Source of the DNA: Squalus acanthias
Taxonomy: Eukaryota
Assembly: GCA_030390025.1 (NCBI GenBank)
Contig: CM059446.1
Location: forward strand, 20,522,001-20,586,000
Reading direction: 5' to 3'
DNA: 64,000 nt
Part shown: piece after piece, positions 1-64,000 of the stretch
Layout: the number at the start of each line of letters is the position of its first letter
Numbering within the stretch: position 1 is the stretch's first letter
Notes under the pieces: model-generated
What the model saw: the letters and a program-made list of their open reading frames with translations, nothing else
The model's database searches: none
What the model was told of the DNA's origin: nothing
Position numbers and translations under genes: made by a program

Positions 1-332
1 AATAAGCACTTACTTCCCCAGCAACAACACAGCTCAATTTAAAAAGTGTAAAGTTTCACACCAAAAAAAAAATTGTAAACCAGGATAAAACTGCAGACGG
101 GCATAAAAGTGCACACAGTCGTTTTATACATTCACATATATAGATTACAGATATGTACTTAAATGCCCTGCAGGTTTACTGGTGTCAATATTTAGGTATC
201 ACTATTTTAAAATTATTGTAAGTACAAACTGCTATAAAGTGTCATTTTATAAAAACACAATTGGTGTTAGTCATAGTGTTTTCACAAGAACAAGAGCAGT
301 CACTGGCTAGAATCGTCAAGGAAGTTTAGAAC

Positions 333-800
333 AGTGTCAGCCGTGGCTCAGTTGGTAGCACTCTCTCTCACCTCTGAGTCAGAAGGTGGTGGGTTCAAGT
401 CCCACTCCAGAGACTTGAGCACAAAAATCTAGGCTGACACTCCAGTGCAGTGCTGAGGGAGTGCTGCACTGTCGGAGGTGCCGTCTTTCAGATTAGATGT
501 TAAACCGAGGCCCCGTCTGCTCTCTCAGGTGGATATAAAAGATCCCATGGCACTATTTCAAAGAAGAGCAGGGGAGTTCTCCCCGGTGTCCTGGCCAATA
601 TTTATCCCTCAACCAACAGATTATCTGGTCATTATCACATTGCTGTTTGTGGGAGCTTACTGTGCGCAAATTGGCTGCCGCATTTCCTACATTACAACAG
701 TGACTACACTTCAAAAAAAAAAGCACTTCATTGGCTGTAAAGCGCTTTGGGACGTCCGGTGGTCGTGAAAGGCGCTGTAGAAATGCAAGTCTTTCTTTCT
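333..800 (+). mobile_element. Full-length tRNA-headed Deu-domain SINE (SacSINE1/AmnSINE1-like)
   Basis: A/B-box-like head (TGGCTCAGTTGG...GGTTCAAGTCC), Deu-like core, L2-like 3' tail ending in (CTTT)n; flanked by 8-bp direct repeat TTTAGAAC (325-332, 801-808); many copies in the window. Confidence 0.85.
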
Positions 801-927
801 TTTAGAACCACATGTGCAGATTCAAACACATATAATCTTTAATGTACAGTGGCCTTTTCTCTTGTGGTTTCACTGTCTACATGTAACTAACTCCAGAATT
901 TTGTTTAAAAAAAAAAAGTGCTTCAAC

Positions 928-1200
928 AGAGGAGTGGTTGGCACGGTGGATAAGACGGTGGCCCTCTACCTCTGGGACCTAGGTTCAGATTCATCGCAGA
1001 CTGATGGGATGAACATCTCCCTTCCCCTGCAAAGGTCCCAAGAAGTTTGGGCAATGTCAATACAGTTCCTCGTGGCAAGGCACAACACTGCCACTAATTT
1101 GGCATTAAAGAAAGGCCACAGAATGGTTAGTATGGGAAATGGAAAAATCTCACACCATCACAAGCGGGCGCTGTTCTCTTTTTACCTTGGGGCTGCGGCA
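928..1200 (+). mobile_element. Old tRNA-derived SINE fragment, LF-SINE-like
   Basis: Degenerate tRNA head and motifs resembling LF-SINE as I recall it (ACCTCTGGGACCTAGGTTCAGATTC; CAGTTCCTCGTGG; CACTAATTTGGCA); related copy near 21230-21390. Confidence 0.4.
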
Positions 1201-1204
1201 TAGA

Positions 1205-1625
1205 GTAAAGAAAAAAGAAAGGACTCGCATTTATATAGTGCCTTTCATGACATCCTAAGGTGCTTCACAGCCAGTGAAGTACTTTCGAAATGCAGTCGCT
1301 GTTGTATGCAAGGAGATGATGCAGCCAATTTGCACAAAATAAGCACCAATGAAATAAATAACCAGATAATCTGTTTTAATAGAGTTGGTTGAAATGTTGG
1401 TCAGGACACCCAGAGAACTCCCCTTGGGATCTCTTCCATCCACCCGAGGCAGAACCTCAGTTTAATATCTCATGTGAAAGACGGTACCTCTGACAGTGCA
1501 GCACTCTCTCAGTACTGCACTGGAGAGTCAGCCTAGATTATGTGCTCAATTTACTTTGGAGTGGGGTTAGAAGCCATGATCTTCTGACTCAGAGACGAGA
1601 GTGTCATCACTGAGCCAAGGTTGAT
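1205..1625 (-). mobile_element. Diverged Deu-domain SINE
   Basis: Reverse complement of the 333-800 family. Confidence 0.75.
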
Positions 1626-2795
1626 AACAACTTGCGCCTAACTTGCATAGTAAAACATCCAAAGGCGATTCACAGCAGCGTAATCAGACAAAATTTGATA
1701 CCGAACCACAGAAGGAGATATTAGGACAAGTGATCAAAAGCTTGGTCAAAGAGGTAGATTTTAATGAGTGTTTTAAAGGAGGAAAGGGAGATAGAGCGGT
1801 GGAGAGGTTTAGGGAGGGAATTCCAGAGCTTTGGGCCTAGGCAACTGAAGGCATGGGCACCAATGGTGGAGCGATTAAAATCGGGGATGCACAAGAGGCC
1901 AGAACTGGAGGAACCCGGAGTTCTCGGAGGGTTGTAGAGCTAGAATAGGTTAGAGTTAGGGAGGGGCAAAGACATGGAGGGATTTGTAGGTCAGCGAGCA
2001 CAGGAGTGATGGGGTGAACAAGACTTGGCATGAGTCTGGATATGGGCAGCAAAGTTTTGGATGAGCTCAAGTTTACGGAGGGTGGAAGATGGGAGGTGAG
2101 CCAGGAAAGCACTGGAATAGTCAAGTCTAGAGATAACAAAAGCATGGATGAAGCTTTCAGCATAGAAACATAGAAGATAGGAGCAGGCCATTCGGCCCCT
2201 CGAGCCTGCTCCGCCATTCGATGAGATCATGGCTGATCATCCAAACTCAGTACCCTGTACCTGCCTTCTCCCCATATCCCTGGATACCTTTATCTTTAAG
2301 AAATATATCTAACTCATTCTTCAATATATTTAATGACTTGGCCTCAACTACCTTCTGTGGTAGAGAATTCCACAGGTTCACCACTCTCTGGGTGAAGAAA
2401 TTCTTCCTCATTTCTGTCCTAAATGGCTTACCCCTTATCCTTAGATTATGACCCCTGGTTCTGGACTCTCCGACCATCGGGAACATTCTTCCTGCATCTA
2501 GTTTGTCCAGACCTGTCAGAATTTTATATGTTTCGATGAGATCCCCGCTCATTCTTCTATACTCCAGCGAGTATAAGCCCAATCGACCCAATCTCTCCTC
2601 AAATGTCATTCCTGCCAGCAGATGGGCTGAGGCAGGGGCAGAGACGGGATATATTACAGAGGTGGAAGTAGGCGGTCTTGGTAATGGGAAGGATATGGCT
2701 TCGGTCTTCACAATTTTTTTTAATCGGAGGAACTTGTTTCTCATCCAATACTGGATGTCGGACAAGCGGCGTGACAAATCAGATGCAGTGGAGGC
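1626..2795 (-). mobile_element. L2-clade LINE 3' fragment interrupted by a CR1 insertion
   Basis: Minus-strand RT C-terminal-like peptides (IHAFVISRLDYSSAFLA; LSDIQYWMRNKFL); sequence resumes after the nested CR1. Confidence 0.75.
2161..2615 (-). mobile_element. CR1 LINE 3' end nested in L2
   Basis: ERLGRLGLYSLEYRRMSGDLIETYKI...FFTQRVVNLWNSLP CR1 ORF2 C-terminus; TTCTATGTTTCTATG tail; possible CAGCA target duplication. Confidence 0.85.
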
Positions 2796-3906
2796 AGACA
2801 AGACAGCTTTACATTGCATCTAACTGACTATATTTGACTTGCAAGTGCTTGATGTTGATGCGGAGTGCCCGAAGTGGAAAATGTTCCAATTCTCCAACAC
2901 TAAGATCCCTCTTTTTGATGAGCACAATATTTGCACAGGGAAAAAAAAAGTACTTCTGTGTACGTTGTAGATTTGGGTTACTTTACAACCATTCATTATA
3001 TCTCAAAAATCTACGATACGCTGCATTTTTTTAAAACAAGGAACGAAGAAACAGCACATACATCAATGAACCAAGTCTATGACTTGCAGGCACAGGATAT
3101 AATTTACTTGCACCTTACGTGTGGTTTAAAATTCCCCTGATAACATCTCTACAGATTTCCTGCACATTATTGCTGACTGTTCAGAACTACTATCTTGGTC
3201 ACCCGTTATCTTCAAACACGTAGAAAAGTGCTTCCACCAGCCAAACTTCCTTCAGAAGAAACGAGAAAGATCCCAGCACAAACACGATGGGCTGAATGGC
3301 CTCCTTCTGTGCCATAAATTTCTTTGATTCTATGATCCCAAACCCACAGCACTCCCGGAAACATCATATGCTTAAGGTATATAATACAGATCGACTTGTA
3401 CACCAAATAATACTATTGCCCTGAATTTTTATTACTACTCCCACCTTTGCAGACTGTTTCATAAGGTTCTGTATTTTAACCAATCTGTGTTAAAATAGGG
3501 GGAAGATTCCTTCTGTACAATTTGTAGCAAAATTGGGAAAACACGAAAAGGAAGAAATTTAGGAGTTTAATAAAAATAACAGAGGAATGTCCCTGAAGTT
3601 AAAACTGAAGTATAGATAGTGAAGATCTAAAAGTTTCACAATATATCATCTGAAATAAGTGAAGAAATGTTCTGCATTTGGTTTGTGCACCCACCGTCAG
3701 TACTCAGACTGGCACCAGAGTCGCTCACTGATGCCCCGCGGTCCTGGCATGGAATTGAGTACAATTTACCGTAACAAACCTCCGCACAGAATTTCAGACA
3801 CAGCTCAGCCAACACTTTGTGGCAAGACCTGCGCTGTCGGGAATAAACCATCACCTGCTCTCCCCATGTACGCCATAAAATCAAAGATGGTACACAGCAA
3901 ACATAC

Positions 3907-4016
3907 CAGCGGCAAACTGCGCTCCCGGTGGAATCGCAAACTTTGTTCTTTCTACGCATCTCGAAGTTGCACTCAAGGCAGAGTGAACATTTCGCAGACT
4001 GGTGGTGGAAAATGGC
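3907..4016 (-). CDS. NFU1: Probable NFU1 coding exon 2 (rest of mitochondrial presequence: PFSTTSLRNVHSALSATSRCVERTKFAIPPGAQFAA)
   Basis: Strong acceptor TTTGTCTGTTTTAAATTTCAG and donor G|GTATGT; 110 nt, phase 2 to phase 1, in frame with exon 1; Ser/Thr/Arg-rich, acid-poor; conserved NFU1 domain not in window, so identity rests on exon structure and synteny with AAK1. Confidence 0.6.
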
Positions 4017-4120
4017 CTGAAATTTAAAACAGACAAAATGAAACTGTGCACATTAGTTTGTGAACCACGCTTTCATATTAGAATCAGTACTGTCAAGACA
4101 CTAGGCTATGCCTCCAAGCT

Positions 4121-4602
4121 TTGACCACGCTCGATCAGCTCCGATGGACGGGTCACATCGTCCGCATGCCCGATACGAGACTCCCAAAACAAGCGCTCTG
4201 CTCGGAGCTCCGACACGGCAAGAGAGCCCCAGGTGGGCAGAGGAAACGCTTCAAGGACACCCTCAAAGCCTCCTTGAAAAAGTGCAACATCCCCACCGAC
4301 ACCTGGGAATCCCTGGCCCAAGACCGCACAAAGTGGAGAAGCATCCGGGAAGGCGCCGAACACCTCGAGTCTCTTCGCCGGGAGCAAGCGGAAGCCAAGC
4401 GCAAACAGCGGAAGGAGCGCATGTCAACCCAAGCACCCCCACCCCACCCGCCCCTTCAACCACCGTCTGCCCCACCTGTGACAGAGACTGTAGGTCCCGC
4501 ATTGGACTCATCAGTCACCTGAGAACTCATTTTTAGTGTGGAAGCAAGTCATCCTCGGTTCCGAGGGACTGCCTAAGAAGAAGAAGAAGAAGAAGAATAA
4601 GA
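4121..4602 (+). mobile_element. 5'-truncated RTE-clade LINE with 13-bp TSD
   Basis: QLRWTGHIVRMPDTRLPKQ...CPTCDRDCRSRIGLISHLRTH RTE C-terminus; (AAG)n tail; ATGCCTCCAAGCT at 4108-4120 and 4603-4615. Confidence 0.9.
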
Positions 4603-5271
4603 ATGCCTCCAAGCTGCTTACTAGACTATTGCATGAAGAGTTCAGGCTTCAAAGTACTTACTGGCTGGTGTGGAGATAGGAGGGGGGCAGGAATGAGAAG
4701 AGGAGGCGTGGGGAGGGGGGAAGAGGTAGGAACTGTAGAGAGTGATGCGTTTGTGTTTTCACCATCACTTTTTAAATTGGTTTTATTTTACAGAATCACA
4801 CACACTTAAATAATATTTATCAGGTTACTATTTCCCAGCACTATCCTGCTGGAAAGGTTAAAAATGGAAGCAGACAAATTTATATATTTTTGGCCTCGTA
4901 GTTTATATATAAACATCTGTAGTGAGTCGGGGCATGGCATTCTGAAAGAAATGGCATAAGGGGTGCTAACCCTGTCTGCATAAACTGTACCACACATCAA
5001 CACTTCCCCCATATCCCAGTGACAGAAGAAAGTAAGAGCAGTTCAGAAAAACACAATACTGTCACTCAGCTTACTTAGCGTCTCAGCACCAACATGCCTG
5101 GGAGAAAACGAGCGTCACACTTATGCCAATCTAATTTGATGTTGTGCCACTGCGTTTCTTCTTGGATATCTTAATTCAACTCAAGTTGCTGCTGTCACTA
5201 TTAGTGAATCTATGAACAGCAGTGCCTCACTCAAAATGTTTCACAGCTCAAACTGCTCTCGAGACAGAAAT

Positions 5272-6018
5272 CTTCCTAGGCAGTCCCTCGGAACCGAGGA
5301 TGACTTGCTTCCACACTAAAAATGAGTTCTCAGGTGACTGATGAGTCCAATGCGGGACCTACAGTCTCTGTCACAGGTGGGGCAGACGGTGGTTGAAGGG
5401 GCGGGTGGGTGGGCTGCTTGGGTTGACGTGCGCTCCTTCCGCTGTTTGCGCTTGGCTTCCGCTTGCTCCCGGCGAAGAGACTCGAGGTGTTCGGCGCCTT
5501 CCCGGATGCTTCTCCTCCACTTCGTGCGGTCTTGGGCCAGGGATTCCCAGGTGTCGGTGGGGATGTTACACTTTTTCAAGGAGGCTTTGAGGGTGTCCTT
5601 GAAGCGTTTCCTCTGCCCACCTGGGGCTCTCTTGCCGTGTCGGAGCTCCGAGTAGAGCGCTTGTTTTGGGAGTCTCATATCGGGCATGCGGACGATGTGA
5701 CCCGTCCATCGGAGCTGATCGTGCATGGTCAAAGCTTTGATGCTGGGGATGTTGGCCTGAGCGAGAACACTGACGTTGGTGCGCCTATCCTGCCAATGGA
5801 TTTGCAGGATCTTGCGGAGGCAGCGTTGGTGGTACCTCTCCAGTGCTTTGAGGTGCCTGCTGTACATGGTCCATGTCTCGGAGGCATACAGGAGGGCGGG
5901 TATCACTGCTGCTCTGTAGACCATGAGCTTGGTGCCGGGTTTGAGGTCCTGGTCTTCAAACACTCTCTTCCTCAGGTGACCGAAGGCTGCACTGGCACAC
6001 TGAAGGCAGTGTTGGACT
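5272..6018 (-). mobile_element. 5'-truncated RTE-clade LINE with 10-bp TSD, uninterrupted ORF fragment
   Basis: ASAAFGHLRKRVF...LLYASETWT...QLRWTGHIVRM...CPTC...HLRTH; AGACAGAAAT at 5262-5271 and 6019-6028. Confidence 0.9.
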
Positions 6019-6874
6019 AGACAGAAATATGCAATCTCTGGAAGGACAAAATCTATGATTGGCACTGCTGGGTATTTTCTCACAGTTCAAGTGGACATAG
6101 TGCAAAAGGTTCACACACCTGCCTTTACACTGTACTGAAATCCTGGTCGCAATACTAAGACAATATTCTATGACCAAAAGTTAAAGTTCATGCAGTTTCC
6201 TTTTCTCTCTTAGCTGCAACTAGATCTTATTTAATTTCCTGAGCAAATCTAATGGCCGGGAAATCAAATCAATGCTGCACTTAGTTAACTGGAAATAAGG
6301 ACCAAACAGAAACAAACTACAGCTGAACATTCCAATTCTATATCCTAACTACACATTCCCTCCATAAAATGACACAGACTTGTGTTGAAAGCTGCACACT
6401 TGGCATTTTAAATTGTGCTAAGACGACAGCAATGCGGCCCCACCCCACCTCCCATCCCCACGGAACGTTACTTTCTCTTTCACAAGAGAACTTGGGAGTT
6501 GTGACGAGCAACTGGTGAAACTAAATGAATTTACTAAATGCTGGTAATATAGGCTGGAGGGAAGTCTCTCGTTGTCGAGGGGTTTCGTTCTATAGCATAC
6601 ATGGAAATCTTCACACAGAACATAATAGCATAGCATGGAGCTGTACTGCCAGGTAACAAACTTATTATCTCACTGCTTGTACTGGGTTCTATTTGTAGTT
6701 GTATTTGTAGCTCGTGCATATCTTCAGTTCATCGGTACTGATATTTTAATAAATGTACTATTTACGGGGATAGAGCGGGGGAATTGGACTGACTGGATTG
6801 CTCTACAGAGAGCCGGCACGGACTGGATGGGCCGAATGGCCTCCTTCTGTGCCGTTATGACTCCATGACTTATA

Positions 6875-7197
6875 TGTCTTTCGGATGAGGCGTTAAACCG
6901 AGGCCCTGTCTGTTCTCTCAGGTCGACATAAAAGATCCCATGGTACTATTTCGAAGAAGAGCAGGGGAGTTATCCCCAGTGTCCTGGCCAATATTTATCC
7001 CTCAATCAACATCACTAAAAAAACAGATGATCATTACCACATTGTTGTTTGTGGGAGCTTGCTGTGCGCAAGTTGGCTGCTGTGTTTCCTACATTACAAC
7101 AGTGACTAAACTTCAAAAGTACTTCATTGGCTGTACAGCGCTTTGGGGCGCCCTGAGGTCATGGATGGCGCTATATAAATGCAAGGCTTTCTTTTTT
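6875..7197 (+). mobile_element. 5'-truncated Deu-domain SINE preceded by a short CR1-like 3' tail (~6765-6870)
   Basis: Matches the 3' two-thirds of the 333-800 family. Confidence 0.75.
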
Positions 7198-7537
7198 TAT
7201 ATAACACAACCCAGTGAGGCCAGTTTTTCATTGTAAGCTGATGTCAGCAAATACAGGATTTTGGATTTCCAGTGATATTCCCCAGTGTATACTGCAGAAC
7301 GATTTCACCATAATGTCTCAGATAGAGTCCTGTTATTAACATGTACTGTCCATACTAGGTTTTGACCCGGAAGCTATTGTGATGCTATGTGGCTTAAGGT
7401 CGTCAGAAACATTTTTTTTTGATGTGTAACTTTCTTCATAGTAGCATCACATCAAAAGCTGGTACTGTATATTATAAAGTCGCCTTCATCATTTATTTTA
7501 GATCCCTTTCAATAAAGCACAAGTAGTAGCCAAGTAG

Positions 7538-8001
7538 TGTCAGCTGTGGCTCAGTGGGTAGCACTCTCGCCTCTGAGGCAGAAGGTTGTGAGTTCGAAGC
7601 CCCACTCCAGGGACTTGAGCACAAAAAGCTAGGTTGACACTCCAGTGCAGTGCTGAGGGAGTGCTGCACTGTCAGAGGTGCCATCTTTCAGATGAGACGT
7701 TAAACCAAGGCCCCATCTGCCCTCTCGGGCGGACGTAAAAGATCCCGCGGCACTATTTCGAAGAAGAGCAGGGGAGGTGTCCTGGCCAATATTTATTCCT
7801 CAATCAACATCACTAAAACAGATTATCTGGTCATTATCACATTGCTGTTTGTGTGGGAGCTTGCTGTGCGCAAATTGGCTGCCGTATTTCCTGCATTACA
7901 ACAGTGACTTAAAAAAAAAAGTACTTAATTGGCTGTAAAGTGCTTTGGGATGTCCTGGGGTTGTGAAAGGCGCTATAGAAATGCAAGTCTGTCTTTCTTT
8001 C
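7538..8001 (+). mobile_element. Full-length Deu-domain SINE
   Basis: Same family as 333-800, head to (CTTT)n tail. Confidence 0.85.
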
Positions 8002-8714
8002 TAGGACAGCTCAGGAACCAGCATGAATCGTTCTAAGATTGAGGAAGGGACCTGCAATCTGGAAGTCAGATTGAAACTAAATGTTCATTGCATGATTTTT
8101 ATTTCAGCAAAGTAAATTAGTCTGTCAAAAAGCTCTATTGTTAACTTTTAACCAATCAAAAAATGCCGGTAAAACAAAGTTAAAAATCACACATCAGTGC
8201 ACTCTGCCATAAGCATTGTTTGCTTTCTGCAGAGACGAACTTTAAACTGCGGCTTCTGTAAGTCACAATGGTGACATACAGGATATTTATTGCAAAACAG
8301 TTCAACTTGTGACCATTGAATATTCTAAGCTGCATCTTCCCATTTTCATATCTTCTGTATCGAATCACACGTCAGGCGTGCGTGCATTTCGGAGGGTGGG
8401 GAGACCAAGGGTAGGAGGCCGCAAAGACTGAAAATCATTATGACATCATTGCAAAAAAAGACCTTTTACCAAAATTACTTCCAACTGAAGATCTGAAAAT
8501 CTGCCGCTGCAGAAAAAGAGCTTCCATCTAAGCATGCAGAAAGACAAGAACCTCAGATGGTCAAGGGTCACCCTTTAGAAATAGAAATCAACAACTTGCA
8601 TTTATGTAGCACCTTTAACATCATAAAACAGCCCAAAGCGCCTCACAGGAGTGTAAGCAAACAAAATTTGACGCCAAGCCATCAGTTGAAGGCTCTGGCA
8701 TATCCGCTACATTC

Positions 8715-8995
8715 GCTAAATTTCTCCTCATCTCAGCCCTAAATGGCCGACCCTTTATTCTGAGACTGTGACCCCTGGTTCTAGACTCCCCAGCCAGGGG
8801 AAACATCCTCCCTGCATCTACCCTGCCAAGCCCTGTAAGAATTTTGTATGTTTCAATGAGATCACCTCTCATTGTTCTAAACTCTAGAGAATATAGGCCT
8901 AGTCTACTCAATCTCTCCTCATAGGACAATCCCCCCATCCCAGGAACCAGTCTGGTGAACCTTCGTTGCACTCCCTCTATGGTAAGTATATCCTT
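8715..8995 (-). mobile_element. CR1 ORF2 fragment
   Basis: IEGVQRRFTRLVPGMGGLSYEERLSRLGLYSLEFRTMRGDLIETYKIL. Confidence 0.85.
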
Positions 8996-9078
8996 CTGAC
9001 TCAGAGGAGAGAGTGTGCTGACACACAGCAATAATTTAATGTAATAAAGCTTCACAGCAGTGTTATCAGTTAAGTGGA

Positions 9079-9523
9079 TCAGCCGTGGTTCAGTTGGTAG
9101 CACTTTTGCCTCTGAATCTAAAGATTGAGGGTTCATAGTCCCACTCCAGGGACTTGAGCACAAAAATCTAGGCTGACACTCCAGTGCAGTGCTGTCGGAG
9201 ATGCCGTCTTTCAGATGAGACGTTAAACCGAGGCCCCGTTTGCTCTCTCAGGCGGATGTAAAAGATCCCGCGGCCACTATTTCAAAGAAGAGCAGGTAAG
9301 TTCTCCCGTGTCCTGGCCAATATTTATCCCTCAACCAACAGCACAAAAACAGATTATCTGGTCATTATCACATTGCTGTTTTGTGGGAGCTTGCTGTGCG
9401 CAAATTGGCTGCTGCGTTTACTACATTACAACAGTGACCGCACTTCAAAAAAAAAGTACTTCATTGTCTGTAAAGCGCTTTGGGACGCCCGAGAGGCACT
9501 ATAGAAATGCAAATCTTTATTTC
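9079..9523 (+). mobile_element. Deu-domain SINE
   Basis: Same family as 333-800 with a small internal deletion. Confidence 0.8.
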
Positions 9524-10129
9524 TTGATAACACTCCTTGGGACATTTTATTACGTTAAAGGCGCTATGTAAATAAAAAGTTGCTGTTGTTGTCTCGCACC
9601 CCATTGGCAACTCTGGTTTTTTTTGCGATTTAAATATTTTTATTCAAATACAATACCTGTACAACTCATCAATTACATAGTAAATCCATTACATTCATCC
9701 ATCACAGTAAAAAATAAAGCCTTAAAAAAACAGCCTTATAGTTAATATAAATGCAATGATTAATTTTACAAATAATCAATAATGTTTACAGTACAAATAC
9801 TCTTAAACAATACCACACAACTTTTTAGATTTAAAATAATAAATCTCAAAGTTGCAACTCTGTTTTACGTTTTAAAAACGCACTCCCTCAGCACGGCACT
9901 GTATTTCTTTCTGTGCTCTGGAGCAGGGGTGGAGGGGGGACTTGAACCCACAACCTTCTGACTCAGAGAGGCCAGGGCACTTCAGTGGCGACGGAACACC
10001 CTGAGGTGGCGAGAGAAACGCAAGTTCTTTCTATATCTCAAACATTTGAAGAAAAAAAAACCACACACACACACACTTCCCCTCCCTCCTCAGTTTCCTG
10101 ACCCAGGAGTGTTGTCGATGGTGAGGGTG

Positions 10130-10720
10130 AGAGAGAGAGGGGGCCCAGGGGCGGGTTACCCACCTGACAACAGGCCGCCATCGCCAGAGCAACGGCCGCA
10201 GCCTCCCGCCTCCTGGCGCCGCCATCCCTCCCTGCCAGGACCCCGTCCAGCCGCCCGTCCTTAACACCGCCTTCAACAAAAAAAAAACACCACCCACCCG
10301 TCACAAAACAAACACCAACCACAATATATCAAGCCATCCCAATCTCAACATTTATTCGGAAAAAAAACCCCCCATCAATAAACATTTAAAAATCAGGCAC
10401 GTCAGAGACGACTGGCTATAAAGGCCCCCCCTTTTGCAGGACAGTGGGGAGAAAAAAAAAACTGGTTTGCAAAGAGCACGGGGGGAAAAACAAAAGCAAA
10501 AATAATGCAAGACGCCTTTGGTAAATTTGGATTGTTTTCACACGCGTGAGTCACCTCCGTTGGATTTTTTGGGGAAATAGGGGTCGGGCGGGATTGCAAT
10601 GTGTTTTTTTTATGCACGGTGTGTGTGTGTGTCTGTGTGTGAGGGAGAGATGCTGAGGGCGGGCGCGCGCCCCGCCCCGGCCGGCTCGCGCATCAGCACC
10701 GGGCTCTCGCCATTCACTCA
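10130..10720. promoter_or_regulatory. CpG-rich, probably bidirectional promoter shared by NFU1 (-) and the PAQR3-like gene (+)
   Basis: Local CpG enrichment; GC boxes near 10149, 10586, 10657; TGAGTCA at 10547-10553; TATAAAG at 10417-10423; lies between two divergent genes. Confidence 0.6.
10164..10225 (-). CDS. NFU1: Probable NFU1 coding exon 1 (MAAPGGGRLRPLLWRWRPVVR, mitochondrial presequence)
   Basis: ATG in good context (GGGATGG) inside CpG-rich DNA; donor AG|GTGGGT; 62 nt ending phase 2 on Arg21, the layout I recall for human NFU1 exon 1; Arg-rich, no acidic residues; same orientation downstream of AAK1 as in human. Confidence 0.65.
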
Positions 10721-10898
10721 CTCACTCACTCATTCATTCAGAAATTCTGGGACGCTGAGAAAGATTTTGCTACAGAGTGTTCTTTTTGGGGTGGGAGGGG
10801 GAAGTAACTCCTCCAGTTTTGACACTGGGAATCCAGATACCGTAGTTTCATTTTGTTTTTGTCTTTGCAAGGGGAATGAGCTGCAGCTTAATCTTAAA

Positions 10899-11180
10899 AT
10901 GCAATTCATGTATTTTTATCCCTGAAAACTCCCATGCAATTCATGTACTTTTATCCCTAAAAGATCCCATGCAATTCATGTATTTTTATCCCTAAAAGCT
11001 CCTATGCAATTCATGTATTTTATCCCTGAAAAGTTCCCATGCAATTCATGTATTTTATCCCTAAAAGCTCCCATGCAATTCATGTACTTTTATCCCTAAA
11101 AGATCCCACGCAATTCATGTATTTTTATCCCTGAAAGCTCCCATGCAATTCATGTTTTTTTTAAATCCCTAATAGATCCC
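10899..11180 (+). repeat. Minisatellite, ~8 copies of a 35-bp unit ATGCAATTCATGTATTTTTATCCCTAAAAGCTCCC
   Basis: Tandem units read directly, no spacers; runs into a truncated SINE. Confidence 0.92.
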
Positions 11181-11440
11181 ACTGCACTATTTCTAAGAAG
11201 AGCAGGGTTGTTATCTTCTTGGTGTCAATATTTATCTCTCAATCAACATCACTTTAAAAAAAACCAAATCATCTGGTCATTATCTCATTGCTGTTTGTGG
11301 GAGCTTGCTGTGTGCAAATTGGCTGCCGCGTTTCCCACATTGCAACAGTGGCTACACTTCAAAAAGTACTTCGTTGGCTGCAAAGCGCTTTGGGACGTCC
11401 GATGGTCGTGATAGGCGCTGTGGAAATGCAAGTCTTTATT
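11175..11440 (+). mobile_element. 5'-truncated Deu-domain SINE
   Basis: GATCCC..GCACTATTT..AAGAAGAGCAGGG through AAATGCAAGTCTTT. Confidence 0.8.
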
Positions 11441-12997
11441 TTTCCTTTTTCCTAATTTAAATCAGGGCTGCATTTCAGTAAGTGGTGAATGTGACTGCAC
11501 TATCTTTAGAGCTCTGTGTGTTTGTTTTTCACGCTGCATAAAATGCAAACTTGCTCAAAAGGTACTGGTTTGAAGAAATATATTGTCGTCCCCCCCCCCC
11601 CCCTTGTTTAAAATTCAGTATACTGTATTTTCACCCTGGTCAGTGTACAGTAACAGGTTTTGTGCAGCAGGTGGGAAAAGAGATGTTTTTTTTTGTTCTA
11701 ACTAAATTTTAAAATGTTGCTTCATAGACAATAAATCCTGTCTTCACAAAACTTGAGTACAGTTATAAGGGTGTAAAAGGTAATTTGTAACTTATGTAGT
11801 GAAACTTAATGTACATGTGAACAGCCTTTCTATTAAATTGCAATCATCATAAATGATTATAATTATGATTAGCATTTATGCATGAATACAGCGTACTGAT
11901 TCGGATCTGATTTACGTATGCATATGTGGGTAGACACTCGACTTCCATGAGCTCCAGCATTAAGTTATACAAGATCTCTGTAGCTGCTTTACTACAATTT
12001 AAGGCCTGCGCGTTCCAGATGCTCAGATCCCACGTAGCCAGCTGCAGCTTAAAGATAAAACTACCAAGATTGCTCAGGCCGGCTGCTAGGAAGACCCTGT
12101 TTATATATATTTTTTTAAAATGTCTGGTAGTGGTACAAAAGCAGTTGAAGAACCAATATATAACCAGGACTATTGGCTCTTTGTTAGTAGTAGGCCTTTT
12201 ATATGGTGCTGCAATTGCCAATGACAGACACTGTGGCTTTGGGTCTCAATCACTGTTGGAATGTTTAACTACTGACCTGGACTCCCTCGAAGTCAACTGC
12301 TTGGGTAGTACCTGTGGGGGGAAACGACCAAAATAGGTTGAGAGGTCAAGTAGAGGTTAATCATTGGAAGTCTATCTAGATTGGCAGCTACTTGACCCCT
12401 TTCTGTTATCTCAACAATTTGGGCAGGTTATCTCAAGGTCAGAAAAAAAGGGTCGGAAATAACTGGATTCCTTTCACTCGTTTATTTTTTTTTAAAAGAT
12501 TATATTCAGTTGTGATTTGTCAGTGCGTTTTATCTGTAATGTGCTGGGCACATGCTCGACACAAGACGTTTGTGCATATATTAGTGGAGATGTATTTGAC
12601 TCACTGTGAACTTGCTGTTCCTGCAGTTTATATACTTTGTGACAAGTGCTTAAGAAGAAAGGGTATAGTTTACTTCAAGAAAAGTTTACCGTGAAACCTT
12701 GATTACCCGCCATACTAGAGGGTGGGTCAGATAACCAAAGTTCCATTGTACAATGTTTAGATTTCCTGACGCCGTTAACTTGCTTGTGCCTTTTTTTTCC
12801 TTTTATAGCAAACAGTAACCCTTGTTCAGAGCTGCATTTCTAATTAAAAGTATATTCACATTTTTTCCCCCCTCTACGAAACCTAGACCCCTGGTGTCTC
12901 CCACCTGGACAAGCCTCTCCTGACCCTGTGCCTTGAACATCCATGTAGAAAATCAGTTGTTGTACCCTTAGAAGTAAACTTACTCATGGTAATGATA

Positions 12998-13460
12998 CAA
13001 CAACAACTTGTATTTCTATAGCGTCTTTAACGTAGTATAACGTCCCAAGGCCCTTCACAGGGTGTTATAAAACAAAATTTGACACCGAGCCACATAAGGA
13101 GATATTAGGGCAGATGACCAAAAGCTTGGTCAAAGAGGTAGGTTTTAAGGAGCGTCTTAAAGGAGGAAAGAGAGTTAGGGAGGGAATTCCAGAGCTTAGG
13201 GCCTTGGCAGCTGAAGGCACGACCACCAATGGTGGAGCGATTAAAATCGGGATGCTCAAGAGGCCAGAATTAGAGGAGCACAGATATCTCGGGGGTGTGG
13301 GGGGGGGGGGGGGGTGGCTGGAGGAGATTACAGAGATAGGGAGGGGTGAGGAGATTTGAAAACAAGGATGAGAATTTTAAAATTGAGGTGTTGCGTAACC
13401 TGGAGCCAATGTAGGTCAGCGAGCACAGGGGTGATGGGTGAACGGGACTTGGTGCGATAT
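12998..13460 (-). mobile_element. L2-clade LINE 3' end
   Basis: Homologous to 1626-2030; (GTT)n tail on minus strand. Confidence 0.75.
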
Positions 13461-15374
13461 GATGGAAGAGTACACACTAAAGTCAGATTTTATCTATTAT
13501 TTACCGAACATGCTTGTCAGACTATATTTATTCCTCATTTCTCACTAGAATTGCCAGCTGTCCATTTTTTGAGCAGTCATGCCCTTTTATATAATGTAAT
13601 GTAAATGCCGTGTGGGATTTCTGCATTTCTGGGGGTGTTTTCGGGGGCGGGGGCGGAGTTTGTCCCATTTTTGGCACTTTTTTATTTGTTCAGCATTATG
13701 GCGTATAGATTAAAATATCAAACCAAACCCAAACAAACCATTCCAGTCATTACAAAACCATCATGCCTTCGAAATGAAGTTCAGCACCACGAGCAAGGAG
13801 GGGGCAACTGGTCCTGGCTATAAAAATATAACAAAATATATATAAATAGAGCCTTAATAAATCCCATATGCTGGAACCACGGACCCGGGAGAATGCTGCC
13901 ATATTATATATAGAAGCAAAGGGAAAAAACTAACAAGAAAATATAATACCAATCCCGAGCAACTACTGTGAATTTTTTTGTGGATAATCAGGGGCCCAGT
14001 TAATGGGATTACTGGATAATCAGGATGTAATTCAATGCAGCAATTTAAAACCAAGGCTGGAATACATAGTACTCAGAACATAGTATCTATTTAAATCTCA
14101 AATAGATTAAATAAACGAGCAAATCCAATCTTTACAAAACTTGAAGGTACAGGTAAGGAGATCACTCACTGCCTTTACTGATGGATTGTGGCAGCTCTCC
14201 CTTATTTTACAAATCGTATCCAATTTTAGGTGTTGAAGAGGACTTTAAATGTAGGCAAATCCAGATTCATTTTAAGTTTTCCCAGTTCTACTGTTGCTAA
14301 TCAGTACTTAAGTGCCGACAGAGGTTCCTGTTGTCTGATTTGTGCTAATCCTCATCTTGTGACTCGACCATAATCCAATCAAAAATTTCAGACCGGTCCG
14401 GGTGATGGTGCCAGCCATTCTGTACTTGTGCAGAGTTGATGAGCATCCCATACCATAGAGACCACGGTTTGCAAGGATTGTGACTCTTCTGTGGGTCAGG
14501 CAAGAGATGAAGTTAAAACTCCTGGACTACCTCATCAACAACAACAACAGCAAAGTGCACTTCTGTAATGCTTTTAACGTAGCAAAATGTCCATGGCGCT
14601 TTACCAGAGCGTAATCAGACAAAAATCGACACTTCGTACTTCTGTGCTTGAAGCAGAGGTTGAACAATGGAGTATTGTTATTCCAACAGTGAGCAAGACC
14701 TCAAAACTTGTGAGTGATCTTCATGAATATACTGTTTAAAGAACAGTGAGATGAAAATATACTGTTGCAAAACTATTTCATTTTTGCGCTATTATATATA
14801 ATTTGTTTTCTCCTTGGGCGCTCCATGAAAGCACGGAAGCGAGTTCCTGCGATGTGTTGGGATGTATTGAACAGGAAGGGCATTAGATGATGATGTGGCA
14901 GCTAATTTCAGTAATGGGAGTGGGGAGGGAGAATATAATCGGACAGGAGGCAATAAAATCAGGAATGGATATTGAACAGCATCAAAGTTACATTTGTACT
15001 GCAGCTATCAGACTGAGAACAGTAGCTGCCGTATCCGTTCCAACCAGGCAGTAACCCTTTTACACTGCCGAGCTGGAACAGCAGTTGTCCTGCCCAAGGG
15101 AGAGTTCCGTACTTGCATGGTTACATTCACAGAGCTCCCCCTGTGCGGTTAGTATTTAAATGTTTAGAGGGCATAGGCGGGAACCTCCGCACTCTCTTAA
15201 CATTTCGATTAACTGCAGGTAGGTTTAAGAAAAGTCCAATGGACCCCCCCCCCCCCCTCTGCTTTTTAAACCTCGTTTGAAACCTCACTAAAATTACAGT
15301 CCCTGCGGTGTCAGCCCTAGGCAGTGTGAGGCTACCTGCTCCAGGGAATCGCACCCTCCTTCTCTCTGGAAACA

Positions 15375-15915
15375 GGTTATGTTATGTTAAACTTGTATTG
15401 AACCTTGGTTAGACAGCACTTGGGGTACTGTGAACAGTTCTGGTTTCCATATTATAAAAAGGATATAGAGGCACTGCTAAAGGTGCAAAAAAGGATGATC
15501 CCAGAAAGATTAAACAGGCTGGGGTTCTTTTCTCTAGAAAAGAGAAGGCTGAGGGGTGACCTGATAGAGGTCTTTTAAGATTATGAAAGGGTTTGATCGG
15601 GTAGATGTAGAGTAGATGTTTCCAATTGTGGGGGAGACCGGAACTAGGGGCTATAAATATAAGATAGTCACTAATAAATCCATTAGGGAATTCAGGAGAA
15701 GTTTCTTTACCCAGAAGGTGGTGAGAATGTGGATCTCGCTACCACAAGGAGTCGTTTTTTGAGGTGAATAGCAGAGATGCATTTAAGGGGAAGCTAGATA
15801 AACACACGAGGCATAAAGGAATAGGGTGCGATGAAGAAGGGTGGGAGGAGGCTCGTGTGGAGCATAAACACCGGCATAGACCTGTTGGGCTGAATGGCCT
15901 GTTTCTGTGCTGTAA
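15375..15915 (+). mobile_element. Degenerate CR1 3' end
   Basis: Homologous to the CR1 ORF2 C-terminus (AGAAGGCTGAGGGGTGACCTGATAGAGG) and 3' stem TGGGCTGAATGGCCT. Confidence 0.75.
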
Positions 15916-16873
15916 ATACTTTAAGGTTTGTGGATTTTTTACTGCTGCAAAGTAGAAACCAGTTTTCAGTCACACTAGAAGTTGCACCATAACATACATC
16001 TTTTCTGTTTACTGTGGAGCATCCTTTAAAATTAAAATAACATTATTTTTGTTTCATGTTAAGCCTCCCCTGTGGAGTGATAGCTCAGGGACAGTCAGCA
16101 GCTGCTGGGTATATTCCGATTGTGTATCCACAGTAGTATTATCATGATGGCCTTTAAAAATAATTATGATCGGTCCCATGTATTGTTCCAGAAAGGTGTG
16201 CTTTGTTTCATTGTACAGTCGTAGAATCCTTTAAGCCTCACCACACGAAGGTTCACAAGTGGCTCAGATAAATGTAGGATTTGGATAGCCTTATAAGGCA
16301 ATACAGGGCTTGAAATCAAGGCTATATAATCAATAGATGGCACAAGTCCTTGGTTTGCCAATGGAAATTCAAAAGTATGTGTCCGGCACTGTTGTGTACA
16401 CTCGTGTTTCATGAAACATTGCAAACAATGTTTTGTGCTTTGTGGGACAGTGCACGTGCCACAGCTTGTGAATATGTTCCAATACCTATGTCATTAGAAT
16501 TCTAATGAAGTGTAAACACTCTAGTGCAGCTGATAGATTTTATCCTGCCAAAAGTGGGTTTTGTCTGGAGAGAGCTTAATGAATAATATATTAATGCTGA
16601 AATGGGAGTTTGGTTACAGGTCTCGCGCTAGTGGTGGGGGCAATTTGAAGTGTTTGAATAAAGACCATCATGGAAGAATCCTTTTGCACAGTTCTGAAAC
16701 TTGATGTTTTGTTCATCGTGTACTGGTATGCTAAAATGAGCCTAATGACAGCACTTTCATGTTCCAGTTATGATCTGGGAGATTAGTCTTAGTTTTGAGC
16801 AGAGTAATGGTCCTGTTCTGCATGATGAAAATAACCTGGTTTTTCCTCCTTAGATTTAGGTTGTCAAAACAAG

Positions 16874-17058
16874 ATGACTCACAATATCCTAAAGAGTTTG
16901 CATCGAGTTGAACTTGGTGGATACAACTACTGGCCACTCTTTACACAAATTGGAATTCGCCTTTACAGCTATGAAGAAATCCCGACCTTTTTAAAGGGCA
17001 ATCCTTACATCACTGACGGATACAGGGCCTATTTACCGTCAAGTTTGTGCATCAGAAG
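16874..17058 (+). CDS. PAQR3: PAQR3-like, coding exon 1 (MTHNILKSLHRVELGGYNYWP...NPYITDGYRAYLPSSLCIR)
   Basis: PAQR3 N-terminal motifs GIRLY.YE.IP..LK.NPYITDGYRAYL; acceptor TTTTCCTCCTTAG ~20 nt upstream of the ATG implies an upstream non-coding exon; donor AG|GTACGT; 185 nt. Confidence 0.92.
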
Positions 17059-17449
17059 GTACGTTTGCAGAGCCACGACTGATAGACGTATGATGAAACA
17101 AGTACAGATTAAATCTGAGTCTGTGAAAGAATTAAGGGTTAAAGTTGACAAGAAATTCATTTGACAAAGGCTTACTAATGTTAATATCAGTTTCTTTAAT
17201 TCCTTGTCCTCTCATTGTTAGCTATCGTCACCTACACCTTCAGTGGCCCTCCAAAGCAAGCTGCTGTTATGTGTCTTCCTCCTACTGCCTTTCTGAATGT
17301 CCACTATGTTCTTTGGGATCAACAACTTCTTCAATCTCTGACCCACCCTCTCCCAACCCATCAGTGACTCTATGGCTGCCCATCCTCTACTTCCGCTGTC
17401 TCTTAAACAAAGCCTTCTCCATTTGACCATCTCATTCTGGATGGAGACA

Positions 17450-17830
17450 TGGCGTACCGTGGCTGCAGTGTGTACCATCTACAAGATGCACTGCAGCAAC
17501 TCACCAAGGCTTCTTCGGCAGCGCCTCCCAAACCCGCGACCTCTTCCACCTAGAAGGACAAGGGCAGCAGGCGCATGGGAACACCACCACCTCCAAGTTC
17601 CCCTCCAAGTCACATGCCATCCTGACTTAGAAGTATATCGACCGATCCTTCATCGTTGCTGGGTCAAAATCCTGGAACTCCCTCCCTAACAGCACTGTGG
17701 GAGTACCTTCACCACACGGACTGCAGCGGTTCAAGAAGGCGGCTCACCACCACCTTCTCAAGGGCAATTAGGGATGAGCAATAAATGCTGGCCTTGCCAG
17801 CGACGCCCACATCCCTTGAATGAATTAAAA
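17450..17830 (+). mobile_element. CR1-superfamily LINE 3' end (second family); related copies at 18210-18367(-), 44607-44930(+), 53020-53165(-)
   Basis: Recurring TCCTGGAACTCCCTCCCTAACAGC (SWNSLPNS) ...GCAATAAATGCTGGCCTTGCCAGCG 3' end. Confidence 0.75.
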
Positions 17831-18991
17831 GAAAGTGGAGACAACAACTGGATGTCAGCTAAAGGCCAGACAGTTGTGCATTTGAACCCGATACCGTGAG
17901 TCTGAGCTGGTAATCTAAACTGACAACTCAGTACAGTGCTACCAGATTCTTGCACTGCTGGATGAGATGTTAAATTGAGATTCTCCCCATCTATCATAGT
18001 GGTTCAGGTAAACGATTCCTTGGCACTATACAAAGAAAAACAGGGAGTATCATTAGTCCTTCAGCCAGTACCCTACCACCTGGTTATTAATCTCATTGCT
18101 GTTTGTGAAATCTTGCTGTATGCAAAAATGCCTCTACCTTTCTCTACACAAGGCAATGCATTTCAAAATTATTGACTATTCAAAGTGCTTGGGGACGTTT
18201 CCAAGAAACGCCGATATATTTCCAAGTCAGGATGGTGTGTGACTTGGAGGTGGTGGTGTTCCCATGCATCTGCTGCCCTTGTCCTTCTAGGTGGAAGAGG
18301 TCGCGGGTTTGGGAGGTGCTGCCGAAGCAGCCTTGGCGAGTTGTTGCAGTGCATCTTGTAGATGGTATACCCTCCACCCTTAACCCCACCATCCACGTTT
18401 CTAGTCCTGGACTTTAGAGCTCTATCCTAATGCTCAAATCTCTACCCCCTGCAAAACACCAGTACCGTCCTAGATCGAGCAGAGTTCTTATAAAAGGGAA
18501 GGATCCTACAGTAAACCAAATTGGTTAAAACTAAGGCTATTTCTTTCCCTTCTGTCCATCAGTGATACAAAACCTCATCTGCAGTGTGTGAGCCCGGCCA
18601 CTGAATCGCACCAGAATATTCAGCTGTGCACAGTAATCATTACCGAGCCTGTTCCTGCCCTTGCCCAGCATCCACATATGTGCAACAGGGGTCACTGGGT
18701 TGTCAGCAGGAATGCAAACCCTGACTGTGTTTCCCATGGTCTCTGAAGGCAGGCTGCTGTATTTTCACTGCGGCCTGGCTAACGTTTGCTCACTCGGGGT
18801 CGCCACAAGGGAGTTACAATAATTTGTTTTCCCAAATGACATTTATTTGAGAATGCGGGTGATTTGAATACAAAGTATCTTTCGTGTCCACATTATGCAT
18901 CTATCTAATCTAAATCTTGTGGCGTTCGAATGTAACAAGCACGTACTTGACTTACATTGTTGTGTTTTCGATCTGCTCCTATTGAAAACAG

Positions 18992-19154
18992 CCTCTTTGT
19001 TTTGTCCAACGAGAGTGTGAATATATGGAGCCACTTGCTGGGGTTTTTCTTGTTCTTCCTCATGGGTCTACATGACACTTGCTTCCTGCTACCGTCGTCG
19101 AACAGCACCAGGGATGACTACATTGTTTTCATTACTTTTGGCTTTTGTTTCCAG
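18992..19154 (+). CDS. PAQR3: PAQR3-like, coding exon 2 (SLFVLSNESVNIWSHLLG...FGFCFQ)
   Basis: PAQR ExxNxxxH-type motif NESVNIWSH; AG/GTAAGC boundaries; 163 nt, phase 2 to 0. Confidence 0.95.
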
Positions 19155-19434
19155 GTAAGCATATGGTTAAAAAAGGTAAAAAGTAAGGGCTGAGGTGGGG
19201 AGGGTGGTGGAAGAAATCGCACGTTGGCACACCAATGCCACGTTTAGATTCCTGATCTTGGGCACACAGCTGTGGGCAGTGCTGAATGGAGGCCACCTGT
19301 CCCATGGAGGGAAGTCGAATGGGGCTGACTTCTTGCGCCTCCCTGAAGCTATTGTTCTGATTGTTGGGTGGTTTCAGTATTGATCCTCATGTAGTGCCAA
19401 CGTACAACTCTGCATCTAGTGCCAACGCACCAGC

Positions 19435-19952
19435 TGTGGAGTATTGAGTCCAATTCTGGGCACCACACCTTTAGGGAGAATCTCAAAGCCTTGGAGAGCC
19501 TGCAGAGGAGAGTTACTAGAACGACACCAGAGACTTCAGTTATGTGGCGTGACTAGAGAAGATGGGATTGTTCTCCTTGGAGCAGAGAAGGTTAAGGGGA
19601 GATTTAATAGAGGTGCTCAAAATTATGAGGGGTTTTGATAGAGTAGATAGAGGGAAAAAAAATCTACTGACGGGTGGGTCAGTAACCAGAGGCCACAGAT
19701 TTAAGATAATTGGCAAAAGAACTTGAGGATTTTCTTTTTTACACAGTGAGTTGTTGTGTTCTGGAATGTGCTGCCTGAAAGGGCGGTGGAAGCTGATTCA
19801 ATAGTAACTTTCAAAAGGCAATTGGTTGTATACTTGAAAAGGAAACATTTGTGGAAAGAGCAGGGGGAGCAGGACTAATTGGAGAGCTCTTTCAAAGAGC
19901 CGGCACAGGCACGATGGGCCGAATGGCCTCCTTCTGTGCTGTAAGATTCTAT
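19435..19952 (+). mobile_element. Degenerate CR1 3' end
   Basis: CR1 ORF2 C-terminal homology and 3' tail GGGCCGAATGGCCTCCTTCTGTGCTGTAAGATTCTATG. Confidence 0.75.
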
Positions 19953-20184
19953 GAGCGTCAACATTGTGTTCAAATTCAGTCTTCTATAGCAAGAGCTACT
20001 AGCTAGGTTTCAAATTAGAAGAACCAAGTCCCAGTTAATAAATTATACTGCATGTGATGAGAAATATTGATGTTTATGGGCAGCATGTCATTGCCAGCAG
20101 ACTGTGTGCTGGGGGACTGCAGTCCAAAGGAGAGAGAGAGAGAAAGCTTCACTCTGACTTTGCCAGAATCCACAGAGCAATATA

Positions 20185-20603
20185 CAGGAAACTTTCGTTT
20201 ATCCGGCATCGACGGGACCGGCGTGGTGCCGGTTTATCGAAAGTACCGGATAACGGAGAGTTATATCTACCGAGGCTATTTTTAACAAAGAGACTCCAGG
20301 CAGCGCGGGAGAATCAACTCCTGCTACTGCAGTGTTTCGGACTTCCGACAGCGCCAGGAGGCCGAGTAGTGGCACTTTTGAAAAGTACCCCTACTGACTA
20401 AATCGGCGTTCGCGGACTCGGACTCGGGATCGGCAACATTGCCGGTTATTTGAGAGGAGTTTTCGGAGCACTCGGCGTTCGCGGAGACTCGACTGCGACT
20501 CGGCAACATTGCCGGTTATTTGAGAGGAGTTTTCGGAGGATGATTTTTGCCGGTTAAGCGAGAATTCTGGATATTTGGGTGCCGGATAAACGAAAGTTTC
20601 CTG
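20185..20603. mobile_element. Non-autonomous Tc1/mariner (pogo/Tigger-like) MITE, 419 bp
   Basis: Perfect 24-bp TIRs CAGGAAACTTTCGTTTATCCGGCA (20185-20208 / 20580-20603) flanked by TA on both sides; no transposase ORF. Confidence 0.9.
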
Positions 20604-20955
20604 TAGTTTGAATTTAAATCCATTATTTACATTTAACTACAATTGCATTACTTGCCCAACGTAGTAAATGAGTTCCGGGATATCATTTACATCCCATATA
20701 TTGGCACCGACGATATAACTAACTCGGGGGTCACTCGAGCCAAAATCGATTAAATCAGCACACGGGGGGTACAAGTGTTTTCCCGCCGATTATCTAATTC
20801 CAATTTTGTTAAAAATTCGCTTCTAGGCCCTAATCAACAGATCTTTGAAAGCGAGCGAGCCTGTGATCATCCTCCTTTGTCTATCTCGGGATATTGTGGG
20901 CTGAGCTTGACATCTAGCATTGTGTAACTGTTGATTGGTTTGGTGTCCTCCGCAG

Positions 20956-21111
20956 TTCTGCATGCTCTGCTCAGCGGGCTACCACCTCTTCTGCTGCCAC
21001 CACTCCGAGAAAACCAGCCAACAGTGGCTTGCCCTCGACTATGCTGGCGTCTCGGTAGGAATGCTGGGATGTTATGTTCCAGGAGTCTTTTATGCCTTTT
21101 ACTGTGCTGAG
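20956..21111 (+). CDS. PAQR3: PAQR3-like, coding exon 3 (FCMLCSAGYHLFCCHHSEK...LDYAG...FYAFYCAE)
   Basis: SxxxH and DYAG PAQR motifs; CAG/GTGAGT boundaries; 156 nt, phase 0-0. Confidence 0.95.
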
Positions 21112-21984
21112 GTGAGTAGCTTTCTTTTTAATTAAAAAGAAAAGTCACTTTTGCTGAATTTAAAAAGTATTCAACATAATTATCATAAGCTCTCAGTAAG
21201 TAAATGGGATATATAGAAATTAGACCTTAGTGGGACTGATGGTACACAGACCTCTCGCCACTGGGACCTTGATTCAAATTCAGCACAGACTGGTGAGTCT
21301 CTCTGTCTGATAACTGTTAAAAAGTTCGATGTGAAATTACTTTTGCACAATCTTCACGGGCGTAAGCCCACAACAGAAACTACCCCTTAATTTACAAAAA
21401 GGAGACTTGCGTGTATAGAACGTCTTGTCATTCCTCTCAGACATGCCTCCCAAGTGCTTGACACAAGAGTTGAATTACTGTGAGGTGCGCTGGTCATGGT
21501 CATGTAGGCATGGTGAAATTGGCACAAAATTGGATCCAGCCCAAAATGGTCGGGTAAGATTTACAGCGAGTCATGGGCTAGACTGAGACATGAGATTAGC
21601 AATAGGAATAAACCGGCAGCATTTGTGCTTCACACCACTTGCACATACTCGTCCGCCACAGTTACCCAGTTCAGGGTAGGGCATATCTGAGCTATCCAGT
21701 GGAACTGAGGATAGTTAAGGATCTAAGTACCTCCAATTTCCCTTTTTGTATAATTATTCTCGTACTCTAAACCACTCACTAACCAATGCGTGAAACAAAT
21801 TAAAACTATTCAAAATCACCCCTTTTAAGGACAACTTACACTTGTATTACACATAGTAGAATGTTTCAGAGTGCTGGTCAAGGGAGGGAGGGTGAGAGAG
21901 ACACTGAGCAAGGCAGCTGATCAAGGGTGGGCTAATTACAGGGTGTTTGTCAACTGGAGAAAATCTTCAGAAATCTGAAACAAG

Positions 21985-22447
21985 ACAGACTTGCATTTCT
22001 ATAGCGCCTTTCACGACCTCAGTGCGTCGCAAAGCGTTTTACAGCCAATGAAATACTTTTTTTGAAGTGTAGTCACTGTTGTAATGTGGGAAACGCGGCA
22101 GCCAATTTGCGCACAGCAAGCTGCCACAAAACAGTCATGTGATACTGACCAGATAATCTGTTTTTTTAGTGATGTTGATTGAGGATAAATGTTGGCGAGG
22201 GCACCTTGGAGAACTCCCCTGCTCTTCTTTGAAATAGTGCCACGGGATCTTTTGCGTTCACCCGAGAGCAGATGGGGCTTCGGTTTAATGTCCCATCTGA
22301 AAGACGGCACCTCCGACAGTGCAGCACTCCCTCAGTACTGCACTGGAGTGTCAGCCTAGATTTTTGTGCTGGAGTCTGGAGTGGGACTTGAACCCACAAC
22401 CTTCTGACTCGGCCGAGGGTGCTGCCCACTGAGCCACGGCTGACACT
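21985..22447 (-). mobile_element. Full-length Deu-domain SINE
   Basis: Reverse complement of the 333-800 family. Confidence 0.85.
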
Positions 22448-22819
22448 GAATTAAATGACACACACCATCCAAAGAATCAAATCCGCGTGATTTTGCCTGC
22501 TTAAGTTGTGAAGCTATTGGTCAAAGTTCTGTCACAGATAAATGTGTACTGATCTGATTCATTATAGTAGTGGCATTATTAAATGATATTACCATTGGAA
22601 AGTGATATTGGCAGGTAAAGCGCTGTTTAAAGTTATTTTAGTTTTTCCCAATCTCTCATGAAATGTTAATGCCTGGTGGATATTCGTAATGTTAGACATA
22701 AGCAAACAGATTTGAAAATGTGTCATTGATAAATGGCATCGTAGCATTTAATAATGAGTGAAATAGCCCCTAGTATTAACAGTGTAATTATGTCTCTTTT
22801 TTCCCCTTTCTCAAAGCAG

Positions 22820-23017
22820 TATTGGAGACAAGTGTACCTTATAACCGTGCTGGCCATGATTTTTGTGATGTTCCTGACACAAATCCACCCGCAGTATGCC
22901 TCCCAGCATTGCCACAAGCTGCGTATTCTGCTCTTCTGTTTCATTGCTGCTTATGGATTAATCCCCACAGTTCACTGGATATTTCAGAATGGAGGTATTG
23001 GGGAGCCAGTTGTTAAG
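22820..23017 (+). CDS. PAQR3: PAQR3-like, coding exon 4 (YWRQVYLITVLAM...GGIGEPVVK)
   Basis: YWRQVYLITVLAMI matches PAQR3; CAG/GTAGGA boundaries; 198 nt, phase 0-0. Confidence 0.95.
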
Positions 23018-23896
23018 GTAGGAAGGATTCTACAGCTCCAGTTTTCGTGATTCTGTGGAAATCTATACTATGCGATTACATGCTGTAGCTGCTTTTGCTT
23101 CTGATTATTTATTGGGACTTGCCTAAAGGTTAATTCATTGCCCAGCGTGGTTTGAGCCAGAGAGACCAGGAAGGTTCGAGATTCAGTCCATGTTCTGACC
23201 CGAGTTGGCTGGGCTCTCAGCCAGGTTACAATTCACATGTGCTGGAGAGAGAACAATGTCGCCAGGTTTTGGACTCTAGATTGCTCGGAGGTGTGGACGG
23301 GGAGCAAGGACACAGGACGGGGCTTCCACATGGTCCGACCTCCTGTTTACACTTTCAGTCTCAGCCCGACCATGGTACCAAAATCCTGGCAGTGCCTGGG
23401 AACTGTATCCCAGTGCGAGTCGTTGCTTTCAGGAGAGGGAGGAGGAAAATTGCAAGGAGAAAGGAAAAATGACCAACAATAATATGCTTGGAGACATTCT
23501 GAATGTATTCGTTAAATAATGTAGGATGTTAACTTCTAGTGAATTATGGGCAACTGAGAGCGATTACCAGGTCATTATCACGGGTCCCAAGTGGCTCCAC
23601 GAACAAAGTGAAGCTCAAGGTTAGATTCCAGCCTGTAAATAACTCTCTCTTTTACAATTGATCTTATCAATTTATATAAAGGTTTCGAAAGCACACATTG
23701 CCCTGCAGATACCACAATCCAGATGTCCCGTTGCAAAGTGTCAAAAGTATGAAAAACGAGGGAAAAAAAAGGCATGCTTTATTTTCCTGAACTAGAGCCG
23801 GAAATTTACAAGAACCTGGCACTCTGCAAACTTCTTTCCCCAAAACAGAAATGAAGCTCAGGACCTATTTAAACCCCTTGGCAGCCTTAAGGGGAT

Positions 23897-24210
23897 CACA
23901 GAATCCCCACAGTGCAGATAGAGGCCATTTCGGCCCATCGAGCCTGCACCGACACATATCCCACCCTATCCCCGTAACCCCACGTATTTAATCCCCCTAA
24001 CACTAAGGGTCAATTTATCATAGCCAAATCAACCTAACCCGCACATCTTTGGACTGTGGGAGGAAACTGGAGCACCCGAAGGAAACCCAAGGGAACACGG
24101 TGGCATAGTGGTTAGCACTGTTGCCTCACAGCGCCAGGGACCCGGTTTCGAATCCGGCCTCGGGTGACTGTCTGTGTGGAGTTTGCACATTCTCCCCGTG
24201 TCTGCGTGGG
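23897..24210. mobile_element. HE1-like V-SINE with inverted 5' segment
   Basis: 3' half on minus (23897-24089); tRNA head plus start of V domain on plus (24096-24210); GGGAT on both flanks. Confidence 0.8.
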
Positions 24211-27200
24211 ATAGGCCAGGTTAGCAACTAAACATCACAGTTCTTCATCAGACCCCATGAGCAGTGCAATTGGAGGCCACCTTGTATAAAAATACGTTTC
24301 AATTTTCTGCCAGGGTTTCATCCCATTTTGTGTTGCCTAAGTTTGGGTCATATCTTTAACATCTAATGATTTTTATGCCGATTGTGTTATAATCACAGCA
24401 AGCTTATCAAGAAAAATTAGATTGATTCCCTGGAGATGTTAGATTGCGTATAAATATAGGATTGGTTCCTAGGCAGTTATGTTATTGAGGAGTTTAGGAA
24501 ACACCAGAAGCCTTAAACAAAACTCAAATCATTGGAGAATTCATGTCAATCCTGAGAGGACTGGTTTGAAGTCGCTCCGACATATCTGTTCGTGTATGTT
24601 GTAGAAGTAGCTTTAATCTTAATTTTATTTCTTATAGTGAGTCTTCCATAATCATATCAGCAAGGTTTTGATCAAAGGTTGACTGTATGCACTCATGAAC
24701 TTTACATTGTGGATTGAAGGAGGTGGTGGATGTGTTAATGGTCACCTTTTGTTGCGTTTGGTTTGCTGTGCAATTTTGCTTTGAGGATATTGGATAGCAA
24801 TACCAACTGACTCCTGAATAAAACGTGCCCTTTGTGTTCGTCTTTAATCTATTTTCCTTTGAATGTGTCAATAACATGGGTAGGCAAGACAAGTATTTGA
24901 ACAATGGACATGTTAGTATGGAAAATCTGCAACAAAGCAAAACTCCTGCAGTAGAATAAAACTGCATGTCATTGCTTTATCTCTGCTCTTTTTTTCCTTT
25001 CCCACTTCCTGTGCTATTTCTGAACTGTAATTCCTTGGATATACAGAGCCATTCCAGATGTGCCCTGCCAAAGGTCCCCCTCTCGCTGCCTACTACTTGT
25101 AGTGAGTGATTCCAACCCGTCCTCTTGGCACTAGTCCTGCATTGGTGGCCAAAGTAAGTGGGATCTCTTCTGGTCCAAGTAATGGGGCAGTGTGTTTTTT
25201 TTTTTTTAACTCTCCGAAGAGACTGAGCCCACGTTGAATTGCTGGGATTTGGGTTCGATGGCACATCACAGTGATAGGCTGTGTGGCTGCAAGCAGTAAA
25301 ATGTTGCCTGGCCCTCGTAGATGAGGGTTTCTGTGAACGCCCACCTGAGAGCCCAATGGTGATGTTTGGGTTCAAAGATCAAGTACAAATGAAGGATTTT
25401 ATGGATCTGGTCAGGAGGGCTCCTGCCCAAATTGAGTGCATAATAATCCACAGCGATGTAGCTCTGCCAGCGAGTTACCAGAACCAATGAGTTACAGCTG
25501 TAGAACCAGGCAAGGCTAGAATAAACATGGTGAAAATGATGAGCTTTCTGTCTTATAACTCCTACTGTGCTGACATATACCGTACAAGTGACCAGTTCGC
25601 ACAATTTGGATCAGATTTTTTTTATTCCAGAAGGTTAAAGGAATGAAGTTAGTTGACTTGTGCTTAAGCTCAGATTCTTATTTCAGCCGTGAGTAATTTT
25701 TGTCGACACACATGCCTGAGTCAGAAAATGTCTAATTTGTAGCTATCACCCTTGAAGGATTGTGAGCTGTCTGCAGTTGGTGATAAGAATGTAAGACTCC
25801 ATTCTTCAGCACCTGCGATATGTGGCTCAGCCTTTCACGTCACATTATGAGAAATTCCCTCTCAACTCCTGTGGTGGTGGGGCATTAGGATTGCTTCATA
25901 AAGGGATGGAGAAGAGAGGCTTTTTGAGGATATGGAATTGTCATTAATTGCCTTGAAGAAACTTAATGGCCACCCAGCCAAGAGTTGAGCCAATCAGTTG
26001 TGGGATAACTGGTATTAAAATCTGTGCAAACAGAAGAATGCTGGCAGCTTTGGGACCGAGCCATTATCCAGGACAAATTTGAAAGAACTGCTGTCCAATA
26101 CCATGCTTGCAGTTTGGTACCAGCAGCCCTATGATTGGAAAGTTCCTCCCACCCATCTTCATCTAACCCCCATCAACATAACTTTCTCTTCCTTTCTCGC
26201 TCATGTGTTTACCTTTTTTTTTCTGTTCTAGATCGAGCCATTGATTAAGAATCTAATCCATATGTTATAGCATGTAAAGCTGTTGGAAATTTTGCCCTGT
26301 CTATCTCCCATTTCAGCCAAGCATTAATGCCGAGAAACTTGCATCTGCTTGGTGCTGAAAGAGGGAAGAGTCCCTGAATCGTTTAGATGAAGCTTCAGCC
26401 GAGCACTTTGCAATAGGTAGCTATAATGCTGCAGAGAGGTCTGTGAAATAGGAAAATGTACAGAAGATCGTCCGTGTATAAGACTTGTGACACTCTGAGA
26501 TTCCCATGTGAATTCCGCATACAAGATCCTAACATCCGCTGCCAGAGATTCAATAGATGGGTAAACAAATTCAGTGACGGTGGATACTTGTGCTTCACGT
26601 TCTGATGCACAGGGAAACTGCGTGATGCCAACACCCACTACAATGAGGACTGCGGTTCAGAATAAGTAATCCCCATCCAATGCAAGAATGATGGGCCAAA
26701 GCCCATCCTAACTAGGACTCTTTTTGAGAAGATCTACTCAAACCGATCAAGCTTCTTTTGAGTAGTCAATGACAATATCAACAGAGGGTCGAGTTTATCC
26801 ATAGAACAATGGAATATTTTGAGGAACCAGCAAGCATTATCATGAGTGTGCGTCCAGATATATGAAGGTGCTATACCAATTGAGGGACCAACCCCTTTGA
26901 GCCTAATAACCAATATCTTACAATCCAGGTTGGTCAGTATGAAATTAGTCCACCTTATGGATGGAGAAAATGGAGCATTGCAACACACGTTTGAGAAAGT
27001 GTCTCTATCCTGTGTTTTTTTTTTACAGATTTTGATTTCTTTCAAAACAATGCAGGATCATTTTTTACTATTCTAAGACATACTGGTGAACTAAGTAGTT
27101 ACATAGTCATGCAACTTGAAAGTTTAATCTCTATTAACACGGGGCTTGCATTTTGTGATTCACCTGTTTGCGTTGGCTACAGGTATTTTGGAGTGGGTGC

Positions 27201-27453
27201 CTCACAGCGGGGAAACTCGGCTTCCAGATGGCATTCTGTATGTCTGAATCCTTTTGTCACCAGGAACATAAGGGTGAGGTGGTGTTCAGTGCCACCAGTG
27301 TGACCTGTTTACTCACTGTTCTGGAATGCGTGTGTACTAGGCAGGGTTTACACTACTAATGTGCTAGAACCTGACCACGTTCACTCTGGGTTAAAACCAT
27401 GATATTTAACTGTGGCATATCGTTGAATTTGTCCCTTCATCCTTTTCTCCTAG

Positions 27454-27544
27454 GTGTTTGCGCCCAGAGTAGGCGTTATGTATCTACTAGCAAGTTTGGC
27501 ATTTCTGTTTTATTACAGTAAAGTACCTGAAAGATACTTTCCTG
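27454..27544 (+). CDS. PAQR3: PAQR3-like, coding exon 5 (VFAPRVGVMYLLASLAFLFYYSKVPERYFP)
   Basis: PERYFPG motif; TAG/GTAAGT boundaries; 91 nt, phase 0 to 1; absent from ORF track. Confidence 0.95.
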
Positions 27545-28059
27545 GTAAGTCTCGCTCTCTCTCGCTCGGTATTTTTAATCTGCTGTATATGAAGAATATA
27601 TTTTGCCCCTCATATTCACTGTAAACTTCTGCCTTTCTGACAACTGGCATTAGAATGAGAAATAATTAAGGCCAATTCAACCTATTGCTTCAAGGGTAAT
27701 GCCTCCGACATACTGGGGTAAACTTTGATCTTCAGCTCTTCCAGCGTAGAGCTTTGCGCACTAGGTGTGCACCCCATGATTTCCAGGCACATGAAGGAGT
27801 ACTGATGACTAGAATCTGCCCCCCCGCCCCCCGCCATGTTGGTACCTGTCATGATACCGTTTCTAGAGCGGGACAAGCAAGCAGTGTGGTTATTTGCTGT
27901 GCATTCAACACTATTCTTGAATGGGGGAAAAGTGGAGCCGCATGTATACACATTCCCACAGCTCTGCTTACTGGCCTCCAAATGCTGGTGTTGAAATTAG
28001 AAAAGAGCCGACCCAGAACTGCCGTACCCCGAGAAAGTCAGCGGCCGCCTTTCCTGGGC

Positions 28060-28280
28060 TCGGGAAGCTGTGGATCGCTGCCTCGGCCCTAAGCTCTGAA
28101 ACTCCCTCCCTAAACCTCTCCGCCTCTCTCTCCTCCTTTAAGACGCTCCTTTAAAAGCTACCTCTTTGACCAAGCTTTTGGTCACCTGTCCTAATATCGC
28201 TTTATGTGGCCCGATATCCGATTTTTGTTTGACGCTCCTGTGAAGTGCCTTGGGGCGCTATATAAATGCAGGTGGTTGTT
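28060..28280 (+). mobile_element. L2-clade 3' end
   Basis: CTCTTTGACCAAGCTTTTGGTCACCTGTCCTAATAT...ATAAATGCAGGTGGTTGTT, same family as 12998-13460. Confidence 0.7.
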
Positions 28281-29744
28281 GGTTGTTTGGCTGGTCCAAG
28301 GTGATTACCCTCATTGGTGTTATGGGGTTCCTCTCCACGTGTAGAAGGCCTGACTGGTAGGTCTTTGTGAAAGTAGAGATCAAACTTATTTTTTCAAAAA
28401 AAATAAAGGATACTTTTTAATAAAGTTATATATTTTTGAAAATGGGATAGGGGAGTCCTTTGAATAAGAAGTATTTGCCCCCTCATCCCCAGACTTTCCT
28501 TCTCCTTCAGGTCCCTTGGTTTAAACAGCTTTTGCTATGTTTCTTTCTCGGTAATAACTGGATCTATGCAAACTTATAAAGTGATTGAAATCCTGGGTAT
28601 AGAATCCCTATGTGAACTGGGACAGCTTCTGATGCGCAATAGTATTTTATTACAGAGTCTGTCTTTACTTCCTGCCATCCCTTGCCCTTTCATGATCAGG
28701 TACACCATAGAACATAATCCAGCTCAGCTTCACTTTATGTCAAGACAGTCTGAATTCCCAGAAGAAACCCACAATCTCTCCCTCATTACAGGCTGCCTTT
28801 GCCCCAGGGTATAATCTTGCTGTGCTGTCCACAGGGAATGGAGTGTTTTTGCAGTGACTATTTTGTTCAGTATTTTTCCACCACTGGGCAGGTGGACTGT
28901 GCCGTGGTACTTCAAGGGATGAAGTGCCCTGTGGTAAGGCTCACCAAAGAAATAACAGTCAAACTACTCTGCCACAAACTCATTTATCGCTTGAAGCTAT
29001 CATCAGTGTCCCCAGTGCAGGCAAGTGAGAGTCTGTGTCAGATTGAGACTATCTTGGAGAATTTTATTTTTACATGGTATTTTGATTCGACACAATTATT
29101 GAAATACTGCACAGTGCCCTCGGGCATTTCCTTTATGAGGAGTAAACTGCAGAGCGCCTTTCCTCCTTGGTGGAAACTTGTGCGCAAATTGGCTGCCACG
29201 TTTCCTACATTACAACAATAATTAACAGTTCAGAAGCACTACATTGGCTGTAAAGCACTTTGGGACGTCCTGAGGTCGTGATAGGTGCTACATAAATGCA
29301 AGTTCTCTCTCTCCTTTCTTTCTTTCTCTCTCTTTCTGTTGCTCTCTCTCGTTCTCCCTTTTTTCCTCTCTTTTCTCTCTCCCCATTTTAATTTTCTTAC
29401 TAGGGATGGGCAATCAATGCCAGCCTTGCCAGCGACACCCACACCCTGAAATGTTTTTTACATTGGGCTTTTACTGCACCTTTTTAAAGCTCGTTGCTTT
29501 ACGAGAGTAAACTTTTAAGAATATTTTATATACTGACACTCCCAAGAGTTCTGCCCATTTCGGAATTACAGATACTCTTCCAATCCCTAAGTGTCGGCAT
29601 AACAAAGGTTGCGTATTTAGAATTTGAACTAATCTTTCTGCATATGTTTTATTGGTTCACTTACTTTTTCCTGTTGAAGCTAATTCTCAGATTCTGTCAC
29701 AAACCCAGTAAAGCACAGGCAGAAGCCAAAGGTACGATCCTGTG

Positions 29745-30635
29745 AGTTCCTTTTAGTGCTCACTAAACTTGGTTATAGGGGGCACAATATTGAAGTTTGC
29801 TGACAGTACAGATGTAGGGAGTTTGGGAAGCAGTGAGGTGGCCTGTAAAAGGCTCAGGAGGACGTGGCCAGGATAGTGGATCGGGCAGGCTGGTGGCAGA
29901 TGCAGTTTATTGTGGTAAAGTGTGAGGTAATGCATATTGGGATGAAAAACTAGGAATGTGAGCACACGTTTAATGGACAGACACTGAAGGGTGTGGATGA
30001 ACAGTGAGACCTAGGGATTCAAATATATAATTCATGGAAAGGGTAAGTGCAGGTAAATAAAACCATAAATAGGTCAACATTTTTTTTTAGTTTTATAAAT
30101 AGGGTCATAGAGTTCAAAAGCAAAGAGGTATAAAGTTTGTACAAGCCAATGGTTAAGCCACAGTATGAGTAGGATGTGCAGTTTTGAGCACTCCATTATA
30201 GAAAGAACGTTAAACCACAGTATGTGTATGGTGTGGATTCTCCAGGATATCGGGCATGAAAAACTTTGCTTATGAGGAGAGACTTGAGATTCTGAGACTA
30301 TGCCCCTGGAGCAGAGAAACCTGAGAGGAGATTAAATGGGGTTTTCAAAAAAATTATTAAACATTTCGATAGGGTGAGTAAGGAAAGGTTTCCTCTACTT
30401 TGGGAGAATCAGTAACGAGGAGTCATCGATCCTCCAATGGGAGTGAGGAGAGAGGCGAGCAGAATTGTCTGTACATAGAGAGATGATAGAGGGAATAGTC
30501 GCAGCAGTGTCTTTTAAGGGAAAAGTGGTTAGATATTTGAAGCTGAGAAAAATACAGGGCTGTGGATAGAGTAAGAAAATGAGATTAGCTAAGAGCTGGC
30601 ACTGGGCCTAAATGCCTCCTCCTGTGCTGTAAACG
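29745..30635 (+). mobile_element. Old CR1 3' fragment
   Basis: AAGTTTGCTGA (KFAD) RT remnant, TGGCAGATGCAGTTT..AAGTGTGAGGTAATGCAT, CR1 tail. Confidence 0.7.
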
Positions 30636-31509
30636 CCCAATATTGAAGTCACACATTAGTCTGGTGACTGGATCAAGGGTTATACATTTGAATTTTAGGC
30701 TTGGTCAACAATCAGCCATCTGTTCTTGGTTGTTCCTAACCCGGCTAGTGGGTGGTTCGCTGCACAGCACCAGAACAGGCCAACTCAGGGAGGAGAACCT
30801 CAAATGGGGAGCACTGCACTTGACTGGCCTCACTCGCTCAGACTTAGCACTGCGGTAAATTGTGCAGTGCGACAAAGGAGAGACACAGTAGCCGTATGTG
30901 ATCAGACACAGACACTCGAACCATGGACCCGTCAAGTAGGATAGTGAGAATTTATACTGATAGTACAACACATACCTTTCCATCAGAGATTCATCAGATT
31001 TATAAAGTATTTTTCTTGCAAAGGAGAATGTGCAGGACAAACTCGTATATTTAATGTAAAATCCAGTTTAGAGTTCAATTATTGGCACGTAATGAATGAA
31101 CCCACCTCCTGGTAGGTCAGCAGTCGGGACGCTACAATTGGTTTGACGTTCTTGACGTGGGGGAGGGAGCAAAACCAAGAAGTGACACTCATGCTAGGTT
31201 CACACAAGAGGACTGGGCCCCTGAGCTAGGTACGAGAGGTCTACTGCCACCTCCGAAGCTATACCCCAACAACGGATAATTGCCTTCAGGAAAGGAGGGG
31301 TAAAGGCAGAAAACTGGCACCGTGTCATACAGACAATGTCTGGTTGAAACATTACCAGTGCTATATTTAGCCGCTAGGTATTTAGGTTTAGCCTTCACAA
31401 CATACAAAATGAGAAATGATGCAGGATTTAGCAACATTTCACTATTTATAACAATGTTTTCTATAATGTCACAGTTGGGTGTATTTATGTTTGGAACTAA
31501 ATCAACATA

Positions 31510-31692
31510 ACAAAAACAGATTATCTGATCTTTATCACATTGCTGTTTGTGGGAGCTTGCTGTGCGCAAATTGGCTGCCGCGTTTTCTACATTACAACAG
31601 TGACTACACTTTAAAAAAAAAAGTACTTAATTGGCTGTAAAGCGCTTTGGGACGTCCGGTGGTCATGAAAAGCGCGGTATAAATGTAAGTCT
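31510..31692 (+). mobile_element. Deu-domain SINE 3' fragment
   Basis: CAGATTATCTG...TTGGCTGTAAAGCGCTTTGGGACGTCC. Confidence 0.8.
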
Positions 31693-31813
31693 TGGGAAGA
31701 GTGAAGCGTTGTGTGTTTGGGTTTAAAAACAGAATATGCATTGTGAAGATGGTTAGTTATTCCTTCCATTTTGTTTTGCTATTTGCATTCTAATCAGAGT
31801 TCTTGTTTTCCAG

Positions 31814-31953
31814 GTGGATACTTGAATTACTTTGGCTGTAGTCACCAATGGTGGCATTTCTTGGTAGTTTTAATGTTCTATTGGTGGCATCAGACTGCTG
31901 TTCACATAATGCATTATAGACATGAGCAGCCATGTCTAAAAATAACAAAGTAA
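31814..31953 (+). CDS. PAQR3: PAQR3-like, last coding exon (GYLNYFGCSHQWWHFLVVLMFYWWHQ...CLKITK*)
   Basis: HxxxH motif (HQWWH); acceptor TTGTTTTCCAG; phase 1; total CDS 185+163+156+198+91+140 = 933 nt, 310 aa, no stops or frameshifts. Confidence 0.95.
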
Positions 31954-34208
31954 ACTAAGTTTTCCAGCATTTCCTCAAGAGGACTGCTTTCCAATTAAGA
32001 ACAAAAACAAAACAATCCTACTAACTAATTCTTCAGTTCTACGAATCTTCTAACCAACTGCATGATTGCCTTCTAATTTACTTAAAACTGAATGTGTCTC
32101 GATCATGTGCTGTAAGTTTGAAGATTGTACTGTGGTACATGCTGGTACTGTGACACCGACTCAACGGTTCCTCAGACTTATTGTTGCATGAAGAAGCCTT
32201 TCTAATGAGCCAAATTGTTGGCTGCCCACTTTTCTAACGCTTGGATTGTGCCAGTAACTACTCGATATCACAAACTCAAGGTGCAGTAAAGGCAGCTACA
32301 ATAAAATGCCTTTTAACAAAGTCGCTGCATGTATTTGTAAAGTACAAACTGTATTTATTGAATTGTCTTTTTGGGTGCATTATAATGCCTGCTTTGTTCA
32401 GTGTTCTACATTTTTTTGTAGAAATGATTTAATATGTACGCTGCAAATTTAATATAACTAGAGGACAGAAAAGCAATTGTACTGCATGCAAAGTAACACA
32501 TTATAAATGTTTACAAGGCCTAACCCGTGCCCCTCCTAAACAGTAATATTTTTCCTGATATTTAATACTTGTTCAATAACCACTAAATCTGGTTTATGTT
32601 GTGAAGTAACCAATTAATTGGGAACAATACGTGCACTAACCGTTTTAATACAGGAGGCCACTTCATAATTTGTAAAATCACTTCATTTTTTAAAAAAAAT
32701 AAAGTTATGTGGGACTTAAATTTTAGGCGGGAGAAGGTAAAAAGAGGAGGGGAAAGTTACTCAACTTTTTATTTTTTTAAATGGGGAGATTTCATGTTAA
32801 ACTTTGAATATTGTATCCCTGACACCGTTGATGTAAAGTTTTTTTTCTGAAATATTGTCCTGGCCCATTTGCGTTGGTAAGTATTAGAAACTATTTAATT
32901 TCAGGAAACGTTAAGTATGCAAGTTGTTTTATGTTCCCATTTCCATGAAGAGCAAATGAACAAGGAGCTTCAAAGTTGCAATATGATTACTGCAATAAAT
33001 GGCTATTGGGTGCATGATTTAATCCCTTGAAATGTAAGGGTGCAAATTATATGGCTTTTATTGGAGAGGCTAATGTAAAAATAGGAATGTGACTTGTACA
33101 CTATTTGATAACTCAGCTGGTGTATTGGTCTTGTGCTAAGCCTGAATTTTCTTAAAGATCCAGTACCACAGTAGCCTGAAATCCCAAAGAATGCCTCATG
33201 AATTAGGCTGTAAGCACTATAACTGGAAGTGCTATTTTCCTATATTCAAACTTTATATAGTTTGATTTATCTACATTACCTTGATTGTCAGCTTACAGTG
33301 TAAAAGTGGTGGAGTAAATCTCGTATACTCCATGCAAGATTAACCTTTTCTTGAAGAAAAACTTGCACTGAATTAATCCAATTTGATTTGATATAGCTAT
33401 GCATATAATATAGGGATATATTCAAACATCTCTTAACAGGGATGAGTTGTGATCTATTAAAATGCACAGAAGTACCCAGAGATGCATTAATTTTTAAAAA
33501 TCTATTGACTGAAATATTCACAGCACAAGGATGATCAATTAATTCATTAATGCCAGAATGTTACGGGTACTCATTGATTTGAGGATTCCCGCAGTAAAAA
33601 TTGTGGGGTTAGATAACTTCAGTTCTGTTATACTGGTCATGAAACTCAAGTTCAGTCATCTTGTCATGAAGATACAATCATTTTGACTTGAATGATTACA
33701 GTATGCAGTAGCTGAATGACAAACTTTTGCTATTAGTCTTCCCTCTGAACTGCTCATCAGGTGGTTGGTAGGTTGACAGTGCACATTCTTCCAAATAGTA
33801 TGTCACCTCAACTCTGTGCTATCCCAGTTAAATGGCACTTTCCCCCCAGTTCTCCTATAGCTCTTGCAGTTCCTTTATAAAATGTTTTTGTTTTTTTTCT
33901 TTTTCTTGATATTCATGTACTTATTTTGAGTGATAGTAGCGTAGAGTTGTGCTCCATTATTTTTCCACTTGGGTCAGTGTTTTGTTGCAATGCTCCTAGT
34001 GCCAAATTTGTCTAACTATTGCAGTTGGTCTACTATCAAAGTATTCAGCTCATTCCCTCCAACCATGTTGACTTGGGGGTAGAGCTGCTTCAATCAGTAT
34101 TTGCTTATAACAAGGCAACATTGTTTTTGCTATTTAAACCATTTTTGTCTTTTGATATTACTTGAGTATTGTTTTGAAAATGTTTATAAACCTGAATGTT
34201 GCATCTTC

Positions 34209-34214
34209 AATAAA
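34209..34214 (+). terminator. Candidate distal poly(A) signal of the PAQR3-like gene (others at ~32300, ~32698, ~32994)
   Basis: AATAAA followed by U/GU-rich TTTGCTTCCTTGTGTCTT at the end of ~2.3 kb of AT-rich, apparently repeat-free 3' UTR-like sequence. Confidence 0.5.
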
Positions 34215-34284
34215 GACTTTTGATGTAGTTTGCTTCCTTGTGTCTTCTACCAACCTCCCCATTAGATGTGGAAAATTTAGAGTA

Positions 34285-34582
34285 GATATAAGTAGGAGCA
34301 GGAGTAGGCCATACATCCTTCGGGCCTGCTCCGCCATTCAATAGGATCATGGCTGATCCGAACCTAGACTCACGTCCACTTCCCTGCCCGCTCCCCATAA
34401 CCCTTAATGCCCTTATCAGCTAGGAAACTGGCCATCTCCGTTTTAAATTTATTTAATGTCGCAGCTTCCACAGCTCTCTGAGGTAGCAAATTCCATAGAT
34501 TTACTACCCTCCTGAGTGAAGAAGTTTCTCCTCATCTCAGTTTTGAAATGGCAGCCCCTTATTCTAAGATTATGCCTCCTAG
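34285..34582 (-). mobile_element. CR1 3' end
   Basis: Homologous to 2161-2450. Confidence 0.75.
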
Positions 34583-35859
34583 ATATAATGGCTGTTGCTT
34601 TTTTTTTGGAAATTTCAGAATGTTCATAGTACAGAAGTAGAATGGAATTTTACATTTTAATTCAACATGGGCAACAAAAAAAACCTAGTTGTGTAACAGG
34701 GATGGCTGCATCACTAATCCATCATAACCACACTTAACAGAGCTCCTATTGACATTACTCCATATCACATTGAAATATTTGTCTCCACTAAATGTAGCCA
34801 TAAGCATAAATCAGCACTCTTGGGCTACAGTGCAAGATGCACAAAACTTGACTTGCTCACTGCAGGCTTCACCATAGAGCACTAAGGCAGCAGTATCTGC
34901 AATCTTCTATCGGCTTGCTTTCTGCTGGTTCAGGAAGTGGTTCTGCAGGAAATGAGGTTTGAATTTTTAATTTGCTCTTTCCTACATAAACACAAATGTT
35001 GACTTAGTCTCATAAACACAAACTGAATTCTAAACTCCACAGTACTGCATTGTTGAATGCAACAGTAATGAATACATTAGCATTTCATTAATGAGGTCTT
35101 TAATATAACACAGCTAAAGTGAGACTATGGAAACTCATTACAGTACAATATCTGGAATAAATGACCGTCTTGCATTTGTAATTTGACATTTGTTCACAAC
35201 TTTTAAAATCAGGGTGAGCAACATTAAAAATATCTGCCTGATACCCACACCTGTTAGTACTCAAAAGGTAGCAATTGTTTTGTGATTATAGACCTAGTTT
35301 TTCTACCTTCATTCCTTGCCATAACTGACGACAGACTTTAACTTCAGGATATTAATTTTCAGGGCCAGTATATTAAGATTGGGGTGGGGCATTGGGGAAA
35401 AAGAAAAGGGACATGGCCAGATGATGAAAAATATAGGACCGATACTTCAGTTTTATGGCATTGCACAATTTGGTTTACTAATGGGTTAAGTTCTGCTTTG
35501 TCAATGAGAAAGATTACAATCAATGGGGACATAGGCATAAGTTAATAGTGGTTGGTTATTGAATGTAAAGGTACCTGACTGGAAAAATCAGATGGAAAGG
35601 GAAATAGCCTTGATAAATTGACAAGGAAAACTGAAACAATGGGAAACTTTAAAACAAGACATGATTTGACATGATACAAACTAAATGCATTTCCACAAGT
35701 GAAGAGGGTGCAACAAAACTTGGAGTTCCTGGGAACAGTAGAGAAATGAAAACTAAAAAGGAGACATAGAAGCAGGAGAAGTCCAAGGCTAATAAAACAG
35801 AACAAAATCAGTACAGGAAATGCAGAGGGGAAGCAAAAAATATATATATATAGGTAGGC

Positions 35860-38470
35860 TGAAATGAAGAAAGACTGGCAGGAACATAAAAGGAAATAGT
35901 AAAGTATTTTTAAACATTTAAAAAGGTCAATTAGAGATGAAAAAAGAAATACTGATACCTAAAAGAGTGATGGGGGAGTGAAAGGGTAGAAGAGTAGGGA
36001 GTGAAGCAGTTAGATAGGATAACTAGATACAAAATTAGTACTGGAAGTTTATGAAACTCTGTGGAAAGGGCATTGGACCCTGATGGCATGCATCCTAGAA
36101 TGCGGAGGGAAGTCAGATGAACTAGCAGAGGCTCCAGTCAAAATCTTCAAACATCCTTGGAATTAGATGTGTCACAGGAGTGGAGTATTGCCAATGTAAC
36201 ACCCCTGTAAAAGATGGGAGAAATCAGCAATAACATGTTTATATTGCACCTTCAACATAAAAAATGTGCTTCACAGACATGTAATTAAAAAATGGTCAGA
36301 GAAATGCAGCTATTAGGATGGGTGATCAGAAGCTTGGTCAAGTGGCGGAATTTAGGGAGCAAAGTCCAAAGTATGAAGAGTTTGAGGGGCATTTAGGAGC
36401 GAAGGGGGTTATAGAGATAGGCAGGGCTGGGGTGATGAAGGGATTTGAATCAGGTTAATGCAGTGGGAGACCAGGAGCCAATGTAGGTCAGCAAGGACAG
36501 GGGTGATGGAGGGGTGAACAGCATAGGATACGCACAGCACAGTTACAGATTAGCTGAAGTTTATGGAGGATGGGTGGCTGGTCAACAGAGCATTGGACAG
36601 ATCGAGTCTGGAGGAAACAGGCATGGATGACGGTTTCTACAGATGGGCTGAGGTAGTGGCAGAGGCAGGCAATGTTAGAGGTGGAAGTAGGCGGTCTTTG
36701 TGATGGAGAGGATACTCAGGTCAGGGTCAAATACGATGCCGAGGCAGTGGGGGATGGAATTGGTGGCAAGGGTATGGTGTTTGTGGCAGGAACAAAAGAT
36801 GATGGCTTTGGTCTGACCCATGTTTAGCTAGAGGAAATTGCAGTTTTCAAGGCTGGATGTTAGATAAGCAGTCTGCCAGATAAGCAGTCTGCCAAGAGAC
36901 AATGGAGGAGGGGGGTAGGTGGTAGGACTGGGTGCTGTCAGTGTATGAATGGAAGTTGATCCCTTGTCTGTGGATGATGTAGCCAAGGGGTGCAACATGA
37001 GGATGAGGAAGAGCCCAAGGATAGATGCTCAGACGCTAGAGGCAACAATGCAAGATGGGAAGAAAAGCCATTGCAGGAGATGCTCTGGCTACGACCAGAT
37101 GGGTATGAATGGAACCAAGTGATCCCACTGAGATAGACAACAGAGGAGAGGCTTTGGAGGAGGATGGTGTGGTCGACAGTATCAAAGGCTGCAGAAAGGA
37201 TGAGGAGGGATAATGTATCATAACCACAGTTAGGGACAATGTCATGAGACTTTGGTTAGGTGCATTTCAGTGTTTAGCGGATTTCAGTGTTCAGCGGGGG
37301 CGGAAACCTGCATGGAGACGTTCAAATGGAGTTGCGAGAAAGATGGGAAAGGGTAACGGGCAGACTAAGCAGCCTGATAGAGTGAGCTTCTAGAGACCAT
37401 AATAATCAGATTAATTTAATACTTAGAAAGACTGAGCTAATTAAGGACAGACAACAAAGATTTATTAAAAATGCAATATGTGTCTGACGACTGAGTTCTT
37501 TGAGGAAATAATAGGGCGTATTTGCTAAAGAAAATGCAATGGAGGTTGTATATAAAGATTTTCAAAAGGCATTTGATAAAGTGTCACATAGGGGGAGGCT
37601 TGTTGATAACATGAAGGCAGCTGGTATTAAAGGGAATGTGGAAACATGGAAAGGCAGTTGGTTAAAGAGAGAAAAGTGGTTAATGGAAGTTTCCAATTGG
37701 TGGGGTGTAAATAGTGGTGTCTCCCAGAAACCAGGGAGAATGCGGAGCTGGATACTTTAAAAGGACACAAGATACGATAGTAGATTGGGTAGATGCATGA
37801 CATTCCATGCAGAGAAATGGGAGGTGATACATTTTGTTGAGAATAAGGAGAAACAATGTACACTAAATAATGAAAACTTAAACAAAAAGCAGAGACTTGG
37901 GGCTCAGATACAAAAAAATTGAAAAAGTGGGAGAGGGAAGTTGATAAAGCTGTGGAAAAAAACATATGGGATCATATGCTTTATAAATGGGGACAGAGTA
38001 TAAAAGCAACAGCAAATTTATTCAAATCATAGGTTTGCCAGTTAGAACATTGCATCCAGTTTAGAGTGCTCTCTATTAGGAAATATGTCAAGACCATGGC
38101 ACGGGTACAGAAGAAATCGATGAAACCACGCACGAGGCGAGACTAGAGAATCTGGGTTTTTTTTCCACTAGAAGTGTAAAGGCAAATTAGAGATCTGATA
38201 TAATTCAAAATTATGAGTTTTAAAGTGAAAACTATTGCCAAAGGTTGGTGATGTGGTAACGAGCATCATTTGAAGATCAGCATTAAAAGAATGAAAGGAG
38301 AGATTAGGAGTTGTTTTTTTTTTTAATGCCCTGCCTGCAACAGTGCTTGAAGTGGATAAATACATTTTTATTTAATCAGGTGTATGGGGAAAAAGGGCAG
38401 AGAAAGGGGACTAAGCTTTTCCAGAGAGCTGGCAGCATTGGACTGGGTTGAATGGCATCCTGTGTTGTAA
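35860..38470 (+). mobile_element. Old degenerate CR1 split by an antisense L2 fragment (~36220-37345)
   Basis: YKDFQKAFDKVSH RT motif at ~37550; GCCAATGTAACACC before the L2; L2-like peptides on minus strand inside. Confidence 0.7.
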
Positions 38471-38789
38471 AATTCTAGAATTCCACAGCAACCTTTCCAT
38501 CAATGCATCTCCTGCTTGAATTAATGGGGCTGCAATGTAAAATGTAATCCTCCCATGTTCAGCAATAATACTGGTATTTCTCCATCTTCATTCCAAAGAT
38601 TTATTGTAATTTATTAGTTAGGAAATATATAACCTGGAGCCTGCCTACAGAGATAGTCAATTTTTAATTCGTGCTCTTCGCAAAGTCTACTGAATTAGTT
38701 ATAGGCACAGATTTGCCATAGTTTCTTCTTCCATGTTCACAAAGTCAAATTGCAAAAATGTCACAGTGGTGGGCACAATCTTATTCACG

Positions 38790-39991
38790 CTACTTTGAAC
38801 CACTTGTCTGAATATTTACATATCCCTTCCCAGGGAAAGGTGCAGCAGAAAATGGGTCATCATTGTCTATATGCTGGGGTGAATTTGGACATGTAGGTTG
38901 CTCCACATCAGCCATTCCATCAGATTGTAGCGGTCCCAAATTTCCCAAAGCCTGGTTTGGGCAGCTTGTATTTGCTTTATTATTACAATCTGAGTGTTCA
39001 AAATAGCAATTTTGACTAAAAGGATTTAATACAGAAGAAACTTTTGAAGACACTTCAGTTCTCAGATACTTCAAAGAATTAACAGTTTCTGATTTTTCAC
39101 CCAGCAATAGTTCTTGCTGTTCCCTATTTATTTCAGCTTTTTGTCCCACATTGCTGATCTCGCACATCATTCCTTCCCCAGGTGAATGCACATGTTCCTC
39201 TGTCTCATTTGTACTTCCACTCATGAATTTGAAGTGGCATGTTTCTACAGAGGACCTTCCACTTTTCACAGGAACTTTTTCAAAAGGAACCTGACCAAAT
39301 ACATCTGTTTGCACTGAACCAACAGATTGCAAGCATGCACCAAGGCCAGCCTGCAGTGTTTTGCTTCCAAATGGTGCATTTGTGAAAATCTGAGATTCAT
39401 CACCAATTTCAAAATTCATCTTGGGTGTAAATGGTGCTTTTTTAAATACATCTGCTTCCTCACTATCAGCCACATTGTGTGTTTCTGCACATAAATCACC
39501 AGATGTAAAAGGTAGAGTAGTTTCCAAATAACCCACTATGGAGCCTTGCAAGACATCAGTGTCTTGGATGCTGGAAGTAGAATCGGATAACCCCGTTTTA
39601 TATAGCTCATGATCACCTTCTTTAGAAATATCTTGGGCGGGATACTCTCCTTCATCCTCAGATTGGTCATGTAGGTTCAGATCATAATTCTTCAGTTCTG
39701 GATCAGAATCCTGTTTCAAATCAGCAACAGCAGGTGTGAAACTTTTGTGGTCTTCCAGTTTGATTGTCATCTCATCACTTTTACCCTCTTCCTCGTCGCT
39801 GCTGTGAAAAGTCCCTGTCGATGGGGTGAGATCACTTGAATGTTCCTCAGTTATTGGTGCTGATAAACAACGTCCTATAAATTGCACCATTTCTCCACAA
39901 GTCAGTTCAATTCCCTCCTCTGACGGGCATCCCTCGACAGTAGGCAGTGTGCTTTGCTTTACCAGCTTCACTGATACTACACTTTCACAGC
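38790..39991 (-). CDS. AAK1: AAK1 alternative long terminal exon (acidic, BMP2K C-terminal-like tail)
   Basis: Acceptor TTCTATGGTTTTATTTCAG, phase 1; 1202 nt open to TAG; repeated DVFKKAPF, IFTNAPF, DVFGQVPF, DPFSAAPFP motifs and one NPF, typical of NAK-kinase long tails. Confidence 0.85.
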
Positions 39992-40752
39992 CTGAAATAA
40001 AACCATAGAATCGAAAATTGGGAGAGGGGCATTTGAAGAATGAAGTTTTTTGGTGGAAGAAAACACATTTTTTGATGGTGTTCAACATCGTGGATTCAGG
40101 TACAAACAACCTACAGTGCAGTGAACCTACAACAATGGAGGCCTGCTTCTTTCACTCACCAATAAAACTAGAGCTGTGGTGTTATCATGGAACGACAGAG
40201 AACTAAACCAGTAAGGTTTTTTGCAATGATCACAGTTTACTTTAAAAAAAAATCTTGAATAAATCTAAAATGTTCCATGATTCACAAAACTCTGAAAATT
40301 TTGTTCACATCAATAAAGGGAAGTTCAGCCTGCCCGAGACCATCTGTTGGAAATACATATTTTAAAAACATCTACAAGCGAAACTTTCACTCCAGCCTTG
40401 TGAAATGCCCATCACTGCGTTGAGGCAGGAATGGATAAAGATAGGTGTTGAAATCAAACGATCCATTCATTAAACTGCAAGTGATGAACATCACCAGGGA
40501 GCTGGCTCAGATTCAGCTATTTGAAACCAAAACGAAGACTCAAAAGAATGTCCCATGCGAGCTACAAGTTTACTACAAAGCAGTTTGCATGGATGGTATA
40601 AAAAGGAAAACAAAGTTCCATTAGGGGGTTATTCTAAATGTGACTGGCCAGATTCCTTCCTCTACCCAGTGGTTCAGATTAGACTCCTTCATGTACTTGG
40701 CCAGAACTCCATCTCACAGACTTAGTGCTAAAACAAACAAGATCAAAATTAG

Positions 40753-40938
40753 TACAAGAGCAAAATACTGCGGATGCTGGAAATCTGAAATAAAAACAGA
40801 AAATGCTGGAAATACTCAGCAGGTCAGGCAGCATCTGTGGAGAGAGAAAGAGTGTTAATGTTTCAGGTCAATGACCTTTTGGTCAGAACAGATGCTGCCT
40901 GACCTGCTGAGTATTTCCAGCATTTTCTGTTTTTATTT
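40753..40938. mobile_element. Penelope-like terminal fragment forming a perfect 51-bp inverted repeat, 14-bp TSD
   Basis: Arms 40788-40838 and 40888-40938; AAGATCAAAATTAG at 40739-40752 and 40939-40952; homologous to 57670-57770. Confidence 0.8.
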
Positions 40939-43299
40939 AAGATCAAAATTAGCTTCTGCAAGCACTAATTGGGTCTACGCCCAACACTTGGACCCCAGGC
41001 TCTATAGGAAAGCGTTCAACCTCATTATGGAAGACAGCATCATGATGACCACCTTCAAGTTACCCGACAACTCTTACCATCTCCCACTCAGCAATTCGGG
41101 CTAGCAACCGAAGATGGGTGAAATGGAGTTGCTTCAGCAAAATCATTGAAAAGGGGAAAGAATGAAGACTCTGTTGATTAGAACTCCAGGACTAGTGACT
41201 GCCCAGTGGTCAAGGTAATAAAAACTCAGGTAAGTCAATGGCCACTAGTAAAAATTAGGGGAATGGACTCCAACAGCACTGATAACAGTTCAAGACAATC
41301 AAACTTCGATAGTTTTGGGTATCTGTCTCATAGGTAATGCTATAATTTAGAGTATAGATGATAACTGCAAATGTCTCCCCATGGAATTATTGGTATAACT
41401 TCTGGGGATTTTAATTGGTAGGGAGAAGTTTGAAGTTCGTTCAGGTAGAATTAAACTGTAAAGTTTCATTAATAAGACAGAATGAGCTATGCCCAGGACA
41501 CCAGGCTGTTGAGCCTTCCAGGTGAACCCCAATCTAAAACTAACAGTAAGCCAGAGTCCTGGGTGAAGCAGTGAAACTTTTTCTCTCAACTCCTGGCCTC
41601 AGGAATCTGACTCAAGATCAACTCGTCTTTCTCTTCATTGTGCATCCCCTCTCCCCCCACATGCATTCAAATCACTGTGTCGAGTTGTGCAAGTGCCCAG
41701 ATTTGACTGTATTCAGTGAAAAGCTGCGGCATAAGAACCCAGAACGCATACCACTGCCTCTCCACAGTTTAAACTTGAGAGAGAGAGAGAGAGATGACTT
41801 CAATTGCTGCCTCATATTCCATCTGTGCAGATTCTTACACAACTTGGATAGAAATTGAATCCCCTTGTTCCTGAACTATGATGATGGAAATATGTCAGGC
41901 AAAGCTGCAAAGATTACTGTTCAGGATTCAAGGTTACAAAGCAATTCTAGATTTTCAATTTATTTAACTGCTGGAGGGTGAAGTAAAGAGAAAACTTCAG
42001 GAGATTAAATGAGTTGGGGATTGCTCTCCACAGGGCTGATTTGTGTAGGTTGCCTGTAGAAGGAATAAACACAATGGAGTCAAATGTTTCATGCCTTCTT
42101 GTCCATTTGGGCTAAAAAATTGTTTCAGTAGAAAAAGTATCCGGCTGGAAAGAGTTTAAAATGAGAACCAGATGCACAACAATATAGCAAGAGGCTTCTT
42201 CCATCAATACTACTAGTTACCATATACTGGCCATTCAAGGATGTATAGATCGTAACCACTTTCACTTCAGACGGCACATATGCAAAGTGCACCATTTACT
42301 GGTAAGGGGTAGAGTGCCTGCTCACATTTCCTCACCCATTTTTACAATCAGAACTAAAATGTTGAGCAGAGGCATAAAGATACTTTTCATACAAATTTGA
42401 ATTTGGGTAGAGTTGTCATTTTGGACCTGCATCTCAAGGAGTTTGGGACCATAATTTACCTCAATTCACTTTTCCCCATCCCATCTTTTTGGAGACTCCA
42501 AAGAACATATTCCTGGTCTTGATTAAAATTAAATAATCCTGTAAATACTTGATACATTGGCTGGATGTGGATTGGGGGAGAAGAGAAGTAATTCCATTAC
42601 AATAAATAACAGTGCACCTGGGGTTTTGGAGAAAAAATGGATTGTAGAATGACTTAACTGGTATTCAGTCAATATGAACACTGCTTTTTAAGTTTACAAG
42701 CATCTTTTTTTGGAAGGGGGGGGCGACGGGAAGGGTGTAAAGGAGAAAGTAGAAAGTCGAGAATTGGGACGATTAGGAGGTCTAGACCGTATAATTATTG
42801 GCTATTTCAAGATTTTCTGGGGACAGAAAATGAGCAACTAAACCTGATAAAGATGCCCTTGCAGGGAGAAAACCCATCTCTATAACTTGAGGCTTAATGT
42901 TTAGGGAGCTGTCCACAATGTTCTAACCCAAAATTAGATTCAGTTCCAGATCTCATGTTCACACTTTGCATTACAGAGTACCCTGTAACTGCAGCATCAC
43001 TGGTTGTACAGTATCTTCAACAATCAGGACTATGTTGTGAGCTGATGCTTGCTGGGTCTTCAATAAGTTGCTTATCTGGTCGATTTGACAGCACAAGTTA
43101 ACCCAGAACACCTGAAGCTTACTCTCCAGAAGAACTCTACATTTCACTGCATTTAGTTTCCTAGATTTCCATGATTTGAGGGACGTTGTCAAGCCCAAAT
43201 ACTGGTGCTGTAGTAGAATTAACAGAAAAATAATAGTCCCTGTGGAGACAGATTGATTGAAACAAGCAATAGTATAGAAAAAGACAACTAGTGCAGTGA

Positions 43300-43696
43300 C
43301 ATTTCTCAGACCTTCAAAGGTTTTATGTGCAATGAATTACTTTGAAGTGCAGCAGCTATAGGCAAACACACAGCAGTAATTTTGCTCGTGGAAAGATCCC
43401 TCAAACAGCAGTGAGATGAATGATCAATCTATTTTTGGTGGCACTGGTTGAAGGAGAAATGTTGGCCAGGCCACCAGAGCTTCCTGCTGTTCTTTGAATA
43501 GTGACTTAGAATGTTTAACATCTGCCAAATCCATGAGAACAGGGAGACAAGGCCTTGGTTTTAACATTGCATCTGAAGGATAACACCTCTGACAAGGCAC
43601 TCAGTACCACACTCCAAATGATATGCTTTAGTCCTGGAGTGGGTTTAAACCCACAGCCTTCTGACTCAGAGCCTATCAACTCAGCCAAGCTGACAT
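43300..43696 (-). mobile_element. Diverged Deu-domain SINE
   Basis: Reverse complement of the 333-800 family, many substitutions. Confidence 0.7.
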
Positions 43697-45163
43697 TCTG
43701 ACCCCAAATAAGACTCCTTTGAAATGTTGTAGTTCCACCAATGACACTGGATGAAACTAAAGGATTCTAAATTTGTACCATTTGAATTTGTGTGTGTGAA
43801 GGTTTCTTGCCTAATTTTCTCTTGTGGAAGTGAAGTGTCAGTTGTGGGACAACCTGCCATTGCCCTGGTGCTTAACCATGGAGGGCATCTGCTTTGGGCA
43901 ATGTAGACCTCATCTACTAATCACTTTTTTCTTCCAATTAAATCTTCTTTGATGGTGTTCCCATGCATCTACTACCCTAGTCCTTCTAGGTGGTAGATTG
44001 GCACAAATTCCAGAATGTAGTATGAATCAAATTAGTTTGATAAAAATACTGAGTATGCTCAGAAGACTACTCTATTACAAGAACCCGACCGGCAGAATTG
44101 CACATAATAAAAGGACTTTTTCTGTGTTTGAAATCAAATCAGGTGAATATCAATAGCACAAAATAACAAATGAATGCAACATAGGAATGCCCCATGACAG
44201 ATATATGAAGGGAATTAGTACATCTTGGAAAATCTGAAAAGATGGCCATCCTTTAGATTTACTTTTACGTGCCAACATTATAGGAAGATTTTCTCACCAG
44301 TGATGCTCTATAATAGCAGTTCTTTGGTGAGTGTGTCATTAGTAAGCTATACGGGCATCTTATATACATGAAGTCATCTAAGTCATCACTGGTGAGACAA
44401 CTCTTTCATTGACTATGTGGTTTCCAGAAAGTAATATTTGCATCCATTTTTAAATCACCACTAAACATATATTTTAAAATATGAATTTTGCTATTATATA
44501 AAATGTTACTGTCTCATTGCATAATTTTTTACAATTATAAATATTCTAGAAAGACTATGAATGTGTTTTTAGTCAGAAGATGAGTTACATACTACAAAAA
44601 CCTTGTAGCTTCAACAGCACATCTCAAACCCATGACCTCCACCACCTAGAAGGACTAGGGTAGTAGATGCATGGGAACACCATCACCTCCAAGTTGCCTC
44701 CCCCAAGTCATACACCACCCCAACTTGGACATATATCACCGTTCCTTCATCGCTGCTGGGTCAAAGTCCTGGAACTCCCTCCCTAACAGCACTGTGGGAG
44801 TACCTTCACCACATGGACTGCAACAGTTCAAGGTGCAGCTCATCACCACCTTCTCAAGGGCAACTAGGGATGGGCAATAAATGCTGGCCTTGCCAGCGAT
44901 GCCCATAGCCAGAGAATGTTTTTATTTTTTTTTTAAATAAAAAGGCTAGAAGTATTCTCCCTGTAAGACATTTTTCATTTGGAATATCATAATTCTGTAC
45001 TCCCAACAGAAACACTTTAGAAACAGCCATAACTTACATTCATGTGTTCTTGCACAAAACTCTGTAACAAAGCTATTTTGGACAGTGCACTAATAGCATG
45101 ATGCAGATGTACAAAATTAACAAGAAAAGCAGTATTTAGTGTAAATGTGAAAAGGTTTTCAAA

Positions 45164-45169
45164 TTTATT
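45164..45169 (-). terminator. Candidate poly(A) signal of the short-tail AAK1 isoform
   Basis: Minus-strand TGTAAATAAA (AATAAA overlapping a Pumilio-type TGTAAATA) with downstream U/GU-rich tract; ends ~1.9 kb of apparently repeat-free 3' UTR. Confidence 0.55.
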
Positions 45170-47020
45170 TACAGTATATATGCTTTAAATAATCACATTT
45201 TAGTCATCCATTTGTTGCAGTCGTTCAACACTAGCCTAGTGGTAGGACATTCAAAATAACTAGTGCAGAAACAATGCAACATATTTTAGGCTCACACACG
45301 CCAGTAATGGCTACTTGATAAACAGGGAAGCAGGATATATCCTGAGATTTAAACACAATGAAAAATATAGTGCAAAGCTTTATATTCTAAAAACCCTGTC
45401 AAAACTAAGCAATTTATTAAATAGTCAACATTGCACATTGAGACGCCTAGTAACAGTCCTCACATTAGGCATTAAGAGACATCAGGAAGGTGACCATTCC
45501 ATCATTATCTTCTCCCCGTTTGAAATATTTACAGCTAGCTTAGAGTTCGTAACTTTACTGTTGCTTCATTTATATATATTTTTTAAATCTAGTAAAGTTA
45601 CTGGAATTACTCTTTGTAAAAGCTCACCATCCAGTTTAGATACACAACAGCCATCATTTAAATAACTAAGTTTCTATTTTGGTATTCGTTATAGCTACGC
45701 TGATTAACAGTCCTACAAAAAGTTAATCTCAGCTAAATCTTAAATAAAAAACATTAGTGAAAATGTGACCACTTCTAAATCTACCAGTTTAAATTAAGAG
45801 CCAAATTCTAGACTGAATTAAATGGAAATAATTTATTTTATGCCAAAGAGTTGTGCAATAAATTTTGGGGACTTAATTAAGCCTGAACGAAAAGCCCAAA
45901 GTCCTCATTTATGTGACTTAAGAACAAAATGTAGGAAAGACAGAATTAGACAACAGTGTGCATATAACACATACATTTTTAGAACTTCAACCGACCACCA
46001 AGGTTGCTTTAATGTCTTTCGTAGAAAATAATGATTATTGCAAATAAAAAGTAATTTTAAAATCATGTTACAGAAGATTACTTGTGACAGCACTGAGGTA
46101 TCGCACTCACTGCTGCTTAGCCCTATATGACTGGATGGCACTTCACTTGTGTGTCTGTACATCAAGTTAACAACAGGCTACTCAAGTTAAAATTCAAAAC
46201 AAATGGAGGGGAGAAGTAAAATTAAATAGCTAAATAGGTGATGTTCTGGTATCCACATTCAGTTTATATGATGAGGCTAAAAACAATTTGTTTCTTAGCA
46301 GAAAAAATAAAAAACAGGATGAACTATCTTTACAGAAAAAAAGGTTAAAAGCAAAAATGCCCAAACAACCGAAGAGCATACTTAACTCATTGCAAACTAA
46401 GGCAAAGCAATTAAAGCAGTGCAGTGCAAAATGAGCTGCATGTTTTCACATCAGTATGTCATGCGAGTTAACACATCAGACCTCAATGCCACCACAACTT
46501 CAAGTAGTAGAATCCAGGCAGTGTTAGCTTAAATTGTTCCCAAGCTACAAAATCCAACCAAAAAAAAAACACAAACAGGGTATCGGTACTGCATTTTCAA
46601 ATTAGCTAATCACTTTACGCAACTAAAGGGTATTGTAGCTATGCACAGTTTTACCATACAATGTTCAAAAATGCTGAGGTATATCGAGCCATGGTCCTGC
46701 AGGGAAACATTTCAACACAAGGCGGGAAGGCAGGAAGAGGATTTCAGCAGGTTTTTTAAAAATGTGGAGGGATGTCCAAGCAGTTTTTCTTGTATATGCA
46801 TATTAACGGCACACAGGCAGCTACAAGGTGAAGGAAAGCCTTGATGAATAGTCGTTTACTTTTATTAGTAGCATCTCCAGTGCATCTTGTTACAATCATG
46901 TCTTGGTAGGCGTGGCATTCAACTGAGGTATACTACTGATTTTACCATGCTTTCTTTGGAAAGGGATTTCTACTGGAGGGTGCAGGTAATTAATATGCAG
47001 GTAAGTTAATGGGAGGGTCA

Positions 47021-47115
47021 TTAAAGGTCTATAAGCTGATCCACAAGCAGAAAAGACCTAGCTAGACCAGGAAGACTGTTCTCTGAACTCCCACTGCGGT
47101 TCTTTGAATGACCAC
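47021..47115 (-). CDS. AAK1: AAK1 canonical last exon ([31 protein letters not shown])
   Basis: Near-identical to the human AAK1 C-terminus as recalled ([31 protein letters not shown]); acceptor TTTTACTTTTCTAG; phase 1. Confidence 0.93.
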
Positions 47116-47167
47116 CTAGAAAAGTAAAAAATATCACTTTACTAGGTTATTTTTATGCAACACATAC

Positions 47168-47236
47168 AGCTGGATTTTGTGAACTCGTTTATATTATTGC
47201 TAATTGCACTCACACTGCCAGAGTTGGAATCATTAG
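47168..47236 (-). CDS. AAK1: Candidate AAK1 alternative exon (ANDSNSGSVSAISNNINEFTKSS)
   Basis: Long pyrimidine tract ending CAACAG; donor GTATGT; 69 nt, phase 1-1; start resembles human AEDSN; competing internal GTGAGT donor makes the 3' end uncertain. Confidence 0.45.
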
Positions 47237-47741
47237 CTGTTGACAGATAAAAAGGACAGTGGTCAGAAGTGCTGAAAAAGGCAAAAAGAATGTAAAAGAA
47301 GCTGACCAGGGACATTGAGATGGGATCAAGAGGAGAAAAAAAAAAGGAATGGCACAAACTGGACTGAGAGCAGCAGGAATGGGAGAGAATGGCACAACTA
47401 CAATGAATTTACACCAGTGTCATGGTAAAATTATTCATAATACAATAAGGCCTGTAACGAGATGCAATACTGTTCAGTCAATCCCAGCCCGATACGACAC
47501 TTGACATCTTTTCAATAATATGGAAAATCGTATCTTCTGTGGTGGTTGTACCTCACCAGTGCAGAACAATCACAATATACAAAAAACACATTTTCTCGGC
47601 TTCTTACCAATTAGAGCCAATTCAATATTTTGGATTTTATTTTTTGTACACTTTTCCATATTACCTGGAAATTGATGAGAGTGTCCTGTGTTCATCATAT
47701 GCACCATTTATAAAATCAAATTGTCTGCCTCCTCCTCTTAC

Positions 47742-47846
47742 CAGTCTGATTAGAAGATACAGCAGGGGTAAAAGGGTCAGCGCTGTCAGCTGAAGCAGCA
47801 GGAAGGATTCTGGGATTTGAAAGAGAGTCATCCCCAGTACAGTTAT
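47742..47846 (-). CDS. AAK1: AAK1 exon (DNCTGDDSLSNPRILPAASADSADPFTPAVSSNQT)
   Basis: Resembles human DSLTGEDSLL exon; DPF motif; CAG/GTAAGA boundaries; 105 nt, phase 1-1. Confidence 0.8.
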
Positions 47847-49061
47847 CTGAGGAGGTGCAACAGGAATAGCAGAGGAAAGAACAAGATGACTCAGAAGAGG
47901 TTGCATGACAGAAAAAGTTAGCAAAAACACAGCAAAAAGTACTCGGTCAAACATGCAGCACAAGAGTTTAAGACAGTTAGTGTTCTGTAGAAATTGACAA
48001 AAAAAGTTATTAGTTCAGTTTAGAAAATTAGAATCCTATCTAGTCATCTGAACCTTCTATGCAGGGAGGTGGCCCAAAGTTTGTGTAATTACTAAATTTT
48101 ATTTTTATGTTTGAAATTTCTGTCTCAAGTATGTGTAAACAAAGTATATTTGAAATTCAGCACTAAAACAAAAAACGTGCGTTATCCATTGATAACCACC
48201 ATGTTAATTCATTTTTCAAATATCATTTCAAGAATGCAAACAACAATGGGAATTCCCATCCATTTATGATGGAAGAAACTGATGAACATTCAATATCCAG
48301 TTAAACAAAATAAGATCTAGTTTTAAGGCACATCATATGGCCCCCATTTCTGTAGAAAAGTAAATGTGGCTGTCCCGATGGCTCAGCAAGTTTATTTAGT
48401 GAGCAACTGACCCATATAGATGGAAGGTCCCTTGGTTCCATCTCTAGTCTGTGCTGGCATTAACTGATCTGTTACGGTAGGGGTGCTACAATTGGCCTTG
48501 GCGGCCCTGGGTCAAGTATGGGAAAAATTGGCCAGGCTTCCTGTTCCTGATCTGGGTGGAATGTGTTCTACTGGAAATGTACATGTATGGGACAGGATCA
48601 GGCTCAGCTGTGAGACCCCTCAGTCAAATAGCCTACCAACATGAACTGTCAAGGCTCGTGTATGAATAATGGTTACTGGGATGAATGTCACACACAGAAT
48701 TATACTCCAGCCAGGTGCTCATGTCTTTACGCATGGGGAAGAAGAAAAGAATGTTTTTAAACCCCAACAGAAATTTGAAAAAAGTAAAGTATATTTTGGG
48801 TATCACAATGTTGAAATTTTCCTGTCATCTTGCAATGCTAACTACAACCCTTAGTCAACCAATTACTTTACACGCAATTATACTAAAGGATATATAAACA
48901 CTCTTTAGATACAAGTATGCTATACATATTTCATGAAATCTGCAGGGCATGGATTACTAAAAGCTTGTGATAACTTTGAACCACGCATTCCATTTTAGTG
49001 AATCATAGACCATTCATTTTTCTAGTTAGATTTTATATAACAAGGCAAAGGTTCTCCTTAC

Positions 49062-49088
49062 CGTTTCCAAAGCAAATCAACAGGTCAA
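49062..49088 (-). CDS. AAK1: Candidate 27-nt AAK1 microexon (VDLLICFGN)
   Basis: Acceptor TTTAATTTCTTTATGCTATCCAACAG, donor G|GTAAGG; phase 1-1 like its neighbours; DLL motif. Confidence 0.55.
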
Positions 49089-49859
49089 CTGTTGGATAGC
49101 ATAAAGAAATTAAACAAAAGCTTATTTTACCTTCAGAATGATAGACAGAGTCACCCTACATTATGTGGTTGTGTTCACTTGTTATCACACACGGACCCAT
49201 GTGACATCTGCTTCTGCCACTCCAAGATTTGCATGGACACAACTCACTTCATTTTTGGCCCAAGTCTCTGCTTTAAAGGTTTTCCTTAAATTCTTTAGCT
49301 TGGCATTGTCCAACAACCTTATAAATCATCTCTCTCCCTTCCCCGCCCCCCCCACCCCGCCCCCACCACCAAAATATATACAGGTTACTGAAGTGTTACA
49401 CTAAGATCCTGAGACTTTCCGAAATGAAGGTTTTCACAATACTAGAAACTGATTGTATCCGCACGTGTATTAAAAGCATTAGATTTTTCTTTTAAATCTG
49501 GTCAGGCAGCATCAGGATAACGTCATGGTGATTTTAATTACAACTTTAAATTATTCTTTGTGAAAGAAACTACAGCCAGTTCTTGTCCTTTATGTTTTGT
49601 AACACTAATTCCAGAAAACATATCAATATATCTTACTAGCTAAATATTCAGAGCTTTATCTATTAAGTCTTACACCTGAGACTATGCATAGGCAGAGATG
49701 CTCTTCATGTATACTTTTCAAAGTATCTAAAAATTGCTAAAACATAGTTCAAATAAAATTTGGTCCAATTGTGGGAAAACTGTTCCGCCCCCCCACCCAT
49801 TGATTAGGATAATCCTCAAGCGACCAAAATGGTAAGCCTCATTATTTATTCATCCTTAC

Positions 49860-49955
49860 CTGGGAAGTCAGATAGTGGTACATGTATAAAAGGATCAGAA
49901 ATAGCAGCTGATGAGCTAGAGTCTAGAACTGAAGCTTCCATAGATATTTTAGCTT
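49860..49955 (-). CDS. AAK1: AAK1 exon (EAKISMEASVLDSSSSAAISDPFIHVPLSDFP)
   Basis: SDPFI motif as in AAK1; donor AG|GTAAGG; 96 nt (93 with the tandem AAG acceptor); phase 1-1. Confidence 0.85.
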
Positions 49956-50317
49956 CTTACGAAGTGTAAAAGAACAGTAGGAAGAAAGAAAATACTATTA
50001 TGAGAAAGAAGTAGAGAGAATTTCATGCATTCTAGTAATAGGCAAGCTGCGTATCAGTGATTACAATTAAAAATATAAACTGAATTACAAAGAGGCTTAA
50101 TATGCATCAATTTAAAAACTTTTACTGTGGGCTCCCTTAATTTTTTTTTCTACCAAATTAGTTCACTTCTGTTGAAATACTGAAAATCTCCAACAATTTT
50201 ACGTGTTGTATTTAATGGAGGTTTGCCAAATAAATATTGATTTTGCAACCAATAATGATAGCAAAATTATAAAGGAGTCTACAGCTGCTGATGGATTATA
50301 CAAATCCTAATACAAAC

Positions 50318-50434
50318 CTGCCCCAGATGCAAAGGGCGACGCCCCAAACACATCTGTTTGGGGCGGAGTCATGCTGGGATGAAACCCTGGAACTGCATTT
50401 TCAGCCGATACTTTCTTCAGTTCTGCAGTTTTAT
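50318..50434 (-). CDS. AAK1: AAK1 exon (DKTAELKKVSAENAVPGFHPSMTPPQTDVFGASPFASGA)
   Basis: Resembles human SAESLIPGF...DAF..TSFSAG; CAG/GTTTGT boundaries; 117 nt, phase 1-1. Confidence 0.85.
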
Positions 50435-51094
50435 CTGTCAGGATAGTTTTAATGGCAGGGATTAGTTACTGTGGATCACCTTCGGTTCATATTTTAAAAA
50501 GGAGGGGATTTCAGTCAGTGAATTGGCGGCATTAAGTGCCGATTCCCCCTCCCCGCCATGCTGCTGACTTGATTGAGCCACATCTTAGTGCAGCATATGG
50601 GGGTTTACTTCAGCTGTTTGGAGCCTGCTGGGTCAATGAGATCAACTCCAACAAATTATTGACAGCTTCTCCAAGTCAGGCGTGGCAATGCACTTTCAGG
50701 GACACTTTCCAGTGAAGGCGGCCCTGATGGACAAACTGAGAAACTTACAAATCAGGAAACCAATCCTGTTTTAGCACCAAGAACAACCCCATCATACTGG
50801 GTGGGGGAGCCCAGTACTTCAAGCAACTTTTAAAATCGCTGCCCACAACAAAAGAAAAAAAAAACAAAGGCCTTGACCCAGTGTGGGCAAGTTACAGACC
50901 AAATGAAGCTTACAACAGGCAATCCCATGGGTAGTGCTACAAACATCCAAATGTAGCACTACTCTTTAGATTCACCCCATTAATGTCCCATGCTTGTCCT
51001 CTGCGTACCATTGGGGCTAAGGAACAGTGTCACAAGGAGCAATTTATGAAGAATTAGCAGAATGCACCTCCTCAAAACTGCACAAAACACCCAC

Positions 51095-51252
51095 CATTTC
51101 GAAGCTCAGCAAACTCCTTATCTAGAAGTTCCTCCGCAGTTAGCTTGGAAAAATTGTCATCTCCAAAAGGATTCCACATAGAGATATCTGGTGGGTTGTA
51201 AATGTTTTGCTGTCCAGCTTTGGGCGATCCTGCAGGACTTGTAGAGGCTGAC
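51095..51252 (-). CDS. AAK1: AAK1 exon ([52 protein letters not shown])
   Basis: WNPF(G/D)[16 protein letters not shown]-family signature; TAG/GTGGGT boundaries; 158 nt, phase 2 to 1. Confidence 0.95.
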
Positions 51253-51570
51253 CTAGGTTAGAATTGTCCAGAAATAAAACATTAGAAAATGCAGTAACTT
51301 ACAGCTCACGAATAAGAGAGTTACCTATAATGTGCATCTCTCAAACAAAGCAGAGACGAAGTCCCAAAATGGGGAACTCATTCACCAAAGGTTGGGCAGT
51401 GGCTGCAGAGGCCAAGTCCAAAAAGTCAACAGAACCATAGCTATCACCCACCAATCTCAATACTAAAAGTATCTTCTACATAAATCTAGAAAATAATATA
51501 ATTCAACATCAGTAATGTATCCAAACATATTTATTCTGCAGGGAAACAAAATCTCTCACTTCAATTAATG

Positions 51571-51950
51571 CATAAGAAATAGGAGCTGGAGTAGGCCATT
51601 TGGCCCTTCGAGCCTGCTCCGCCATTCAATAAGATCATGGCTGATCTTCCACCTCAACTCCACTTTCCCGCACTATCCTCATATCCCTCAATTCCCAAAA
51701 ATTTATCAACCTCTGTCTTGAATATGCTCAACGACTGAGCATCCACAGCGTTCTGGGGTAGAGAATTCCAAAGATTCACCACCCTCCGAGTGAAGAAATT
51801 TCTCATCTCAGTCCTAAATGGCCGACCCCTTATTCGGAGACTGTGACCCCTCGTTCTAGAATCCCCAGCCAGGGGAAACATTTTCTCAGCATGAACCCGG
51901 TCAAGCCCCTTAAGAATTTTATGTTTCAATTAGATCACCTCTCATTCTTC
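51571..51950 (-). mobile_element. CR1 3' end
   Basis: KILKGLDRV...FFTRRVVNLWNSLPQ. Confidence 0.85.
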
Positions 51951-52275
51951 TACAGTCAATACTTACAATATTTTTGCACCAAAATTCCAGATTTTGGACC
52001 TTCGGGCCAAGGAAACGCTGGTAGGGGTGGGAGTCCTTTTTGCTCCAAGTACTCCATTGTAGAAAAGCAAAATAATAGACTTGGGAGAGTGGCGGCATTT
52101 TGCAGTATGTCAACGTCATCAGCATGGAGACGCTAGAGTCTATTATTTAACTATATAAAATGGTGGTGGGGTGGGTGATTTTGAACAAAAAGTGCTGATC
52201 TCTCTGAACTTTCCTTTCTTTGAAGTGAATGTCAAAGTATAACCATAATCAGTACAGGTGTTGTGATGAACTCAC

Positions 52276-52499
52276 TTTGATTTATAAAGGTTTGCCTCAG
52301 CAGCAGCTGCTGCCAGTTGTTGAGAGGAATGACTGGCGGGGACTCCAAACACACTACTGAACGGAACGTCACTGACGATTCTCCGGTGGCCGGCTCGCTG
52401 GACCTTTGGTGAAGATGGCGGTGTTAGCGACAAGAGCTTGGCTGTCTGCTGGGACTGGGGTTGAACTTGTTGAGCTTGAATCTTTTGCTGCCTATGTGC
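52276..52499 (-). CDS. AAK1: AAK1 exon (…[21 protein letters not shown]...[12 protein letters not shown])
   Basis: AAK1-type [27 protein letters not shown] motif; CAG/GTGAGT boundaries; 224 nt, phase 0 to 2. Confidence 0.95.
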
Positions 52500-53169
52500 C
52501 TGTAACTGTACACAAGTCAATTATATTGCATGCATCCATTTTCATTGGCTCATTCGTTTGTGTGCAAAGTAACAAGGAATTCTTGAGAAGAACTAAATGC
52601 TGAAGTGCTTCGCAATGTATTTAGGGAGGACTGGTCAGTTATGTTTGGGTTATGCCACTACCCGAATCGTAAATCTAGTTTGAGGGGATCGCACACCTCC
52701 CTCAACCCCACCCCCAAAAAGAAAACTGGCTCTTTAAACAAATCTGTTATTTAAAAACTATTGTTTCAGCTGCTTTACAAAGTAGTCAATTCCAATATGT
52801 TGCTAAACTGGTGCTGGCAAACACAGCCAGAGTAGATTAAAATTAATAATCTACACTCTTGGTGCAAGTGGCACTGAGAAATGCACTTTAGCACCAAAAA
52901 AAAAGTTGCTTAGCACATGTATTGTTATATCCACAGACTGCACCGAACAGCTTTGACTGCAGTCATCAGCATTGCAGAACAGGTTTCATCAGCGCCAATA
53001 GCTAGATCCATTTTTTTATTTTTTATTATTCGTTCCTGGGTTGTGGGCATCGCTGTGAAGGCCAGTATTTATTGCCCATCCCTAATTGCCCTCGAGAAGG
53101 TGGTGATGAGCCGCCTTCTTGAACCGCTGCAGTTCCTGTGGTGAAGGTACTCCTTTGGTGCTGTTATGG

Positions 53170-53537
53170 AGGGTGTTCCTTTCGTAGCGGTTTGTTACAA
53201 CTGAGTGGCTTGTTACAACTGAGTGGCTTGCTGGGCCATTTCAGAGGGCAGTTAAGAGTCAACCACATTGCTGTGGATCTGGAGTCACATATAAGCCAGA
53301 CCGGGTAAGGACGGCAGATTTCCTTCCCTAAAAAGGACATTAGTGAACCAGATGGGTTTTTACAACAATCCGGTAGCTTCATGGTCACCATTGCTGATAG
53401 TAGCTTTTTATTCCAGATTTATTTAAAAATTAAATTCCCCAGCTGCCGTGGTGGGATTTGAACTCATGTCTCTGGATCATTAGTCCAGGCCTCTGAATTA
53501 CTAGTTCAGTAACATAACCACTATGCTACCGTTCCCC
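53170..53537 (-). mobile_element. tRNA-derived SINE (different family)
   Basis: Minus-strand head GGTAGCATAGTGG...GAGTTCAAATCCC with A/B boxes. Confidence 0.65.
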
Positions 53538-56500
53538 TTAGGATTTCCCTCACAAAGCACAGAGATTTCTGCTTCTGCTGATTTAAATTGGGACGCAGAC
53601 ATCTGCTCTGATGCACTCTCTTCCTGACATTGAGGATTTCACTTTCAGAGAATGACAACAAAAATACATGTGGGAGGACTGGAAGCACGTGATCCTGATT
53701 TAAAACCTCGCTAAGCCATTTTGGACCTAATCGTGTAACGTGATTGCTTTTTACATCTCCACAGAATCTTTGGTACAGTTCATACAATGCGGAGTCAGGG
53801 TCTCAAACTTAGAAATTAGGATTGGCTGCAAGTTTTTAAAAAGTTGTAAGTTGTAGTTTCTAATAAATTTTGTACCAAAGGCTGAAAATATAAAATATCT
53901 TCACACTCACTATTACATATATAGGTTAATGAACAATGAGGAAAAAAAGGACTGCAGAGATGGCATGGGGGAAAACTACACAGGGTAGAAGAAACAGAAT
54001 TTCACAATATGCGATAGCACAAAGGGCTCTTAAAATTCTTCCTTGTGGGCTATTCAAGTTTGATTACTCCTATGAAAAACCACTAGGGTTTTTCTAATGT
54101 TGCATTCTATTCCAAAATCTTCATCTATTATCTTAGTAAATTGTGAAATGTGTGGCAGCTTCAAGAATGCTTTAAAACACAAAAGCTACTCTTGAATGTT
54201 AGAGCTGTGCAGCTAAGACACCAATGTCTAGGCACCAGGTCTTTTGCATCTTGAGCCAAGGAATAAATACAAAAACAACTTTTCTGAAATGGTAAAATCT
54301 TAAAAGTTAGAATACTGTGTAGTAATAACTAGTAGAAAATGTTATCCTAAAATCACCATGGACAAACCTTTGGTCTATGAGTAACTTAAGTAGGATTTAA
54401 CTTTTAAAACAATAGATAAAATGCAAACAAACAATCTTACCACAATTGATTTCAAGTAAATTACACTATATTTCTTGGTATTACTAGAATATTTAATGAC
54501 ATTACATACATTAATGTTCAAGACCATTAAAATGTTTAGATATATAACCTAGCGTTCATCTGCAAGCATTTTGTGGATTAAGTCATTAAGACAGATAATC
54601 ATAGAATCATACAGCATAGAAGGAGGCCTGTGCAGCCGTCAAGTTATTAGAACTAATTTTTAAAATGTGCATCATTAAGAAAGTAAGATTGCAGCATGTT
54701 GACAGCAAGGAGTTACGAATTTTGATCCATTTCAGTGAACTTTGACAGGACACTATGAAATTGTCACTTTTTCACATTGGGTCAGACCCAATCTGTCAGA
54801 TTTTGTAACTCAGTACTTGATTTAATTCCACACAAAATGGGCGACAACTAGAAACCCCTGACTGAAGAACTTTAGCAGAGGAAAGGAGATGGAAGGGAGG
54901 TAAAGGACTAAAGAATCAAGACACGGCAAAAAAATATACAGCAGGTAGTAGACAATTATATCAAATGTAGTACAATGTCAAAACATGTTGGGTACTTCTG
55001 AATTGCACTAAAATTCCAATTGGACACCGTACCTAAATTGTGCTAATGTTACAGTGCAAAGGCAGTGAAAATACGATTCAGAGGTCGTGACCAGATATGA
55101 ATTAAAAAAAAATAAGTACAGAAATAGTAATATAATGAGCAGTTGTTGTCAATGCAAAACTGCTCGAGGGTGCACTGCATGACTTGAAATTAAACAATGA
55201 GGTAGCATGTTGGAACACATGATGATGGAAAGAAAACAACTATTCCCCAATGTGTTTAGTTTGAAACGTCAATTGTAAATGTTGAGGGGGAAAAAAAAAA
55301 ACAATCCCCAGGCTATTGTTGCAAATCTCTGAGTGACTGGTTTTGAACATTTCATCACGAGTAGGATAAAAAAAATTGATGGTGCTTAGACAACAGGTTT
55401 GAGCAGTTTGAATTAGCTGAGTTTCTGGGTTTATATCGTTAGCAGAATAATTAATACTGCAATTCTACTGGAAGTAGCGTGCCACATTAGATTTTAAAAC
55501 TAGAATAGGACACCTGGTACAGTACCAGAGGTCCAATTTTAAATGACTACTGGCCAAGAGAACAGCAATCATGTGGTAACCAGATACAGTAACAGTGACT
55601 TAGAACCACACGTTGCTCCAACAAGAGTTAAACATCCATCCAGGGTCTAAACCAATACTGATGCTAAAGAACAGAAATAATACACAAACGCTAAAGAAAT
55701 ATACAAGCCAAAAAAAATTGTAGAAGAGGAAAAAAAAATAAAGACTAAAGATCAGAGAAAGACAACTTTGTAAGTGGAAGGTTTTGTGTTTCAGATAGCA
55801 GCTTTTTACTTGTGCTTTAAAACGTATTGCATCTCTTTGCCACTGGAGGGCACTGTTGCACACAATTACTCTGGCAGCACGTTAATACTGTAGATAGATC
55901 CCAGTGAAATTATTTGTAAATGCTGTAAATGTTGAAAAATGCACTCAGTAACATTCTTCTGCTAGTTAGACAACCATCTCAAAGTGCTCCAAAAGCTAAT
56001 CATTTCAGTTCCTATCAAATTGTGAACCGTTGCTTAATAAAAAAGGAGATTTACTGATAAATAAATGCGGTTATGATTTACTAGACGGTCAGCTAATCTC
56101 CCACATTACATTTCAGTGTAGTGTACTGACCATTTTCTACAGAAACTATGAGTTTTATGGAAGTTGCTAGTTAGGACGCTGTTTTCGAAGACAATTGCTT
56201 CGATCTTCCCAACAGGAAAATTAGTTATTTGGTAAACATGTCACTGGATAAGGATTTTTTTTTTGAGATTTTATTTAAAAAAGTATGATGTATGCATATC
56301 AAGATCAGGCATACTTTATTCACACTTGCCTGAACCTCTTATCTAATTAAACTTTAAAGAAACATCACAACAAAATGTAGTCGTCCCAAAATTCAGACAG
56401 GAAGCAAATTTTTCCAGTGTGCTGAGAAATCTTGAGATTTACTGAAATAGAGTGGGTGCAAATTAATCTGGCAAGAGTTAGAATACTGTTCCCGGACACC

Positions 56501-56789
56501 AGCATTACATTAAACCCAGACTGATGGGAGAAATTATTCAAGCTTTTATAACTTGGGCAGAGAGGAGTGGGGTGCCCATTCCCACATCCTGTATGAGTTA
56601 GAAGTAAAGCAATGTGCTGTTTTTTTGATTATGTACAAAGTGAGTGTTTCTTTTTAATTCCAGAATGGAATCTCAGGCTTACTGGCCGCCATCGACAGGA
56701 CAGAAGGCTTTAAGATTAGAACAATAATGTACTGAACACTAAGCATTACAAATTTGGGCTGAATAGGCAAGCTCTCCAAATTCCTTTCA

Positions 56790-58255
56790 AAACCAGTCAT
56801 CACCCCACTCTTCAAAAACTCCACCCTCAACCCTGCTGTACTTGCAAACCACCGCCCAACTTCAACTCCCCCCCCCCTTTCCGCTCCAAAGTCATTGTCG
56901 CCTCTCAAATCATTGCCCATCATTCCTTCCACTGTCTGAATTTCTCTAATTAAAGTTCCATCCCTGCCACAGCACCAAAATAGCCCGAAACCAAGTCACA
57001 AACGACATCCTCCGAGACTGTGACCGTGGTGTATTATCCCTCCTCGTCATCTACAGCCTTTGGCACGGTCAACCACAGCATCCTCCTCCAAAGCCACTCC
57101 TCTATTGTCTAGTTGAGTGGGACTGCCTTCACTTGGTCCCACTCTTACCTATCCGATCATATCCAGAGCATCTTCAAGCGATGGTTCCTGCTCCTGCCCC
57201 CACACCATTATCTTCAGGGTCCTCAAAGGATCTATCCTAGCTACCCTGCCGTTTCTCCCCACCCCCCCACCCCTTCCTTATCTACATGCTGTCCTTTGGC
57301 AACATCATCCATATATATGGGGTCACTTTCACGTGTATGCTGATGACACCCAGCTCTACCTCTCCAACTCTCAAACTCCCGTTACAGCCTGTATTGTTAG
57401 ATTGTTTGTCCAACATCCAGTCTTGGATGAACTGCAATTTCCACCAGTTGGGAAGATCAAAGCCATTATTTTCCGCCCCCGCAAACTCCATACCCTTGCC
57501 ACCGTTTCCATCCTCCTCCCCGGCCACTGTCTCAGGGTGAAGCGCACTGTTCGTGACCTCAGCATCCTATTCGACACCGAGCTGACCTTCCCTTTTGTTC
57601 TTTCATCCCCTCCCCCCTTTCCCAGCCCCTACAGTTGCTTAAAAAGCCGTTCCATTTCCTGCTTTTTTCCAGTTCTGACGAAAGGTCATCGACCCGAAAC
57701 GTTAGCTCTGTTTCTCTCTTCACAGATGCTGCCTGACCTGCTGAGTATCTCCAGCATTTTCTGTTTTTATTTTTGTTAGATTATTGGGTATGCCTAGCAA
57801 GCCACTTGGTTGTATGAAACCACCACAGCAGCTCAACACCACCCTCTCGGGGCAACTAGGAATGGGCAATAAATGCCAGCCTCGCCAGGTGTAACCAAAT
57901 CAAGTCGCACTCACCCATCACCCCGTCCTCGCCAACCTACATTGGCTCCCAATTGCCCAACATCTCAAATTTTAAACCTCCTTTACTCCTACGAGCACCC
58001 CTCAAACTATTCCTCTCCCTTTCCTCCACCATTGGCAGCCATGCTTTTGGCCTCTAAGTCCTATGTTCTGGAATTTCCTCCCTAAACCCGTTCACCTCAC
58101 CACCTCTCTCTCTCTCCTGTAAGACCCACCTCTTTGACAAGCTTTACTCACCCCTCCGAATATCTCCATTTGGCTCCATTTATTTCTGATTACAACTGAG
58201 ATGCACTTTGGAACATTTTTCTATGTTAAAGGCGCGATATAAGTGTAAGCTGTTG
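56790..58255 (+). mobile_element. Degenerate L2 RT fragment with nested Penelope-like end (~57590-57772)
   Basis: FHVYADDTQLYLS RT motif; CLSNIQSWM; L2 3' end at ~58255. Confidence 0.8.
57671..57707 (+). ncRNA. Minimal hammerhead ribozyme-like motif in Penelope-like terminus
   Basis: CTGACGA-AA-GGTC/ATC/GACC-C-GAAA-CGTTA; palindromic AACGTT at the stem III position. Confidence 0.55.
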
Positions 58256-58414
58256 AACAGCACATTTAAAAAAGGGATCAAGTGATCCGATTTTCAGCTT
58301 GCATTGTTTGCAGACGTTTTCAAAACTGATGTATAGGTTTAGAAAAGTGTAATTATGTACATAAAGTATTAAAAGAACTATTTAAATAACTTAATTATAA
58401 ATTAAAGTTCTTAC

Positions 58415-58588
58415 AAGTGTTTGTTGCTGTTGCTGCAGAGCCATCTGCTGTGCCACCTGCTGCTGAACAGACGCTTGTGCCATCATCTGCCGTAAAGCTG
58501 CTTGCTGCTGCATGGCTGTTGCATATTGCTGCTGAAAGTAGTAATTCTGCATCATCTGCTGCTGGGCCTGCTGCATCACCTGGTAGCG
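58415..58588 (-). CDS. AAK1: AAK1 glutamine-rich exon (RYQVMQQAQQQMMQNYYFQQQ...QQQQQTL)
   Basis: CAG/GTAAGA boundaries; 174 nt, phase 0-0; fits the AAK1 QPA-rich region. Confidence 0.85.
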
Positions 58589-59872
58589 CTGTTTCAGGAC
58601 ACAGTACAGCATCAGTAGAAGTTCATTAGATTTAGAAAAAAAATGGAGTTTCAGCCATTAATATACATTTTTACAACAGGGATTATTCAACTGCGGTCAC
58701 ACAAAATGTTATTGTTCACGTTCCATAATTAGCACTTACTACGGTTTCATTTACGGTTACATGTCAACAGTGCTGCTGAATCTTACGAACAAACTCTGTA
58801 CAGCTACAAATGATCAATTTAGAGCACGTGGTTCCTAATATATGTCTGGAATTAAGGAGCACCAAATGTATTTCCTCAATAGAGCTGCAACTTGGACCAG
58901 TCCAATGTCTTAAAGCCAATGCCGCCTTGTACAGCATTTTGGGGTGGGGGGCGGAAAAAGAGAATAAGGGTTTCTCGAAATTCGATAAAGTCTCCGGGAA
59001 GGGTCTCGCTGGGGAGAAAGGAGGCCTAAACCGTCCTTGTGGGCCCCACAGGACCACTTCTGCTCCTCCTGACCCCACAAAGAAAGTTTAAAAAACCCCA
59101 CCTTAAATAGCCTCTTCTGGTCCCAGATCAGATCCACTTACCGCTGTCTTCACCCAGCGAGAAATCTACAGTGGCTTCCCTGGTTAGGCTGCAGTTAAAA
59201 TTGCAGTCTGGGCCCCGATGACTAAATATGCATATCTGGGCATGATTCTAAGAAGGACCACTCTGTTTCAGGCGGGTCTCTTTGCCGCATGCTCAGAAGG
59301 GCAAGTTAAAATTGAAGTTGCGGGTAAGACACCCAGCCAATCTTAATTGCCTACCTGCCTGGTTTTCACCGGGCAGGTAAGGTTACAATCACCCCTATAA
59401 TTTTTCCTCAGAAGTTTGGAATAAAGAATTTAAAGTTACTATCTTCAACTTCAAGGGTAGGTTGTTGTCTTGATAGATTACATTTGATGAATAAAATCTC
59501 AATGTCCTCATTGGTGAATTAGCTTCAACAGTGCTGCCCAATTACCATTTACAGAATGATCTCTTAAGAAAACCTTTAACATTTTTAATATTTCAAAAGG
59601 ACAAAGTGCTTTAGATTTTCACTTTAAATGCAGAGCTTTCAAGATTAGTACAGTACTAAGGAAGTTGAGTTAATCACAGTTAAACATTTTTATTTAAAAG
59701 GGTCAGAGACAGCAAATCTCTTGTGGGTTTGAATTTAACCTACTGTAATGAAATCAATAATTAAGGCCACAAGCTCATACTAAAAATCAAGCCTGGTTTC
59801 AAACTAACATAATATCAAAACAGTCAAAAGGTTATTTTTGAAGTTTAATGTATTGTGGCAGTAAGTCAGTGT

Positions 59873-59909
59873 TCACCTGATGAAGGAGCAGCGCTCCGAA
59901 AGCTTGTGA
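59873..59909 (+). ncRNA. Minimal type I hammerhead ribozyme-like motif in Penelope-like terminus (element ~59873-59961)
   Basis: TCAC-CTGATGA-A-GGAGC/AGC/GCTCC-GAAA-GCTT-GTGA: intact core boxes, stems I and II, palindromic AAGCTT. Confidence 0.65.
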
Positions 59910-62900
59910 TTTCAAATAAAACTGTTGGACTATAACCTGGTGTTGTGCGACTTCTCACATTCAGTACATATGGATGCAGCTTGATGCACAACTTTACTTA
60001 ATGCCCTTTATAAAAGCATGGGAGAATTATCCATCTTCAGTGTGATCTATTCTTAGAGGTTCACCTTTCATAAAGAGTCCCCTCTTGGGATTCCTTAAAC
60101 CTTATTATGCAAAATACTCTTCATCTCTTCACTGTAACCTTCATGCAGTTTCAGTAAAAATCCAATGAAGAGAAACCCATTTAAATGTGGGCCTAAGAGG
60201 AAGAATCTGTATGTGCAAGGACTTTGCTTTTTTGGGTAGGATGCCAATTTACAGGCAGATTTATGCTCTAGGTTCATACGTACTAACAGTTTAGCTTGGA
60301 TCACAATGATCATTTCATTTAGGGGGCCTTGCAGGCAGCGGGGGATTTAATTTAATCAGTCTGCACGGAGTTGAAACAGGAGTCCAAGAGATGAAAGGAC
60401 CATATGCTAGCCTACTGTACAACTCAATCCTCCCTTCCTTCTCTCTCCTTCAGCAAAGAATGAGCTTTCATTGTCAGTTCCAGCAAACAATTCTGCAATC
60501 AATGTAACAATATACTATTTGAAGACGACAAATTACCTAAAGTTTTATCTCCAAAAGAAACAAGTAACTGCTGAGAACTAAGGACACAGGCCAATCTAAA
60601 TACAAGGCCTGACACACCAGGATATCTGCACTCACTTGAAGGAATGCACCAGTAGGTAAAAACCTCACGTATGAGAAATTCTATTCTGACAATTTTAAGC
60701 AAAAAACCTCATGGAATCTTGACTGATTTGAGTGTGCCAAACCAAATATGCTGGATCAAGCACCAGAAGATGAAGCTCAGCAACTTAATGTACAGATGAC
60801 ACCGACACAGAAGTTACTGTTTTAATTGCAAAAAAACTTCAGTTTGCTTGAATTCAGAGGTTACACATGGGACTGTTACGATATGTAATATATTTAGTTG
60901 ATTACCTGTGGAGTTGCACACAGGAAGTCAAAAGCAACTGCAGTCTTCGGGTCAGAGGGCAGAGGCTAATTTGCGCACCGATTTAATTCAGACCCCACTT
61001 TAAAAATCACACACTGTCCTTATTTTTATATAATACTTGAATTTAATATTTACAGTTAAAAACAGAAAAACTTGCAACAATTTGGGTAGCAGAGTTGGTT
61101 GGAGTATAGGAGTTTCTCTGCATTAACAGGCCAAGGAGCTGGGAGATGCAAGACTGAGGCTATACAACATTGGCATCAGAATGGCATGTTTGCATAAGCA
61201 GTTTCTGTTAGAAATGTATACATATGAATCTTGATTAGAAAAAGTTGTCCCAGGAAGTGCACATAAATGCAGAGGTTTTTTTTAATGTATAGAATTGATA
61301 TATCTTACAACCTCAATGCTAATAGGTGGCTACACTGGCCACCAGTTGCACCATAAGCAAACCAGGTCTCTCTGGAACAAAAGGACTGGATGGAGTAGAA
61401 AAAAGTATGATGGTTAAGCAAAGGATGACAAGAATTTCCTGGCACCAAAAAAATCCCTCTTCCATTTCATAGCATATGCCTTGGGGTGTGGAGGAATTCT
61501 TTGATATTATAACAGTACCCACAACAAAGCAAGACCACCTTAAAGGGGTATTACCAGACAGCTGGCACACCGAAATTCTAAGTGTTACCAGCAGATCTGG
61601 AACAGTAAATCTAACCACAGAACAGAAGTCACCTGATGCTTAGAAGCTTCCAGAAAGGCAGAGAACAATGTTGTCGTCAGCCAAATGGAGGTTCTGAATA
61701 ATCCCATAAAACAGAAAAAAACGTTTAAGGACATATCCCCTCCCAAGAAATCAAGACGTTAAAAATAAACAAACATTCAGCTACCTTAAATCCTAAAGAA
61801 CCTGACCAAACTCCAGTTTTGGAAAACAACCCCAATGTCTATATTCTGATAAGCCCAACTGGGAAAGGCAGCTTACACAGCATTAAGATGGAAAGTCCAG
61901 TCACTGACATGTACCCTAACTCTACTTAGGAGTTCCACTGCCACATTCGGTATTCCCAATCTATTTTGGGCAGAGAGAACAAAGTAGTTCTGCCAACATC
62001 AATGCCAGATTTCAGCATCTCTGTGAAAGAGCATGAGACACTCTGTTTATTTAACAGCTTACCACAATTTAAACTGTGTCAGAGTGTGTCTGCATGCCCC
62101 TGAATATGATCCTTCAAGTATGCAATTTATTTGGAAAGTGGTTTGTGGCCAACTCCACACATGTAGGTTCAAGGCTCCTTGCTGATGAGCACTTCATCTG
62201 ATGAAGCATGTGTCAATCGGATAGCCAGCTTACTGACAAGATTTAAAACGGATAGCCTGCTTATGCTTAGTATGCTCATTCGGAGACCACTAGTGAGCTG
62301 CTGCTGCCTACTGGTTGTTTTCTAGGTCTTGGGGCAACAAAGCAACTCAGACACATGGCATCAGCCAACACTCTGGCTGGTACCAAGAATATGGAGCACA
62401 GGCCCTCGAAAATCTTGATTCATTAGAAATGCACATCAGACATTGTTCTGCCAACAGAAGTCAAAGTCAAGGCACTATCTTATTCCTTCTAAGACATAGC
62501 AGCCTCCATCACAGCTGTGGGCACTGGATAGTGTTGACAGCTCCAGCACTTAGTGATGTTTGAAGACACCCGAGGTGGTGCACAACCTGCCCTGATTGGT
62601 GCTTATTGGGCAGCTGATTATGTCCTCGACACAAAGGTCCCTCTCTGGCCCGAGTGTCTGTGTTTGTTGGCCTTTTGACCAAAGGGCTGACTTTGCACTT
62701 AATAAATCAGCAGGATGATTGAGAAAGTGGCATCACCATTACTGATGGTTGTGAATGTTTCCGATTGTCACATCAAGTTCTTTTGAGAGAAATGAGCAAA
62801 GGCTCAGCTCCTGGAAGCTGTACCTTGTAGGAAGACAAATACAAAATACTTTTCATTACCATCTGTAGTTAGATCCTGGCACTAGTATTGATCAAAGCAG

Positions 62901-63589
62901 GCTTCAACCGAGATAGTCCCTGTCTGAAGGATTCAATGCAGCAAAACATTGCAGACACAGCATGATGAGACTTGAAAAGAAAGAAAGTTTAAAGGAAAAA
63001 ATAAAAGTTTTCCAAAAAACATGTGCTGAACCATACAAAGTGATCATCAAGCTCCAATGAATAAACAAAAAAGGACTAGAAACAGTGCTGCCGACAATGG
63101 GGCAGAAGACTGAGGGAAGATCAATACAAAGTCAAATATAGCTCTGCAGCAAGTGAAACCATGCAAGTAAATTTTGCAGGGCTTGAAATCTTAAAGGGAG
63201 CTGTCCATTTGGAGAAATGGACAAGCCTGTCGGTACCTGGACGACTGATGAGTGAAGTAGTAATAAGTTCAAAGAAAATCTAAGGAGTTTATGTTGATTA
63301 GACACTGATTTGTACATACCTGGGAATAGGACAGGAACACTGCTCAAAGCATGGTCAGCCTCGAAAAGAACCCATTGCCAGAGGATAAATTTAATAAGTT
63401 TGGTTAAAATCTGGTAACAGGAAATAAGTGAAGTGAGTTAGAGCTATTTTATGAAATTATAGTAAATGAATAGGCCATCAGTGAAGAATCGAGTACCAGA
63501 TGAGATATATTTACAATGCACCCATCTGCTTTTGGTGATTGTATGGGAAGAAAAAACAGAATACAGTTTTAAATTAAATTGAGCATTAC

Positions 63590-63771
63590 CTGTGCTGCCT
63601 GAAGCATTTGCTGTTGCTGGAAATAGGCTTGTTGCTGGTGCAGCAAATAGTGTTGTTGAAGTAGATGTGCCTGTGGTTTCGGTTGCAGATGCTGCGGAGG
63701 CTGAGCTGGCTGAATTTGTGCTTGTTGACCATGTAACTGAGCAATGTGCCCACCACTTGCAGCTGCAGCTC
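63590..63771 (-). CDS. AAK1: AAK1 glutamine/proline-rich exon (GAAAASGGHIAQLHGQQAQIQP...QQQQMLQAAQ)
   Basis: CAG/GTAATG boundaries; 182 nt, phase 1 to 0, in frame with the 58.5 kb exon; kinase-domain exons lie beyond the right edge. Confidence 0.85.
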
Positions 63772-63876
63772 CTGTGCAAACCAAGAATTTCAAAATGTTA
63801 AATGTTCGGACGGTTATTTCCCCCGCAGATCTTTAATGAACTGCAAAAAATCTTTCCTCACTCAGCCTAAAAGTTG

Positions 63877-64000
63877 CCATGATGCGGAGATGCCGGTGTT
63901 GGACTGGGGTGGACAAAAGTGAGAAGTCGCACAACACCAGGTTATAGTCCAACAGCTTTATTTGAAATCGCAAGCTTTCGGAGCGCTGCTCCTTCGTCAG
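63877..64000 (-). mobile_element. Penelope-like terminus with hammerhead-like motif, cut by the window edge
   Basis: Minus strand CTGACGAAGGAGCAGCGCTCCGAAAGCTTGCG...; near-identical to 59877-59961. Confidence 0.75.

Follow-up and report, generated by a model that had tools for sequence, protein, structure and literature searches.

The window analysed here, a 64,000-nucleotide stretch of the Squalus acanthias genome (contig CM059446.1, positions 20,522,001 to 20,586,000, hereafter C23), carries on its plus strand a gene that we call PAQR3-like. It consists of six exons whose ends all conform to the AG/GT rule, and its spliced open frame encodes 310 amino acids with a TAA stop codon at 31953. 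The exon bearing the conserved start codon occupies 16854-17058, with its acceptor at 16854 and the coding portion running from the ATG at 16874 to 17058, and would specify the cytosolic N-terminal domain. It is followed by a 163-nt exon (18992-19154) that covers TM1 to the start of TM2, a 156-nt exon (20956-21111) with three residues of the CREST zinc site (Ser122, His126 and Asp144), and an exon with the clade-specific Cys199 that measures 198 nt (22820-23017), or 201 nt (22817-23017) when the upstream acceptor of a NAGNAG pair is used. Choice between the acceptors at 22817 and 22820 adds or removes one Gln; contig pieces start at 22818, and orthologues of both kinds exist. A 91-nt exon (27454-27544) encodes TM6 and matches the sawfish orthologue P0001 at 30 of 31 residues, and the last coding exon (31814-31953, 140 nt) contains the Gly266 insertion, Cys273, the zinc ligands His275 and His279, and the stop codon. 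The first-pass annotation, made from the DNA alone, had described precisely such a six-exon, 310-residue PAQR with clean splice sites, and all of the motifs that it quoted are present where it placed them.

It had overlooked an optional upstream coding exon of 43 nt (14667-14709, plus strand, phase 1) that reads in frame into the 16854 acceptor. Inclusion of this exon adds a 21-residue N-terminal extension, giving a 331-residue form, and 14 of 14 residues are identical to the sawfish protein, while first exons differ among other orthologue models. The splicing that it proposed is supported for the first four exons (16854-23017) by intronless contigs from two studies, presumed to derive from RNA though none is recorded as such, which span these exons as a single contig in three of four runs and as two pieces in the fourth. 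The gene is thus an intact, spliced PAQR3 paralogue. Its open frame, the spliced contigs and the near-invariance of the protein rule out a pseudogene.

Head-to-head with the PAQR3-like gene lies an NFU1-like gene on the minus strand, to which we assign a putative 62-nt first coding exon with a GT donor (10164-10225, ATG at 10225). The five downstream exons, which retain open frames and splice sites, are located before the window at C23:20,479,241-20,492,912. On the other side, an AAK1-like kinase gene converges on PAQR3-like from the minus strand. Its short-isoform last exon (47116-47021) ends in LLVDQLIDL, as the first-pass annotation had reported, and is identical to the kinase on C17 at 27 of 32 positions. 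A long last exon (38790 to approximately 40100, within a 453-codon open frame that begins at 40151) gives a weak BMP2K_C match (27.5 bits, the cut-off being 27). Further C-terminal exons extend over 51093-63832 (51093-51254 and 52269-52433, with Gln-rich frames at 58394-58657 and 63572-63832), and the kinase domain is encoded outside it, at C23:20,595,659-20,653,073.

A search of the genome returned 19 matches, among which only two loci are of the PAQR3 type: the PAQR3-like gene on C23 and a gene on C2. The C2 locus is canonical PAQR3, since it groups with tetrapod PAQR3 and sits beside BMP2K, which is the best-scoring assignment for its neighbouring kinase in two of three exons (one exon could not separate AAK1 from BMP2K). 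A second PAQR3 next to BMP2K, as the first-pass annotation had anticipated, is therefore present, and the window gene is not the sole PAQR3 of this shark, does not group with tetrapod PAQR3 and does not adjoin BMP2K. The two proteins are 64% identical, and their coding exons have identical lengths (185, 163, 156, 198, 91 and 140 nt).

In phylogenetic analyses, PAQR3-like forms its own clade with proteins from sharks, rays, chimaera and lungfish (support 99/96 and 100/99 in two trees). Vertebrate PAQR3 and PAQR3-like together form a 100/100 clade relative to invertebrate PAQR3-like proteins in a tree from which PAQR4 is absent. The window protein is 96-99% identical to its orthologues in cartilaginous fish and 85% identical to the lungfish protein. 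Most of these orthologues carry the automatic RefSeq name 'PAQR3-like' (for example, XP_067828744, XP_038638819, XP_042192636 and XP_043911664), but some labels are at odds with the tree, including plain PAQR3 for the Callorhinchus orthologue and 'IIIb' for that of Chiloscyllium in UniRef. A duplication confined to cartilaginous fish is rejected (p-AU 0.0001), and the clade has a lungfish member (Protopterus). The gene is older than the split between cartilaginous and bony fish. Orthology with teleost paqr3b, likewise a second PAQR3 gene and one that has been studied in zebrafish chd7 mutants (PMC8183419), is also rejected: paqr3b nests within the ray-finned PAQR3 clade, and because teleost 3a and 3b both fall inside the PAQR3 clade, paqr3b is a younger duplicate rather than PAQR3-like. 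Protein-database searches found no member in ray-finned fish, coelacanth or tetrapods, and both ray-finned fish and land vertebrates have likely lost the gene. The proposal that it had been lost in mammals is too narrow. Two distant hits, P0267 and P0232, are slightly nearer to PAQR3-like than to PAQR3 (41-47% identical) and do not have the clade motifs.

The description of this gene as a diverged PAQR3 paralogue requires similar qualification. Although 36% of its sites differ from those of PAQR3, among elasmobranchs it is the more conserved of the two, changing about three times more slowly (42 differences over six species pairs, versus 124 for PAQR3 over those pairs). The Heptranchias and Callorhinchus proteins differ at only 8 of 308 positions. 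A comparison of the C23 and C2 genes yields a dN of 0.23 with saturated synonymous sites (pS 0.83). Thirty-two positions are diagnostic of the clade, including the one-residue insertion and the replacement by Cys, near the cytosolic face, of Trp199 and Ser273, which are fixed in all other aligned sequences.

The HlyIII domain (PF03006) is recognized with 164 bits (cut-off 26) in P0132, a protein 99.4% identical to that of the window. The structural model of P0132 is a seven-helix fold (pLDDT 75, pTM 0.75) that matches AdipoR1 and AdipoR2 at TM-scores of 0.72-0.78, and all eight structure-search matches with E≤0.001 are these two receptors. Residues Ser122, His126, Asp144, His275 and His279 align with the zinc-site residues of AdipoR1 and are invariant in the PAQR3-like clade, so that the three putative zinc-binding His residues noted at first pass are indeed retained. 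A site of three His, one Ser and one Asp is defined for the CREST superfamily in PMC13562381. PAQR3-like is predicted to share this site and the seven-helix fold with AdipoR1 and AdipoR2, yet is only 25-29% identical to them.

Mammalian PAQR3 is located in the Golgi and binds Raf, Scap and ATG14L. We lean towards a similar action for PAQR3-like, which would be a Golgi protein that spans the membrane with seven helices and contains a zinc site. By analogy with the family, its cytosolic N-terminus and loops would dock signalling or trafficking partners, and the His, Asp and Ser residues would hold zinc in an AdipoR-type cavity, where a membrane lipid might be hydrolysed. Owing to the fixed changes beside the zinc site and in the cytosolic loops, its partners or its substrate may be partly unlike those of PAQR3. 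It is unlikely, though worth keeping in view, that the protein acts chiefly as a lipid amide hydrolase, dependent on zinc and with a substrate of its own, and has given up the scaffold and AMPK roles of PAQR3. The invariance of the five catalytic-site residues and the two Cys replacements would suit such an enzyme, as would the substitution of Gln for basic loop residues, the strong difference of residues 1-27 from PAQR3 and the freedom of position 32 to become Asn. This position is the AMPK site Thr32 in PAQR3, and it is Ser in the window and in 12 of 17 orthologue models and Asn in the other five. However, the N-terminus that binds partners has diverged little from PAQR3 over residues 27-75, and a 2026 review, in the part available, gives PAQR3 no enzyme activity and PAQR4 a disputed one.

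The genes surrounding PAQR3-like provide clues to its origin. The C23 block has the order RBP3, ANTXR-like, GFPT-like, NFU1-like, PAQR3-like, AAK1-like and annexins, with RBP3 located 340 kb from PAQR3-like and adjoining an ANTXR. This RBP3-ANTXR adjacency also appears in the gene lists of duck chromosome 6 and human 10q11.22; the published lists for human 10q11 and bird chromosome 6 contain none of the four inner genes (GFPT, NFU1, PAQR and kinase). A second block on C17 reads kinase-NFU1-GFPT-ANTXR and includes no PAQR. Searches by tblastn and blastn over 280 kb between its kinase and NFU1 returned repeat-derived or chance-level matches and no PAQR remnant. The C17 order corresponds to that of human 2p13.3, ANTXR-GFPT-NFU1-AAK1 (PMC10090176).

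The first-pass annotation had read the genes flanking PAQR3-like as NFU1 and AAK1, and the intervening PAQR as the AAK1-linked copy. The neighbours are genes of the NFU1 and AAK1 types, and several observations are in keeping with the rest of this reading: the window kinase scores higher as AAK1 than as BMP2K in all three exons, the ANTXR-GFPT-NFU1-kinase-annexin order resembles that of human 2p13, and the annexin adjacent to the kinase is closer to ANXA4 than to ANXA8, the C17 annexin being 3.4 Mb away from its kinase. However, C17 holds the same block, and in a comparison of one exon against human AAK1, on which kinase orthology is based together with gene order, the C17 kinase scores 65.4 bits and the window kinase 57.3 bits (35 versus 30 identities among 40 residues, counted by eye). 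SNRNP27 is on C17 whereas RBP3 is beside the window's block, and the skate genome supplement (PMC10115646) places Antxr1, Gfpt1 and Aak1-2 on LER35, a chromosome of the GGA22 type. We therefore regard an AAK1-linked origin as very unlikely. On score, order and markers, the C17 block fits human 2p13 better, and the genes flanking PAQR3-like are in all likelihood paralogues rather than NFU1 and AAK1 proper. Given that the C17 block also has no PAQR, the AAK1-linked PAQR appears to be gone in this shark too, and the surviving copy resides on the RBP3/ANTXRL segment. The two annexins beside the C23 kinase, represented by single exons, score best as ANXA6 and ANXA4 and not as ANXA8, so that the right-hand border of the match to 10q11 is tentative.

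Related neighbours recur across the genome: ANTXR, the kinase and an annexin on both C2 and C23, and ANTXR, GFPT, NFU1 and the kinase on both C17 and C23. Together with the lungfish member, these mark PAQR3-like as a vertebrate ohnologue and agree with the original proposal that the pairing of PAQR3 with the kinase predates vertebrate genome duplication. That five to six genes are so closely linked on both C23 and C17 could also be explained if, long ago and independently of genome doubling, the entire block had been duplicated segmentally or translocated to the chromosome that carries RBP3. We consider this extremely improbable, because C17 has no PAQR to copy, the BMP2K/PAQR3/ANTXR/annexin block on C2 and another GFPT on C3 complete the set, and the segments all belong to one published four-way paralogon. 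Very probably, an ancestral block of ANTXR-GFPT-NFU1-PAQR3-NAK kinase-annexin was copied by genome duplication and its descendants were differentially retained. PAQR3 and BMP2K would have persisted on the C2 segment, and GFPT1, NFU1 and AAK1 on the C17 segment, which would have lost its PAQR; the C23 segment, of the human 10q11 type, would have retained the full inner set of four in this shark.

Regarding the date, the same skate tables label the GGA6-type segment 1-alpha, the GGA22-type segment 1-beta and LER1 2-alpha; in them, LER1 carries Paqr3-2 and Bmp2k, and LER34 a further Aak1. These labels, which we carried over to the shark blocks by inferred homology, assign the two PAQR-bearing segments to different first-round groups. 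Lamprey joins PAQR3 and not PAQR3-like (96/89 and 95/86 in two trees). The duplication that produced PAQR3-like was therefore likely the first of the vertebrate genome duplications, although the AU test does not reject a tree uniting all jawed-vertebrate copies (p-AU 0.075 and 0.074). The gene might instead have split from PAQR3 in the second duplication, or through late resolution of the first after lamprey diverged; the long stems could draw the PAQR3-like clade rootward in trees with long outgroup branches and a sampling without amphioxus, tunicate or hagfish. Given the lamprey position in both trees and the published labels, we judge this later split to be quite improbable.

Taken as a whole, we assign a probability of about three in four to the explanation that the window holds a conserved PAQR3 paralogue of cartilaginous fish and lungfish, likely dating to the first genome duplication and predicted to act like PAQR3. 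A bolder version would explain the near-invariance of PAQR3-like from chimaeras to sharks, but we find it rather doubtful. In it, the four-gene block (a third GFPT, a second NFU1, PAQR3-like and a third AAK1/BMP2K kinase), a product of the first genome duplication, would persist between ANTXRL and the annexins in cartilaginous fish, having been lost whole from most bony vertebrates, and the PAQR would have neofunctionalized into a zinc enzyme that hydrolyses a lipid of its own.

PAQR3-like shares with PAQR3/RKTG (known from mammals, and as paqr3a in sharks) its six coding exons, their phases, the zinc-site residues and convergence with a Numb-associated kinase. It differs in forming a separate clade on another paralogous segment, with Ser or Asn at the AMPK site and optional N-terminal extensions. 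Ohnologues differentially retained in cartilaginous fish are an established pattern, with 68 cases in the skate genome paper (PMC10115646) and nanos1 as reported in PMC5932020. The present gene is a new case of this pattern, and not a new kind of system. Like those genes it was probably lost in most bony vertebrates, but here it was kept with three adjacent genes, and the PAQR is shared with lungfish. We found no prior description of the paralogue by title or abstract in the open-access literature, and PAQR3, AAK1 and BMP2K are all absent from the one available supplement to a 2026 jawed-vertebrate ohnologue database (PMC13450315). With three kinases of the AAK1/BMP2K group, three GFPTs and two NFU1s in sharks, automatic labels such as PAQR3, IIIb, AAK1 and NFU1 may mark the wrong copy.

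The occurrence of NFU1 and GFPT together with PAQR3 in one block establishes the order in which the genes of the 2p13/4q21/10q11 paralogon originally stood. More broadly, a conserved and apparently undescribed PAQR3 paralogue joins the PAQR family. Its comparison with PAQR3 marks residues that have been fixed differently for more than 400 million years, and provides a natural experiment for weighing a scaffold role against an enzymatic one.

The PAQR3-like gene of the window is real. Every motif quoted in the first-pass annotation was found in the sequence, and the six exons described there (185, 163, 156, 198, 91 and 140 nt) have AG/GT ends throughout and form an open frame of 310 amino acids, for which the nearest named protein is a shark sequence with 99.4% identity. 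Orthologue models differ in their first exon and reveal an extra in-frame coding exon upstream (14667-14709) that yields a 331-aa form; the start of PAQR3 aligns with the methionine at 16874 of the window gene. Intron-free contigs from public runs, which are putatively RNA, span exons 16854-17056, 18990-19151, 20953-21109 and 22818 onwards. These four exons are joined in a single record in three of four runs, which come from two studies, and in two records in the remaining run.

When the 3.7-Gb host genome was searched with a full-length orthologue, 12 of the 19 matches fell at two loci, six apiece, namely the window and 129.22-129.23 Mb of contig C2; the other seven were weak, with E values of 4e-5 or higher. 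In length, the six exons of the C2 gene equal those of the window's copy, and the two copies are 64% identical; the C2 gene is convergent with a kinase, with an annexin beyond the kinase and an ANTXR gene upstream. Exons of that kinase match BMP2K best in two of three tests (64.3 versus 56.7 and 56.6 versus 52.7 bits; 90.5 versus 91 in the third), and the second PAQR3 beside BMP2K that the first-pass annotation had anticipated is present.

The kinase adjoining the window's copy had been called AAK1-type, and AAK1 does outscore BMP2K in all three exons of this kinase that were compared. The proposal that the flanking genes are AAK1 and NFU1 holds as to type; however, a block on contig C17 fits AAK1 and NFU1 proper better. 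There, a third AAK1/BMP2K-type kinase is followed directly by NFU1, GFPT and ANTXR, which is the order of human 2p13.3 (ANTXR1, GFPT1, NFU1, AAK1, ANXA4, GMCL1, SNRNP27; PMC10090176), and SNRNP27 is also located on C17. The C17 kinase shares the C-terminal motif of the window kinase, and in the exon tested against human AAK1 it scores 65.4 bits versus 57.3 for the window, with 35 versus 30 of 40 identities as counted by eye. No trace of a PAQR was seen across the 280 kb of C17 searched. Most likely, G000:C17:73,304,271-73,630,167 is the true AAK1-NFU1-GFPT1-ANTXR1 block, and the window's neighbour genes are most likely paralogues of AAK1 and NFU1.

In total, the genome holds three kinases of AAK1/BMP2K type, three GFPT genes and two NFU1 genes. 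The window kinase, on the minus strand, has a short end (47021-47116) and a long acidic BMP2K_C-type last exon (38790-40151), and its long exon has counterparts in the kinases of C17 and C2. A 28-kb unplaced contig carries an ANTXR exon (G000:C1563:22,484-22,591) that may belong to the C17 gene, either as a part absent from it or as another allele.

The order on C23, the contig on which the window spans 20,522,001-20,586,000, is RBP3 (20.194 Mb), ANTXR (20.248-20.280 Mb), a GFPT-like gene (G000:C23:20,367,600-20,444,878), an NFU1-like gene (G000:C23:20,479,241-20,492,912), the PAQR, the kinase and, beyond it, two tandem four-repeat annexin genes (G000:C23:20,725,788-20,807,886). Frames are open in the kinase exons, in five NFU1-like exons with a CxxC motif and in at least 11 GFPT-like exons, and the GFPT-like and NFU1-like genes are most likely paralogues for which no mammalian counterpart is known. 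On duck chromosome 6 and human 10q11.22, RBP3, ZNF488, ANTXRL and ANXA8 adjoin, and the gene lists excerpted from these sources name no GFPT, NFU1, PAQR or such kinase, the duck list including unnamed loci (PMC8690979, PMC8624726). The C23 annexins count against a match to 10q11, as the best scores of single exons are to ANXA6 and ANXA4 rather than to ANXA8, although the two genes may belong to the ANXA8 line.

Several other features of this block were observed. The RBP3 (IRBP) modules (G000:C23:20,194,491-20,197,416) occupy two long open frames, one of 437 and the other of 617 codons, with two module starts each, and may be a single gene whose frame is broken or two separate genes. A broken partial copy of the CxxC exon lies inside an NFU1-like intron (20,482,778-20,482,686). 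The first NFU1-like exon starts in a GC-rich stretch (window 10225-10800), and the PAQR gene runs the opposite way; a shared two-way promoter there is possible. Two LINE reverse-transcriptase tail fragments lie in opposite orientation at window 4082-4533 and 5319-6086, SINE and LINE copies are numerous in introns, and repeats make up ~40% of the three regions compared.

Among 372 proteins, 38 score >90 bits higher against the window's copy than against its C2 counterpart, and the identical 38, now of 443, carry at least two clade motifs. All 38 are isoforms, and they come from sharks, rays, skates, Callorhinchus and the lungfish Protopterus; the coelacanth fragments recovered are PAQR3 proper, and word-indexed and clustered protein searches found no window-type copy in ray-finned fish or tetrapods. 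Two orthologue records are wrongly labelled, P0131 (Callorhinchus) as plain 'PAQR3' and P0122 (a UniRef entry, Chiloscyllium) as 'IIIb'. In trees of 45 and 41 rows, hand-picked from the collected protein sets, the window's clade has support of 99/96 and 100/99, respectively. Teleost paqr3a and paqr3b both fall inside the PAQR3 clade in both trees; paqr3b thus nests within PAQR3, whereas the window's copy forms a separate clade. Lamprey groups with PAQR3 (96/89 and 95/86). A duplication confined to cartilaginous fish was rejected (p-AU 0.0001), and one after the lamprey split was not (p-AU 0.075 and 0.074). Over six non-independent pairs among four genera, the window's copy shows 42 differences versus 124 for PAQR3; it differs at 8 of 308 sites between Heptranchias and Callorhinchus, and at 48 between Heptranchias and lungfish.

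Skate and amphioxus data bear on the date of the duplication. In the skate supplement, this linkage group is labelled 1-alpha on LER15 and LER34 (GGA6-type), 1-beta on LER35 (GGA22), 2-alpha on LER1 and 2-beta on LER11 (GGA13) (PMC10115646), and an amphioxus supplement groups GGA4 and 13 together, opposite 6 and 22 (PMC7269912). Skate LER35 carries Antxr1-1, Gfpt1-1 and Aak1-2, LER1 carries Paqr3-2 and Bmp2k, and LER34 carries Aak1-1; Paqr3-1 and Aak1-3 have consecutive gene numbers, near Adamts14, Grid1, Anxa11 and Drgx (PMC10115646). We infer that Paqr3-1 is the orthologue of the window's copy. Adamts14, Grid1 and Anxa11 are 10q genes in human, and DRGX is listed as one. Paqr3-1 is also one of 6,887 rows that distinguish the anterior from the posterior pectoral fin, with a log2 change of -1.5 (PMC10115646). 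If it is the orthologue, PAQR3 and the window's copy would represent the two alpha copies that survive from the first duplication, which agrees with higher retention on alpha segments and with the position of lamprey in the trees.

Cartilaginous fish are already known to have retained ohnologues. Window-type proteins are present in RefSeq, where automatic annotation names them 'PAQR3-like', and among the annotated skate gene models two are called Paqr3 and three Aak1. No paper describing the paralogue or the C23 block was found in open-access text, although a list of 68 retained skate ohnologues and a 2026 ohnologue database may include them.

An HlyIII domain is detected in the window-type protein, and the model of P0132, an orthologue 99.4% identical to the window protein, has seven long helices in an AdipoR fold (TM-score 0.72-0.78). 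Ser122, His126, Asp144, His275 and His279 align with AdipoR1, and this residue set defines the CREST active site (PMC13562381). A mainly enzymatic role is the chief rival to the scaffold reading given below and seems to us less likely. Mammalian PAQR3 resides in the Golgi, binds Raf through its cytosolic N-terminus and loops, anchors Scap/SREBP, and is phosphorylated at Thr32 by AMPK (PMC6970510, PMC13562381, PMC4772855). A like Golgi location and scaffold role may extend to the window's copy. Its position 32 is Ser, whereas 5 of 17 orthologue models have Asn there, and AMPK control is therefore probably not essential.

Six aligned clade members are fixed differently at 32 positions. Some of these diagnostic states are ancestral, being found in invertebrates as well, and part of the divergence hence took place in PAQR3. 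New in the window's clade are a residue inserted ahead of the last helix, Cys in place of the otherwise invariant Trp199 and Ser273 (the latter lying two positions ahead of a zinc ligand), and Gln where the loop that follows helix 2 otherwise has basic residues. By analogy with the mammalian protein, we favour, with a probability of about 0.6, the reading that the window's copy is a PAQR3-like Golgi scaffold that has retained its zinc site and may act with partly different partners or on a partly different substrate.
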